A stretch of DNA of 64,000 nt from Macrostomum lignano (GCA_002269645.1 NIVC01001061.1:223627-287626), one strand, 5' to 3'; counted from the stretch's first letter, positions 1-64,000 are shown. Notes: a model not told the origin generated them from the sequence alone. Translations and numbers: made by a program.

Positions 1-345
1 GTTCAGACTGGGCTACTCAAGTGTCAGAGGTTGGGGAGGGGTTCAGACTGGGCTATTCAAGTGTCAGAGGTTGGGGAGGGGTTCAGACTGGGCTACTCAA
101 GTGTCAGGGGTTGGGGAGGGGTTCAGACTGGGCTACTCAAGTGTCAGAGGTTGGGGAGGGGTTCAGACTGGGCTACTCAAGTGTCAGGGGTTGGGGAGGG
201 GTTCAGACTGGGCTACTCAAGTGTCAGAGGTTGGGGAGGGGTTCAGACTGGGCTACTCAAGTGTCAGAGGTTGGGAAGGGGTTCAGAGTGGGCTACTCAA
301 GTGTCAGAGGTTGGGGAGGGGTTCAGACTGGGTTATTGAAGGGTT
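1..345. repeat. 40-bp minisatellite (GTTCAGACTGGGCTACTCAAGTGTCAGAGGTTGGGGAGGG), about 8.5 copies, cut by the window edge
   Basis: The 40-nt period is directly visible; ORFs here are repeat artefacts. Confidence 0.95.
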
Positions 346-1112
346 CAGATGGCTATTCAAGACTGGGAAACATAGCAATGATTTTGCTAAAGGCATGAAC
401 AATTGGCAAGACTTGTATTTTGAATTATAAATATTTTACATAGTAATGTTAGAAATCTCTATAATACTTTACTTAATCTGTATTTGCCAAATAGTTAAAT
501 TAGTTTTATTTCTTGGTAAATATAGCATTATAAATTCAAGCCAATTTTGTTTTCCAATGCTATTTATAGATAACAAGGTTAACTTATTTTTTACTAAGCA
601 TACTAAGTAAAAGTTTTTGTGCAAATGCAATCACAATGCCTAATAAGCAAAATGTAGAAAATTTTAAAACACCAAAAGTTTTATAATTTTTCTTACTTAA
701 CCAATTATCAAAGTAAGGTGTCTTTTTACTTAGGCAAATGAGATTTATCAAATCAAAAAAATAGTAAAACTATAACTATCAAAATCTCACTAGAGTTCAT
801 ATCATGTTTTTGATCTTCTAATTTTAATAAAGCCTAGTCTAAGTGGAACTGCACTCAGGACAATGTATATATTGTTATTATTGAGGCTATCATTTTAATA
901 TAATGGTACTAAACAATATATGCTTAAAAGCTAGCCTTAGGCGTAAAATGCCTAGGGATCATATAAAAATGTTTTTAGCTATTTTTGCTACTACCAATGC
1001 CTTTAATTCTTTTTTCCCTTTAAAGCAGACATAAATTACTAAAAGTTATTTCCTAACTAGGGATGACAAAGCTAATCTGTTAAAAAATTAAAACAATTAG
1101 AAGTTGTTAATA

Positions 1113-2089
1113 CTTCGGGTGTGTCATAAGTAATGTCACTGCAGGCCTCTGTCTAAAATATGTAGGCACATGGACTTGTGGGTAGTGTAGCTGCAAAGTA
1201 TACTTAGTGAAGCAATAGCAGTGCATTTGAGACGTGCATAGGTTGTTTATGGCCCAAGCTATCGCAAGAATACGCCAAGCAGATTTAGCAAGTGCAACGC
1301 GATGAAAAACCATCTATGCAGCGAACAAAAATCACCATGAATCTCGACATGACGCCTGCACCAAGCAGATCCGCAAGGTGTTTAGCAGCCGGGGCTTGAA
1401 TGACATCCTAAACTGCCTGGTTGCTGAGGATGAAAGCTGGCTCCACCTGGATGGCAAGGGCAGCAAGGCAGACAATCGCTGCTGGCTGGGAGCTGGGGAC
1501 TTCAGGCCGATGGTGACTAGGAAGTCCATCTCGGACAAGAAGACCATGCTGCTGGTAGCCTTCACGCCAAACAAACGAGTCTCCATCTGCACAACTCCAC
1601 CGAACACCAAGGTCGATGGCCAGTATTTTATCGACTTTGTCCGGCACACTGGAGACCTCTGGCGCACTGAGCCGCACTCTCCGGTCAAATCCATGTCACC
1701 GGGACGAAGTTCTGTGGCAGATGGACACCGCACGGCTGCACATCTGAAGGCTGTTTCGAATTTTCTGCCTGTACGGCGAGTGAATATGCTCTGACAGTCC
1801 CTACAGCCCAGACTTCAACTTTTGCAAGAGATTCCTGTTCAAATGGCTGAAGGCTGACTTTTCCAAGAAGAGTTGCAAACCATGAAGAGGTCAAACAGGC
1901 CGCGTTGCACTGGTTATGGCAGTTGAAGGAAAAACACCTGCAGGCTGAGGTGGACAAGCTGTATGAGCACCGCCAGAGGGTGATTGATATTGGGGGACTC
2001 TATGTTGTTGAGTGGTACAGCTTTGTTAATCTGCGATTGCAAGTTTGTCTGTTTTCACATCAGTGACATTACTTATGACACACCCGAAG
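1113..2089 (+). mobile_element. Decayed, internally deleted mariner-type DNA transposon
   Basis: Perfect 29-bp TIRs (CTTCGGGTGTGTCATAAGTAATGTCACTG at 1113-1141; reverse complement at 2061-2089) with TA on both sides (1111-1112, 2090-2091). Interrupted transposase fragments: LVAEDESWLH, KKTMLLVAF, WQMDTARLH (HDNARPH-like), (P)YSPDFNFCKRFLF (YSPDLxPxD-like), with frameshifts and stops. Confidence 0.9.
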
Positions 2090-3519
2090 TATTTCAAGTA
2101 TATCTACTAGAAAAAATTGGTTAAAAATTAAAAAAATAATTTTTGCTTTGCATTTTCTACTTACTTTTTATACTCAAAACTTAAATTTTTTTTTCAATTT
2201 TAAAAATATAAAAGCAACTATTTTTATGGGTGACAGTTTTTTAACAGCCATTTTTATAAAAAAATAATAATATAGTTTGTTAATATCCCAATGAAAGCCC
2301 AATAAAGATTTATTTTTTCCTTATTATTAAGTACTTTTCTCTTCTTTCTAGTTTATACTTGATTTTCATACTATGTGGTTGCATTGCAAAGTTATTTATT
2401 TGCAAAAAAACAATTTTTTATTAACTTTACTTTTTGTATGCATAGTGGCAAGTTATAGGACCCTCACTAATATCCTTAGGCCCTACTCCTAAGATGACAT
2501 TTATGCCAAGAAAATTCCAATGCATAGAAACCTTCTCAGGTCAATAGCTTAGTGAATCTGATAGATAACATAGGTGCAATGTAGCAACATGGCATAATGC
2601 AGGCTATGCAATGTTTAAAATATAGCATATCAATTTATATAAAAAGATAAAATATTATTTTTTAGAAATCTATCTAACTATATTTGAAACTACACTTTAA
2701 ATCTCTTAAAAATAATCTATATAAGACATAACATTTTTTAATTTTGAAATATTTTATGGTCCACATTTTATCATAAAATTTTTTAATATTGTTAGAAAAA
2801 TTTAGCTATATTACAAAAATAATATTTAAACAAACTTTGGCTTAGGTCCTACATAGTTCTTAACAAAATTGACTAAATTTTGGCATTATGATAAAACTTT
2901 TTTCTAGTGCACAATACACATTTTGTCCAAAAAATGTTCTAGCATACAGTGGACATAATATTAACTATGGCCTAGGCCAGGGGTTAGCAAACTTTGGCTT
3001 GCAGGCTAGTTCCCATACTCTCAAATTTATTACACAGTATGCCAGAAAAAATGACCCCTTACACAATAAATTTATATAAAACTGTAAGTTTATACTATAA
3101 AAAAACAAATTTATTTGTCATATTAATATATACTAGACAATGGACATTATCAAAAAGGCATTGCAACAATAAAGGACATTTCCTACATTGTGACAATAGA
3201 TTGTTCCATATGCTAGATACTTTAAGCCAATCATATTTTTCATGTCAATATAGACCTAAGAATTTTCTAGTATACAAGCTGTTACAACCCACAGATTTTG
3301 AACCCAGGGAATTCCAATCCCCGGAACTATTTTTGCATATATTGAGATTAAACTCAAACAAAAACTTTTATAAGTTGGGATAGAGTTAAACATAAAGTAG
3401 AGTACATTCATGCAAAATTAGGATTTGAGGCAAACATTGACATTGTTGGCTGGGGTGCTGCACAGAATATTAGGAAAACTCTGGCCTCTACCTTTGCCTC
3501 TCCCTATGTCCCTTGTATC

Positions 3520-3700
3520 CTTTGAAACTTCTATCTTCCTTTCTGTTTTCTCACTTCTCTCTTGTCTCTTGTCTCTTCTCTCTCCTCTCATCTCTTCTTT
3601 CTTCTCTCCTCTGTCCCCTCTTCTTTTGTCTTTTCCCTCTCCCCTCTTATTCTTTTCTCTCTCCTCTCTTCTCTTCTTTCTTGTCTCTGCTCTCTATTGG
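3520..3700. repeat. CT-rich low-complexity tract
   Basis: Almost pure pyrimidine run; the Ser/Leu/Phe ORFs over it are artefacts. Confidence 0.85.
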
Positions 3701-5074
3701 AATAGGTTGACAAAACGCGGACAACTGTCCGTCACATTTTTGGATTCTCCTGGTGTTGCATTGCGCAACAGTGGTGTCAAGTGATGTGTCAAGTGGCGCG
3801 ACACTGGAAACCTGGTGTCGTCATGCGTCGCATAGCACGACACAACAATGTGGCAACTTGGCAGCTAGCGTTGTCATGTGTCACATTGCGGCTTGGATCT
3901 ATAGCCAAAACCTCGCAAACTGTGTTTCATTGTAATATTTTCACAGTTGTTTCCCAGTATTTAAATGTTCAAACATGTTTGATAATAACTAGTTCTTGAA
4001 TTGTTCTTTTTTATTTTGACAGTAAAGTAACTAATACTTCAAATATAATTTTTAGAAATGTTACTTGTTGGTTACAATGCGTGCGCTGTTTTTCTAAGTG
4101 TTGTACCTTTGTTGTTTTACTGTTTTTTGTTTCTAAATTTCATTTCTTTTTCCGCAAAATTGAAACGAATACTCTCGTCCCTCGCCCCATGGTCTCAGTG
4201 TTGGGAGTAAATGGCAGAACAGGAATTGTCTATTGCAACCTGGCTGCTGTGGTATGACAGAGAAATACATAGACTTCTTTTTTAAACCGATTGCCCAAGC
4301 GCAACCCACTTTCATTAAGGACTCCTATGAGTTCAAGGCATACCTTATGGATAAAAACTGCATGTGGCGATAGGTTTGACTCTGGCAACCTGTGATGTCT
4401 CCATTCTACAAGTACTTCATTCCATAGCTTGTGATATGCATAATTTGCATTGATTGTACATATGGGTAGAACCATAGATCAAAGTAAGTTAAACCAGTGA
4501 TAGCCAATTTCAATTATTAAACCAACTTCAATAATGCAACACATGAATATAAAAGTTGTATGTAACTCAGCAAGGTTTGGATTGTGTGGCTTTGCCATGT
4601 ACTCAAATTTGGTCCCTCTGGCCCATGAGCTTGAGTATGCTCTGTCCTGTGTACTTGACTCTAGATTGTTATAGGCATGTTGGTTGTATGCTTCCTACTT
4701 ATATAATAAAATCAATTGATGATAAATTCTGCAAGGCACGATTTCTTTTCAAAAACCAAGCTTGACCTGTATTTGTTAGTGACTTGACTTGCAGTCCATA
4801 ATGAGCTTCAAGCCTACTTTCAATATTTCTACTCACCTTGCGATATAAAGAAATGAGCCATGCAACGCATGCACTATCACACAAAGAAAATTGTCTCAAG
4901 ATCTGCTTGCTATGCTACAAAAAGGGCTCATCAATGCAACAAATAGGTAATGCCTCACTGAAACATATTTAAGCACACTTTTTGTCAAACTACAATGCGA
5001 ATGATAAGCAGCTACTTGCAGCACTCTGTGCCTGATGCAACAAGCTTCTGGCTGACATTGACAAGGGCATTAAA

Positions 5075-6910
5075 GTGCTAAATGTTTTGATGAACTCATC
5101 TGAGGTCATAAAGGTGAGCCCAACAAAGATTACACAACAGTCCAGCAGTTGTGCTTGCAAAATATGTGAGACTGCCCAGTTCAACATGATTAGGAAAGGC
5201 CTGGGAACATGGAAACCAGAGCCACATTTGCTTGGACAACCCCAAGCTGTATCCCAAGTGTTCAGATCCAGATCATGGTCTGCCACCGGCATAACCTGTT
5301 GTCATCTGCCAGCACTGCCACTCAATGGTCGGCAGAGGTTTGCTTCACTACTGCATGCAACACAGCAATGAGAAAATCTATTCAGTAAGTTGTCGCTAGA
5401 CCGACGAGGTGCCAAAATCTATGCAGGTGACATGATTAAAGCTAAGGCTGCTTTTACCAACTCAAACTCTAGCTTTTAAATGGCAACTAGAGGTTGTGAT
5501 CTTATAGTGTATGTTGGGCAATGGGCTAGTAGTTCTACATCAATGAGAGGTGGCTGCGCCGTACCAGCAGAGGAATTCAGCCAATTCTAGCAGATGCTGT
5601 ATTTGACTGGTTGGCAGACTAAGTTGGCCACCCAATTTTTTCGAGCATGGAAAGGACACAAAAGCATTGAGCCAAATTTGCGCAGCAAACTGAGCACCAT
5701 TGACTCTGCTCTAGATGATTTGTTTGAGTTGACTAATCTAGAAATGGACTGTGCCAAAGGAAAAAGGGAAATGCACAGCATTATATTCTGCACTAATCTT
5801 CTAGCTCTGATTGGCAGAGTGATAACACGTTGTCAGGTCAGTGTGGATGACAGCGCATTGATAAAAGTTGGCATAGACAGCAGAGGCAGCTTCTTGAAGT
5901 TTTGTGTTAGCATTGTGCCTGCTCAAGGTTTAAAAGATCAACCTACTGGAATTGCAGCACATACACAGAAGGCACATGCCATTTCCATTTTGAGGATAGG
6001 AGTCTGTAAACTGCTCCTGCTTGGCATTGCTGAAACTGTTTCTGAGTCCAACAATAATCTGCAGCAGATCCTGAATCTTTTTAATTTTCAAGGATTTTCA
6101 TTCTGTACAGTCAGTTGATATGAAAATTTTAAATGCGATCCTGGGACTTCAGTGCTGCAGCAGCACCCATCCCTGCCCTTGGTGTAAGACTGCCAAGATT
6201 GATTTTTCTAATCCAGACCACATGAATGTGTTGAGATTGATTGGCAATATTTGGCTACAGGCATTTGAGTACCAGCACACTGTAGAAGAAAAAGCGCCGC
6301 GCAATGTGTCTGCTGCTGCTTTCAAAAGCTATGTGCATCCTCCTCTGCTCGAAGTTCCAGATAGCACGATGGTGCTCCAGGCCATTCCACCAATGGGGCT
6401 GCATCTCTTGCTTGGCGTGACCAATTGACTATTCGAAGAACTGGACACTCAACTGCAAGGACTCAAAGACTGTCAGATAAGCACAGATGACTGGCTATAG
6501 CAGCTTGGCCTTCGACAACCATTGCAGAACAGTGGGAACTTTGCCAGAAATGCCTGCGAGTGTCTTCTAAATGGTGTCAACATTTTGATTGCAATGCTGG
6601 CTCAGCACAATGTGTTTTTGGCAATGCCTATAGCTCATGCCCTATGCTGCTTCCACAATGTAAAGGCCTCATGCTTTGGTATGAGTGTGTGTGTGGAGAC
6701 TTTGAGAATCAAGTCCGGGCATTCGAAGAAGCCTATATTGATCTTGGAATCTGCGTCACCCCAAAAGTCCACGCTATTATTGACCACATTGTCCAGTTTT
6801 GAACATGTCCAATCTAGCTGGAGAACTAAAGAAGGGACTTGGCTTCTGGTCTCAGCAAGTGGTTAAGACTGCACACCACAATTTCAACAGCATGTGGCAA
6901 GACTTTCAGA
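5075..6910 (+). pseudogene. Degenerate Chapaev/Transib/RAG1-type DDE transposase relic
   Basis: Ordered motifs across stops and frameshifts: KVGIDSRGSFLK (~5864), VDMKILNAILGLQCCSSTHPCPWC (~6115), IPPMGLHLLLGVTN (~6385), VTPKVHAIIDH (~6755), GFWSQQVVKTAHH (~6840). They parallel the D...DxKxxxxxxGL...CxxC...H...KxH...SE/Q core of Chapaev3, Transib and RAG1. No TIRs found. Confidence 0.7.
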
Positions 6911-9337
6911 TTAATTTTCATCATCCATTGTATCCAGATTGATTGGGCAAGTGTGTTGTTGCATACTGCTCTTGTCATGCCTAAACAAAATGTGAACTAG
7001 ACTGCAAATTAGGATTATACATTTCTCTTTATTGGAATGAACAAATAGTTTTTAGTCAGACCCTTTAGACCATTTTAAAATTCTATTCCAGCTTTGCAAT
7101 GCATGCATAGAGATTGTTGGTTCACTATAAAATGAAATCTAAAAAAGACAAGATAAGCTAGCTATTGTCTTATCCCGATAGGACCCTAGTTATTTTTTCT
7201 TTTATTTATTATTGAATTAATGACAGGAATACACTAGGTAGCTGGTGGAAACCTTAATTTAAATTCTTTCTTTCTTTCTAATTTAAAAACTTATATTGCA
7301 AAAGTCAATGGTAAAAAGCAAAAAGAATTTAATTAAGTTTTCTACTAGCTACTAGAATTATTTCTATGGTAAACTTATATTACAGAAGTCCTTGTTCTTA
7401 CCCATCATCATGGAAAGGGAATAGCTTCCTTTGAAAACTCAGTAGAATTTAATAGGATATGCCTATGGTTCCAAGGGCCAAAATCGCATGAATACGAGAG
7501 CATATGCAGCAAATTTACAGGCTCACAGCCAATGAGATGGTAGCTATGTATGAGGAGGGAATAATAGCTACAACTCAAAAGCAAGTGATAGAAAAATATC
7601 TGGGATAATATGCCTTCCATGCCTTGCATCACTCAAGCACAATTTTGTGCATTGCTTCTTTGTCTGCTTTTATTTAGCATTCTCTGTACTTTATGAGTGT
7701 TTTTTGTTATATTTAGTCACAATTATTCATTGATATTTCAATTTATACTTTATACTTTGGATTTTGAAGGGCAATGGAATACCTATGAATTATAATGAAA
7801 AGTTTCTTAAGATCATATTTTTCAAATTTCACAAACTCATGTAGACATTCATTTTTTGCATCACGCATATTGAAAACTAATAGTAATTAGGTCATATGGT
7901 AATAAAGTGCTGTAGATCAGAGATAGCTTGGCAGATTTTTTGATATTGCACATATGCTATGCTAAGGTCTAGATGAGTGTGTAAATCATTGTCATTTCAG
8001 GCTGATTCTATTTTCACCTTTAGATGGCTTTGAGACATGTGTTAAGATTAAGACTAAGTACAATGCCAGTACATATAATAATGAAAATAAATATTTATAT
8101 ATCTTAAAAAGTATATTATTTTAAAACTAGAAGCAGAAGCATTTTTTATTAGAGGCAGGGGAGTTGTATGCACCCTGGCACACTTAGAGCAACATAGGCG
8201 CATAACTGGCAAGAGGCATTACTACCCATTCTACCAACTTCCCTAAGCAGGCATATAAGCATGCGGATACATACACAAGCACATACTCACATAGGAGTGA
8301 ATAGTGGCCCTAACTTTATGTTATCATTAGGCATGTACACTTTACTGCACCTTGGGGGTTGGCTCTCAAGGCCATTAATTGTGCGAGTAGAGCCAAGCCA
8401 AGATTCTAATTTAGCCCCAAATTAATATGACTACACTTAGAATCAAGCTTGGGTTGTTGGCATACCAGAGTAGCTGCATTACCGCTGGGCTATGGCCCTC
8501 CCTGAAGCACAAGCATACAATCTAAAAATATTTTCCCCAAGGGACCCATAGTATATATGTACACTAACTTTTTGTATATAAATTTTGTAAGCTAAACAAT
8601 TGTTTATAAATGAAAATGCATTATTATCATTGAATGGGATCATAATAATGCTCATAATAGCCAGCCAATCATATTTAATAGCAAACTGTCTCTGCCTTTA
8701 ATATTTGTAACTGTAGCATCCCTTCTTATCAATATAAGTTCTTTTTTCTTTAGATATTTAAAATTTATATCATATTTCTTTAAAATATTGCTATATACAA
8801 AATTACCTTTAGAAAAAATGACAACCCATTTTAACTCTTTTTGCAAGACTTGCAATATTTATTTATGAAAAATAAGCTTTACTAGCTATGTAGCTATACT
8901 ATAATTTTTCTTCTCAAAAAGTTATGTTGTCTGCCAGCAGACAAAAATATAGTAAACAAAATGACTGCACACTAATTTATAGGCCTATAAGCCAAAAAAT
9001 GGCATGAATTTTTATACTAAAATTAGTACACCAACTTGAAAGGGGCATTTGGATGCCAGAATTTTTATATATATATAACCTTCTAGAGTCTAGAATTCAT
9101 AAGGATCCTATGACAATATCCTACTTTAAATTTATTAAATACAATTTACCTTTGACATCACAATAACTTATAAGTGTAAATTTGACATTAATAACTAGTT
9201 GACCTATACAATGGATAAAATACTTCATGGAGAATCCTGACTAGCACACACTCAAGCATGATTCATTAAATAGCCAATGGGAAGAAAGAACTAGTTCTTC
9301 TCTGTACAAAACAATTTAGATTGGTAAATAAACTTAC

Positions 9338-9529
9338 TCGTTTTATTTGCTCAGCAACTTGCTTATCTTCCTTATCATCAATATGACTATGAGCGACATT
9401 TTCTGGTTCGTGCTGATTGGTACTTTGTTGTGACATTGTACTGACATAGTAAACAAAAAAGAAGGCAACAATGAATGACACTCCGATCAGAAGCTTTAGC
9501 CGCGCTGAATGTCTTCTTCTTGAAAACAT
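9338..9529 (-). CDS. Probable first coding exon of a type II membrane protein (short basic N-terminus, TM helix, stem; Golgi enzyme-like topology); downstream exons unresolved
   Basis: MFSRRRHSARLK-LLIGVSFIVAFFFVYYVS-hydrophilic stem; 192 nt ending exactly at a CGA|GTAAGT donor (phase 0). Confidence 0.55.
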
Positions 9530-10024
9530 CCTATTGGGTTTTAATTTGCCGATTTTAACCTTTCAATAATGAAGAGGCAAGATTTAGGCCTTTAACAATT
9601 GGCCTCTTAATTCCAAGACTCAAAAAAGATGTAAAACAGATGATTAAAAAATTAAGTACAATGTGAAAATAGACGAAATAGTCCTACGCCTATCACTATC
9701 ACTTGAATAATAATCAGGGCAAGCAATTAGAGGGTAACTAACTGAGTGGTTTATAGAAAGAAAACAGAATATTGACACAAAAGATGACCTGGGTCACTAT
9801 ACTGAGTCACTCGACATTTTAGCATTTAGCATGTTAAGCTTGGCAACAGTGAAATTTGTAACTCCTGTCCTGTCAAAAAATCATTATACCGACAGGTCTA
9901 TTAAATTATAGCTAGCTTTGTATATACGTCAAAAACACGTATTCACATTTTTATCAAAAAACGTTAAGCACCATATAATTTAGGAATGTTTGTTATAACC
10001 CACACCCGTAATCTGTGCCTAAGT

Positions 10025-10101
10025 TCTAACTAACTAACTAACTAACCAACTAACTAACTAGCTAACTAACTAACTAGCTAACTAACTATACTAACTAACT
10101 A
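10025..10101. repeat. (CTAA)n microsatellite
   Basis: Direct observation. Confidence 0.9.
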
Positions 10102-12690
10102 AGCTGAGCGCTTCACTTGATATTCTTAGAAATGATCTGGAGGCCGGCGCTGTTGATCATCAGTGCATTTTATGCTTTATTGAGAACTATATCGAACCAT
10201 CGACAAATTCGTAAAAAAATTGCGCTGGGAAAATCCGATTTGTCGAGAGCATCATACTGCTGGCGCACAGACCACCACTGGCTGACATCCGCAGATTTCG
10301 TTATACACGCAATACACGCAAATTTCTTCATTTGTATTATAATCACATGCAGCTACAATAGACTATAACAATTGGGGCTTTGAATAAAGGTAGATCCTGC
10401 AAAGAATTTTGCTTAGGACGACTATATATATAGTATAGCAGGACGAAAAACTCACAAACCGTGTAATTTTTAGGAGGCCAATTTCCTGGAAAAATACACT
10501 GCGGAGATAGGAAATAATCATTTTTGCATCACATGATCCTTAGTGATTACTTTGATCTGGGAAAGTGACGATTGCCGTTTCATTTACTTAGAACACACAG
10601 CATGGTATTTTATATACGAGTGTAGTGAAAGTTTCATTTTCATATTGTTTTGTTTATTTGTTCATTGTCCATAAACATCGTTTAATATGAGATGAAAAAA
10701 TGATTATTTCCTATCTCCGAAGTGTATTTTCCGGAACTGGCCTCCTAAAAAATTACACGAGGTCATGGCGTTTTTCGTCTTGTTATTCTGCAGTGGGCCT
10801 TGGATCACGTTTCCAAGTGCAGCCAATTCACGCAGGTCTGCATATGAAACTGCCTGATGCAAGAGTGAGTTGGCCAACGACTGCGGCAATCTCTCAGCTG
10901 TCAGCTGCGGGATTTTAAATTCTGCAGCCAATTTAGTCCCGAATTATTAGGGATAATTGTTTCCACTCACAGCACCTGCCTCAGCACCAGATGGCATTAA
11001 TCGTGCTGAAATTGGGCGCAACTTTTTTTCTGATGGACCGGCAAATAAAAAACTAAGCCGGCTGTTTACAGTCCTACATTTTTCGAACGAGCAATCATGC
11101 AATTGCATGGCCCCAGGAGTTACCGGCGAGTTACCTGTAATTTCCTGCGTGACCCAATTGGAAAGCTTGGTTTATCTACGTAAATATACGTAGATTTTTT
11201 TAACGTAAATTTTACGTGAATGTTGTTCGTGGGTATTACGTATAATTTTCGTGTTCCATGGATATATATAACAAACAACTTTTAACTAAAATTTGCTCCA
11301 CAGTATTTTATTTTTGAATATTGTCTGCATATTTGAACAGGTTCATCATATACTTTCGCGAAGGTCTTCTCTTTGAGCAGAAGCGTAAAGGCAGCAATAA
11401 CGATTGTGGTCAATGATTTGCCTTATGCAATTAGTGTTTTATTAAATTAGATTAAGTGTTTCTTTTAATGGGATAATTCACAATTTTTTTCCTGAGCATA
11501 CAACAAAAAATTAGAGTTATATTTGTTTTAACGTGTTGTTTTAAAATCTAAATTTCAAACTGATTTACTCTTCCATTCGCGTTCGCGCCCAGGCCGGAAA
11601 CATGCATGGACTGGACTAAACATGGAAGTGTTTAGTTAGTGAGAGGTGGATTAATTAACACATGTAAACGTAACTCCAATTGCGAATTACTCTAATAGTT
11701 ACAGTGTATAATGGTGATAAGATTTCTTGTCGCTGTTGTTTGATTTCACGACTATAACATGCAGTTAAAAGTCTCACTGTCTCTGGCTGATTTTGATTGC
11801 TAGTCATACTCATAAACACATTGTGAAACCGTTTGGCCCCAATAATTTAAACTGGAATCTGCAGATCTGTTGTATTGCATTAAGTTCTAGAACAGATGGT
11901 TACTTACATCTCATCCTTCTTATCCTTCTATTTACACAGGCCTACAAATTTTACTTGAAATGCTGAAATCTTAGACATTGACAATGTCAATATTTAGCTA
12001 TTGAGTAGGTCTATTGGCCTATATGTAGCTGTTGACCTATTGTTTCACCAGACTACTAGCTTAGCTAATAACTAGAATTGTTGGTCAATTGTATTGTACT
12101 TATATATTTTATTTTTGCTAGTTGCTAACTATAGTATAATAACTTTTTATGCTTTTGCCAAGATTTGGTTGTGGGTGGTAGACTGGTAGGTAGCAAAATA
12201 TTTTCCTTTTTTATAATGATATTTATTGCTAGGTTCGACATTTATTGCTAATTTATTGCTAATTGACATTTATTGCTAATTTATAATGAACCAGATCATT
12301 AAATTTACCATTCTACCAATGTTAATAGGCTAAATAAACAAAATTTTTAAATAAAGTTTAAAATAAATATATCTTATAGTTTTGCTTTATTGGCAAAGAC
12401 TAGATAGCCTTGCTGATTATTCTTATATTATAACTAAAGTAATAAAAAAGTCTTATATATAAATAATACCTATTGCTGCGTATTGCACTAGAGCATCCTC
12501 TAACACATTAATCTGCCATAGTTATTCTGTGGTACTGAGAAATATAATTTTAACTTTAATTATGAATATTTTAAATTTTGATATTTACTTTTACCCTATT
12601 AATTTATTTTACAATTTCTCTTTCTTTCAGTAATATCATATCTATGGTTCCTAATAACCAAAAAAACATGAACGAAATGTTAAAAAACTT

Positions 12691-14676
12691 ATGAAAAAGA
12701 TTATTCATAGCAAATATCAAGTAAGAACAGCAAGGTCTAATTCTAATTGTTTGGAATCAGCATCAACTGAATTAGAGGCATCTTTGTTCTTAGAGGCTTG
12801 TTCAACTGATGGACCAAATCTTCAATCTAGATCTAACAGTTCTGAAATTATAGATCAGATAGATCAAAGTTCAATTGCAAGCAGTACATCTATTGATGTT
12901 TGGCCAGAAGCAAGCTCTACTAGTGAAAATAGTATTCCTGATGATAGCATAAATCAATTTATTAAACAATGGGTAATCAAATTCAACATTCCTATCTATA
13001 GTCTAGATGTACTACTACCACGGCTACAAGAGAAATATCCTACTTTACCCAAGTGTGGTAAAACACTTTTGAAAGCAAATCTTCCTCAGCCAATTATCCA
13101 GGCTATTTCAACTGGCCAAATAGCATACTTTGGTCTGAGGTGTTTTCTTAACAATAAGGACTTTTCCTTCTGTAATCAGGCTGATTTGGTTGTTTTTGTT
13201 GATGGTTTCTCACTTGCTAAGTCTTCAACTTCATCTTGCTGGGCAGTCTTAGGACTATTAGGATCTAATGAAACACCTTTTGTCATTGCTATCTATCAAG
13301 GACATGTAAAACCAACAGCTTCAGAATTGATGTCACCTTTAATTAATGAAATCAATGAGCTTATGTCAGACCCAAGTCAAACACGTTTAAATTTGAAGTA
13401 TATTCTGGCTGATACACCTGCTCGAGCACTTATCAAGTGTATTAAAGGACATACTGCTTTTTATTCCTGTGATCGTTGCGTTATCCGTGGACAAAGAGTT
13501 GAAGGTCGAATTGTGTTTGATGACTTTTCTGTAGTGCCACTTAGAAGTAACCAGTCTTTTCGTTCAAAGATTGATCATCATCATCATTCAGGAACATCTC
13601 CACTATTGGCTCTTGCAACATTCAACATGATATCTCAGCTTCCCTATGACTTCATGCATTTACTTTGCCTTGGAGTAGTTAAGCGCATGATTTCTTTTTG
13701 GCATTGTGGTCCACTTGGAATTTCTAGACTGACTAGTAGGGCTCGAGTAGCAATCTCAGAGAGGCTAGAGTTAATACGGACATTTATGCCTTCTGAGTTC
13801 AATAGAAAGACTAGACCTCTTGCCCAGTATAAATTATGGAAAGCAACTGAGTTTCGTACTTTCTTGTTGTACACTGGAATATGTGCATTAAAGAATAACT
13901 GGATTCCACGTCAAATTTTTCGGAACTTCTGTCTACTTTTCATTATTGCTCGAATTATGTGCTCTAGTAGTATTGAAGGGCATAGGAAGAACATGGTTGC
14001 TCGTCTTATTAGAGTTTATTTACAAAGTTGCAAGCAAAGTTATTCTAGAATCTTCTTAGTTTATAATTTGCATGCACTGCTGCATCTTCCAGATGATTGT
14101 GAGTTATATGGTTGTCTTGACTCTTTTAGTGCTTTTCGGTTTGAAAATGCTCTTGGCTTCTTGAGGCGGCGTGTTAGAAGTGGTAACTTGCCATTCATGC
14201 AGCTTGTAAACCGAATTAGAGAAGTAACACAAGTTACAACTGTAAATCTGCAAGGCTCTCAACAGAAAAACATTGAATTTTTTGAAAAAGTGAGTGACTG
14301 CCTTCCAAGAAACATTGCACTGCAAATTGATTTCCAACCAATTTTTTTTGCCCAAGCTAAATTTCAAGGACTGCAACTATCTGTCAAACATCAGAGAGAC
14401 AGCTATTTTAGTTTTAATGGTGTAGCTACTAAGCTATCAAAGATTTTTACTCGAGCTGATTGTTCATCCATCTATGTCATTGCAAGATGCTTCAAACAAA
14501 AAGAAGACTATTTTAATTTTCCATGCAATAGCAAGTCACTTGGAATTTTCATTGCCTCAAAGCTCTCAGATACTTTTGTAATGTTTGAGCTTACAGATCC
14601 AGTTACAAAGCTTTTTGCTATGCCTCTTGGTGAGGATTATGACGAGGAGTCAGTGCTCATTGTTCCAATGATTTAG
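12691..14676 (+). CDS. EnSpm/CACTA-type DDE transposase, 661 aa, uninterrupted
   Basis: Motifs FVDGFSL, ILADTPARALIKCIKGHTAFYSCDRC, YDFMHLLCLGV, WKATEFRTFLLY, YNLHALLH and SAFRFENALG are typical of animal EnSpm-like transposases. Confidence 0.9.
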   Translation: MKKIIHSKYQVRTARSNSNCLESASTELEASLFLEACSTDGPNLQSRSNSSEIIDQIDQSSIASSTSIDVWPEASSTSENSIPDDSINQFIKQWVIKFNIPIYSLDVLLPRLQEKYPTLPKCGKTLLKANLPQPIIQAISTGQIAYFGLRCFLNNKDFSFCNQADLVVFVDGFSLAKSSTSSCWAVLGLLGSNETPFVIAIYQGHVKPTASELMSPLINEINELMSDPSQTRLNLKYILADTPARALIKCIKGHTAFYSCDRCVIRGQRVEGRIVFDDFSVVPLRSNQSFRSKIDHHHHSGTSPLLALATFNMISQLPYDFMHLLCLGVVKRMISFWHCGPLGISRLTSRARVAISERLELIRTFMPSEFNRKTRPLAQYKLWKATEFRTFLLYTGICALKNNWIPRQIFRNFCLLFIIARIMCSSSIEGHRKNMVARLIRVYLQSCKQSYSRIFLVYNLHALLHLPDDCELYGCLDSFSAFRFENALGFLRRRVRSGNLPFMQLVNRIREVTQVTTVNLQGSQQKNIEFFEKVSDCLPRNIALQIDFQPIFFAQAKFQGLQLSVKHQRDSYFSFNGVATKLSKIFTRADCSSIYVIARCFKQKEDYFNFPCNSKSLGIFIASKLSDTFVMFELTDPVTKLFAMPLGEDYDEESVLIVPMI

Positions 14677-14850
14677 CTGGAACAGCTAGGATTACAAGCT
14701 TAACTAGGTAAATGTTTTTCAAGATATATTATTAATTCATTTGAAATATAATTCCTGAAATATACTTGAAATACTTGAAGATTTCTCTGATTTCGATAAT
14801 CATTCCAATCCCAAGTAAAAAGATTGTTACTCTTATTACACCACTTTCAG

Positions 14851-16655
14851 TGCATTCGAGCAACCAGGCTTTCACAATAGTCGAGTTTCTGGAGGACAAG
14901 TCAGTTGATTATGTACCATCGATTTGGCTATTAGCTTCGGACAGTGTTGCCTACCCCACTTCGCAATCAACTAGTCGAGTCGCCTCTTTACGTTCAAAAA
15001 TGGAAAAGCCTACAGCTACACTTGAGCCACTATGGCGTTCATGCTCTATTAGAGTCTTAGGTATGGCATCAACTGAACGAAAAGCACGCGAAAAGCTAAA
15101 GAAGCTAGAAGCTGCTGCTGCTGCGGGCGAGGATACACCTGGTCTGGAGACTACTGACTCAGAAGCACCTAGGCAAAGAAAACCAGTTCATCGACTTATC
15201 GATATGGAACCAACACAGAAAAAGCGTAAGAAGAATAAATATGTATCAAGTGATGACGAGTCGTCGAAGTCTAAATCCGATTCGGAGACTGAATCCGAAA
15301 CTGATATGCTGCAGCAAGAGGACGTTGGTGATATTGGCTCGCTATTTTCGCTCCATGGTTGTTCTGCCAGTGCCAGTTCGCATCGACAAGATGACGAGAC
15401 GTCTGCTGCTAGCGTCGCTAGCTCAAATCCATCAACAGCTGGACAGTCTGCAAGCGCCTACAACTCGGTTCAACGACAGAAGCAAGCATCTGCTGCTAGC
15501 TTCGCTAGCTCAAATCACTCAGCAGTTGGACAGTCTGCAAGCGCCTGCAACTCGGTTCAACGACAGAAGCAAGCATCTGCTGCTAGTGCTAGCGTCGCTA
15601 GCTCAAATCACTCAGCAGCTGGACGGTCTGCAAGCGCCTACAACTCGGTTCAACGACAGAAGCAAGCATCTGCTGCTAGTGCTAGCGTCGCTAGCTCAAA
15701 TCACTCAGCAGCTGGACGGTCTGCAAGCGCCTACAACTCTGTTCAACGACAGAAGCAAGCATCTGCTGCTAGTGCTAGCGTCGCTAGCTCAAATCACTCA
15801 GCAGCTGGACGGTCTGCAAGCGCCTGCAGCTCGGTTCAACGACAAGAAACAGCCGCTAGCATGAATTTCTCTGGTCGGTCGGTGTAAGTGCGGGCCTGGG
15901 TGATTTCAATGTATAATCCAAACCACTAAAATATTCGCTTTTGAAAGCTTAATTGTCATGCTCTTTAACCTCATCCATTCAGTCCTGCTACACCGGTACA
16001 ATCGGCAGCTGGCTGCTCGCTTGAATACACCAGTGATGATGACGACACCATTGGACCAGGCCCACTGGACAGTCATTTGACTCCAAGCCCATCGCGACGG
16101 GCGGATAATGCTGCTCCATTGGGTACAAGTTTTTTGTCGCAATTTTGCGCAGAGGAAAACTTTCGTTACACGGGAGATGACGAGACGACTTTAATGCGTT
16201 TAGTTTGCTCCACATTTTCTTTAGCGAAGGAAAATAACCAGCTGCTAAAACAACTGGCGGCTAGTCGTCAAATGCCCCAGCTTGCAAAGCTAAATTTGCC
16301 CTTTGTGCTGCCAGTAAGCACAAAGGACGAATTGGATCAGCTGGAACAGTACTTAAGGATTCCTAAACAATCAACCATGCTGGCCTCCTATATCGGCTGC
16401 ATGGTTTCTGATTCTCAGCGCAAAGCCGTTTTTATGTTAATGCCAAAGTTTATCACTACGCAATTGGCTGCGTCTTTTAATTACGAAGGCAAAAGAGGTG
16501 GAAAGGCTGCCTTCAAGGATTTTGCTAACACAATTTCCTTGGTTAGGCGACTGGTAGCCCAGGGTAGCAAGTCGGGCAAGTGCGAATCAAATATAGTTAA
16601 AACAGCCATTGCCGACTGGCTCCGTCAGGCGCCTGCCCGCCTTAAGGCGACCTAG
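14851..16655 (+). CDS. Second, spliced gene of the CACTA element (DUF4806-like accessory protein); exons about 14851-15883 and 15983-16655; first exon not identified
   Basis: N-terminal FTIVEFLEDKSVDYVPSIWL...YP pattern. A 99-bp GTAAGT...TTCAG intron (15884-15982, phase 2) joins the two ORFs in frame. C-terminal LPFVLPVST-DEL-QLE...FNYEGKRGGK-AF...IADWLRQAP-R resembles the accessory ORFs of animal EnSpm elements. Confidence 0.7.
15400..15845 (+). repeat. In-frame 87-93 bp coding tandem repeat (about 5 copies) inside the accessory ORF
   Basis: GCTCAAATC recurs at 15421, 15508, 15601, 15694 and 15787; peptide unit SAASASVASSNHSAAGRSASAYNSVQRQKQA. Confidence 0.9.
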
Positions 16656-18062
16656 CTGGCTCCCTTGCACTAGTTCTTATTTGTTTGTTGAAACTTGAAA
16701 GCTAGTAGTTATAGAGATCCACAATCCGCGACGGAATTATTTCAGTCAGTTGCATTTTAGTCTTATATGCAGAAGTAACTACACATGGTGAAGAAATCAG
16801 TGGTATACAATCAATCCATGCAGTTAGTAGTTACTTATTTACTTAAAAGTATAAAAAACATCTCCAAATCACAAAATAGCGTAAGATAGGTCACTTTCCA
16901 CCTATTACCTACCCTACCCAACTCAATTACCTAGACCTAGAGCTACTCCTAAATTAGTTCTACCCATTAAAAAAATTATTTGGGGGAAATAAACTACAAT
17001 GCTAGAAATCTTCAATCTAGGAAAATAATTTTCACGAGCACTTTAGGAATAATTGATTGCTCCTTTGCCTTTGAGATTTGACTTGCTTTTTAGACTAATC
17101 CACTACTAATGGTAGCTAATCTACAACAGTTACAAATATATTCAAGATATGAGTAGAAAGGCAATTTTCTAAATAGAATCCTCGTGCCGAGCCCGTAATG
17201 TTACTTTTGCCTCTTCCGTTTCTCTTCCTACCTTAATTCTTGCAGATGCCACCTGCTCTAAAAGCGTGCCGTTTCTCTTCCTGCCTTGAATCTTGCAAAT
17301 TTGAATTCAGCCTTTAACTTTTTCTTGTGTCTTTTCTCAATATTTATTTTCGCTCCTATTTTTTAATTAAGTAATCTTTTTTGCATGCTGAAATTAGGTG
17401 CAAACATTGCAGTCTTTACTTTTTCATGTTCTATAGTTTTGTATACTTGGGTGTTATATATATATTTCATAATGCCAATAATAAAACATACTATGGGTGC
17501 GACTTGAAACAGAACGGTAAAAAATACCGTTAATTCAGTCAAATGTAGTGAAGAAACATATAATTAAGAGTATATTTTAATCTTCGCGTTCTGTGTTCCA
17601 TTACTTAATTACTATTTAAGAAAAATTAAACTGTAAATTGCTTGCCCGAAGAAGTTAAGTGGTGAGAAAAATATGCACCAATGGTTTGTGGCTTAAAATC
17701 TAATTAGAACCTGACGATTATATTACTATACGAGCTAATTAAGCTGTTTTAGGACGTTAATCTCCTGCGTAGATAATACGTACATTATTCGTAAAATCAG
17801 ATACGTAGATTTAAAGCATTTTCACGCGACACTTTCAACGTGAAATCTACGTAAAATATCTACGTATATTCTACCAAAGTTTTGTTGATATTTAACGTAA
17901 TTTTAACGTAAATTTTGCGTAACTTTTCCAGTTGGGTGAATAAATGGCCAAGCTTTCGTCTCTGAGTGGATGATTCGAAATGAGTTACGAACAGATGAGA
18001 ACGAAAAATTACATTTAGTGACTTAGCAATGAGCTTGGGAAAGAGGTGTAGCTTATTTTATT

Positions 18063-18320
18063 GAGCACCAGAGGCGCCAGCACCAGAGGCGCCAGCACCA
18101 GAGGCGCCAGCACCAGAGGCGCCAGCACCAGAGGCGCCAGCACCAGAGGCGCCAGCACCAGAGGCGCCAGCACCAGAGGCGCCAGCACCAGAGGCGCCAG
18201 CACCAGAGGCGCCAGCACCAGAGGCGCCAGCACCAGAGGCGCCAGCACCAGAGGCGCCAGCACCAGAGGCGCCAGCACCAGAGGCGCCAGCACCAGAGGC
18301 GCCAGCACCAGAGGCGCCAG
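18063..18320. repeat. Near-perfect 15-bp minisatellite (AGCACCAGAGGCGCC), about 17 copies
   Basis: Direct observation. Confidence 0.95.
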
Positions 18321-18857
18321 CGATAGCCCCAGCAGAGCGGCCGTGTCCCACATCCCGGACAACCTTTAATTTTACGGATGGTAGAAATACAATTTCCTAA
18401 CCATCCTTCTACCCTTTGTGGCGATGCGTGGAGAGTAATAGCTGGACATCAAAGCCAGCCTATGCCTGCCTACAAGCGCCTGCTATAGCTGGAGCCATTC
18501 ATGCGAGCCAAGATCATTGAGCAGTGTAGAGTTGCCGGTCAAGCGACTTTCGCGGAAACTGGACCGCCGAACTCGGGATAGTTAGCTAATTAATATAATG
18601 CTAGCACCCAGTGGGAGTTACCATGCTTCATCTCATTTAGAAAGTTACTAATGCGATCGCACGTTCGACTGAATGACAATATCGGTAATGATAGGCAGAT
18701 CACAGTTTGGCCAAGGTGTGCCGTGCTCTACTAGCTGAGCCTCGTGCACACTACTTCAAAAAGAGAAACAACGCATCAAATTACTTCACCATTCGATGAA
18801 ATCAGCTGCGCTGTATCAGTGGGAGGCTGCAGGAAGATGTTTTACAGTAGAAGTTTA

Positions 18858-18862
18858 GTTTT

Positions 18863-18895
<33 letters not shown>
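18858..18895. repeat. (TTAG)n microsatellite
   Basis: Direct observation. Confidence 0.85.
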
Positions 18896-20350
18896 CAGCG
18901 CACAATCACACAGGGTGTACAGCGGCCCTGACTTTCCCTAGTGTGCACCACAGAATATATACGGCAGAGAAGAATCCGGACCTTCACCTGAAGGAATCGT
19001 TAAACATCTTGACATTCTCGAATGTTGCCGACTGGGAACTTGCCATGCAGACTTTTTGTTCCATCAGTCTCGAACGAGCTGCCGCAAATGGGATTTCTGA
19101 AAAGACATTATCTCGGCACTCGTCCCTGTTTTCGCCACGGGGCCGGGGATTAAGGAGCTTAAGGGGTGGGCGGGCTACGCCACGTTGAAGCTCGACGGCT
19201 CAAAGATGAAAGCGACTCAAAGGAAGGCGGACATGGCAAAGGAGAGGAGAAGATCAAAGACGTCTCTGCTGAACCCCCCCTCCGAGCGCAGCCCGCTGGC
19301 CAAAGGCTCCGCTGTTTTCCTTTGATGCCTGCCTGCATAGTTAATTATGGTCGCGAGCCGCCTTTGTGCCTCACTGGCAGCAGCGGCACACAGAGGGGCT
19401 TCCTTTGCCGGCTGGGGTCCCCGGCGTCTGTGCCAGGCACGGCATCGACTGCATGACGAATTGGAAAAGCAACATCGAAGGTGAATCGGGGTGGAGCCGT
19501 CTCCTGACCGAACCAGCCGAACCCAGTTCTGTCGTCTCTACTCTTCATCGAGTTCCAGTTGAAGAGCAGAAGCAGCTGAAGCTGAACAATTCTTTCTCTT
19601 AGTCGAAAATTTGAAAGTTCAACAAACAAGCTGGACGAAAACCCTGATACAATATCGCCATGAAGGCGGCATTATTTTGCAAGAATTTTAGGCTGCAAAA
19701 TGGAAATATTCTCGGCGCGCCTGCAGCAGCCAATGGGAAGCGGGTTCCCCACTCGCCCCCACCCCGACGTCCGCCCGTAAGGTTGCTGTTGCCAATGGCG
19801 AATTACAGACTGACTGAAGGGAGACCCCTGAGCAGCAGGTCTCTTCCGCCGGTGCGGAGCGGGGTGGGCGGCCCGCAGGGACTCCGGCTTTGATGCTAAA
19901 AAAGATAATTTCAACCCTCCCTCCTTCCTCAAAACGGCCGAATCCCCGAAATCCCCTTTCATTCCGAGGCGAATGCAACCCTGCACCGTCTCTGTGCGCG
20001 ACTTTTATCTTTTTGAATCGTTTGAAGGGACAAAGGCGCGTTTCATTTTCTAGCCCTGGCCTTCTGTAACCAAAGTCAATAGGACGTAGCATACAGGATA
20101 AAATAAAAGGATCGCCCTCCCCTCTCAGCGCCGTCCAACCCTCCGCCAGATCAAACGGCGGTAATCAAATTTCACAAAAGCGGGAATTAGAAGCAGAAAG
20201 AATCAGAAGAAAAAGAAGACGCTCTAGAGACAGAAGAGCACACAGGAGAGACGGAAAGTTGACAAAAGAAGCAGACGACAGAGAGAAAGACAGAGGGGCA
20301 AAAGGGCAAAAGCGAGTGAATAAAAGCAAAAAGCGGCGCAAAGCAAGGCA

Positions 20351-22451
20351 ATGTCCGGCTACGAGCATCAAGTGCAGGACTCGCACGGTGAGAGCGATGC
20401 GGCAGCCTCTGTGTATTCAGTCTGGTCCCTCTTTGAAAGCGCTGCTCCTTTGTCCCCCCTCCCCACGAACGTCAAACCCCCCCCCCCCTATTTATGCATG
20501 TCTATAGGCCTTGACTCCCTTCAGGCTCTGCATTTTTTGCTGATAAATAGCAGACAAATTTCACCAGAGGCTCCTCTGCAGTCCGCAAATCCCACGCGCT
20601 TGCAGGCTACGGCCGGCCCGTCTACAACAGCCTGCAGCACTGCAGCTCAGCGTCCGCGGCAGCCGCTGCGGAGTCTCTGCTGGCTCCGCAACCGCCGCCG
20701 CCGCCACCTTCATCGCTGCCGCCGAGTGCCGCAGCAGCTGCCGCATTCTACGGCAGCAGCCCGGTGGACTTTGGCAGCTGCTGGGCCGCCGGTGGCAACG
20801 GCGGCGGCAGCGGCGGCGGCATGGTGGACCACTCGGCTGCGGCGGCGGCGGCAGCTGCGGCCGCTGCTGCTGCGTACTCGGCCAGCAGCAGCGTTGGCAG
20901 CGGCAGCAGATTCGGGATGGTCAGCGGTGGCAGCAATGGCGCAGTCGGATACGGAAGCTTTCATCACCATGCGATGTACACAACGCCGCCGCCGCCGCAG
21001 CAGCAGCAGCAGCCGCGAGCTATGCAGCATCATCAATACCACACCGGCCTTCCTGTCCAGCATCAGCTGGGCGGCAGCTGCGACGCCTACGAAGCCGCCA
21101 TAGGCGGTGCAGCCTCTTCGTCTGCAATGGGCAGCAGAGGCGGTCAATCCGGAGGCCTCGCCGGCGTCAGCAAGATGCCAAGCGGCAGCGGCGGTGCCAG
21201 CGGCAACAGCGGCGGCATCAAGAAGGTGCCGCACGTCAAGAAGCCACTGAACGCATTCATGCTGTTCATGAAGGAGATGCGAGCCAAGGTGGTGGCTGAG
21301 TGCACTCTCAAGGAGTCGGCGGCTATCAACCAGATTCTGGGACGGAAGGTGAGGGCTGTGCCAGCAATTGCAGCAGACTGAATGACATGCATTGCGCAAA
21401 ATTAATAGCAGTTGAGCAAGACGGGGGTCTGAATACGCTCATACTTACTAAAGAGGTGTCTAAACACTCACTAAACAGGTGTCTAAACACTCACTAAACA
21501 GGTGTCTAAACACTTACTAAACAGGTGTCTAAACACTCACTAAACAGGTGTCTAAACACTCACTAAACAGGTGTCTAAACACTCACTAAACAGGTGTATA
21601 AACACTCACTAAACAGGTGTCTAAACACTCACTAAACAGGTGTCTAAACACTCACTAAACAGGTGTCTAAACACTTACTAAACAGGTGTCTAAACACTCA
21701 CTAAACAGGTGTCTAAACACTCACTAAACAGGTGTCTAAACACTCACTAAACAGGGGTTTAAACACTCAGTAGACAGGTGTCTAAAACACTCACTAGACA
21801 GGTGTCTAAACACTCACTAAACAGGTGTCTAAACACTCACTAAACACGTGTCTAAACACTCACTAAACAGGTGTATAAACACTCACTAAACAGGTGTCTA
21901 AACACTCACTAAACAGGTGTCTAAACACTCACTAAACAGGTGTCTAAACACTCACTAAACAGGGGTTTAAACACTCAGTAGACAGGTGTCTAAAACACTC
22001 ACTAGACAGGTGTCTAAACACTCACTAAACAGGTGTCTAAACACTCACTAAACAGGTGTCCAAACACTCACTAAACAGGGGTTTAAACACTCAGTAGACA
22101 GGTGTCTAAAACACTCACTAGACAGGTGTCTAAACACTCACTAAACAGGTGTCTAAACACTCACTAAACAGGTGACTAAACAATCACTATGCAGTTGCCT
22201 GAATAAATGCCAAAAGACAGGCATATACTCTAATTCCTCCCCAACAACCCGCAGTGGCACGCTCTGTCCAGAGACGAGCAGGCCAGATACTACGAGCTGG
22301 CCCGCAAAGAGAAGGAGCTTCACATGCGGATGCACCCCGGCTGGAGCGCCAGAGACAACTACGCGGCCCAGTTGGCTGCCAAGAAGAAGGCGACAAAAAA
22401 GAGGCGGCCGACTTCGGGGGAGCTGCTTTTGCAGCAGCAACAGCAACAGCG

Positions 22452-22507
<56 letters not shown>

Positions 22508-23529
22508 GGCTCCAGCATGACTCAGAGACGGTGCGGAAGGCAATGATCGGTAATTCCATTGACACCGCAGCCGCTGTGGCCAGCTTTGCTGACATGGCCG
22601 GGTACGCCAGCTACCTGAGTGGTCACGTGAAAACCGAATACCGAATGAGCGGGTGAGCGAACCAAACTACAGTAGGCAGATTGCAGATTCTCTACCAAAC
22701 TACAGTAGGCGGATTGCAGATTCTCTACCAAACTACAGTAGGCGGATTGCAGATTCTCTACCAAACTACAGTAGGCGGATTGCAGATTCTCTACCAAACT
22801 ACAGTAGGCGGATTGCAGATTCTCTACCAAACTACAGTAGGCGGATTGCAGATTCTCTACCAAACTACAGTAGGCGGATGGCAGATTCTCTACCAAACTA
22901 CAGTAGGCGGATGGCAGATTCTCTACCAAACTACAGTAGGCGGATTGCAGATTCTCTACCAAACTACAGTAGGCAGATTGCAGATTCTCTACCAAACTAC
23001 AGTAGACATTAGTCATTGGTTATAGCCGTCAGACTCACGACTTGAAGGTCGGGGTTCGATTCTATCCCACTGGAATAATTTGTGTCCTTGAGCAACGCGC
23101 TAAACTCTGCATTGCTTCAGTTCACCCAGCTGTAAAATGGGTGCCAGCATTAGCTGGGGTAATTGAGGGTGTGTGGCGACCCCCCAGTCCATGGACTGAA
23201 CAGCCGTACTCTGCCTTCAGATGCGCCGCGCAATAGCTGCGGCTGAGCTGTCGCTGCACATCTGGCCCAATTGGGGCAGGTGCAATCAGTTATTAATTAT
23301 TGTTATTACAGTAGACAGATTTCAGCTTCTCCAACAAACTACATTTATGGCTTCTCTAACATTCAGAATGAATGCTTCAGTCAACTCGCCTTTTTACAGG
23401 AGTGACGACGTGTCAGGTCGCTCATCTCAATTCGAAACGTATTCGGGACTCACGCAGCCGCAACAACAGCAGCAGCAGCAGCAGCAGCAGCAACAAGAGG
23501 AAGCTGCAACCTTCACCGAGCTGGCTTAA
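20351..23529 (+). CDS. TCF/LEF: TCF/LEF (pangolin-like) HMG-box transcription factor, about 435 aa; exons 20351-20387, 20606-21348, 22255-22652, 23400-23529
   Basis: HMG box [40 protein letters not shown]|[36 protein letters not shown], split at the usual RK|W position and followed by a basic tail. All three introns are GT-AG with compatible phases (1, 0, 2); CDS total 1308 nt. Confidence 0.93.
21453..22185. repeat. 23-bp minisatellite (AGGTGTCTAAACACTCACTAAAC) in TCF intron 2
   Basis: About 31 copies visible. Confidence 0.95.
22661..23005. repeat. 33-bp minisatellite (CAAACTACAGTAGGCGGATTGCAGATTCTCTAC) in TCF intron 3
   Basis: About 10 copies, starting 8 nt after the donor. Confidence 0.95.
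23010..23215 (+). mobile_element. tRNA-derived CORE-type SINE fragment in TCF intron 3
   Basis: B-box GGTTCGATTC followed by TGTGTCCTTGAGCAACGCGCTAAACTCTGCATTGCTTCAGTTCACCCAGCTGTAAAATGGG, which resembles the MIR/CORE consensus (TGTGACCTTGGGCAAG...CTCAGTTTCCTCATCTGTAAAATGGG). Confidence 0.7.
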
Positions 23530-23777
23530 GAGCTCACTGAACACATTCGAACTGAGAGACATTCACTGCAATGATTTATGACCCATACCCGAAGAACAAA
23601 TGCCTATGTGTATAATAGCTACAGAGCTTTGGCCCTGTCACAAAATACCACCAACCCGTGTGCTGTGCTGTTGTCTCTTTCTGATTTTGTCGATCAGCAC
23701 AAAATCCTGACGCTGTTGTCAGTCAAGAAGAGAATTTCAAAGCAGATTTTTAATGGAATTCTTCATTTGACTGACTT

Positions 23778-24310
23778 TATGGCCGAGTGCAGTTCTGCAA
23801 GAGTGGCTGCTGCTGCAGTGAATGGGGATTCCCCACTTGATTGGCTTTGTTGTCTATGGCCGAGTGCAGTTCTGCAACAGTGGCTGCTGCTGCAGTGAAT
23901 GGGGATTCCCCACTTGATTGGCTTTATTGTCTATGGCCGAGTGCAGTTCTGCAACAGTGGCTGCTGCTGCAGTGAATGGGGATTCCCCACTTGATTGGCT
24001 TTATTGTCTATGGCCGAGTGCAGTTCTGCAACAGTGGCTGCTGCTGCAGTGAATGGGGATTCCCCACTTGATTGGCTTTATTGTCTATGGCCGAGTGCAG
24101 TTCTGCAACAGTGGCTGCTGCTGCAGTGAATGGGGATTCCCCACTTGATTGGCTTTATTGTCTATGGCCGAGTGCAGTTCTGCAACAGTGGCTGCTGCTG
24201 CAGTGAATGGGGATTCCCCACTTGATTGGCTTTATTGTCTATGGCCGAGTGCAGTTCTGCAACAGTGGCTGCTGCTGCAGTGAATGGGGATTCCCCACTT
24301 GATTGGCTTT
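23778..24310. repeat. 77-bp tandem repeat, 7 copies, downstream of TCF
   Basis: The 77-nt period is confirmed (TGTCT at 23851 and 23928). Confidence 0.95.
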
Positions 24311-24629
24311 AATTATCAACCTGGCCGACAGAAACAACAATACTACTATTCCTAGTAATATTCTCGACACGAAATTTCCCTATATAGTTTGCACAAAGCT
24401 CGCACAAAAGCATGGATGTTGTTACTCGCTGTTAATCTTTATGTATTAATGATAACAATAAAAACAATGATAATCTCTAATACTCTCCCACAATACTACT
24501 TCCACGAAGTAGTTTATCGAAAAAATGAGTAAATATAACTGACAAATAAAAAAACTTCAGGAATGATTTTTCTAGCAATTTATGCTAGATAAAGTTACTC
24601 TCAGAATGTTCCTGCATAGCACAAAAAGA

Positions 24630-26075
24630 TCACACTGAGGGATATTGTGGAGAGGACAACAGCTGAGGGATATTGGGGATGAGGCAGCAGCTCACACTGA
24701 GGGATATTGGGGATGAGGCAGCAGCTCACACTGAGGGATATTGAGGATGAGGCAGCAGCTCACACTGAGGGATACTGGGGATGAGGCAGCAGCTCACACT
24801 GAGGGATATTGGGGATGAGGCAGCAGCTCACACTGAGGGATATTGGGGATGAGGCAGCAGCTCACACTGAGGGATACTGGGGGTGAGGCAGCAGCTCACA
24901 CTGAGGGATATTGGGGATGAGGCAGTAGCTCACACTGAGGGATATTGGGGATGAGGCAGCAGCTCACACTGAGGGATATTGGGGATGAGGCAGCAGCTCA
25001 CACTGAGGGATATTGGGGATGAGGCAGCAGCTCACACTGAGGGATATTGGGGATGAGGCAGCAGCTCACACTGAGGGATATTGGGGATGAGGCAGCAGCT
25101 CACACTGAGGGATATTGGGGATGAGGCAGCAGCTCACACTGAGGGATACTGGGGGTGAGGCAGCAGCTCACACTGAGGGATACTGGGGGTGAGGCAGCAG
25201 CTCACACTGAGGGATATTGGGGATGAGGCAGTAGCTCACACTGAGGGATATTGGGGATGAGGCAGCAGCTCACACTGAGGGATATTGGGGATGAGGCAGC
25301 AGCTCACACTGAGGGATATTGGGGATGAGGCAGCAGCTCACACTGAGGGATACTGGGGATGAGGCAGCAGCTCACACTGAGGGATATTGGGAATGAGGCA
25401 GCAGCTCACACTGAGGGATATTGGGGATGAGGCAGCAGCTCACACTGAGGGATATTGGGGATGAGGCAGCAGCTCACACTGAGGGATACTGGGGATGAGG
25501 CAGCAGCTCACACTGAGGGATATTGGGGATGAGGCAGCAGCTCACACTGAGGGATATTGGGGATGAGGCAGCAGCTCACACTGAGGGATACTGGGGATGA
25601 GGCAGCAGCTCACACTGAGGGATACTGGGGATGAGGCAGCAGCTCACACTGAGGGATACTGGGGATGAGGCAGCAGCTCACACTGAGGGATACTGGGGGT
25701 GAGGCAGCAGCTCACACTGAGGGATATTGGGGATGAGGCAGCAGCTCACACTGAGGGATATTGGGGATGAGGCAGCAGCTCACACTGAGGGATATTGGGG
25801 ATGAGGCAGCAGCTCACACTGAGGGATATTGGGGATGAGGCAGCAGCTCACACTGAGGGATATTGGGGATGAGGCAGCAGCTCACACTGAGGGATATTGG
25901 GGATGAGGCAGCAGCTCACACTGAGGGATATTGGGGATGAGGCAGCAGCTCACACTGAGGGATACTGGGGATGAGGCAGCAGCTCACACTGAGGGATATT
26001 GGGGATGAGGCAGCAGCTCACACTGAGGGATATTGGGGATGAGGCAGCAGCTCACACTGAGGGATATTGGGGATG
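24630..26075. repeat. 34-bp minisatellite (CACACTGAGGGATATTGGGGATGAGGCAGCAGCT), about 42 copies, between convergent TCF and MAK16
   Basis: Direct observation. Confidence 0.95.
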
Positions 26076-26287
26076 AAACAGAAACAGAAATTTGCAATCA
26101 AGCAGAAAAGAACCAAGATGCTAAACAACAGAGTTTACTATCAACGAATACTTTTGTCGGCAGCAAAATGCAATTATCTTGTCCGAGAGAAACAGATGTT
26201 TTTTGAGGACTCATTTACCGCCAATGATTGTGGCTCAAATTTATTTGACACAGACAGCCTGCTAAATGTGTGCGCTCGAAACATCAA

Positions 26288-27998
26288 TCAGTCTGAGTCG
26301 TACTCAACTGTCACCTTTGCTCGCTTCCTCGGCGGCGCGATGGCAGCCGCTCCTCTACTGCTGAGGGTCAGTTTCTGGCGCACCGGCGGCTCCTCTTCCT
26401 CGCCCTCCTCCTGCTGCTCCTGGATGTCTTCGATCTCCTCTTCAGATTCGTCAAAATCTTCCACGTATTCGGTTTCGCTTTCGGACTCGTCCTCTTCTTC
26501 TTCTTCAGACTCCTCGTCGTCCTCCTCATCTTCAACTTCAACGGCCTGCAACGCTTTCTCGTAGGCGGCCCGGTCTACGTTGACGAACTCCTCGGGGTTG
26601 GCGGCCCGCAGCCTATCCAGCATCTCCTTCTCGATGGCGGTCTCCAGGCCGGCCCGAACCAGAGCCTTATCCTCTCGTCGACGTTCGCGACGTTCAACTT
26701 TGCGCGACAGCGGCACGAGCTTCGTCTCGGAGGTGAGCACCAGCCTGCGGCTGCGCTTCTGCACCTCAAGTAGGCGGTCGAATCTAAAAAAGGGGACGGG
26801 ACAAGGATCGCGAGGTAGCGGGCTTTTTGCAAAGTTGTTTACAATGCAGTGCACCTACAGACAGGGCACCCATAGACAGTGCAGCACCTACAGACAGTGC
26901 ACCCACAGACAGTGCTGCACCTACAGGCAGGGCACGACAGACAGTGCACCCACAGACAGGGCAATACAGACAGGGCTACCACAGACAGTTCACCCACAGA
27001 CAGTGCACCCACAGACAGGGCACCCACAAACAGTGCACCACAGACAGGGCACCCACAGACAATGCACATACAGACAGTGCAGCACCTACAGACAGTGCAG
27101 CACCTACACACAGGGCACCAACAGACAGTGCAGCACCTACAGACAGTGCACCCACAGACAGTGAAGCACCCACAGACAGGGCACCCACAGACAGTGCAGC
27201 ACCCACAGACAGTGCACCCACAGACAGGGAAATACAGACAATGCACCACAGACAGTGGACCAGACAGGGCACCACAGACGGCACCAGACAGTGCACCCAC
27301 AGACAGTGCACCCATAGACAGTGTACGCACAGACAGTGCACCCACAGACAGTGCACCCATAGACAGTGTACGCAGACAGTGCAACCACAGACAGTGCACC
27401 CACAGACAGTGCACCCACAGACAGGGCACCCACATACAGTGCACCCATAGACAGTGTACGCAGACAGTGCAACCACAGACAGTGCACCCACAGACAGTGC
27501 ACCCACAGACAGGGCACCCACATACAGTGCACCCATAGACAGTGTACGCAGACAGTGCACCCACAGACAGTGCACCCACAGACAGTGCACCCACAGACAG
27601 GGCACCCACATACAGTGCACCGCAGACAGTGCACCGCAGACAGGGCAATACAGACAGGGCACCCACCTGGCAATAACCCTCCGTCGAATCCAATTGTTCC
27701 AATAGATAAGCTTCTCTTTAATCTGGCCAATGGCCCGCTCGTAGTTTCGATGCAGTTTAACTCGCTCCCACATCTTGGCCGGCAGGTGGGCCCGCTCGGC
27801 CACCTTCATGTAGAGATAGATGACGCCGTCCTCCTCTCGGACGGTGGCATACTGGGAGTTGGCCAGCGGGCAAGAGTGCCGATTGCACAAGCCGGTCAAG
27901 TTGTACTCATTTCGACAAAACTTTGACGTTTTAGTCTTGGTCATAAAACTGCAGAAGCTGTTGTTTATAATCTGCCATATTAAATCGTCGCTGTTCAT
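26288..27998 (-). CDS. MAK16: MAK16 ribosome biogenesis protein, about 275 aa; exons 27998-27667 and 26783-26288
   Basis: [18 protein letters not shown]...[29 protein letters not shown] is the MAK16 N-terminus. A phase-2 GT-AG intron joins it to [21 protein letters not shown]...[10 protein letters not shown] and an acidic tail. Confidence 0.96.
26840..27666. repeat. Degenerate CACAGACAGTGCAC(C)-based repeat filling the MAK16 intron
   Basis: The array runs right up to the GT donor at 27666. Confidence 0.9.
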
Positions 27999-30900
27999 GG
28001 CCGCTGCATAAGTGACAAGAGACCAGGTTTCATCAGTCCGCTAATCTAGTAAGTCTTGGCTAGCGGCACAAATATCAAGAGACAGGTCTTTGATTAGACA
28101 GCCATTGCCCACTTATGTTAGCCTGTCACTCTTCATAGCTAGGCGAAGGCCCATCCTTGCCTCCTCAAGAGCAGGCCATTGAGTATGGCAGTACTGAATG
28201 CTATTCTATGACAGGTGTAGGTGTAGTGCAAATCATCCATACAGCTATGAAAGCTATGCGGCCATCAACCCACTAATTGGTTGGTAGTTTTATGGGCAAC
28301 TCTTGCAAGAATTTGCTGATAAATGTGAATATACTGGTTCTAATCCAAGTATTGAATAAATTGATTTGCAATATGCATTGAATTAACTTGCAACATTAAA
28401 AAAATATTCTTTATCTTTAATTAAAGGAACTTTTTATGCTCTTACAAAAAGTCAACATTTGCACTTGAATTATGAATGCAGCTGAATCAATAAATACAAT
28501 GAGAATGATGCCTAGAAGCATGCCTTTTTTCTTTCTCTGGCTAGTCATAGAGAAGTTGAGTTTAAAGAAGATAAACTGGTTATGACAAGCAATAGCTCCA
28601 ATGCAATATGTGGAACAATGAGCAAGATACTCATTGTTCCACATAGATTTCTATGCTTTACAATTAGCTTTAGGACCATAAGACTTATTGCAATAATTAA
28701 AATTAACAAAAACTAGAATAGTAAAAAACATTTAATAGTTAAGAACAAAATTCCATTGATGAGTATTATATTTAATAACAATGCTGTTTGATTAAAAAAA
28801 TAGTTCTTTGCAAAAATGTGCAATATGACATCTATTATACTAAAAAAAAATTAACAATATGAAAAATATTACAAGTTTTAAAGCATAGAATTAGTGCTTA
28901 CTTAGGCTTAGGTAAGTCCATTCAAAGAAGTTATTTTTACTCAAAATAGTTCATAGATTAAATTCTTGGAGTCAAAATAATTTAACAAATGAAACTTGAC
29001 AATTGCTAGATTATAGTGTGTGGCTAAAGTAAATAACTTCTTGATACCAAAATGAACTATTGCCTATGCCAAAAAGACTAGCAACAATGATATAAGTAAA
29101 CCTATATAAATAGTGTGCAGTGATCTTGTCTGTCACCATTTTGTCTAGTGCCAGATGAAACAACTTTTTCTAGTAGACAAATAGAATGTAAGGCAAGCCA
29201 CATTAGTTTATGGCAGATGTACTTGAGTGAAGTAAAATAAAAATATTTAATTTATTAGTTTCAATAGAAGTTATAAAAATCTGTGCACAAGTTTGTACAA
29301 CACCTTTTAGAATAGTGATTTTGTCTACTATGCTTCAGAATATGCTCAATTATATGTGTAGTCCTATATATAAATGTATATTCAATATGCACTTTATTGT
29401 GTATATATAAAAATGACACACGCATAATAAACATACCCACTAAACTAATTATTGCAATCTACAATTACAGTTTAGAATGGGGAAAAGTCAAATTAATAAC
29501 TGGACTCATGCTGTTTATGGCCACCCACTTTTGAAAAGGCTTTAAACTAATTCAGGAAACCTAGAACACTTATATTCCAAGAGTTGGTTGACCAGATTGT
29601 GTTGACTTTGGTATGTTATATATACATTGTCCATTAGAAGTGGCAATCCAAAGTTTTCTAATTTGGTCTTGTCAATAAAGTAAGTGAATTAATTGCATGT
29701 TTACATGTTGTTAGCATAAAGCAACAAGCTTTGCAGCGAAATAAATTTAACAAGTGGCAACATCTAAAATAGTGCTCTTTTTCTAAAATGTAATACTCAT
29801 TAACAATATAGTATACTTTTATAATGCTATGGTTGTAGCCTGCCAGTTCATAGAAAATACTGTATTTGAATTATTGCTAAAAATTCTATTTTAATTTATG
29901 ATATAAAATAATATTTTCCAAATATTTTGTTCAAAATGTGTTTCCAAAAATAGTATAAATAGAATGCAAATTGGAGAGGAGCAGACAACTTATGTATATA
30001 TTCGTTTTTAAACTAGAAACTATAAGCTTAAATCTTCCAACATTTGAAAAGTTAACCAAATTTGCACTGCATTCCTTAAAAAGGCTTAAATCACTTCTAG
30101 ACTAGGCCTATAAGAAAATCCCAACACTGGGAGAATTGAAAACTGCTAAAAGCAAGAATTATCTTAGTATTCTGAAATAATCATCTTAAAATAGTACAAA
30201 TGCCTAGATGCTGTGACCCTCTGATCCTGGGAAATCCTGGATGAAAGAATTTCCCTTTATAATAATAAATAAAATCTAGGAATAAAAAAGGGTTCAGTGC
30301 CAAAAAACTGCTTAGGCTGCTATATATACTACAAATAGATAAATAAATATGCTACTAATAAGAACATTCATATTGTGGTAGGTGGGGCTATAACATTTTT
30401 CTCTCCTAGGTTTGGTTGGTATGCCCCAACTGGTGTTTCAACTTCTATGCATGAATATTTAACCCTGCGAAAAGATGCATAATTTGCATGTTCTTTGGAC
30501 TTTGGTTTTCTTTGCTTGGACTTTTGCTTTAGTGTTTTATTAAAACTTCCCACTTTTCTGTTGTAATAACCTTGCTAATTGGCCTACTTTTCTACTTTGT
30601 CTTACCTTTGTTTCTTAGGGGCCTATCTGTGCAGTTCATTAGGCCCTAGTCTACGAAACCTAATAATACCAATTTAATTATTTATTCTACACCCTGGTAC
30701 ATTGGATTTTATCTCAATTGTTGGTAGCAGCTCTTTTATAATCAAGCATTAATAATTCTTGCACAATCTGTTGACCATAAAACTTATCCCATAAATTGCA
30801 TAATAATAACCAATATTTATTGTCATTAATTATGCTAATAATTTAACAAAGTGGCAACAGAAATTGGTAGGCTTAAAACTTGAAGAAAAACTAGAGAAAT

Positions 30901-31468
30901 TGTGTTATTAATGCTAATTGTTGATTAAGATGAATTTAGGACTAGCATTGGCTAGCAATAAACCTTTACAGCTTTATATGGTAGACTTAAACAGTTAAAC
31001 TTAATAGTTGGGCTACATTGAAATGAAATATATCAAGTAATTAACACCAGACCAAATCAAGTAACTATTAAGGCCTAGGGCAAGTAAAATTATAACAGCC
31101 AAACAGTAGCACTAGATTCGTCTTTTGGTTAGTAAATGGTCGGTCAATTTTATGAAGGATAGGCCTATCTCATCTATATGACTATATTTAGGCCCTAATA
31201 GCTATAGGCTGATAAAAACTTGATTTTGCCTGTATAATAAAATATATAATTTACTAAAATTGCTAAAATATTTAAATGTCATGATGCAACGTTATTGGAG
31301 TACGAACCATAAAAAACATGATAACTACAAGCGAATAATTACAATTTCTGTTCTGACTTCTGATGCTTTCAAAAGAAGAGACAGAAGTTAATAATTTTTA
31401 AGTTTTCTTGGAAACAACATTTTAAACTTATTCGAAAATTCAATTTTTTTATACGTAATGATGAGCTT

Positions 31469-31728
31469 GGGCCTTTTCATATTACCAATTCCAGAACCAG
31501 AATCGGTTCGGAATTCCAAGAAAAACAGCAATATAACTATTAAACTCTGTTAATATTTGACTGCCTTAACAACCTAACTTAGCACAATTTTTCACTTTCT
31601 TCTTGGCGATTGTCATTCAATAATAAAAACTTTATAGCACGTATCTCCCTCTAGTTATGGAGACAAAAAGTTATACTTCACAAATTGGTTCTGGTTCTGG
31701 AACCAGAGCAAGCAATATGAAAAGGCCC
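31469..31728 (-). mobile_element. 260-bp MITE, PIF/Harbinger-like (copy A)
   Basis: TIR GGGCCTTTTCATATT / AATATGAAAAGGCCC with a 3-bp TSD CTT on both sides. Confidence 0.8.
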
Positions 31729-31740
31729 CTTTTCAACTAT

Positions 31741-33015
31741 GGGCCTTTTCATATTGCTTGCTCTGGTTCCAGAACCAGAACCAATTTGTGAAGTATAACT
31801 TTTTGTCTCCATAACTAGAGGGAGATACGTGCTATAAAGTTTTTATTATTGAATGACAATCGCCAAGAAGAAAGTGAAAAATTGTGCTAAGTTAGGTTGT
31901 TAAGGCAGTCAAATATACCTTTTTACGTTCTATTTGATAAAAACTGCAACCAATTTGGCCACGGCTCAGCCTGACCATAGACATAGAATTTTCCATAGAC
32001 AGCCACCGCTAGCGGCAACCAATTTGGTAAAAACTGCGAGCTATTTTGCCAGCTTGAAGATAGCAGCTGCTCTGATGGCGAATCGTGGGCCGTACCAAAA
32101 GATAAGTCAGCTGGATCGAGAGCGAATCGTGAGAGCGTACAGGAGTGGCGACGACTGGGGAGAGCTTGGCAGAATGATGGGGATGAAGAAACCGACAGTG
32201 AGGAACATCGTGACCACGTATGAACGAACTGGTAGAGTTGGCACTCTGCCAAAAGGAGGAGTGAAGAGGATGGCGCTGACGGAGGCTATGGTGGACACCA
32301 TTGTTCAATTCGAACGAGCACTTCATGGAATTCCTCTCTGAGATCGATGTTCTGATGGAAGAGGAGTTTGTGCTACTGTCCGATGGGGCTCGCGCTCACC
32401 TAGTTGTCCCTGGGATGTCTGAAGGTCATGCTCACCGATTCCTGCCTCCATACTCGCCGTTCATCAACCCGGCGGAGTACGCAGGCTCAGCGCTGAAGGC
32501 CAAGCTGAAAACGCAATTGCAATCACCTGCCATTCAGCGCGAGGTTGCAGATACTGGACTGGCTGCTGCAGCAGGTGCGACACTGCATCAGCACAGGATA
32601 CGCATTCTGAAGAGAGAAGTGCAGCAAGCACTGAACTGCATCACGCCTCTCAAGTGCCTGCGCTGGATCAACCATTCCCAGACGTACTTCAATCGGTGCT
32701 TGAATGCTGAGGACATAATGTTCTGACTTCGTGCATGTATTGTTAACATTCTTTATCGTTATTGTTATGCTATTGAGCTGCTATCTTCAAGCTGGCAAAA
32801 TAGCTCGCAGTTTTTACCAAATTGGTTGCCGCTAGCGGTGGCTGTCTATGGAAAATTGCTGCGGCTACGTCAGGCTGAGCCGTGGCCAAATTGGTTGCAG
32901 TTTTTATCAAATAGAACGTAAAAAGGAATATTAACAGAGTTTAATAGTTATACTGCGCTTTTTCTTGGAATTCCGAACCGATTCTGGTTCTGGAATTGGT
33001 AATATGAAAAGGCCC
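31741..33015 (+). mobile_element. Second copy of the same MITE (copy B), inverted relative to A and interrupted by a Tc1-like element
   Basis: Same TIRs, 3-bp TSD TAT on both sides. The outer segments are the reverse complement of copy A. Confidence 0.8.
31916..32928 (+). mobile_element. Internally deleted IS630/Tc1-like transposon with about 150-bp TIRs
   Basis: TIRs 31916-32068 and 32776-32928, TA duplication (31914-15, 32929-30). HTH-like N-terminus (MANRGPYQKIS...TVRNIVTTYERTG) is joined out of frame to DGARAH...LPPYSPFINPAE; the first catalytic Asp region is deleted. Confidence 0.85.
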
Positions 33016-34942
33016 TATGAAAAGCGATGGACTAATGGACTAATGGATCTAACATGCTAAAAATATCGTAACCCGAAACGCAAAAACAGAAAAAATCACA
33101 TATTAGATACTGTTTTGGATTAATACCAATTTTAATTTTTTCCTTAATTTTCAGTTCTGGTAAGAAAACCATATCATAAAAGTAAAACATAACATAACAT
33201 AACATAAAACTAAGTCTTATCCTCTTAGGGCTTCAATGCATTATCTTAATAAAACCGAAGGACGACTTATAATGAGACGAAAACCGTAAAGGCTAGAAAC
33301 ACTAACCCTACAAGCCTAACTTCGTATCCTAGAAAATGTAAGTTTGAGGGCTGGCTTTATATGGCTATAGCTTGTGGAATAGAATATTCCCTCTCCTCTC
33401 CCGACAGTTGTACATGTAAGTGTAATGATACAATTGTACACATGAGTAAAATTTCGTCGATTAACAAGATTTTAACGTTAATTACGCTCGTATGGCGTAC
33501 CATGCGCTAATCGCGACAAAAAAGTATGGATGATGCATGCCATCATGTACTTGTTGTATATTGTACGTACATGTACTTGATGGCTTTCGGCCCCTTTCGT
33601 GGAAGCCTTCGGGCCTCAGGTCTCAGAAATAAATCAATTAGAGTCCTGCCCCCCACTCCTGTCAGATGGTCAAGCCATCAACCCATGGTAGCTTGATCGT
33701 GTGGCGAGCAGTCTAGGTCCTATAGCTAAGAGAGGGACAGCGAGAGACGAGCAGGGAGAATTTTGAATGTAGAAATTAGCTAATCCGCAGATCAACTAAC
33801 TTGCTGCCACCAGCCCGTGCGCCCTGGCTCACCACACCGGGACTCTCGAAATCGGGCTTCCGACTAGAAGGGGCTTTGCACTTACCTGCCAACTAGTGTC
33901 TTTTTGCTGTCAATCTCGAAGTCATAGCCGATGATAAGGGACACTGCTGGGACTAGATCGCGTTGGCCATGCAGGTACAGAGGGGACTTGTGCAGGGGAT
34001 TCTTGCGGTGGCGAGTCTATGGGGTAGCTGCATGTACTATTACATTGCTAAATACGAAGATATGTACTTTTGGCCTTCAACGCGCCAACTAGCCTCTCAT
34101 AGCGCTGATGATAGGCTAACTCGAACATCGGAGACCGCATGATTCATTACCCGAGCCGCCTGGCGAATCTAGAGTGCACAGAGTACATCTCTAGCGCCGA
34201 TTTTGCACTATTGGCAGTTTCGCTAACTGATTTGATAGATTGATCGACTGAGAACCGTCTTGCCACCATGGTCCACTGTGACCGGCGCCTTACTAGCTTA
34301 GCTACTCAAATGTTATTGTTTCTTAACGACAGCAAAAAAGCGCATGATGTTTCCGACTTGTATTTGTGAATTGTTCCAGCTCACTGAAACAATGTGCAAA
34401 AAAAATTAACACCAGCTCTCACGATGTGGACGGGTATCGTCTTTATGGGTGCATCGTCTATACCCTTTCCTCGCCCTCGTGGTCGCATTCAGAAATTGTC
34501 AAAGATTTAAATAATCGAAGTTTTGCGAGATCACTTTCGCTACTTCAAAACATCAAATATTTTTGCGATGAAATCGCGAGATTCGAGCTTGTGGAGCGTC
34601 TGATTTCTCATTGTGAACTGGAAGATTTAGCATTTAGCATTTCTTATTTAAACGCACCTTTTACCAATTTATTTTTCAACAACAAGGTATACGCTTGGTT
34701 TTTAATTTAAACAAAACTTTTTGCAGTTTAAAATCACAATTACGCTGTTATTTTAAACTTTAGATAGCACACGAAAGGACCAATATATAGTTGAATTTTT
34801 TCTTAAAAGAAACTCGCGTCTCAACAATTGCTAAGGAAATTTTGAAGATAATAAACCATAAACCACAGGAGCAAGTCTAACTATTCAGTCTGCAGTAATC
34901 ACTCCCTACATGCTCTGCTAATGTAACTTCAAACTGTCAAGT

Positions 34943-37900
34943 CTACGACACGACCCGCGTCTCGCTGGCCACCTTCTTGACCTCCTCTGGCGAGGCCTCC
35001 TTGTTGCTGAAGCTGCAGCGGATCTCCCGGCCGTGCCGGCTCATCACAGGCCGGAAGTTGTCCACCATTGGGCGCTTCTTGGCTTTGTCGAAAAAGGTCT
35101 TGGTGAACTTCAGCAGCTGGAGGAGGCGCATCGAGGGGTCAGGGGTTCGTTAGCTGTAGCTAATTGTACATTGGGTGTGTTGTACAATTGTATGCATCCT
35201 GATCTACAGCCTGATGTACAGCCTGATCTACAGCTTGATCTACAGCCTGATCTACAGCCTGATCTACAGCCTGATCTACAGCCTGATCTACAGCCTGATC
35301 TACAGCCTGATCTACAGCCTGATGTACAGCTTGATCTACAGCTTGATCTACAGCCTGATCTATAGCCTGATCTACAGCCTGATCTACAGCCTAATCTACA
35401 GCCTGATCTACAGCTTGATCTACAGCCTGATCTACAGCCTGATGTACAGCCTGATCTATAGCTTGATCTACAGCCTGATCTACTACAGCCTGAACTACAG
35501 CCTGATCTATAGCCTGATCTACAGCCTGATCTACAGCTTGATCTACAGCCTGATCTATAGCTTGATCTACAGCCTGATCTACTACAGCCTGAACTACAGC
35601 CTGATCTATAGCCTGATCTACAGCCTGATCTACAGCCTGATGTACAGCCTGATCTACAGCCTGATGTACAGCCTGATCTACAGCCTGATTCATACCCAGA
35701 TCTATAGCCTGATATGCACTATAAAGCCTGGTCTACAGCTGATCTACAGCTGATCTATAGCTTGATCTACAGCCTGATCTACAGCCTGATCTACAGCCTG
35801 ATCTACAAGCCTGATCTACATAGCCTGGTCTACAGCTGATCTACAGCTGATCTACAGCTGATCTACAGCTTGATCTACAGCCTGGTCTACAGCTGATCTA
35901 TAGCCTGATCTATAGCCTGATCTATAGCCTGATCTACAGCCTGATCTACAGCCTGATGTACAGCCTGATCTACAACCTGATCTACAGTCTGATGTACAGC
36001 CTGATCTACAGCCTGATCTACAACCTGATCTACAGTCTGATGTACAGCCTGATCTACAGCCTGATCTACAATCCTGATCTACAGTCTGATGTACAGCCTG
36101 ATCTACAGCCTGATCTACAACCTGATCTACAGTCTGATGTACAGCCTGATCTACAGCCTGATCTACAATCCTGATCTACAGTCTGATGTACAGCCTGATC
36201 TACAGCCTGATCTACAACCTGATCTACAGTCTGATGTACAGCCTGATCTACAGCCTGATCTACAGTCTGATGTACAGCCTGATCTACAGCCTGATCTACA
36301 ACCTGATCTACAGTCTGATGTACAGCCTGATCTACAGCCTGATTTATACCCTGATCTATAGCCTGATATGCACTATAAAGCCTGGTCTACAGCTGATCTA
36401 CAGCCTGATCTACAGCCTGGTCTACAGCTGATCTATAGCCTGATCTATAGCCTGATCTATAGCCTGATCTACAGCCTGATCTACAGCCTGATCTACAGCC
36501 TGATCTACAACCTGATCTACAGTCTGATGTACAGCCTGATCTACAGCCTGATCTACAATCCTGATCTACAGTCTGATGTACAGCCTGATCTACAGCCTGA
36601 TCTACAACCTGATCTACAGTCTGATGTACAGCCTGATCTACAGCCTGATCTACAGTCTGATGTACAGCCTGATCTACAGCCTGATTTATACCCTGATCTA
36701 TAGCCTGATATGCACTATAAAGCCTGGTCTACAGCTGATCTACAGCCTGATCTACAGCCTGGTCTACAGCTGATCTATAGCCTGATCTATAGCCTGATCT
36801 ATAGCCTGATCTACAGCCTGATCTACAGCCTGATCTACAGCCTGATCTACAACCTGATCTACAGTCTGATGTACAGCCTGATCTACAGCCTGATCTACAA
36901 TCCTGATCTACAGTCTGATGTACAGCCTGATCTACAGCCTGATCTACAACCTGATCTACAGTCTGATGTACAGCCTGATCTACAGCCTGATCTACAGTCT
37001 GATGTACAGCCTGATCTACAGCCTGATCTACAACCTGATCTACAGTCTGATGTACAGCCTGATGTACAGCCTGATCTACAGCCTGATCTACAACCTGATC
37101 TACAGTCTGATGTACAGCCTGATCTACAGCCTGATTTATACCCTGATCTATAGCCTGATATGCACTATAAAGCCTGGTCTACAGCTGATCTACAGCCTGA
37201 TCTACAGCCTGGTCTACAGCTGATCTATAGCCTGATCTATAGCCTGATCTATAGCCTGATCTACAGCCTGATCTACAGCCTGATCTACAGCCTGATCTAC
37301 AAACCTGATCTACAGCTGATCTACAGCTGATCTATTAGCTTCATCTATAGCTTCATCTATAGCCTACAATAGGAAGAACTGTTTTGCGACTGCTCAACAA
37401 GGCTGAGAATCCTCATCAAAAACGACCAAACCGCTCACCAGCTCCTTCCGGATCTTCATGGAGTCGGTGAAGAGATGCCACTGCGCCACCGGGTTGCAGC
37501 TTGGGGTAGTGAAGGCGCCGTCGTAGTTCACGAACCGGTGCAGGCTCTCCGGCAGCAGGTCACGGAGCTGCAGCTCGACCGTCTCCACGTCTGAGGAGTG
37601 CAGGTGGCTGCTTTGAGACGGGCTGCTCATGGAGTGCGTATGGATGCTCCACTGGGTCTTGGAGTGCTAAACTGGATCTTGGAGTGCTCAACTGGGTCTT
37701 GGAGTGCTCAACTGGGTCTTGGAGTGCTCAACTGGGTCTTGAAGTGCTCAATCGGATCTTGGAGTGCTCAACTGGGTAATGGAGTGCTCAACTGGGTCTT
37801 GAAGTGCTCAACTGAATCTTGGAGTGCTCAACTGGGTCATAGAGTGCTCAACTGGGTCATAGAGTGCTCAACTGAGTCTTGGAGTGCTCAACTGGGTCAT

Positions 37901-40900
37901 AGAGTGCTCAACTGAGTCTTGGAGTGCTCAACTGGGTCTTGAAGTGCTCAACTGAATCTTGGAGTGCTCAACTGGGTCATAGAGTGCTCAACTGGGTCTT
38001 GAAGTGCTCAACTGGGTCTTGGAGTGCTCAACTGGGTCTTGGAGTGCTCAACTGGGTCTTGGAGTGCTCAACCGAATCTTGGAGTGCTCAACTGGGTAAT
38101 GGAGTGCTCAACTGAGTCTTGGAGTGCTCAACTGGGTCTTGGAGTGCTCAACTGGATAATGGAGTGCTCAACTGGGTCTTGGAGTGCTCAACTGGGTCTT
38201 GGAGTGCTCAACTGGGTCTTGGAGTGCTCAACCGAATCTTGGAGTGCTCAACTGGGTCATAGAGTGCTCAACTGGGTCTTGGATTTCTCAACTGGGTCTT
38301 GGAGTGCTCAACTGGGTCTTGGAGTGCTCAACTGGGTCATGAAGTGCTCAACTGGGTCTTGGAGTGCTCAACCGAATCTTGGAGTGCTCAACTGGGTAAT
38401 GGAGTGCTCAACTGAGTCTTGTAGTGCTCAACTGGGTAATGGAGTGCTCAACTGGGTCTTGAAGTGCTCAACTGAATCTTGAAGTGCTCAACTGGGTCAT
38501 AGAGTGCTCAACTGGGTCTTGGAGTGCTCAACTGGGTCTTGAAGTGCTCAAGTGGGTAATGGAGTGCTCAACTGGGTAATGGAGTGCTCAACTGGGTAAT
38601 GGAGTGCTCAGTTGGGTCATGTATTGGTTTCTGATTAATCTAATGTAACAAAACATGACATTTTTCTAAGTAGATGCAGGTAGTCAGGTATCTACGTGAA
38701 CTACAAGTTAGAACGCAGGATGCTCCTGCCCTCCTAACAAGCTTTTACGTAGGAGGAAAAGCAGATTTTCATACATTTGATACAGCTACCTGAGGAAGTC
38801 AATACATGTAGTGTGTTTTCTGGCTACCACATATATAAAAAAAGTATAATAGTCATTTTCTGGTAAACATACCCTTGGCTGACACAACAGCTCCGTGTCC
38901 CACGGGTTTGAAAAGTTCTGTCATGTTGGATAGCACCTGCGCGATCACGTGACCGGCCCAGCCGTCGTGGTCTTTAGGCTGAAATTGATTGAGGTTTGTC
39001 AGTCAGTGCGAGACTGCAGCGTGATGAAGGGGCGAAGGGCCAGCCTGACTGGGGGGGGGGGGGGTGGAACCGCAGCTGACTGGGGGGGTGGAACCGCAGC
39101 TGACTGGGGGGGGGGTGGAACCGCAGCTGACTGGGGGGGGGGGGTGGAACCGCAGCTGACTGGGGGCGGAAATGCAGCTGACTGGGGGGCGGAAACGCAG
39201 CTGACTGGGGGCGGAAACGCAGCTGACTGGGGGCGGAAACGCAGCTGACTGGGGCGGAAACGCAGCTGACTGGGGGGCGGAAACGCAGCTGACTGGGGGC
39301 GGAAACGCAGCTGACTGGGGGCGGAAACGCAGCTGACTGGGGGGCGGAAACGCAGCTGACTGGGGCGGAAACGCAGCTGACTGGGGGCGGAAATGCAGCT
39401 GACTGGGGGCGGAAATGCAGCTGACTGGGGGCGGAAACGCAGCTGACTGGGGGGCGGAAACGCAGCTGACTGGGGGCGGAAACGCAGCTGACTGGGGGCG
39501 GAAACGCTGTCTCCCACACGCAGACTTCAAGTACTCACGTTCATCTGGTGGATGAAGCCGCCCAGCACAGTGATGGCGTCGGTGGTGTTGATGGCCTTCG
39601 ACATGCTCAGCTCCTGCCTCTTGCACACGATGTGCACCTCCATGGGCGTCGGGAGCGCCTTGCCGGTGGCGTCAAACAGCCGGTGCTCGCTGCCGATGCC
39701 CTTCTCGACGTTGGCGGCGCTGCCCCAGTGGAAGTGGAACTGGAAGCAGTTGTAGGTGCCGTTGAGGTGGCCTCCGGTCACCGTCAGGTCGGCGCTGTTC
39801 ACCGCGTCAGCTTGGACTGGAGAGGAGAGGATGCACAGGCTAAGGATCGGACAGGTGATTCTCAGGATGTTGAATGTTCTTCATGAGTTCTAATTGGCTC
39901 TTTTTGGTTAGTGGCGAGTAGCACTGGCTCTGGCATGTGATTTCTAAGCTGTAGCATGTGATTTCTAAGCTGTAGCATGTGATTTCTAAGCTGTAGTATG
40001 TGATTTCTAAGCTGTAGCATGTGATTTCTAAGCTGTAGCATGTGATTTCTAAGCTGTAGCATGTGATTTCTAAGCTGTAGCATGTGATTTCTAAGCTGTA
40101 GCATGTGATTTGTTAGCTGTAGCATGTGATTTCTAAGCTGTAGCATGTGATTTCTTAGCTTTAATAGGTGCCTTATAGACTCTAACAGGCACTTGTCTGA
40201 TGTCCTATGGTACAAATGTCTTCTCAGATTTTGCAGGTGTGTTCTGACCTCAGCAGCTAATGTGCTTTTTAAGGTAGTGCCCTGCCTTCCTACAGACCAT
40301 CAACTCACTGGAGTGTCCGTTGTTCTTCACGATGAACTTTCTCTCATCGTGCCAGCCCTTGCCCAGTCCGATTTTCTTCACCTTGGCCGACTTGTTCTTG
40401 CAGAGTCCCATCTCGATGTTGATGGGCGAGGGCCGGTTGGCCGGGAGGTCCTTGCAGAATGGGCTAATCTGCCACCACTTGGGCGGGGCTGCGGGGTGGT
40501 CAGAGGTATAAGACGACTTGCCTCCTCTTGGCAACAATAATTTAGCAAAGTTTAGCAGTTTGCAGTTTTCATGGCAACAAAACACCACTCGGTCTTACCG
40601 AACTCGCAGTGAGGACCGCGCGCGTTCTCGTAGGCGGGGTTGTACACGAAAGCTTTGGTCTCGCAGGGAATGACTGCGTTAGGTGGGTTGAGGCACAGTG
40701 TTAGTAGTGCATGTTTGTAAGTCAAAAAGGCGGGTTTGAGAAGATGTCAACATACGAGTATATAGATTCTGTGGTGACTGTGTGATAGTGACACAAGACT
40801 GTAACTGAGCTACATGTACATAGAGTAGGGTAGACTGAGTGAGTAAGAAAGTCAGAGAATAAGAGACACATTGAGAGCCAGGGAGAGACGCAGGGACAAA

Positions 40901-42375
40901 GAAGGACGTAGAGAGATGTAGAGAGAGACGGAGAGACGGAGAGATAGAAAGAGACGAGAGAGAGACAAAGAGACAAAGAGAAAGACTGAGAAAGCGACGG
41001 AGGGAGAGGTTGAAGAGAGAAGTACTGGCAAAGTAGAAGTTTCAAATGTGAGATCATATGAAAATGAGCTACTAATTGATGTCAAAATGAGATCGGGCTT
41101 TATTTATGCGGTGTGAACGAGCATTAATCAAGTCAGTTTGCTTTACTCAAGAAAAAAGAAGAGTTAGCTTTCATTATTACATCGAGTACACTGTCGTTGG
41201 GCTCAGATAAAAAGTGAGTTAGCTCCCATTGCGCTCGTGCTATGCATGGTTAATTGGTTAGTGACAGATACGTCTAGAAGCCTTACGGGCACAGTCGATC
41301 TTCCACGACGAGTCCTGATCGTACAGCTTGGTCTCGGCCCAGCGTTCCAGCCGCAGCTTGAACTCACTGTGCCGGATGTAATGGCGAGGGTTCCTCAGGG
41401 ACTGCAGTCGCACGTATCCGTTGCTCATGATGACTACCTTAAAGGTGGAGGCGTTCCTAAACTCTGCCGTGTTTTCGAACTTTGTCATCATGACGAAGTG
41501 GTCGGCAACCGTGTTGAGGAAGTGGCCAGGCTTCTCAGCTGACTCGATGGACACGGCTCGAGGATTGCCGTTCAGAGCTGGCGTGACGAACTTCAGTCTG
41601 GTGCCGTTGGTGGTGCTGATGGTGGAGATCACGTCGATACCGGCCTTGACGGAGTATTTGGGATAATTCTTCGAGATCAGATGGAACTCGCCGTCGCAAA
41701 CGTCCAGCTTGAACAGTTTGTCTGTAACAAATTCAAGTCTTTGTAGTTTTCTATCCAGAAAAAAACCAACGAAAACTTTCTGTCCCTGGGAGGCATACAA
41801 GAAACAAGCGACTTACCGCTTGCGCAGACAACTCCGAACGATGAATCAGCCTTGAACAGGTTGGTATCTGTCCAGCTCATGAGCTTCAGCTTCATTGACT
41901 GATGTCTCAGGTAATGCTTGGAGTGCGTCGTACTCTTGAATCGATAGTAGCCTTCCCCAGCCTTCTCAAGCAGGAACGAGGCCTCCCGGTTGAACAGCGC
42001 GCTCTTGTCGGTTTTCACCAACTTGATGATGTTGTCGACGTTGCACAGGAAGTAGCCCGGCTGAGACAGCGACTCCAGCGAAATGCCGTCCTTTGTTCCA
42101 TCAAGAGCGTCCCGCTCAACAAACCTGGTCCCGTTGCCAATGGCGATGCCCATCTCGCCGTTGCCCCTCTGGGTCAGGTAGTAAGTTGGGAAGTTGTACG
42201 AGTTGAAGATCACCGCATTTGGGCACATTTCTGCAACGAAGACACAGTGGAAAAGCGTGATGGACGGTAATTTCCCGAAGCAGTCGTAATTCTATTAATT
42301 AGAAAACTTACTCTTAGCCATCGAGGCCTGAACGCAGGCCACCAGAAGAGCCGTCAGCAGCAGGAACGGACGCAT
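34943..42375 (-). CDS. Secreted AbfB/CBM42-like x2 + alpha-carbonic anhydrase fusion protein, about 625 aa; exons 42375-42312, 42230-41817, 41721-41287, 40673-40599, 40488-40309, 39816-39539, 38978-38873, 37590-37439, 35116-34943
   Basis: Signal peptide [18 protein letters not shown]; two AbfB-like repeats (SLES..PGYFL; YLRH/YIRH...LF/Y..DSSF/W); CA motifs [42 protein letters not shown]. All eight introns are GT-AG with compatible phases (1,1,1,1,1,0,1,0); CDS total 1878 nt. The start of exon 5 could alternatively lie at a nearby upstream AG. Confidence 0.8.
35190..37365. repeat. 12-bp minisatellite (CTACAGCCTGAT) with higher-order structure, in the last intron of the CA fusion gene
   Basis: About 180 units; a marker variant ATGCACTATAAAGCCTGGTC recurs at about 35714, 36368, 36710 and 37160. 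Confidence 0.95.
37650..38615. repeat. 20-bp minisatellite (GGAGTGCTCAACTGGGTCTT), intronic
   Basis: About 48 copies. Confidence 0.95.
39045..39505. repeat. 22-24 bp G-rich minisatellite (GCGGAAACGCAGCTGACTGGGG), intronic
   Basis: About 20 copies differing in G-run length. Confidence 0.95.
39910..40155. repeat. 21-bp minisatellite (GCATGTGATTTCTAAGCTGTA), intronic
   Basis: About 11 copies. Confidence 0.95.
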
Positions 42376-43194
42376 CGTTGGAGATGAAGCGAGTTGGTCT
42401 CCGGTTATCAGCAATGACTTTATTTCCTTACTTCTCCACTTTATTCCGCCGCTTTGAACGATCTGGCGTCGTTATAAAGTCTATTGAGCACGCTGCGCTT
42501 CCGCCACCTCTCGCCGCCGTTCAGGAGACGCCATTCGGCACTGCTGGCGGGGAGGGGCGCTCCTCGGCCGCCTACCGTCTGCTGCCCCTCGCATCTCCCC
42601 CTGCCGCTACCACTCTACCTCTCCGTCCCGAATACCATCTGCGATCCGTGGAGGGCTTGCGCTGGGAGGGTCGGGAAAGGTGTGTGGGCGAGAAAATTAC
42701 AATGGTCCTCGCGCAAAACCGCCACCCAACCGGTCTAGCGTATCGAAACACTCGACTCGACTATGCAGTCAGTCTTCTCACTTGCAGAGCAGCATTTCAT
42801 CCAGTAAGTTGCGATCACTTCAAAACAGGGGCCAGCTGAGCTGGAGTGAAGCAGCCTGAGAGGGGTGTCGGAATTCTTTTTGTTGAAAAAAAAGCTTTTG
42901 AAGGAGGGAGACACGCGATCGATAAATTTGACAGTCTTGACTGCTGTGTTTGCCGCGAATTGCCCTGTCAGAGGGGGGGGGGGCGGTCCGCCAAAACCCG
43001 CCAGAGCTTCAGCATTTCTGCGGGCCCAGAAGGTCTGACACCGAATCTGAATAAGTTCAGTTCCAGCCGGTTTGAATCGGCGCGCAAATGCGACGCAGCT
43101 ACCAATTAGTTCAATAACTATAGTTGCAATAAGAAAACGCAAAGAAAAGGTATCGAACATTATTTGATTAGTAACTATTAAAAAATCTCCAAAT

Positions 43195-43780
43195 CTAAAT
43201 TTAATCTTACCAAATCTCACACCAGATCTCACCAAATTTCACTAAATCTTATTAAATCTCACCAAATCTCACTAAATCTCACCAAATCTCACTAAATCTC
43301 ACTAAATCTCACTAAATCTCACCGAATCTCATTAAATCTCACTAAATCTCACTAAATCTCTTTCGATCTCATTAAATCTCACCAAATCTCACCAAATCTT
43401 TTAAAATGTTATTAAATCTCATCAAATCTTATAATCTCAGTAATTCTCTCAATAGCGAAACCAGAAATTTGTTAAGGGGGCGGATTCTGGAGGGTAAAGA
43501 CTCAAGGGGCAGAGGGGGTGCGGCTCTGTATTTTGGAAAAAATTCGCTTGGTCCCCCCTTTGATTTTTTTCTGGTCTCCACCTAAAGGGGGGGCGACTGC
43601 TCCCCCCCAGCCCCCCCCCCTGGTTGCGCCACTGAAATCTCTCTAAATTTCACCAAATATCTCCGACCGAATTTCATCAAATCTCACTGAAACTCATTAA
43701 ATCTTATTAAATCTCACCAAAATCTTACCTTAATCTCTCGAAATCACAAAAAATATTGTCAAATCTCACCAAAAATTTCT
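43195..43780. repeat. Degenerate 10-bp AAATCTCAC(C/T) array interrupted by a GC-rich insert
   Basis: Direct observation. Confidence 0.8.
43473..43634. mobile_element. Possible small non-autonomous DNA transposon (hAT-type MITE) remnant
   Basis: GC-rich insert ending in CCCCCTGGTTGCGCCACTG (reverse complement CAGTGGCGCAACCAGGGG), a common MITE terminus. The left end AGGGGGCGGATTCTGG is only a loose match and no clean TSD is seen. Confidence 0.35.
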
Positions 43781-45785
43781 AAACTGCGACAAGCAACTCG
43801 AGCCAAAATTAAGTTTAAAATGCAAAGTTTTTCTCATTTCAAATCCGAATACTTTTTTAACGATTATAAAACCAGTTCCGATCTCATTATGCAATGAAGA
43901 CGTTACGGTAGTTAAAAAATTATCAAAAAGCAATGAATCTGGATTCTGTACAGGCAGCAATCGGAGCTGCTATTGAGAAAATCAGAGTCACTGTACACCT
44001 TGTATGAGCTTGTTCCTGCACGTACATCCATGTTCCTGCTCAGGGTCAACCGGAAGCGGTCTACTGTATATACTCTCCCCTTGATTTGCGGCAGTGTCAA
44101 ATTATAGTTTTTAATGAGCGAATAGAGCCAAGATATTAATGGCTAGCTTCAGTGTCTTCAGTGTATGCATGTAGAAGCTCGGGATTGATTTCCACCGCTG
44201 AGTAACCCACACAGCTCGTACTCTTGACGCTGGAATACTGGATCAGTATGGGTGCTGCTGCCAGCGCCCGACTCGAAGCAGCTCAAGAAGTCTGCTCTCT
44301 GAGAGACCGTCTGAGAAAACGTACGTGCCTGCCAACTGTCGGATCTAGTGAACGCTCCCAGCTGACGGGAGTCGGAGTCCGTCTCAGTCAGACTTCAACC
44401 TACGTCAAGCCGAGCTTTTTAGATTCTGTTCGTTCGTTGACCGAATGCAATTATTGTTATTATTTGATTCAATCATTTCTTTCCCAACCTGGTCCTGGGC
44501 AATTTGTCATTTTATGCACTATACTCGTATTAACTAATTAACCATTTTAAGTAAGAAAATAAGGAAATGCACAACGAGATATTACTTTACAAATAATAGC
44601 ACAAGCTATTAATAAACAGTACATGGTTGATAAGTACTAGCTTGTATAGGCTACTATAGCCTACTAAGTTCTGTCCATAAGAGCTTTTGTACATGTACTC
44701 TGATAACTGACGTTATGAACCAGACATTTACCTTTGCTTGCCCAATGAAACGTTTCTTAATTAAAGATTAACGATATCTTTTTTCTCTTCTTTAATGCTT
44801 ATGTGACAGTGTGATTCGTAGAAGCGTGTATCGTATTTCTTTATTTTCATATGCATACGGTACTACTACTGTATTCTTTCATTTATTTTAACAATATTCG
44901 TACGTATTATTATCGCGCTATTTTTACTGTTAATTGCTTTGTTTTTGTAGCCTCGTATGTATTTATTCTATTATTTGTATTTCTTTCACATCGTTATTAT
45001 TTCTCGTAAAGTAGTTCTAACTATGTACATGTACTGACGTATGTTATTCTTGCACGATATATTTTATCGATTAATTTGTACATGTACATTGCGCGCCGCG
45101 TGGGGGTTGTTTGTCTGGGTTTTGGATTAAGGGTGTTGTTGTTATCTGTTTACCTTTAAATATATGCTTACACTACAGTCAGCAGCCGCTCTCGCCCTTC
45201 CCCCTTGCTTCGCTTCTCGACCTAGGCTCGCTAACCCTTAGCTGTGACGCTATCTGGTCTCCTTACACCAACTCTTCCGCCGTCTACCTTGGCCCACCAA
45301 TTAATTAGTTAATTAACTGATCCAGCAATTTTAAGTAGCGATAGTAAAAGTCTAAGGGTGTAAGCGGCTTACCGATCTGCTAACTAATCGTGAACTATCT
45401 AAATTAACCGCTACACAAAACCGTCTTATTCGCCTTATTCGTCACACTCAACCTTACGAACTATAGAAAATATGCCGTTTGCTGACGGTTTTTAAAAGTC
45501 TGCTGGCTAAAACAAAGTAGTATTTATTGTCACTTTAAAACAGAATTCATAAAATATAAAAGCTAATTTTAGACAAAAATTTTAAAAAATCATTTTTAGT
45601 ATTAGAGACTTTATCACACAGCGCATTTTATTTAGAGCACCAAGAGAACCTCTTGCTTGCATCGAAAAATTCAATTGTGATTCAATCCTGGGTTCTGTTA
45701 TTGCAATTGTAAGGCTCCTACGTCTTACCAACAGTTAAAATACATAAAATTTCCCAAATTTTACTGATTAGATTTATTTTTAGTC

Positions 45786-48152
45786 ATGGCTTCTAACGTA
45801 GAGCTTAAACGCACCAAAAATCTGGAATACAGCTGCGATGAGTCTACTGATCCTTATACTGGTCTGCCAAAAACGCCAAATGTCCCATACTCCAACATGA
45901 CAAGTGAGCAGGAAAAGTCTATCAAAAAGGTGAGCGAAAAAGATATTTTGGATCAAATAACTTTTAAAATTGAAACTGTTTTTTAAAATATCAAATGAAA
46001 TACAACATTCACTAAATTTCACAAAATACAATAAAAGATAAGGATTTTATTTTTTAAAAACTCCTCATGGACTTATGCTGAAGTGCTGCTCGTTGCTGTT
46101 TTTTACTGTTAATAAGGTTTTTTGCTCGAAAATCGAAAACATTGCGCAACTTATAAAAAATGCAAATTACAAAGATACAATAATTTAAATAGATAGATAG
46201 ATATTTTTAAAAATTTAATTGCCTTTTAAGAGATCACACTTTCACAAAAAAGTTTGAAATTGAATCCTAAAAAATGATATTTTAAAAAACCTGTGAGCTC
46301 AATGCAAAATTGTTCTGGCAAATTCCAAAGAAATTAAATGAACCAATTAAAGAAAAACAAAATGACATCTGTTTCCTTTTTGGATTCACTTAAATCCCCT
46401 CCAATCATTCTTTTCCCAGAATCCGCACGCATTTTTTCACGAGTCCAAGGAGGAGCCGCGAGAGCCCGGCTGCATCCCGGATCCCCGTGAGGGCGGCCGG
46501 TACTACATAGACAGGTACGCCAATTCGATGTCGCAGCACCTGTTCAGAGACCAGCCGACGCCATCGAATCCGCACTGCTACATCGGCGATCGGCTGGACC
46601 GGGAGCTGCCGCCGGATCACAGCGCCTCGAGGCCGGGAGCATATTTCTCCTGGGGACCGAATCGCGCCGGTAATTATATAGCAGTGATCGTCAATCCGGA
46701 ATTATTACTTTATAATTTGTTAATCTAAACTCAACTTATTTATCGCACCAAAACCGAGAGCAGTGGCTAGAAATCGGCTAGTTGCAAATAAGTAACATTG
46801 TAAATCTCATAAGCAAAATTGAATTTAGTTTTAATTATCAGACGGAATTAAGTTTTTCGTAGAAATGCATTATAATTTTTAGATAGAGAAAACTTGACCT
46901 AGGCCACATTGAGTTTTAACCAGAACATTGCTGAAGATGCACTCATTAATAAACATATTTAATTGTCAGTAAAGTTTTGTCTTTTCATGGGGCAAATTTA
47001 AATTGGATTTCGGCCGCTTTTTCACATACAATAATGTTTTTTTACATTTGATTCTGTAGAATTAAATAAAAATGAATCTGTTGATTTTAGGCGAGAAGAC
47101 CCTCGGCCACTTTGACGGCGAATCTCCCGTGGCCTTCCTGCCGGTGGACACCTACCACCGGCCGCCGACCAACTTGCCAGGCGAGATCACCTTCAAGTAT
47201 GGCCGGCCGGGCGATGGCTACTATGCTCAGAGGAATCCGCGTTAGTTGCTTGATTTGCTCTGGAGATATTAATTGTTAGAGTTGATAAAAGCACAAACTG
47301 GTAGAGTGGCACCCCAAAAGTACATTCTGGCAGACTGGCGCCTCTCTCCTGTTCGAGTGGAATCCCAAAATTAAATTCTGGTAGACTGGTACCCCAAAAG
47401 TACATTCTGGCAGACTGGTACCTCAAAAGTACATTCTGGCAGACTGGTACTCCAAAAGTACATTCTGGCAGACTGGTACCCCAAAAGTACATTTTGGCAG
47501 ACTGGTACCCCAAAAGTACATTCTGGCAGACTGGTACCTCAAAAGTACATTCTGGCAGACTGGTACCCCAAAAGTACATTCTGGCAGACTGGTAACTTAA
47601 AAGTACATTCTGGCAGACTGGTACCCCAAAAGTACATTTTGGCAGACTGGTACCCCAAAAGTACATTCTGGCAGACTGGTACCTCAAAAGTACATTCTGG
47701 CAGACTGGTACCCCAAAAGTACATTCTGGCAGACTGGTAACTTAAAAGTACATTCTGGCAGACTGGTACCCCAAAATTACACTCTGGTAGACTGGTACCC
47801 CCTCCTGTTTGAGTTGATAAAAGTACAAGCTAGTAGAGTAGCATCCTGTCTGATGGTTAGATAAATGTATTCTTAGCCTAAGTGGCATAATTAAAGCCGA
47901 AACAGACTGGATAAACGCTTACTTGAACTCGCAGAGTCGAACACCTGGTTCGCATCCAGCCACCGGCTCAATGAGCAGCGAATTCTGCAGAACATTCGGC
48001 CCAAAACCCTGGCCGAGTACGAGCAGATCTCCAGCGAGTCACGCAGTCTGGCTGCCACTCGGCGTGACGAGGAAAAGTACCCCGAGTACTCAGAATACAC
48101 AGCCAAGTACACCGTGCAGGAGCGAACCCCGACCGCTTCTTCAGACTCCTAA
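45786..48152 (+). CDS. Protein of unknown function, about 253 aa; exons 45786-45929, 46420-46669, 47091-47240, 47935-48152
   Basis: Four GC-rich segments bounded by GT/AG with compatible phases (0,1,1); total 762 nt ending in TAA. Sequence includes KYGRPGDGYYAQRNPQSNTWF and YPEYSEYTAKYT. Confidence 0.7.
47305..47800. repeat. 29-bp minisatellite (CCAAAAGTACATTCTGGCAGACTGGTACC) in intron 3 of the unknown gene
   Basis: About 15 copies. Confidence 0.95.
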
Positions 48153-48699
48153 AAAACTTCTGCCGTCTGCTTATCTCTACTTTTAGTAGACGGTGCCGAG
48201 AATGTTATAGAAAAATGTCGCTAAACTGATTGAAAAAACTGCTTAGCTGTGAAATACTAACTCTAGTTTTTGTTTATATAATATGAAGCCGTTCGAGTAT
48301 GGGAAATTATTTGTTTTAATTAACTTTTTTCTTCAATAAAAAATTTGAAGAGTGGAAAGGTAAAATTATCTTGGTACGGGTACTACCGAAATTCTGTAAC
48401 AAGTAATTAACAATCAAATGCTAAATTATAAATATACAACCTAACAAGCTTCTGCAAGGACAAATTATTTAAAAAATCTGTTTATCTTTACAGAGCCTCT
48501 TTTCACAATTTCACTCTGAAAAACTCGAACTAAAGATCTCAAGTATGTATGACTGCTCCTTTGGGAATTAAAATCAAGGCGGTAAACAAATAATTTAAAT
48601 AAAATCCGATAAAAAATCGTCCGTTTAATATGAAAGTTTGGTTAAAAAATATTGCAGGAAAACAGTGACTAGCAGCAATCATTTTGTCTTAATTATTTG

Positions 48700-49020
48700 T
48701 GTTAAATAAGCATATAAATAATTATGTTGTAATTAGTAGTAGTAATAACTAAATAAATAATTGATTTTGTTTATAAATTGTCGCAGAAATCTGATGAGGC
48801 GGGCTAATGCAGTGCTAAAACATTTAAGCGATAAAATTGAAAGCAATAAAAATCAGCATATAAATAATTGTAGTAAATAACTAAATAAATAAATAATTGA
48901 TTTTGTTTATAAAATTGTCGCAGAAATCTGATGAGCCGGGCTTATGCAGTGCTAAAACATTTAAGCGATAAAATTTGTAATAAAACTGTTGTAAGAAAAA
49001 ATTGAAAGCAATAAAAATCT
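48700..49020. repeat. Imperfect tandem duplication of an AT-rich segment of about 140 bp
   Basis: TTGTCGCAGAAATCTGATGAG...CATTTAAGCGATAAAATT occurs at about 48778 and 48915. Confidence 0.8.
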
Positions 49021-49294
49021 TTGGTGGTTTATATATATTGTGTCAAGTCAAGTCAAGCTGTACTTTAATGTCATTCCAATGTAAATAAATAATATAAGTA
49101 TTATTAATTCGAAATTAATGGTCCCATAGAATTCCATTGAAAGTCTACAGTTCCGTGGCCAGAAAACTTGGTTTGAAATTCTCTACTTGATTTTCTTCTT
49201 TACTTTAAGTGTCACCTGTTCGCACTACTCTACTGCTCTTTTTCTATCAGTAGTAGAATCAGCACACGAGTAGCTCAGACGGAACACACAAAAT

Positions 49295-52200
49295 TCATTC
49301 TTCGGTGAAAACTCCGGCGCCTCGTTCGCGTCTGAGCGTCTCGCGTCGACGCTGTGGAGTCCGCAGCGCCACCGCCTGCACCAACTTGAAGGCGGAGGCG
49401 GCCGCGTCCTGAAGGTAACGGGGCCCGTCAGCGCCAGCCGCGGTGGCGCGCAGTTCGACGCCGTCATCCTCGTCGGCGGTGGCATTGGAGCGGCCGGCAG
49501 CTGCGGCAGGCCGGGCGGCCAGGCAGCGGAGCAGCCAGTCCAGCAGGATGCTCGGCACGTTGACCGGCGGCGGCAGCGTGTTGATGACCTCGAACTCCAG
49601 CAGCAGCTGGTAGCGATAGCGCCTCCAGGTCACAAAGCCATTGGCGTCCTTGACTGACACGGTGAGACTGAACTTGGCGATGAGTAGGTTGATGAGCAGC
49701 AGGTTCACCACGATCAGGTAGACGTGCATGAGACCGCCAGTGTACGCCCGGAGGCCATTCGGGTGCGGGCAGCCCTGCGAGTTGTCCTCGCCGTCCAGAC
49801 AGCCAGCCAGGCTGTCGTAGCGCAGCTCGCCGAAGGCCAAGAGCAGCGGGCGAAGATAAATGTCCCAGTAGAGCTGGGTCTGGTTGACCCGGAGCACGCT
49901 GCCGGAGGCGGTGTACAACTGGAAGGTCGGGGGAGGAGAATGTGATTTACAGTCTATGGCAAAACCATACGAAAGGCAGAAAGGCAAAGCCACAGACTAC
50001 CATAGACGAAACTATTGATTTAGTTAAGGGAGACCTTCCGTCAACAACGCATATTCCGTGATTGACTGAAGCCACTGGACACGCATCCCAACGGGGTTTC
50101 ACAAAATTTGTCAACCTACATGTATGTGAGAATTCAAGGGGCCCACCAATTGGGTAATTTCCGGACGAATTTGTCAACCAAAGAAACTACGAGTATAACC
50201 ATTCGATTAACGTCCAGGCCATTTGTGCTGCCACAAGCACCTTTCTTGACGTAAACTGTGCAGTGGACTGGGTCCGTTCATGACTCGAGGATTTTCTGCA
50301 ACAGTGATCTCTACGGCTCTCTTCATGGTGCGGCTTATCATCTTGGAGTTTCTTTCTGATTATCTTTCTCCTCTTCAAGAAGTGTATCAGTTTGGACCAT
50401 AGACAACGTTGAATCTCTCAAAAATGGCGCCTTAAGTTGGGCGCTCAGGAAGCGACACTCAAAAAGAATTCTCATTGATTTTTTAGACCAAACTTGACGC
50501 ACGACGCCCTAAATGCCCTAAATTTGTACAAATTTAGTCTAAATGGATAGATTCATTTCGATAGTCTCGACCACAGATACTATAACCACTGTAAACACTG
50601 TAAACAATATAAACCCTACTGTCTGTAGTCAAACCCCACTGTCTGTAGTCAAACCCCACTGTCTGTAGTCAAACCCCACTGTCTGTAGTCAAACCCCACT
50701 GTCTGTAGTCAAACTCCACTGTCTGTAGTCAAACCCCACTGTCTGTAGTCAAACTCCACTGTCTGTAGTCAAACCCCACTGTCTGTAGTCAAACCCCACT
50801 GTCTGTAGTCAAACCCTACTGTATCTAGTAAAAACCACACTATCTGCAGTAAAACCTCACTGTCTATGGCAAAAACCACACTATCTGCAGTAAAACCTCA
50901 CTGTCTATGGCAAAACCACACAATCCACAGTAATACCTCCACTGTCTAGTAAAACCCCCACTGTCTGTAGTAAAATTCCACTGTCTATAGTGGAAAACTC
51001 CGCTGTCTGCGGTAATACAACCCAAATTTCTGTAGTAGAGCATCGCACCACTGGTCAGAAAATGGCATCCCACCTGATTTCCCGGCGTCAGCAGAGCGTG
51101 AAAGAAGACCCCGCTGCAGACCACTAGAAAGAAGAACATGGCAACAAGGAAAGGCAGCAGATCCGCCCAGAACAGCGCCTTCATCATGTTGATGAACGGG
51201 CCGAATTTTTGATAGGCGCGCAGTTTCAGCACAAATTTCAGGCCGCAGAACATGAACGATACGCCTAGCAGGAGCCTGCAGACGTACAGCAGCTGGCCTG
51301 CATCGGCTGCCCCGGCTACCAAGGCGGTCTTGAAGGCCAGACCCAGCAGGTGGAACAGCAACTGCAGCTGGTCGATGAGGTTCCAGATGTTGAAGTACTG
51401 TTTGCCAGTCCTGAGCAGCTCGTGCAGCTCCTGCAGGCTGTAGCTGATGAAGTAGACAACCATGAGGGAGTCGGTCCACCGCCATCGCGAGTCCAGCTGG
51501 ATGATGTAGAAGGCGTGCAGAGCCATGAAGACCAGCAGGGCGGCGGCGTGCAGCAGGAACTTCTCCCTGGGCGAGGCCAGGTTCGAGCACCGGCGCCCCG
51601 GCGAGCTGGGGTAGGCGCCTCGGCGCCAGCGCCGGTCAACCAGCTCAACGAAGCAGCGCGTGGCAAAGAAGCTCTCCGGCGACTTCTTGGCGAGGCAGGC
51701 GCCGACTCCTGACGGTGGCGGCCGCAGCAGGTGGTGGTGGACGAGCGGCTGGCAGGACGGCGGGCAGGTGGCGTAGATCTGGTCCACGGCGTTCAGGCAG
51801 ACCAGCTCGGCGAAGTCGCGCAGCTCACAGAGACTTTCGGGCGACATGGCGACAACTTGGCGATGCCTGCTGTCATCCTGATGACGAGACTGCGACAGCA
51901 GCGGCGAGGCAGCTGGCGGGAGGCGCTTCAGCTGATTCTCACAGGCGGCCCGGAGGTCCAGGCAGCAGTGCAGAAGGTCTGGACGTGGCAGCAGCAGCAT
52001 CTCGCCAGCCAGCTCCAGGTGGCCGAACGGCACCAGTTCGTCCGGCCGGTGCTCGACCAGGTGCTCCGGACGGAGCTGCCCGAAGCGCAGCAGGTGACGG
52101 ACGAGTTCCGCGCTGCCCGAAGCCACGGCCGCTCTGGCCAGAGCCCGGCTGTCCGATTGCGTCGGCTCGACTCGGAGCAGCAGCGGCCGGAGTCGGGCTG

Positions 52201-52741
52201 GAAGCAACTCGGACGCGTCCGCCTCCAACGCCTGCCGTTCAGCGGCGGACAGCAGCGGCAGGTCGGCGTCGTCCGCCTCGATGGCTTCCGGCAGCAGCCG
52301 GCCGAGCAGCCGCGGGCACCGGCCGCCGGCGATGGCGTCGAGCATCGTGGCCGGGTGGCGCTTGGCCAGACAGCCGGACAGCTGGCGCCACAGCGAGGCA
52401 TCAGCCTGTTCGGGCAGCTCGGCGCTGAGCAGCTGCTCAAGAGCGTCCAGCCGGCCGGCCCTGGCCGCGGCCAGGAGAGCCCAGGTGGCCAGGCTGGGGC
52501 TCTGCACCGCCAGGGAGACCAGCGGCTCCGGCAACTGCTGGCACCGCTCGAGCTCGTCCTCCAGTAGGAGGCGAGCGGCACCGGCGGCCGAGGCTTCAAC
52601 GGCTGCATTCAGAAGTTTGAGACGAGTCGAACCAGCATCAGCAACGTCCAGGAGCTCGGCCAATCTGTCCGGATTGTCCGAACGAACGGCTGCGAGAATT
52701 TCTTCGGGCTTAGCGGAGGTCGCAGCGGCTGAAGACGTCAT
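49295..52741 (-). CDS. TRP cation channel, TRPM-like, about 763 aa as modelled; exons 52741-51074 and 49918-49295
   Basis: Pre-S1 LVDRRW, SPREKF, YFNIWNLID, GPFINMMK, pore LAFGEL, S6 VNLLLINLLIAKF, TRP box TWRRYRY and LPPPVN. A phase-0 GT-AG intron joins the two ORFs. The 5' end is uncertain. Confidence 0.85.
50620..51010. repeat. 20-bp minisatellite (GTCTGTAGTCAAACCCCACT) in the TRP channel intron
   Basis: About 11 clean copies decaying towards the donor site. Confidence 0.9.
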
Positions 52742-53884
52742 GGCTTCCACTCACCTGGGTGATAAAATGCACTTCTATCCAATTTCAAGAATTTCTAAGA
52801 AATTGAATTCGACCAAAGTTCGTGGTGGAATATCTGGACAGTCCTATCTAGTTAATGTATTGTAGTTATAATTGGAATTCAGCCTACAAATGATTAAGTT
52901 ATTCATAATTTTCGAAGTGTTAAAACTACTAAAAGTCACAAAAGGAGACAAACACTCACCTGTACAGTTAATAGCCAGATTAAAACAGGTCGCTAATGCT
53001 TGCAGTTCCCCCTCTATTTTATTGATTTTTTGGGGGGGGACAACGCGGTATGGATTAAAATTGGGGACGCGGTGGGCGATAAGCGGAACCAAAATGAATA
53101 GCCGGGCAGGGGCAGCGCGGGAGGCACGCTTTGTGCCCCGGGGCCGTAGCTGCATGGAGAGTTTATGGATTCCACAAGCGTTTAACTGGGAGGCCTGGCA
53201 CGCCCTTAATCTCCGTTCTTCCTCGCTGTTCCCTGTCTCTCCCTCTCCCTCTCTCTCTCTTCTAATCCTGTCCGCACTGCACGTTTAGCAACTGCATGTG
53301 TGGTTGGTTAGGGGAGAAGCACATTATCCCGCTTTCATCCCAAGCATGTACATAGTGGAGTACATCCAGCTATGTCTGTTTTAAGTTTTCAGTGTGTGAC
53401 AAAATATCGCTGCTCGATCCGAGAAAGCTAGACCCGTCAAAATAGCCTCGTTTTACAAAATTCATCAAATTTTCTTTCATAAATGAATGGACAGTTTCTA
53501 AAATAGTTTACGAACATAAATAGTTTGCAGCATTTTTACTGTTGAGTGACCAGGTGATAAAGTCAATATAGGTAGAATAAGCGCAATGTATATTTAGAGT
53601 TTCTGCACAAAGTTTCAGGAGGGTTGCGGTTTCTGATTTAGGGTTAGGATCGGCAGTGAAGTGTTTGTAGACCTCAGATAGAGAAATGAAAGCTGGGAAT
53701 GGGAAAATGTAAACAGAACCTGACCAAATACAAGCAAAATAATATTGATGATTAGTGAAACGAAATAAATTAAAAGTATTGCTTTATAATTTGGCAGTAT
53801 AGTTGTGAAAAATATTTTTGTGGATGTTTGTGAGTCGGTCGCCACAATTACACAGTCATGCAGACTGGGGAGACTCCAAAACAG

Positions 53885-56800
53885 TCAATTTGAATTGACG
53901 GGCTGCTCAGCTCTGTTGTGCGGGCACTCGCTGCCGAAATGCTGCAACATGTGCAGATAGAAGTACAGCGGCCCCAGCACAGTCTTGCGCAGTCCCCGCT
54001 GCAGCAGCGACTCCAGCAGGCGGCCAGGTGCTGCGGAAATCTCGGTCCAGTAGTAGCACACCAGGCAGCACACCACAAACAGGGCCAGGTGCAGCCCTGC
54101 CGACTGCAGGTAACTTTCCACTGTTGGGGATAAATATCCCATTACAAGTTTTGTATAATATTTGTTGGCAGATTTAGGAGAAAAATTAATCTTTATTTCA
54201 GAATACTAAGATTTAAAAACAGTGTCTAAATACATGCAGCCATGCAGTCTCCTATAGGCGACATGCCGCCAGAGTTGCAATTCATTTTTACAGGCTGCCA
54301 ACCTATAGGGTGCCAACCCCAGCTCCAGTACCGGAGAGCTGTACAGCTGACTGACCTCTCTGCCTCTGCGCCCAGTGCTGCCCAGAAGCTTGCGTACGCG
54401 AATGGGGCAGAAACAGGGCATTAGGCCAGGCACTTTTCTCTCCTGCAGGGAGAGAAGGTCGACTGCGCCCTTGGGGGGGGGGCGTCTTTCCGATGTGACA
54501 TTTCTACACTATTTGTTTGTGCCATGGATGCTTGAGGAGAGAGATGGAGCCAGAGAGAGAGAGAAAAGAGTAAAAAGGAAATGGGAGAAGGAGGTAAAAG
54601 ATTGGGGATTGATATGGGGATAGACAAAGAAATGGATAGAGGGAGATAGAGAGGGGATGTGGAGAGGTGAAGAGAGGATAGAGGTAGAGAGAGTTGAAAG
54701 AGAGGGAGAGATGGAAAGAGAGAGAGAGGGGGAGAGAGAGGGGAGACAGAGATGGGGAGAGTTGAGAGATGGAGAGAGTACTGAGAGAGATGGAGAGAGT
54801 ATTGAGAGAGATAGAGAGAGAGTACTGAGAGAGATGGAGAGAGAGAGTACTGAGAGAGATGGAGAGAGTATTGAGAGAGATGGAGAGAGAGTACTGAGAG
54901 AGATGGAGAGAGTACTGAGAGAGATGGAGAGAGAGTATTGAGAGAGAAAGGGAGAGAGAGTACTGAGAGAGATGGAGAGAGAGTACTGAGAGAGAAAGGG
55001 AGAGAGAGTACTGACAGAGATGGAGAGAGAGTACTGAGAGAGATGGAGAGAGAGTACTGAGAGAGATGGAGAGAGAGTACTGAGAGAGATGGAGAGAGAG
55101 AGAGTACTGAGAGAGATGGAGAGAGTACTGAGAGAGATGGAGAGAGTACTGAGAGAGATGGAGAGAGAGTACCGAGAGAGATGGAGAGAGAGTACTGAGA
55201 GAGATGGAGAGAGAGTACTGAGAGAGATGGGGAGAGAGTACTGAGAGAGATGGAGAGAGAGTACTGAGAGAGATGGAGAGAGAGTACTGAGAGAGATGGA
55301 GAGAGAGAGTACTGAGAGAGATGGAGAGAGTACTGAGAGAGATGGAGAGAGAGTACCGAGAGAGATGGAGAGAGAGTACTGAGAGAGATGGAGAGAGAGT
55401 ACTGAGAGAGATGGAGAGAGAGTATTGAGAGAGATGGGGAGAGAGTACTGAGAGAGATGGAGAGAGAGAGTACTGAGAGAGATGGAGAGAGAGTACTGAG
55501 AGAGATGGAGAGAGAGTACTGAGAGAGATGGAGAGAGAGTACTGAGAGAGATGGAGAGAGAGTACTGAGAGAGATGGAGAGAGAGAGTACTGAGAGAGAT
55601 GGAGAGAGAGTATTGAGAGAGATGGAGAGAGAGAGTACTGAGAGAGATGGAGAGAGAGTACTGAGAGAGATGGAGAGAGAGAGTACTGAGAGAGATGGAG
55701 AGAGAGTACTGAGAGAGATGGAGAGAGAGTACTGAGAGAGATGGAGAGAGAGTACTGAGAGAGATGGAGAGAGAGTACTGAGAGAGATGGAGAGAGAGAG
55801 TACTGAGAGAGATGGAGAGAGAGTACTGAGAGAGATGGAGAGAGAGTACTGAGAGAGATGGAGAGAGAGTACTGAGAGAGATGGAGAGAGAGTATTGAGA
55901 GAGATGGAGAGAGAGAGTACTGAGAGAGATGGAGAGAGAGAGTACTGAGAGAGATGGAGAGAGAGTACTGAGAGAGATGGAGAGAGAGTATTGAGAGAGA
56001 TGGAGAGAGAGTACTGAGAGAGATGGAGAGAGAGTATTGAGAGAGATGGAGAGAGAGTACTGAGAGAGATGGAGAGAGAGTATTGAGAGAGATGGGGAGA
56101 GAGTACTGAGAGAGATGGAGAGAGAGAGTACTGAGAGAGATGGAGAGAGAGTACTGAGAGAGATGGAGAGAGAGTACTGAGAGAGATGGAGAGAGAGAGT
56201 ACTGAGAGAGATGGAGAGAGAGTACTGAGAGAGATGGAGAGAGAGTACTGAGAGAGATGGAGAGAGAGTACTGAGAGAGATGGAGAGAGAGTACTGAGAG
56301 AGATGGAGAGAGAGTACTGAGAGAGATGGAGAGAGAGAGTACTGAGAGAGATGGAGAGAGAGTACTGAGAGAGATGGAGAGAGAGTACTGAGAGAGATGG
56401 AGAGAGAGAGTACTGAGAGAGATGGAGAGAGAGTACTGAGAGAGATGGAGAGAGTATTGAGAGAGATGGAGAGAGAGTACTGAGAGAGATGGAGAGAGAG
56501 TATTGAGAGAGATGGAGAGAGAGTACTGAGAGAGATTGAGGATCGAGTTCATCGATTCAACAACCATCAACATAATTTCTTGAAAAAATCCAAAACATGC
56601 TGCACACACTACTAAAATACTTACCAGTAGACGGTAACTTATTTGTCCAAAAAAGTATATGACATACATATGCATTTTACTATTAACCTGCTACATGTGC
56701 ACCTATATGTACAGAAGTGGTTTATATACTGACGGCAATAAAACCCAGCCTCATAAGTTGAGGTGGAAAGAAATTTGACATTACCATATCATAAAAATGA

Positions 56801-56963
56801 AACAGGTGCTTGCAGTTGGCTGAAGCCTGCGACTGCACCTCCCTACCGTTTGGGGCATTACCGAACTGAAGGCGGAGAGGTAGAGGATCTCCAAAACTGA
56901 CGGGGGAAACAGAGGATTATGCCTAAAAGCATCCCGGGAAAGGGGCAGGAAGCGGCTCCCCAT
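53885..56963 (-). CDS. Possible small membrane protein of about 135 aa; tentative exons 56963-56862, 54442-54356, 54103-53885
   Basis: The last exon has GC3-rich codons, a CTGCAG acceptor and a hydrophobic stretch (LHLALFVVCCLVCYYW). The upstream exons are phase-0 compatible, but no homology was recognised. Confidence 0.3.
54660..56535. repeat. GA-rich 21-27 bp minisatellite (GAGAGAGTACTGAGAGAGATGGA)
   Basis: About 75 copies; source of the spurious 723-aa Ser/Leu ORF. Confidence 0.95.
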
Positions 56964-57129
56964 TCCGGCCCAGCCACCCACGCAAATTCGAAATCGACCA
57001 GAGCAGGCAGGCAGCAGGCTTTTCTTCTACTAGGAGAGAGGAGGGACAGCCCTAAGAAGCGCGCATCAGTGGCTTCATGCGTGGTAAAGGCAGAACTGTA
57101 CGCTGCGGAGTTGCGAACGAAATTGCGGG

Positions 57130-59712
57130 ATTGGATGCACTGAAGGATCAGTGAGGGTATGGGATGCACTGAAGGATCAGTGGGGGTATGGGATGCACTG
57201 AAGGATCAGTGAGGGTATGGGATGCACTCACTGAAGGATCAGTGGGGGGTATGGGATGCACTCACTGAAGGATCAGTGGGGGTATGGGATGCACTCACTG
57301 AAGGATCAGTGGGGGTATGGGATGCACTCACTGAAGGATCAGTGGGGGTATGGGATGCTCTCACTGAAGGATCAGTGGGGGTATGGGATGCTCTCACTGA
57401 AGGATCAGTGGGGGTATTGGATGCTCTCACTGAAGGATCAGTGGGGGTATGGGATGCACTCACTGAAGGATCAGTGGGGGTATTGGATGCTCTCACTGAA
57501 GGATCAGTGGGGGTATGGGATGCTCTCACTGAAGGATCAGTGGGGGTATGGGATGCTCTCACTGAAGGATCAGTGGGGGGTATTGGATGCACTCACTGAA
57601 GGATCAGTGGGGGTATGGGATGCACTCACTGAAGGATCAGTGGGGGTATTGGATGCACTCACTGAAGGATCAGTGGGGGTATTGGATGCACTGAAGGATC
57701 AGTGGGGGTATGGGATGCTCTCACTGAAGGATCAGTGGGGGTATTGGATGCACTCACTGAAGGATCAGTGGGGGTATTGGATGCACTCACTGAAGGATCA
57801 GTGGGGGTATGGGATGCTCTCACTGAAGGATCAGTGGGGGTATGGGATGCAATCACTGAAGGGTCAGTGGGGTATGGGATGCTCTCACTGAAGGATCAGT
57901 GGGGGTATTGGATGCACTCACTGAAGGATCAGTGGGGGTATGGGATGCTCTCACTGAAGGATCAGTGGGGGGTATTGGATGCACTCACTGAAGGATTAGT
58001 GGGGGTATTGGATGCACTGAAGGATCAGTGGGGGTATGGGATGCTCTCACTGAAGGATCAGTGGGGGTATGGGATGCTCTCACTGAAGGATCAGTGGGGT
58101 ATGGGATGCACTCACTGAAGGATCAGTGGGGGTATGGGATGCTCTCACTGAAGGATCAGTGGGGGTATGGGATGCACTCACTGAAGGATCAGTGGGGGTA
58201 TTGGATGCACTCACTGAAGGATCAGTGGGGGTATGGGATGCTCTCACTGAAGGATCAGTGGGGGTATGGGATGCACTCACTGAAGGATCAGTGGGGTATG
58301 GGATGCTCTCACTGAAGGATCAGTGGGGGTATTGGATGCACTCACTGAAGGATCAGTGGGGGTATGGGATGCTCTCACTGAAGGATCAGTGGGGGTATTG
58401 GATGCACTCACTGAAGGATCAGTGGGGGTATGGGATGCTCTCACTGAAGGATCAGTGGGGGTATGGGATGCTCTCACTGAAGGATCAGTGGGGGTATGGG
58501 ATGCACTCACTGAAGGATCAGTGGGGGTATGGGATGCTCTCACTGAAGGATCAGTGGGGGTATGGGATGCACTCACTGAAGGATCAGTGGGGTATTGGAT
58601 GCACTCACTGAAGGATCAGTGGGGTATGGGATGCTCTCACTGAAGGATCAGTGGGGGTATGGGATGCACTCACTGAAGGATCAGTGGGGGTATGGGATGC
58701 TCTCACTGAAGGATCAGTGGGGGTATTGGATGCTCTCACTGAAGGATCAGTGGGGGTATGGGATGCTCTCACTGAAGGATCAGTGGGGGTATGGGATGCA
58801 CTCACTGAAGGATCAGTGGGGGTATGGGATGCTCTCACTGAAGGATCAGTGGGGGTATGGGATGCAATCACTGAAGGGTCAGTGGGGGTATGGGATGCTC
58901 TCACTGAAGGATCAGTGAGGGTATTGGATGCTCTCACTGAAGGATCAGTGGGGGTATGAGATGCACTCACTGAAGGATCAGTGGGGGTATGGGATGCTCT
59001 CACTGAAGGATCAGTGGGGGTATGGGATGCACTCACTGAAGGATCAGTGGGGGGTATGGGATGCACTCACTGAAGGATCAGTGGGGGTATTGGATGCACT
59101 CACTGAAGGATCAGTGGGGGTATGGGATGCTCTCACTGAAGGATCAGTGGGGGTATGGGATGCTCTCACTGAAGGATCAGTGGGGTATGGGATGCTCTCA
59201 CTGAAGGATCAGTGGGGGTATGGGATGCTCTCACTGAAGGATCAGTGGGGGTACGGGATGCTCTCACTGAAGGATCAGTGGGGGTATTGGATGCACTCAC
59301 TGAAGGATCAGTGGGGGGTATGGGATGCACTCACTGAAGGATCAGTGGGGGTATGGGATGCTCTCACTGAAGGATCAGTGGGGGTATGGGATGCACTCAC
59401 TGAAGGATCAGTGGGGGGTATGGGATGCTCTCACTGAAGGATCAGTGGGGGTATGGGATGCACTCACTGAAGGATCAGTGGGGGGTATGGGATGCTCTCA
59501 CTGAAGGATCAGTGGGGGTATGGGATGCACTCACTGAAGGATCAGTGGGGGGTATGGGATGTACTCACTGAAGGATCAGTGGGGGTATGGGATGCACTCA
59601 CTGAAGGATCAGTGGGGGGTATGGGATGCACTCACTGAAGGATCAGTGGGGGTATGGGATGCACTCACTGAAGGATCAGTGGGGGTATGGGATGCACTCA
59701 CTGAAGGATCAT
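57130..59712. repeat. 33-bp minisatellite (CACTGAAGGATCAGTGGGGGTATGGGATGCACT), about 78 copies
   Basis: Direct observation. Confidence 0.95.
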
Positions 59713-60134
59713 GAAACCCCAATTAAATAAACAAAGCTGATGAAAAACTGCTCGTCACAAATGAAAATCAGCAATTCAAAACAAGAAGCAGGCTAACAAA
59801 AATAAGCCAGAAAAGACGTAGAAAGTTATTGATTTGCTTTTATAGCAGAGCATAGTAGAACGCCGGCGTATTCAAAGAATGCTCTAGAAGCAAGCACTGC
59901 GGTTGAGGCCAGAAAGCAGTTCTTTCTGGTGCGTTTCGGCTGACGTATCGATATAAAGACCAAACGGAAATGGACGAAGAAGCGAAAATCCGCTAGACAA
60001 CTATTTATTTTTAATAAATAATATTGCACTAATATTAATATTAAATGTATTGCTGCTAAAACTAAGCAGGCAGAGGGTATTTTATCCATCCAGAGGACCT
60101 CAGGTTCAGCAGATGCCGCACAGTCTTGATACTT

Positions 60135-63034
60135 TCAATGCCTGCCGTCCGTGATGGCCCGATGGTGCCGAGAGCGACCGTCTCGGAGGCCGCCTCCGCC
60201 GGCGCCGCCTTTAAAGGCGATGCGAGCAGCACGCCTGTCCCATTCGCGGTCAAACTGCTGGCCCTCGCCTTGGGAATTCGGGTGCGGATTTCAGTAGGCG
60301 GATGTGGTGATGGCTCTTTGATGAGCCGCCTCAACCCTTCCCTCCCTGACTCTTTGATGTCCCGCCTCACACTTCCCTCCCTGACTCTTTGATGTGCCGC
60401 CTCAGCCCCGATTCTTTGATATGCCGCTCACCCCTTCCTTCCTCGACTCTTTGATGTGCTGCCTCAGACCAGACTCTTTGATGAGCCGCCTCACCCCTTC
60501 CCTCCCTGACTCTTTGATGTGCCGCCTCAGACCAGACTCTTTGATGTCCCGCCTCACCCTTCCCTCCCTGACTCTTTGATGTTCCGACTAACGCTTCACT
60601 CCCTCATTTTTTAATGAGCCTCCTCACCCTTCCCTCTCCGACTCTTTGATGTACCACCTCACCCTTCCCTCCCTGACTCTTTGATGTGTCCTCAGCTTTG
60701 ACTCTTTCATGTGCCGCCTAACCCTTCCCTCCCCGACTCTTTGATGTGCCGCTTCATCCCTTTCCTGTCTATATCTGTTATGCGCTACTTTAATCTAAAT
60801 TGAAGGAATACATGAAGGCAAAAACACTCACTCTCGTCAATGCCATCATAGTGATGGTCCTCCTGCTGCTGGCCCGTGCCGGTGTTTCGCCGCCTCTCAA
60901 CCGTGTGCCCGCGGCCGCCGATGTGGTGCCAACGGCGATTCGCTCCTCCCGGCTGCGGCTGTCCTTCAAGGCCTTGCGCGTCTCACGCACTCCGCCAGGG
61001 CCGGCGCGCGACTCGGACACGGCCTGCGGCGGTAATTTGATTGATAATGTAATTTGGTTGGAATGAAAATCAACATCAAAAAGTCGGGGCTGAGGCTGCA
61101 CATCAAAGAGTCGGAGAGGGAAGGGTGAGGCAGTACATCAGAGTCGAGACTCAGGCGGTACATTAGAGTCGGGAAAGGAAGGGGTGTGCGGCTCATCAAA
61201 AAGTCGAGGAGGGAGGGAGTGGCGTGGTGTATTAAAGAGTCGGAGAGGGAAGGGTGAGGCGGCACATCAAAGAATCGGAGAGGGAAAGGTGAGCCGGCAC
61301 ATCAAAGAGTCGAGGAAGGAAGGGGTGAGGCGGCACATCAAAGAGTCGAGGAAGGAAGGGGTGAGGCGGCACATCAAAGAGTCGAGGAAGGAAGGAGTGA
61401 GGCGGCACATCAAAGAATCGGGGCTGAGGCGGCACATCAAAGCCGTACAAGCCAGCCAATGCCATACCTGGTACACCTGCGGCTCCCCAGACCCATCGCT
61501 GCGGTAGGCGTACACCGAGGCATGGCTGTAGACCCGGCCATTGAAGTCTGGCCGCTGAGACGCCTCTTGGGCCAGCATTCGTTCTCCAGCGTCCGACATC
61601 ATCCGTTCAACGCCTTCAAACACTCGATCGAACTGCGGCAGGCCGAACGAATAGCCGGGCAGGGCGAGACCGCCTCCGCGACCGGTGGACGGGCCACGCG
61701 GCACCAGGGCGGAGCTCGTCGCTGGTGGCCATTCGCCCACCGTCGCCGCCGTTGCGGCGCTGCGACCGGTGCTGATGGCGGCGCTGCTGGTGCTGCAAGT
61801 CCTCGGCGAAGGCGCCACCGTGGCCGGGAACTGAGCGGGCCGGCCGGCGGCGTGGCTGTCAAATCGCAGGGCGTGCTGGTGATGGCGACGCGGATTGCCA
61901 AACGGCGAGGCGGCACTTCAAAGAGAATAATGTGCTCAAGCGTTTAGTCAGTTACTTATTCAGTTCGCAGGGCACACGGATACGTACATAGTAGAGAGTG
62001 TACACTGCACTCACACAGAGTGTTTTTCATCACGCATGTACACATTCTCCAGATTTCTCCATCTTAGAGGCTGCCCCCCCCAAACCCAGCCCCAGGGCAA
62101 TTGGCATACTGGTAATTGCATGTGGATAATATGATTTATTAGTAAACCTAATCTAAGCATACCAGAAAGTTTTTTGTCATTCTTTTATCTATAGAGCTAT
62201 AGAGAAACAATAAACAATTCAGTAAAAAAGCATACATATATAATAGTCAGCTAATACATTAAGAGAGCCATTTAGGATACCTTATTAGCATAAAAAACGA
62301 AGTGGCAAATATAATTTTTCTAAAAGAAATTTACTTTACAATTTGATACTACTTTAAAATGCTTCTACTTGTAATTATAAACACAAAAAGTTTACTAGTA
62401 TACTATCTGAAACTTTTATCATACAAGCATATGATAAAATATTAAAGTTGATAACCATCCAAGAGAAAGTATATTAATTAAAGAAACAATGATAACCTAT
62501 CATTATAGTATCAATTAAAGAATTCTACAGTTATTAAAACCAAACAGCTCTTTATCTTTAAGATTTTTTCAAGAAACATTTAATATTTAGGCTAGAACAA
62601 AGATTACTGCCTAAAAAAATTAAAAAACCTAATGATTTAATTAGCCTAAATTATACTATAATAATATATAATATCAATACAAAGAGGCAATAGGTGAAGC
62701 CTAGAAAGAATTAATAAAACAATGAGTTTCTTCAATTAATTTCTTCCTTTCAATTGGATTGATATTTGTTAAATTGTATGTTTCCCATACTGATATTGAA
62801 CTAAATAGTGGTAATATATATAGTATCAAAACAAAACTTCGATAAATATAATCAAGTTTAAATCACATGGTATGAATATATGAGCAGACAGCAGCAGTCA
62901 ATATATATAAGAGAATGGCTGGGTGGTGAAAATTAAAATGCATGTACGAAATTCATTTAAAAATTGTGTAATTTTTCTTACCCAAAGTCAAAGAAGGGAT
63001 CCTGCTGGAACTCTCCAAACGGATTTCCAAACAT
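60135..63034 (-). CDS. MLF: Myeloid leukemia factor (MLF1/2 family); exons 63034-62982, 61915-61468, 61023-60832, 60268-60135; exon 3 carries a 1-nt frameshift
   Basis: MFGNPF...DPFF N-terminus, NGRVYSHASVYAY...EPQVYQ, PGGVRETRKALKDS...ERIAVG(HHI), and (S)EGQQFDREW all match MLF motifs; all introns are GT-AG. Confidence 0.85.
60300..60770 (+). repeat. About 36-bp minisatellite (CTCTTTGATGTGCCGCCTCACCCCTTCCTTCCTCGA) in MLF intron 3
   Basis: About 14 diverged units. Confidence 0.9.
61070..61445 (-). repeat. The same 36-bp minisatellite in inverted orientation in MLF intron 2
   Basis: GAGTCGAGGAAGGAAGGGGTGAGGCGGCACATCAAA is the reverse complement of the intron 3 unit. Confidence 0.9.
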
Positions 63035-64000
63035 TTTAAAGAAAACTGCGATGAGTGCTTGTAAATGAGTGCTAACACTGCGAATTAGTCAGGCAGCGTC
63101 AACTTGAAAATGGCTAGCAAGTGTACATGTAGATCAGGATATCAGGCGGCAGGAGCTGGCTGACTGTCAAATCCCTCCGTTTATTCTTAAAAATGACCAC
63201 AAATTATCGCAATAAGCGCAATTTGTAAAACACATCAGATGTATTTTAACAACTAAGTCTATTTTTCAAATGGCGTGTTTAACAGCAAGAAAAGGCTTTT
63301 GTTTTATATTATTTGTATATTTTGTTTTAATGTTAAAAAATATTACTGTACCGTGCGAACTTTAATTTTTAATAATAGACTTGTGGAAGGTTAACACTAA
63401 AATGAGTGACAATTATCATTAAAATTAGTATTTTGACGGCCAAATATACGTTTCTTTCTGGCCATAATGTGTACTTGTTAAACCTTACGATTGTGAAAGT
63501 GTGCAAGGACCTGCTGACCTACATTCATTTTGCGACTCGTCGAATTTTATCAAGCGGATTTATAACATTTTCTTATATTCTAAAATACAAACCGAAGCAT
63601 GCTGTAGTAATTTAAAATGTAGTTGTTATTTGATACAAAAGTAGATATAATTTAAGCTACATGTAATTGTTTTGTTTTTACAGCAATAAATTGCTACAAT
63701 CAAATGAAAAAATACGAAAAAATCAAAAGCATTAGTACGTTTTAATAAAACCTGTAAGTCAGTAAACTATATTTCCACACCGAGATCAAAGCAGAGACTT
63801 CTTAATAAGAGAAAATACTAACAGAACAGTTTCGGTATTGAAACAAGAAATAATTAGATTCTATAACAAAACCGGCAACAGAAGCAACTTACACGTTCCC
63901 ATTTCACAAGTAGAAAAGTAAAGGAACAAAATTAAAACACCTGGCTTAAAGAACTTATTAGCGCATAGCAAACAGACTTACAAATTTACAAAAAGTAATA

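What the first reader, a model, noticed from the sequence alone, without database searches (positions are those of the whole stretch)
34943..42375. Secreted carbonic anhydrase fused to two AbfB/CBM42-like sugar-binding domains
Seen: nine exons join with matching phases into signal peptide + AbfB + AbfB + alpha-CA (about 625 aa). The CA keeps the zinc-ligand His motifs (QFHFHW, EVH), the His64-equivalent NNGH, the Thr-Thr of TTPSC, and the two Cys (PFC, PSC) typical of extracellular CAs. No separate start was found for the CA. Known: AbfB/CBM42 is the arabinose-binding beta-trefoil of fungal and bacterial GH54/GH43 arabinofuranosidases and is rare in animals (otogelin-type proteins). I do not know this domain pairing from any described CA family. 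Inference: a glycan-tethered CA that sets local pH or bicarbonate in mucus, adhesive or gut secretion, or on ingested algal walls.
Basis: partly seen in the sequence, partly recalled or inferred. Interest (0 to 1): 0.88.

Follow-up and report, generated by a model that had tools for sequence, protein, structure and literature searches.

The report
Flatworm carbonic anhydrase fused to lectin modules
This is a real, expressed gene of the flatworm Macrostomum lignano that joins two sugar-binding-type (AbfB/CBM42) modules to an intact secreted carbonic anhydrase; the pairing was found nowhere outside this genus, it is already in public databases without a description, and its function is untested.

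Summary
Nine GT-AG exons on the minus strand (42375-34943) give a 625-aa protein. It is 100% identical to GenBank PAA72792.1 (Macrostomum lignano Mlig012818g1), which comes from an RNA-seq-derived annotation. Pfam scores two AbfB modules (E 5e-34) and one alpha-carbonic anhydrase (E 6e-46).

The fusion is real:
- A published mass-spectrometry peptide, IDCALIPCETK, spans the AbfB-to-CA exon junction.
- An intronless 2.4-kb contig from a related species carries the same continuous ORF at 70% identity.
- All parts are under purifying selection (dN/dS 0.16-0.22).
- The CA part has no start codon or signal peptide of its own.

All catalytic CA residues and the extracellular-type disulfide cysteines are kept. 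Each AbfB module is one symmetric phase 1-1 exon, placed between the signal-peptide exon and the CA exons. A CA-only paralogue (Mlig032849) has the same layout without those two exons.

Only one of three sugar pockets per module keeps the canonical His and Asp, so glycan binding is plausible but unproven. Among 1.84 billion representative proteins, only Macrostomum proteins combine the two domains.

Best reading: a glycan-tethered extracellular CA. Tissue and ligand are unknown. It is a new variant of a known kind, already deposited but undescribed. Interest is moderate.

The parts
42312..42375 (-). Exon 1: start codon and signal peptide ([21 protein letters not shown], residues 1-21). It ends in phase 1.
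   Evidence: This is the first ATG after an in-frame stop. It has a basic n-region, a 12-residue hydrophobic core and a V-Q-A|S cleavage-type motif, read directly from the sequence. The h-region aligns with the signal peptide of the CA-only paralogue.
41817..42230 (-). Exon 2 (414 nt, symmetric phase 1-1): the whole AbfB/CBM42 module 1 (residues 22-160). The gamma pocket has H131, M134 and D150. Cysteines C24 and C157 sit at the two ends of the module.
41287..41721 (-). Exon 3 (435 nt, symmetric phase 1-1): the whole AbfB/CBM42 module 2 (residues 161-304). The gamma pocket has H277, F280 and D296. Cysteines C168 and C303 sit at the two ends of the module. It contains the MS peptide [13 protein letters not shown] and the first half of the junction peptide.
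40599..40673 (-). Exon 4: Cys-containing N-terminal extension or linker of the CA ([25 protein letters not shown], residues 305-329, C308 and C327). It holds the second half of the junction peptide IDCA|LIPCETK and the peptide [12 protein letters not shown].
   Evidence: The same segment directly follows the signal peptide in paralogue Mlig032849. dN/dS is 0.06.
40309..40488 (-). Exon 5: start of the CA domain, with the Cys23 equivalent (C341), Asn62 (N386) and the proton-shuttle His64 (H388).
39539..39816 (-). Exon 6: CA core. It holds Gln92 (Q415), zinc ligands His94, His96 and His119 (H417, H419, H451), Glu106 (E433), His107 (H434) and Glu117 (E449).
38873..38978 (-). Exon 7: CA, a helical insertion region (residues 483-517). 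This is the least conserved part of the CA.
37439..37590 (-). Exon 8: CA, with Thr199 and Thr200 (T545, T546), the Cys203 equivalent (C549) and Trp209 (W555).
34943..35116 (-). Exon 9: end of the CA (Asn244 = N588, Arg246 = R590), a conserved 21-aa C-terminal tail ([21 protein letters not shown]) and the TAG stop.
   Evidence: The tail is 18/21 identical in the orthologue and absent from the CA-only paralogue.
35198..37365 (.). Intron 8 minisatellite: a 12-nt unit in about 182 copies. It makes up most of the 2322-nt intron.
37641..38618 (.). Intron 7 minisatellite: a 20-nt unit in 49 copies.
39053..39507 (.). Intron 6 minisatellites: units of 22 nt and 27-29 nt.
39933..40160 (.). Intron 5 minisatellite: a 21-nt unit in 11 copies.
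40674..41286 (-). Intron 3 (613 nt): it separates the AbfB exons from the CA exons. This is the junction whose splicing is confirmed at protein level.

Best explanation
The locus is one protein-coding gene of Macrostomum lignano (Mlig012818g1). Its single mRNA encodes a secreted, N-glycosylated, disulfide-rich protein with this order of parts: signal peptide, two beta-trefoil AbfB/CBM42 modules, a short Cys-containing linker, a catalytically complete alpha-carbonic anhydrase of the extracellular type (Cys23-Cys203), and a conserved 21-aa tail.

Shown here: the gene structure, the domain identities, the continuity of the polypeptide across the AbfB/CA junction, purifying selection on every part, and the restriction of the pairing to Macrostomum.

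Inferred origin: two symmetric phase 1-1 AbfB exons sit in the phase-1 intron between the signal-peptide exon and the first CA exon of a pre-existing secreted CA gene. The CA-only paralogue Mlig032849 shows that ancestral layout.

Inferred mechanism: the two trefoils act as a bivalent lectin through their gamma pockets (H131/D150 and H277/D296). They hold the enzyme on a glycan matrix outside the cell, such as the worm's own mucus or secretions, or polysaccharide of ingested diatoms or microbes. There the CA interconverts CO2 and HCO3-/H+ and so buffers or sets pH and bicarbonate locally instead of diffusing away. The ligand and the tissue are not known.
For: Gene model and identity: (100% identical to PAA72792.1).

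Deposited annotation: it is built from RNA-seq and de novo transcripts (StringTie/TACO/TBONE/TransDecoder), with transcriptional units cut at trans-splice sites (PMC5730564).

Protein-level junction evidence: three unique high-confidence tryptic peptides are listed in Dataset S2, sheet footprints_Trypsin_intact_1, of Wunderer et al. 2019 (PMC6410801). IDcALIPcETK is residues 301-311 and spans the exon 3/4 junction. [12 protein letters not shown] lies in the linker. [13 protein letters not shown] lies in AbfB2.

Orthologue: a 2370-nt intronless contig (Logan SRR30276812) carries a 632-aa ORF at 70% identity. It aligns with the spliced CDS in a single HSP across all eight junctions.

Selection: dN/dS is 0.23 for AbfB1, 0.22 for AbfB2, 0.06 for the linker, 0.16 for the CA and 0.15 for the tail.

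Domains: Pfam; PDB sequence hits to CA II and to CBM42 entries 3KMV, 9FNK, 3AKF and 9NXG.

Structure: the AlphaFold2 AbfB tandem has pLDDT 86.8. Its single modules superpose on CBM42 structures at TM 0.87-0.90 and rmsd 1.4-1.6 A. The CA part matches CA IX and CA II at TM about 0.8.

Catalytic residues are all conserved in both species.

Secretion: a signal peptide, 12 conserved Cys in the mature protein, 7 N-X-S/T sequons, and detection in material left on a surface by the worms.

Pockets: the His and Asp of the AbfB2 gamma pocket and the His of the AbfB1 gamma pocket are invariant across the aligned family. They correspond to the arabinose-contacting His and Asp of CBM42 (PMC12493170).

Exon symmetry and paralogue. 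The protein with exons 2-3 removed aligns end to end with Mlig032849g1 at 65% identity, E 2e-159.
Against: - No assay or expression pattern was found, so tethering, the ligand and the site of action are all inference.
- The alpha and beta pockets of both modules have lost the canonical His and Asp. In the gamma pockets the sugar-contacting Tyr is replaced by Met134 and Phe280. Carbohydrate binding could therefore be weak, altered or lost.
- Animals are not known to make arabinofuranosides (own knowledge), so the textbook CBM42 ligand would have to be dietary or microbial, or the specificity must differ.
- The footprint MS sample also contains ribosomal proteins, calmodulin, profilin and peroxiredoxin. 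Detection there shows the protein exists but not that it is specifically secreted or adhesive.
- That SRR30276812 is an RNA-seq run is inferred from the absence of introns. It was not looked up.
- Signal-peptide cleavage was judged by eye, with no predictor.
Confidence: 0.55

Rival explanations
1. The fusion is real and the CA is active, but the AbfB modules no longer act as lectins. They would serve as a protein-binding, oligomerising or spacer element, or bind a non-carbohydrate ligand, and the enzyme would be a freely soluble secreted CA.
For: Four of the six pockets are degenerate, and the two remaining pockets lack the Tyr hydroxyl. Beta-trefoils are also used for protein binding: fascin and IL-1-type folds appear among the Foldseek and Pfam side hits.
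Against: The gamma-pocket His and Asp are invariant or conserved across flatworm, hydrozoan and unidentified relatives. Purifying selection on both modules (dN/dS about 0.22) fits a retained binding function. The closest single-module structural matches are sugar-binding CBM42s at 1.4-1.6 A.
Confidence: 0.27
2. The two halves work as separate products. Either they come from separate mRNAs (a polycistronic precursor cut by spliced-leader trans-splicing at the exon 4 acceptor), or the secreted protein is cleaved in the linker into a free lectin and a free CA.
For: About 7% of M. lignano transcriptional units are polycistronic precursors. The linker is predicted to be disordered (pLDDT below 50 for residues 304-346).
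Against: The tryptic peptide IDCALIPCETK crosses the junction. The TBONE pipeline did not cut the unit here, since the deposited CDS is the full 625 aa. The CA half has no Met before M355 and no signal peptide. The orthologue ORF is continuous. The linker is the most constrained segment (dN/dS 0.06) and is part of the CA-only paralogue. Partial cleavage after secretion cannot be excluded.
Confidence: 0.06
3. The CA domain is a non-catalytic CA-related module, like CARPs or the CA-like domain of RPTP gamma/zeta, used for binding. The protein would then be a pure adhesion or recognition molecule.
For: None specific. It was considered only because multi-domain proteins with CA-like domains are often acatalytic (own knowledge).
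Against: All three zinc histidines are present in both species, along with Glu106, Glu117, Thr199, Thr200, His64, Gln92, His107, Trp209, Asn244 and Arg246. dN/dS for the CA is 0.16.
Confidence: 0.05
4. The fusion is an assembly or annotation artefact: a chimeric contig or a chimeric gene model.
For: The ML2-based UniProt models of the same gene are visibly defective, with a missing VKNNGHS, an internal deletion and frameshifts. This shows that annotation errors occur at this locus.
Against: Three separate genomic copies (g1, g2, g3, on contigs of 288, 122 and 152 kb) encode the same 625-aa protein with 0-2 substitutions. There is independent MS evidence and an independent orthologue contig.
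Confidence: 0.01

Closest known systems
Extracellular vertebrate alpha-carbonic anhydrases (CA IV, VI, IX, XII), with human CA II as the structural reference
   Same: Same fold (Foldseek TM about 0.8 to CA IX and CA II). The catalytic residues match. The Cys23-Cys203 pair is typical of extracellular isoforms, and the best PDB sequence hit is the engineered A23C/L203C CA II, 4PXX. The protein is made with a signal peptide and carries N-glycosylation sequons.
   Different: It has no GPI or transmembrane anchor, no proteoglycan-like domain as in CA IX, and only about 27% identity. Instead it carries two N-terminal beta-trefoil modules and a conserved C-terminal tail. Leu198 is Phe and Asn67 is Gln.
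M. lignano paralogue Mlig032849g1 (PAA entry; UniProt name 'Carbonic anhydrase 4'), 332 aa
   Same: 65% identity over signal peptide, Cys linker and CA when exons 2-3 are removed in silico. The signal-peptide core is similar and the linker is the same.
   Different: The paralogue has no AbfB modules and no C-terminal tail. It shows what the gene looks like without the two phase 1-1 exons.
CBM42 / AbfB domain of GH43 and GH54 alpha-L-arabinofuranosidases (3KMV, 9FNK, 9NXH/9NXI, 3AKF, 1WD3)
   Same: Pfam PF05270 is above threshold. Sequence hits go down to E 1.6e-11. It is a beta-trefoil of three subdomains that superposes at 1.4-1.9 A. The gamma-pocket His and Asp are retained.
   Different: It is attached to a carbonic anhydrase rather than a glycoside hydrolase, and it occurs in an animal. 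The alpha and beta pockets are degenerate, and the gamma-pocket Tyr is replaced by Met or Phe. The ligand is unknown.
Uncharacterised secreted AbfB-repeat proteins of Hydrozoa and a tunicate (for example Hydractinia XP_057315557.1, 303 aa; Hydra XP_065671834.1; Clytia; Clavelina CAK8691440.1)
   Same: These are among the nearest relatives of the AbfB part (27-32% identity over both modules). The Hydractinia proteins have the same layout of signal peptide plus two AbfB modules as the N-terminal half here.
   Different: None carries a CA or any other enzyme domain. Most keep YLRH motifs in more subdomains than the Macrostomum modules do. A test of module-to-module orthology was inconclusive.
Double beta-trefoil lectins (HA33 haemagglutinin component, amaranthin)
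   Same: The tandem of two trefoils matches these over both modules in Foldseek (E about 1e-12). This is a working analogy for bivalent glycan binding.
   Different: Sequence identity is only 7-12% and the relative orientation of the modules differs (rmsd above 12 A). This is analogy of architecture, not membership.
Nacrein-type shell-matrix carbonic anhydrases of molluscs (own knowledge; not tested here)
   Same: The concept is the same: a secreted alpha-CA that carries an extra non-catalytic segment thought to hold it in an extracellular matrix.
   Different: Nacrein has a Gly-X-Asn repeat inserted within the CA and acts in a mineralising matrix. Here the extra parts are N-terminal lectin-type domains in a non-calcifying flatworm.

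Membership tests
Alpha-carbonic anhydrase (Pfam PF00194) | Sequence match to the family profile above the curated threshold | tested here: met
   157.6 bits against a cut-off of 27, E 5.7e-46, profile positions 4-254 of 254.
Alpha-carbonic anhydrase (Pfam PF00194) | Three zinc-ligand histidines (His94, His96, His119) | tested here: met
   H417, H419 and H451, also present in the orthologue and the paralogue.
Alpha-carbonic anhydrase (Pfam PF00194) | Catalytic network: Thr199-Glu106 gatekeeper, Glu117, Gln92, and the proton shuttle His64 | tested here: met
   T545, E433, E449, Q415 and H388.
Alpha-carbonic anhydrase (Pfam PF00194) | CA fold | tested here: met
   The AF2 model has pLDDT mostly 70-90 in this domain. 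Foldseek gives TM about 0.8 to CA IX and CA II, E about 1e-18.
Alpha-carbonic anhydrase (Pfam PF00194) | Reversible CO2 hydration activity, inhibited by sulfonamides | not testable with these tools
   Needs recombinant protein and a stopped-flow or esterase assay.
Extracellular (secreted or membrane) class of alpha-CAs | Signal peptide and the Cys23-Cys203 disulfide pair | tested here: met
   The N-terminal hydrophobic leader was read from the sequence. C341 and C549 align with positions 23 and 203. Formation of the disulfide itself was not tested.
CBM42 / AbfB domain (Pfam PF05270) | Sequence match to the family profile above the curated threshold, in each module | tested here: met
   117.7 bits against 22.8, in two stretches. 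The modules also hit each other and PDB CBM42 chains.
CBM42 / AbfB domain (Pfam PF05270) | Beta-trefoil fold of three subdomains | tested here: met
   The AF2 tandem has pLDDT 86.8. Single modules superpose on 3KMV, 9FNK and 9NXI at TM 0.87-0.90, rmsd 1.4-1.6 A.
CBM42 / AbfB domain (Pfam PF05270) | Sugar-contacting His / Tyr / Asp set in the beta and gamma pockets (as in AtAbf43C: H70/Y73/D89 and H118/Y121/D136) | tested here: inconclusive
   The gamma pockets keep His and Asp (H131/D150, H277/D296), but Tyr is replaced by M134 and F280. The beta pockets read FLCN...NREASF and FLNT...RNASTF, so His is lost and Asp is replaced by Glu or Asn. The alpha pockets are degenerate.
CBM42 / AbfB domain (Pfam PF05270) | Binding of terminal alpha-L-arabinofuranose | not testable with these tools
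   Needs glycan arrays, ITC or affinity gels.
Exon-shuffled mobile module (class 1-1 exon) | The module is encoded by a symmetric phase 1-1 exon lying in a phase-1 intron, and a relative lacks the module | tested here: met
   Exons 2 (414 nt) and 3 (435 nt) both enter and leave in phase 1. Exon 1 ends in phase 1 and exon 4 starts in phase 1. Paralogue Mlig032849 lacks both modules and aligns across the gap. The direction of change (gain or loss) and the donor gene were not resolved.

The most novel reading that the evidence does not exclude
The AbfB-CA could be a working part of the flatworm's temporary adhesion system. Its lectin modules would dock it onto the glycosylated adhesive protein Mlig-ap2 in the footprint. 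Local production of HCO3-/H+ would then change charge or pH at the ap1-ap2 interface. That would supply or modulate the 'small negatively charged' releasing factor that Wunderer et al. 2019 postulated but did not identify.

The only support is that the protein's peptides occur in the footprint MS sample. That sample also holds many cellular contaminants. The transcript was not found in the searchable text of the supplements of the positional RNA-seq paper or of the three-species RNA-seq paper.
Probability: 0.04. Interest if true: 0.8.

Novelty: new variant of a known kind. Interest (0 to 1): 0.4.

Why it matters
If the lectin tether is real, this would be the first alpha-carbonic anhydrase positioned by carbohydrate-binding modules. 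That would be a simple natural way to fix CO2/bicarbonate/pH chemistry onto a glycan surface such as mucus, secreted glue or food particles. It also offers a ready-made design for immobilising CA on polysaccharide supports.

In evolutionary terms it is a clean, recent textbook case of domain gain. Two symmetric phase 1-1 exons sit between a signal-peptide exon and an enzyme, and the unmodified paralogue is still present in the same genome.

M. lignano has transgenesis, RNAi and in situ methods, so the function can be tested directly. The stakes are limited: it is one lineage-restricted gene family, both domains are well known, and the sequence is already public.

Tried and rejected
1. I looked for expression or tissue data by gene ID (Mlig012818), old transcript ID (RNA815_2810) and 'carbonic anhydrase'. 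I searched the full-text library and the supplements of six M. lignano papers. Only the footprint MS entry turned up. Held supplement files are truncated, so absence is weak evidence.

2. I looked for any paper that describes an AbfB plus CA protein. There was none; the three hits are unrelated.

3. I looked for the architecture elsewhere. A phmmer search of the full protein against 1.84 billion representatives, followed by a per-domain re-scan of all returned proteins, found both domains only in Macrostomum entries. The other multi-stretch hits are tandem-CA proteins.

4. UniProt A0A1I8HD97 lacks VKNNGHS, which includes His64. I could not derive its 'KFILQADAV' from this window with any GT-AG pair (reasoned). 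The orthologue and the GenBank models keep VKNNGHS, so I treat it as an ML2/MAKER model defect and not an isoform.

5. A Foldseek search with the full-length model was swamped by CA entries. I therefore modelled the AbfB tandem separately.

6. I tested whether the module pair was acquired as a unit by scoring module 1 and module 2 against hydrozoan two-module proteins. No consistent 1-to-1 or 2-to-2 pattern appeared, and the two Macrostomum modules are as similar to each other as to any outgroup. The result is inconclusive.

7. I tried to identify the species behind SRR30276812. Nothing was found.

8. An exact look-up of the UniProt model in the assemblies found nothing on record.

Full report
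**What is in the sequence.**
The region 34943-42375 was read on the minus strand and translated in three frames. It holds nine coding blocks that join through canonical GT...AG introns with matching phases. The exons are 42375-42312, 42230-41817, 41721-41287, 40673-40599, 40488-40309, 39816-39539, 38978-38873, 37590-37439 and 35116-34943. The CDS is 1878 nt, giving 625 aa plus a TAG stop.

The start ATG is the first Met after an in-frame stop 33 codons upstream. The introns are 81 to 2322 nt long. The larger ones consist largely of minisatellite arrays: a 12-mer in about 182 copies, a 20-mer in 49 copies, 22/27/29-mers, and a 21-mer in 11 copies.

**Domain identities.**
Pfam gives Carb_anhydrase (residues 332-604, E 5.7e-46) and two AbfB stretches (E 5.1e-34). 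Both are far above the curated cut-offs, and nothing else scores at E up to 1.

Against PDB sequences, the C-terminal half matches human CA II and its variants. The best hit is the engineered disulfide variant 4PXX. The N-terminal half matches CBM42 modules of bacterial arabinofuranosidases and an anti-sigma factor: 3KMV at E 1.6e-11, then 9FNK, 3AKF and 9NXG/9NXI.

An AlphaFold2 model of the whole protein has mean pLDDT 74. The two AbfB modules score 80-96, the CA mostly 70-90, and residues 304-346 fall below 50. Its CA part superposes on CA IX and CA II at TM about 0.8.

A separate model of the AbfB tandem has pLDDT 86.8. Single modules superpose on CBM42 structures at TM 0.87-0.90 and rmsd 1.4-1.6 A. 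The pair as a whole resembles double-trefoil lectins such as HA33 and amaranthin.

**Whose gene it is.**
[quoted passage not shown] Two further genomic copies, g2 and g3, differ by one and two residues.

That annotation is not ab initio. It derives from a genome-guided transcriptome built from RNA-seq plus de novo transcripts. Transcriptional units were cut at experimentally mapped trans-splice and poly(A) sites, and ORFs were called by TransDecoder (PMC5730564).

Older UniProt entries from the ML2 assembly describe the same gene with defects: one lacks VKNNGHS, one has an internal deletion, and one is frameshifted.

**Is the fusion real?** Four independent lines say yes.

1. Protein evidence. 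The footprint mass-spectrometry table of Wunderer et al. 2019 is Dataset S2, sheet footprints_Trypsin_intact_1. It lists a 2596-nt transcript annotated only as 'Eukaryotic-type carbonic anhydrase' (RNA815_2810.1) with three unique high-confidence peptides.
   - IDcALIPcETK is residues 301-311 of this protein. Residues IDCA come from exon 3 (end of AbfB2), L305 is the split codon, and IPCETK comes from exon 4. The peptide therefore crosses the AbfB/CA junction.
   - [12 protein letters not shown] lies in the linker.
   - [13 protein letters not shown] lies at the start of AbfB2.
2. A related species. A 2370-nt contig assembled from run SRR30276812 carries a continuous 632-aa ORF that is 70% identical over the whole length. 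The spliced M. lignano CDS aligns to it in a single 1829-column HSP across all eight exon junctions. It therefore behaves as an mRNA. That the run is RNA-seq is my inference.
3. Selection. Against that orthologue, dN/dS is 0.23 for AbfB1, 0.22 for AbfB2, 0.06 for the linker, 0.16 for the CA and 0.15 for the C-terminal tail. dS is about 1, so the values are approximate.
4. No independent start. The CA half has no Met before M355, which lies beyond the Cys23-equivalent, and it has no leader of its own.

The rival of two mRNAs from a polycistronic precursor had to be considered, because about 7% of M. lignano units are such precursors. The evidence above makes it very unlikely.

**State of the enzyme.**
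Mapped onto human CA II numbering, the following are all present in M. lignano and in the orthologue:
- zinc ligands His94, His96 and His119 (H417, H419, H451)
- Glu106, His107 and Glu117
- Thr199 and Thr200
- the proton shuttle His64 (H388), plus Asn62 and Gln92
- Val121, Val143, Trp209, Asn244 and Arg246

Leu198 is Phe and Asn67 is Gln. C341 and C549 sit at positions 23 and 203, the disulfide of extracellular CAs.

The mature protein has 12 cysteines conserved between the two species, and the M. lignano protein has 7 N-X-S/T sequons. It has no C-terminal hydrophobic segment. This is a secreted, catalytically competent-looking alpha-CA and not an acatalytic CA-related protein. Enzyme activity itself cannot be tested here.

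**State of the lectin modules.**
In CBM42, arabinofuranose is held in the beta and gamma pockets by a His, a Tyr three residues later, and an Asp of the D-A-T-F motif. In AtAbf43C these are H70/Y73/D89 and H118/Y121/D136. The alpha pocket is often dead (PMC12493170).

Here, only the gamma subdomain of each module keeps the YLRH/YIRH and D-S-S-F/W motifs:
- AbfB1 gamma pocket: H131, M134, D150
- AbfB2 gamma pocket: H277, F280, D296

The beta subdomains read FLCN...NREASF and FLNT...RNASTF, and the alpha subdomains are degenerate. H131, H277 and D296 are invariant in an alignment with the orthologue and five more distant relatives (one hydrozoan, four of unidentified source). D150 is kept in six of the seven sequences.

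So each module plausibly offers one binding pocket, which would make the protein bivalent. The Tyr hydroxyl is missing, and the ligand need not be arabinofuranose. I rate glycan binding as likely but unproven.

**Origin.**
Each AbfB module is encoded by exactly one exon, and both exons are symmetric phase 1-1 (414 and 435 nt). They lie between a signal-peptide exon that ends in phase 1 and a linker exon that starts in phase 1. Removing them in silico keeps the reading frame.

The resulting 343-aa protein aligns end to end with a second M. lignano gene product, BOX15_Mlig032849g1 (332 aa, made of signal peptide, the same Cys linker and a CA). Identity is 65% and E is 2e-159, and the alignment includes the hydrophobic core of the signal peptide.

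This is the classical footprint of module insertion by exon shuffling into a pre-existing secreted CA gene. Loss from the paralogue cannot be formally excluded.

The nearest relatives of the modules include uncharacterised secreted AbfB-repeat proteins of animals: Hydractinia, Hydra, Clytia and the tunicate Clavelina. Metagenomic and bacterial proteins rank among them. A test of whether the pair was acquired as a unit or duplicated in place was inconclusive.

**How widespread is the pairing?**
In the word-indexed search of 5.8 billion proteins, only Macrostomum entries carry PF00194 together with PF05270. I also ran an exhaustive phmmer search of 1.84 billion cluster representatives. A protein matching both halves would accumulate score and rank near the top of that list. 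I then re-scanned every returned protein with each domain separately. Only the M. lignano family and the SRR30276812 orthologue have both domains. The other multi-stretch hits are tandem-CA proteins of molluscs, crustaceans and fishes. No paper in the searchable library mentions such a protein.

**How it most likely works.**
Shown: a single secreted polypeptide with two trefoils and an intact CA, conserved in at least two Macrostomum species and present as protein in adult worms.

Inferred: the trefoils anchor the enzyme to a glycan-rich extracellular phase, where it speeds CO2/HCO3-/H+ equilibration locally. Candidate sites are epidermal mucus, gut lumen with ingested diatoms, glandular secretions, or the adhesive footprint.

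The only positional hint is its detection in footprint material. That sample also contains ribosomal proteins, calmodulin and profilin, so the detection is not specific. I found no in situ, RNAi or differential-expression data.

**Verdict.**
The sequence is already public and automatically annotated with both domains, but it has not been described. The lectin function is only partly supported by pocket conservation. The physiological role is open.

It is a lineage-restricted new variant of two well-known domain families, and a neat exon-shuffling example in a genetically tractable flatworm. Interest is moderate at 0.4, not 0.88.

Noticed in passing
window 49295-49993 (-) and 50864-52750 (-): The upstream neighbour on the same strand is a TRPM4/5-like cation channel gene. 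The 232-aa ORF matches the pore and TRP-helix region of TRPM4 and TRPM5 structures (E 2e-10). The 628-aa ORF further upstream has no Pfam or PDB hit but looks like the preceding part of the same gene. Curiously, the 2019 proteomics annotation of the CA transcript gives a fish protein named 'TRPM4' as its best UniRef50 hit (e=5e-24). That fish entry presumably also contains a CA domain, so a TRPM-CA neighbourhood may exist there too. This could be coincidence.
   Followed up: partly
window 26976-27998 (-), overlapping the repeat array 26847-27666: This ORF has an N-terminal match to the Ribosomal_L28e/MAK16 family (E 6e-36). By eye it reads as a MAK16-like first exon. The mechanical ORF then runs on into a 15/88-nt minisatellite, which is presumably intronic.
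   Followed up: partly
window 20764-21381 (+): An ORF ends in an HMG box (Pfam E 7e-10; [37 protein letters not shown]). By eye it is of the TCF/LEF type, so a transcription-factor gene lies in the GC-rich block at 18-24 kb.
   Followed up: partly
window 31934-32726 (+): A Tc1/mariner-type transposase remnant is split into two overlapping ORFs: a Sleeping-Beauty-type HTH followed by DDE_3. It is probably a decayed copy.
   Followed up: partly
window 12691-16655 (+): A 661-aa intronless ORF with no Pfam hit is followed by an ORF containing a 93-nt coding tandem repeat (15407-15844) and an ORF with DUF4806 (16077-16655). It looks like a repeat- or transposon-derived gene cluster in an AT-rich block.
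   Followed up: no
whole window, for example 54764-56540, 57138-59711, 24630-26076, 21443-22189: The density of long minisatellite arrays is very high: 24 TRF rows score at least 300, and the largest is a 33-mer in 78 copies. Four of the eight introns of the CA gene (introns 5-8) carry such arrays, and intron 3 holds a short two-copy repeat. Strong local GC skew at 54-60 kb comes from these arrays.
   Followed up: no
window 34943-35005 (-), protein residues 605-625: The C-terminal 21-aa tail ([21 protein letters not shown]) is 18/21 identical in the 70%-identical orthologue, which is more conserved than the AbfB modules. It is absent from the CA-only paralogue. It could be a sorting or interaction motif specific to the fused form.
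   Followed up: partly
window 37590/38873 junction (exons 7/8); L001 about 1660-1680: Apart from one in the signal peptide, the only indel between the two orthologues (3 aa) falls exactly at the exon 7/8 boundary. This suggests splice-site sliding in one lineage.
   Followed up: no
UniProt A0A1I8HD97, A0A1I8HFW3, A0A1I8FLP6 (same gene, ML2 assembly): Three older public models of this gene are defective. One lacks VKNNGHS, which includes the proton-shuttle His. One lacks 66 aa of AbfB1. One is a frameshifted 368-aa mosaic. Anyone judging catalytic competence from those entries would be misled.
   Followed up: yes
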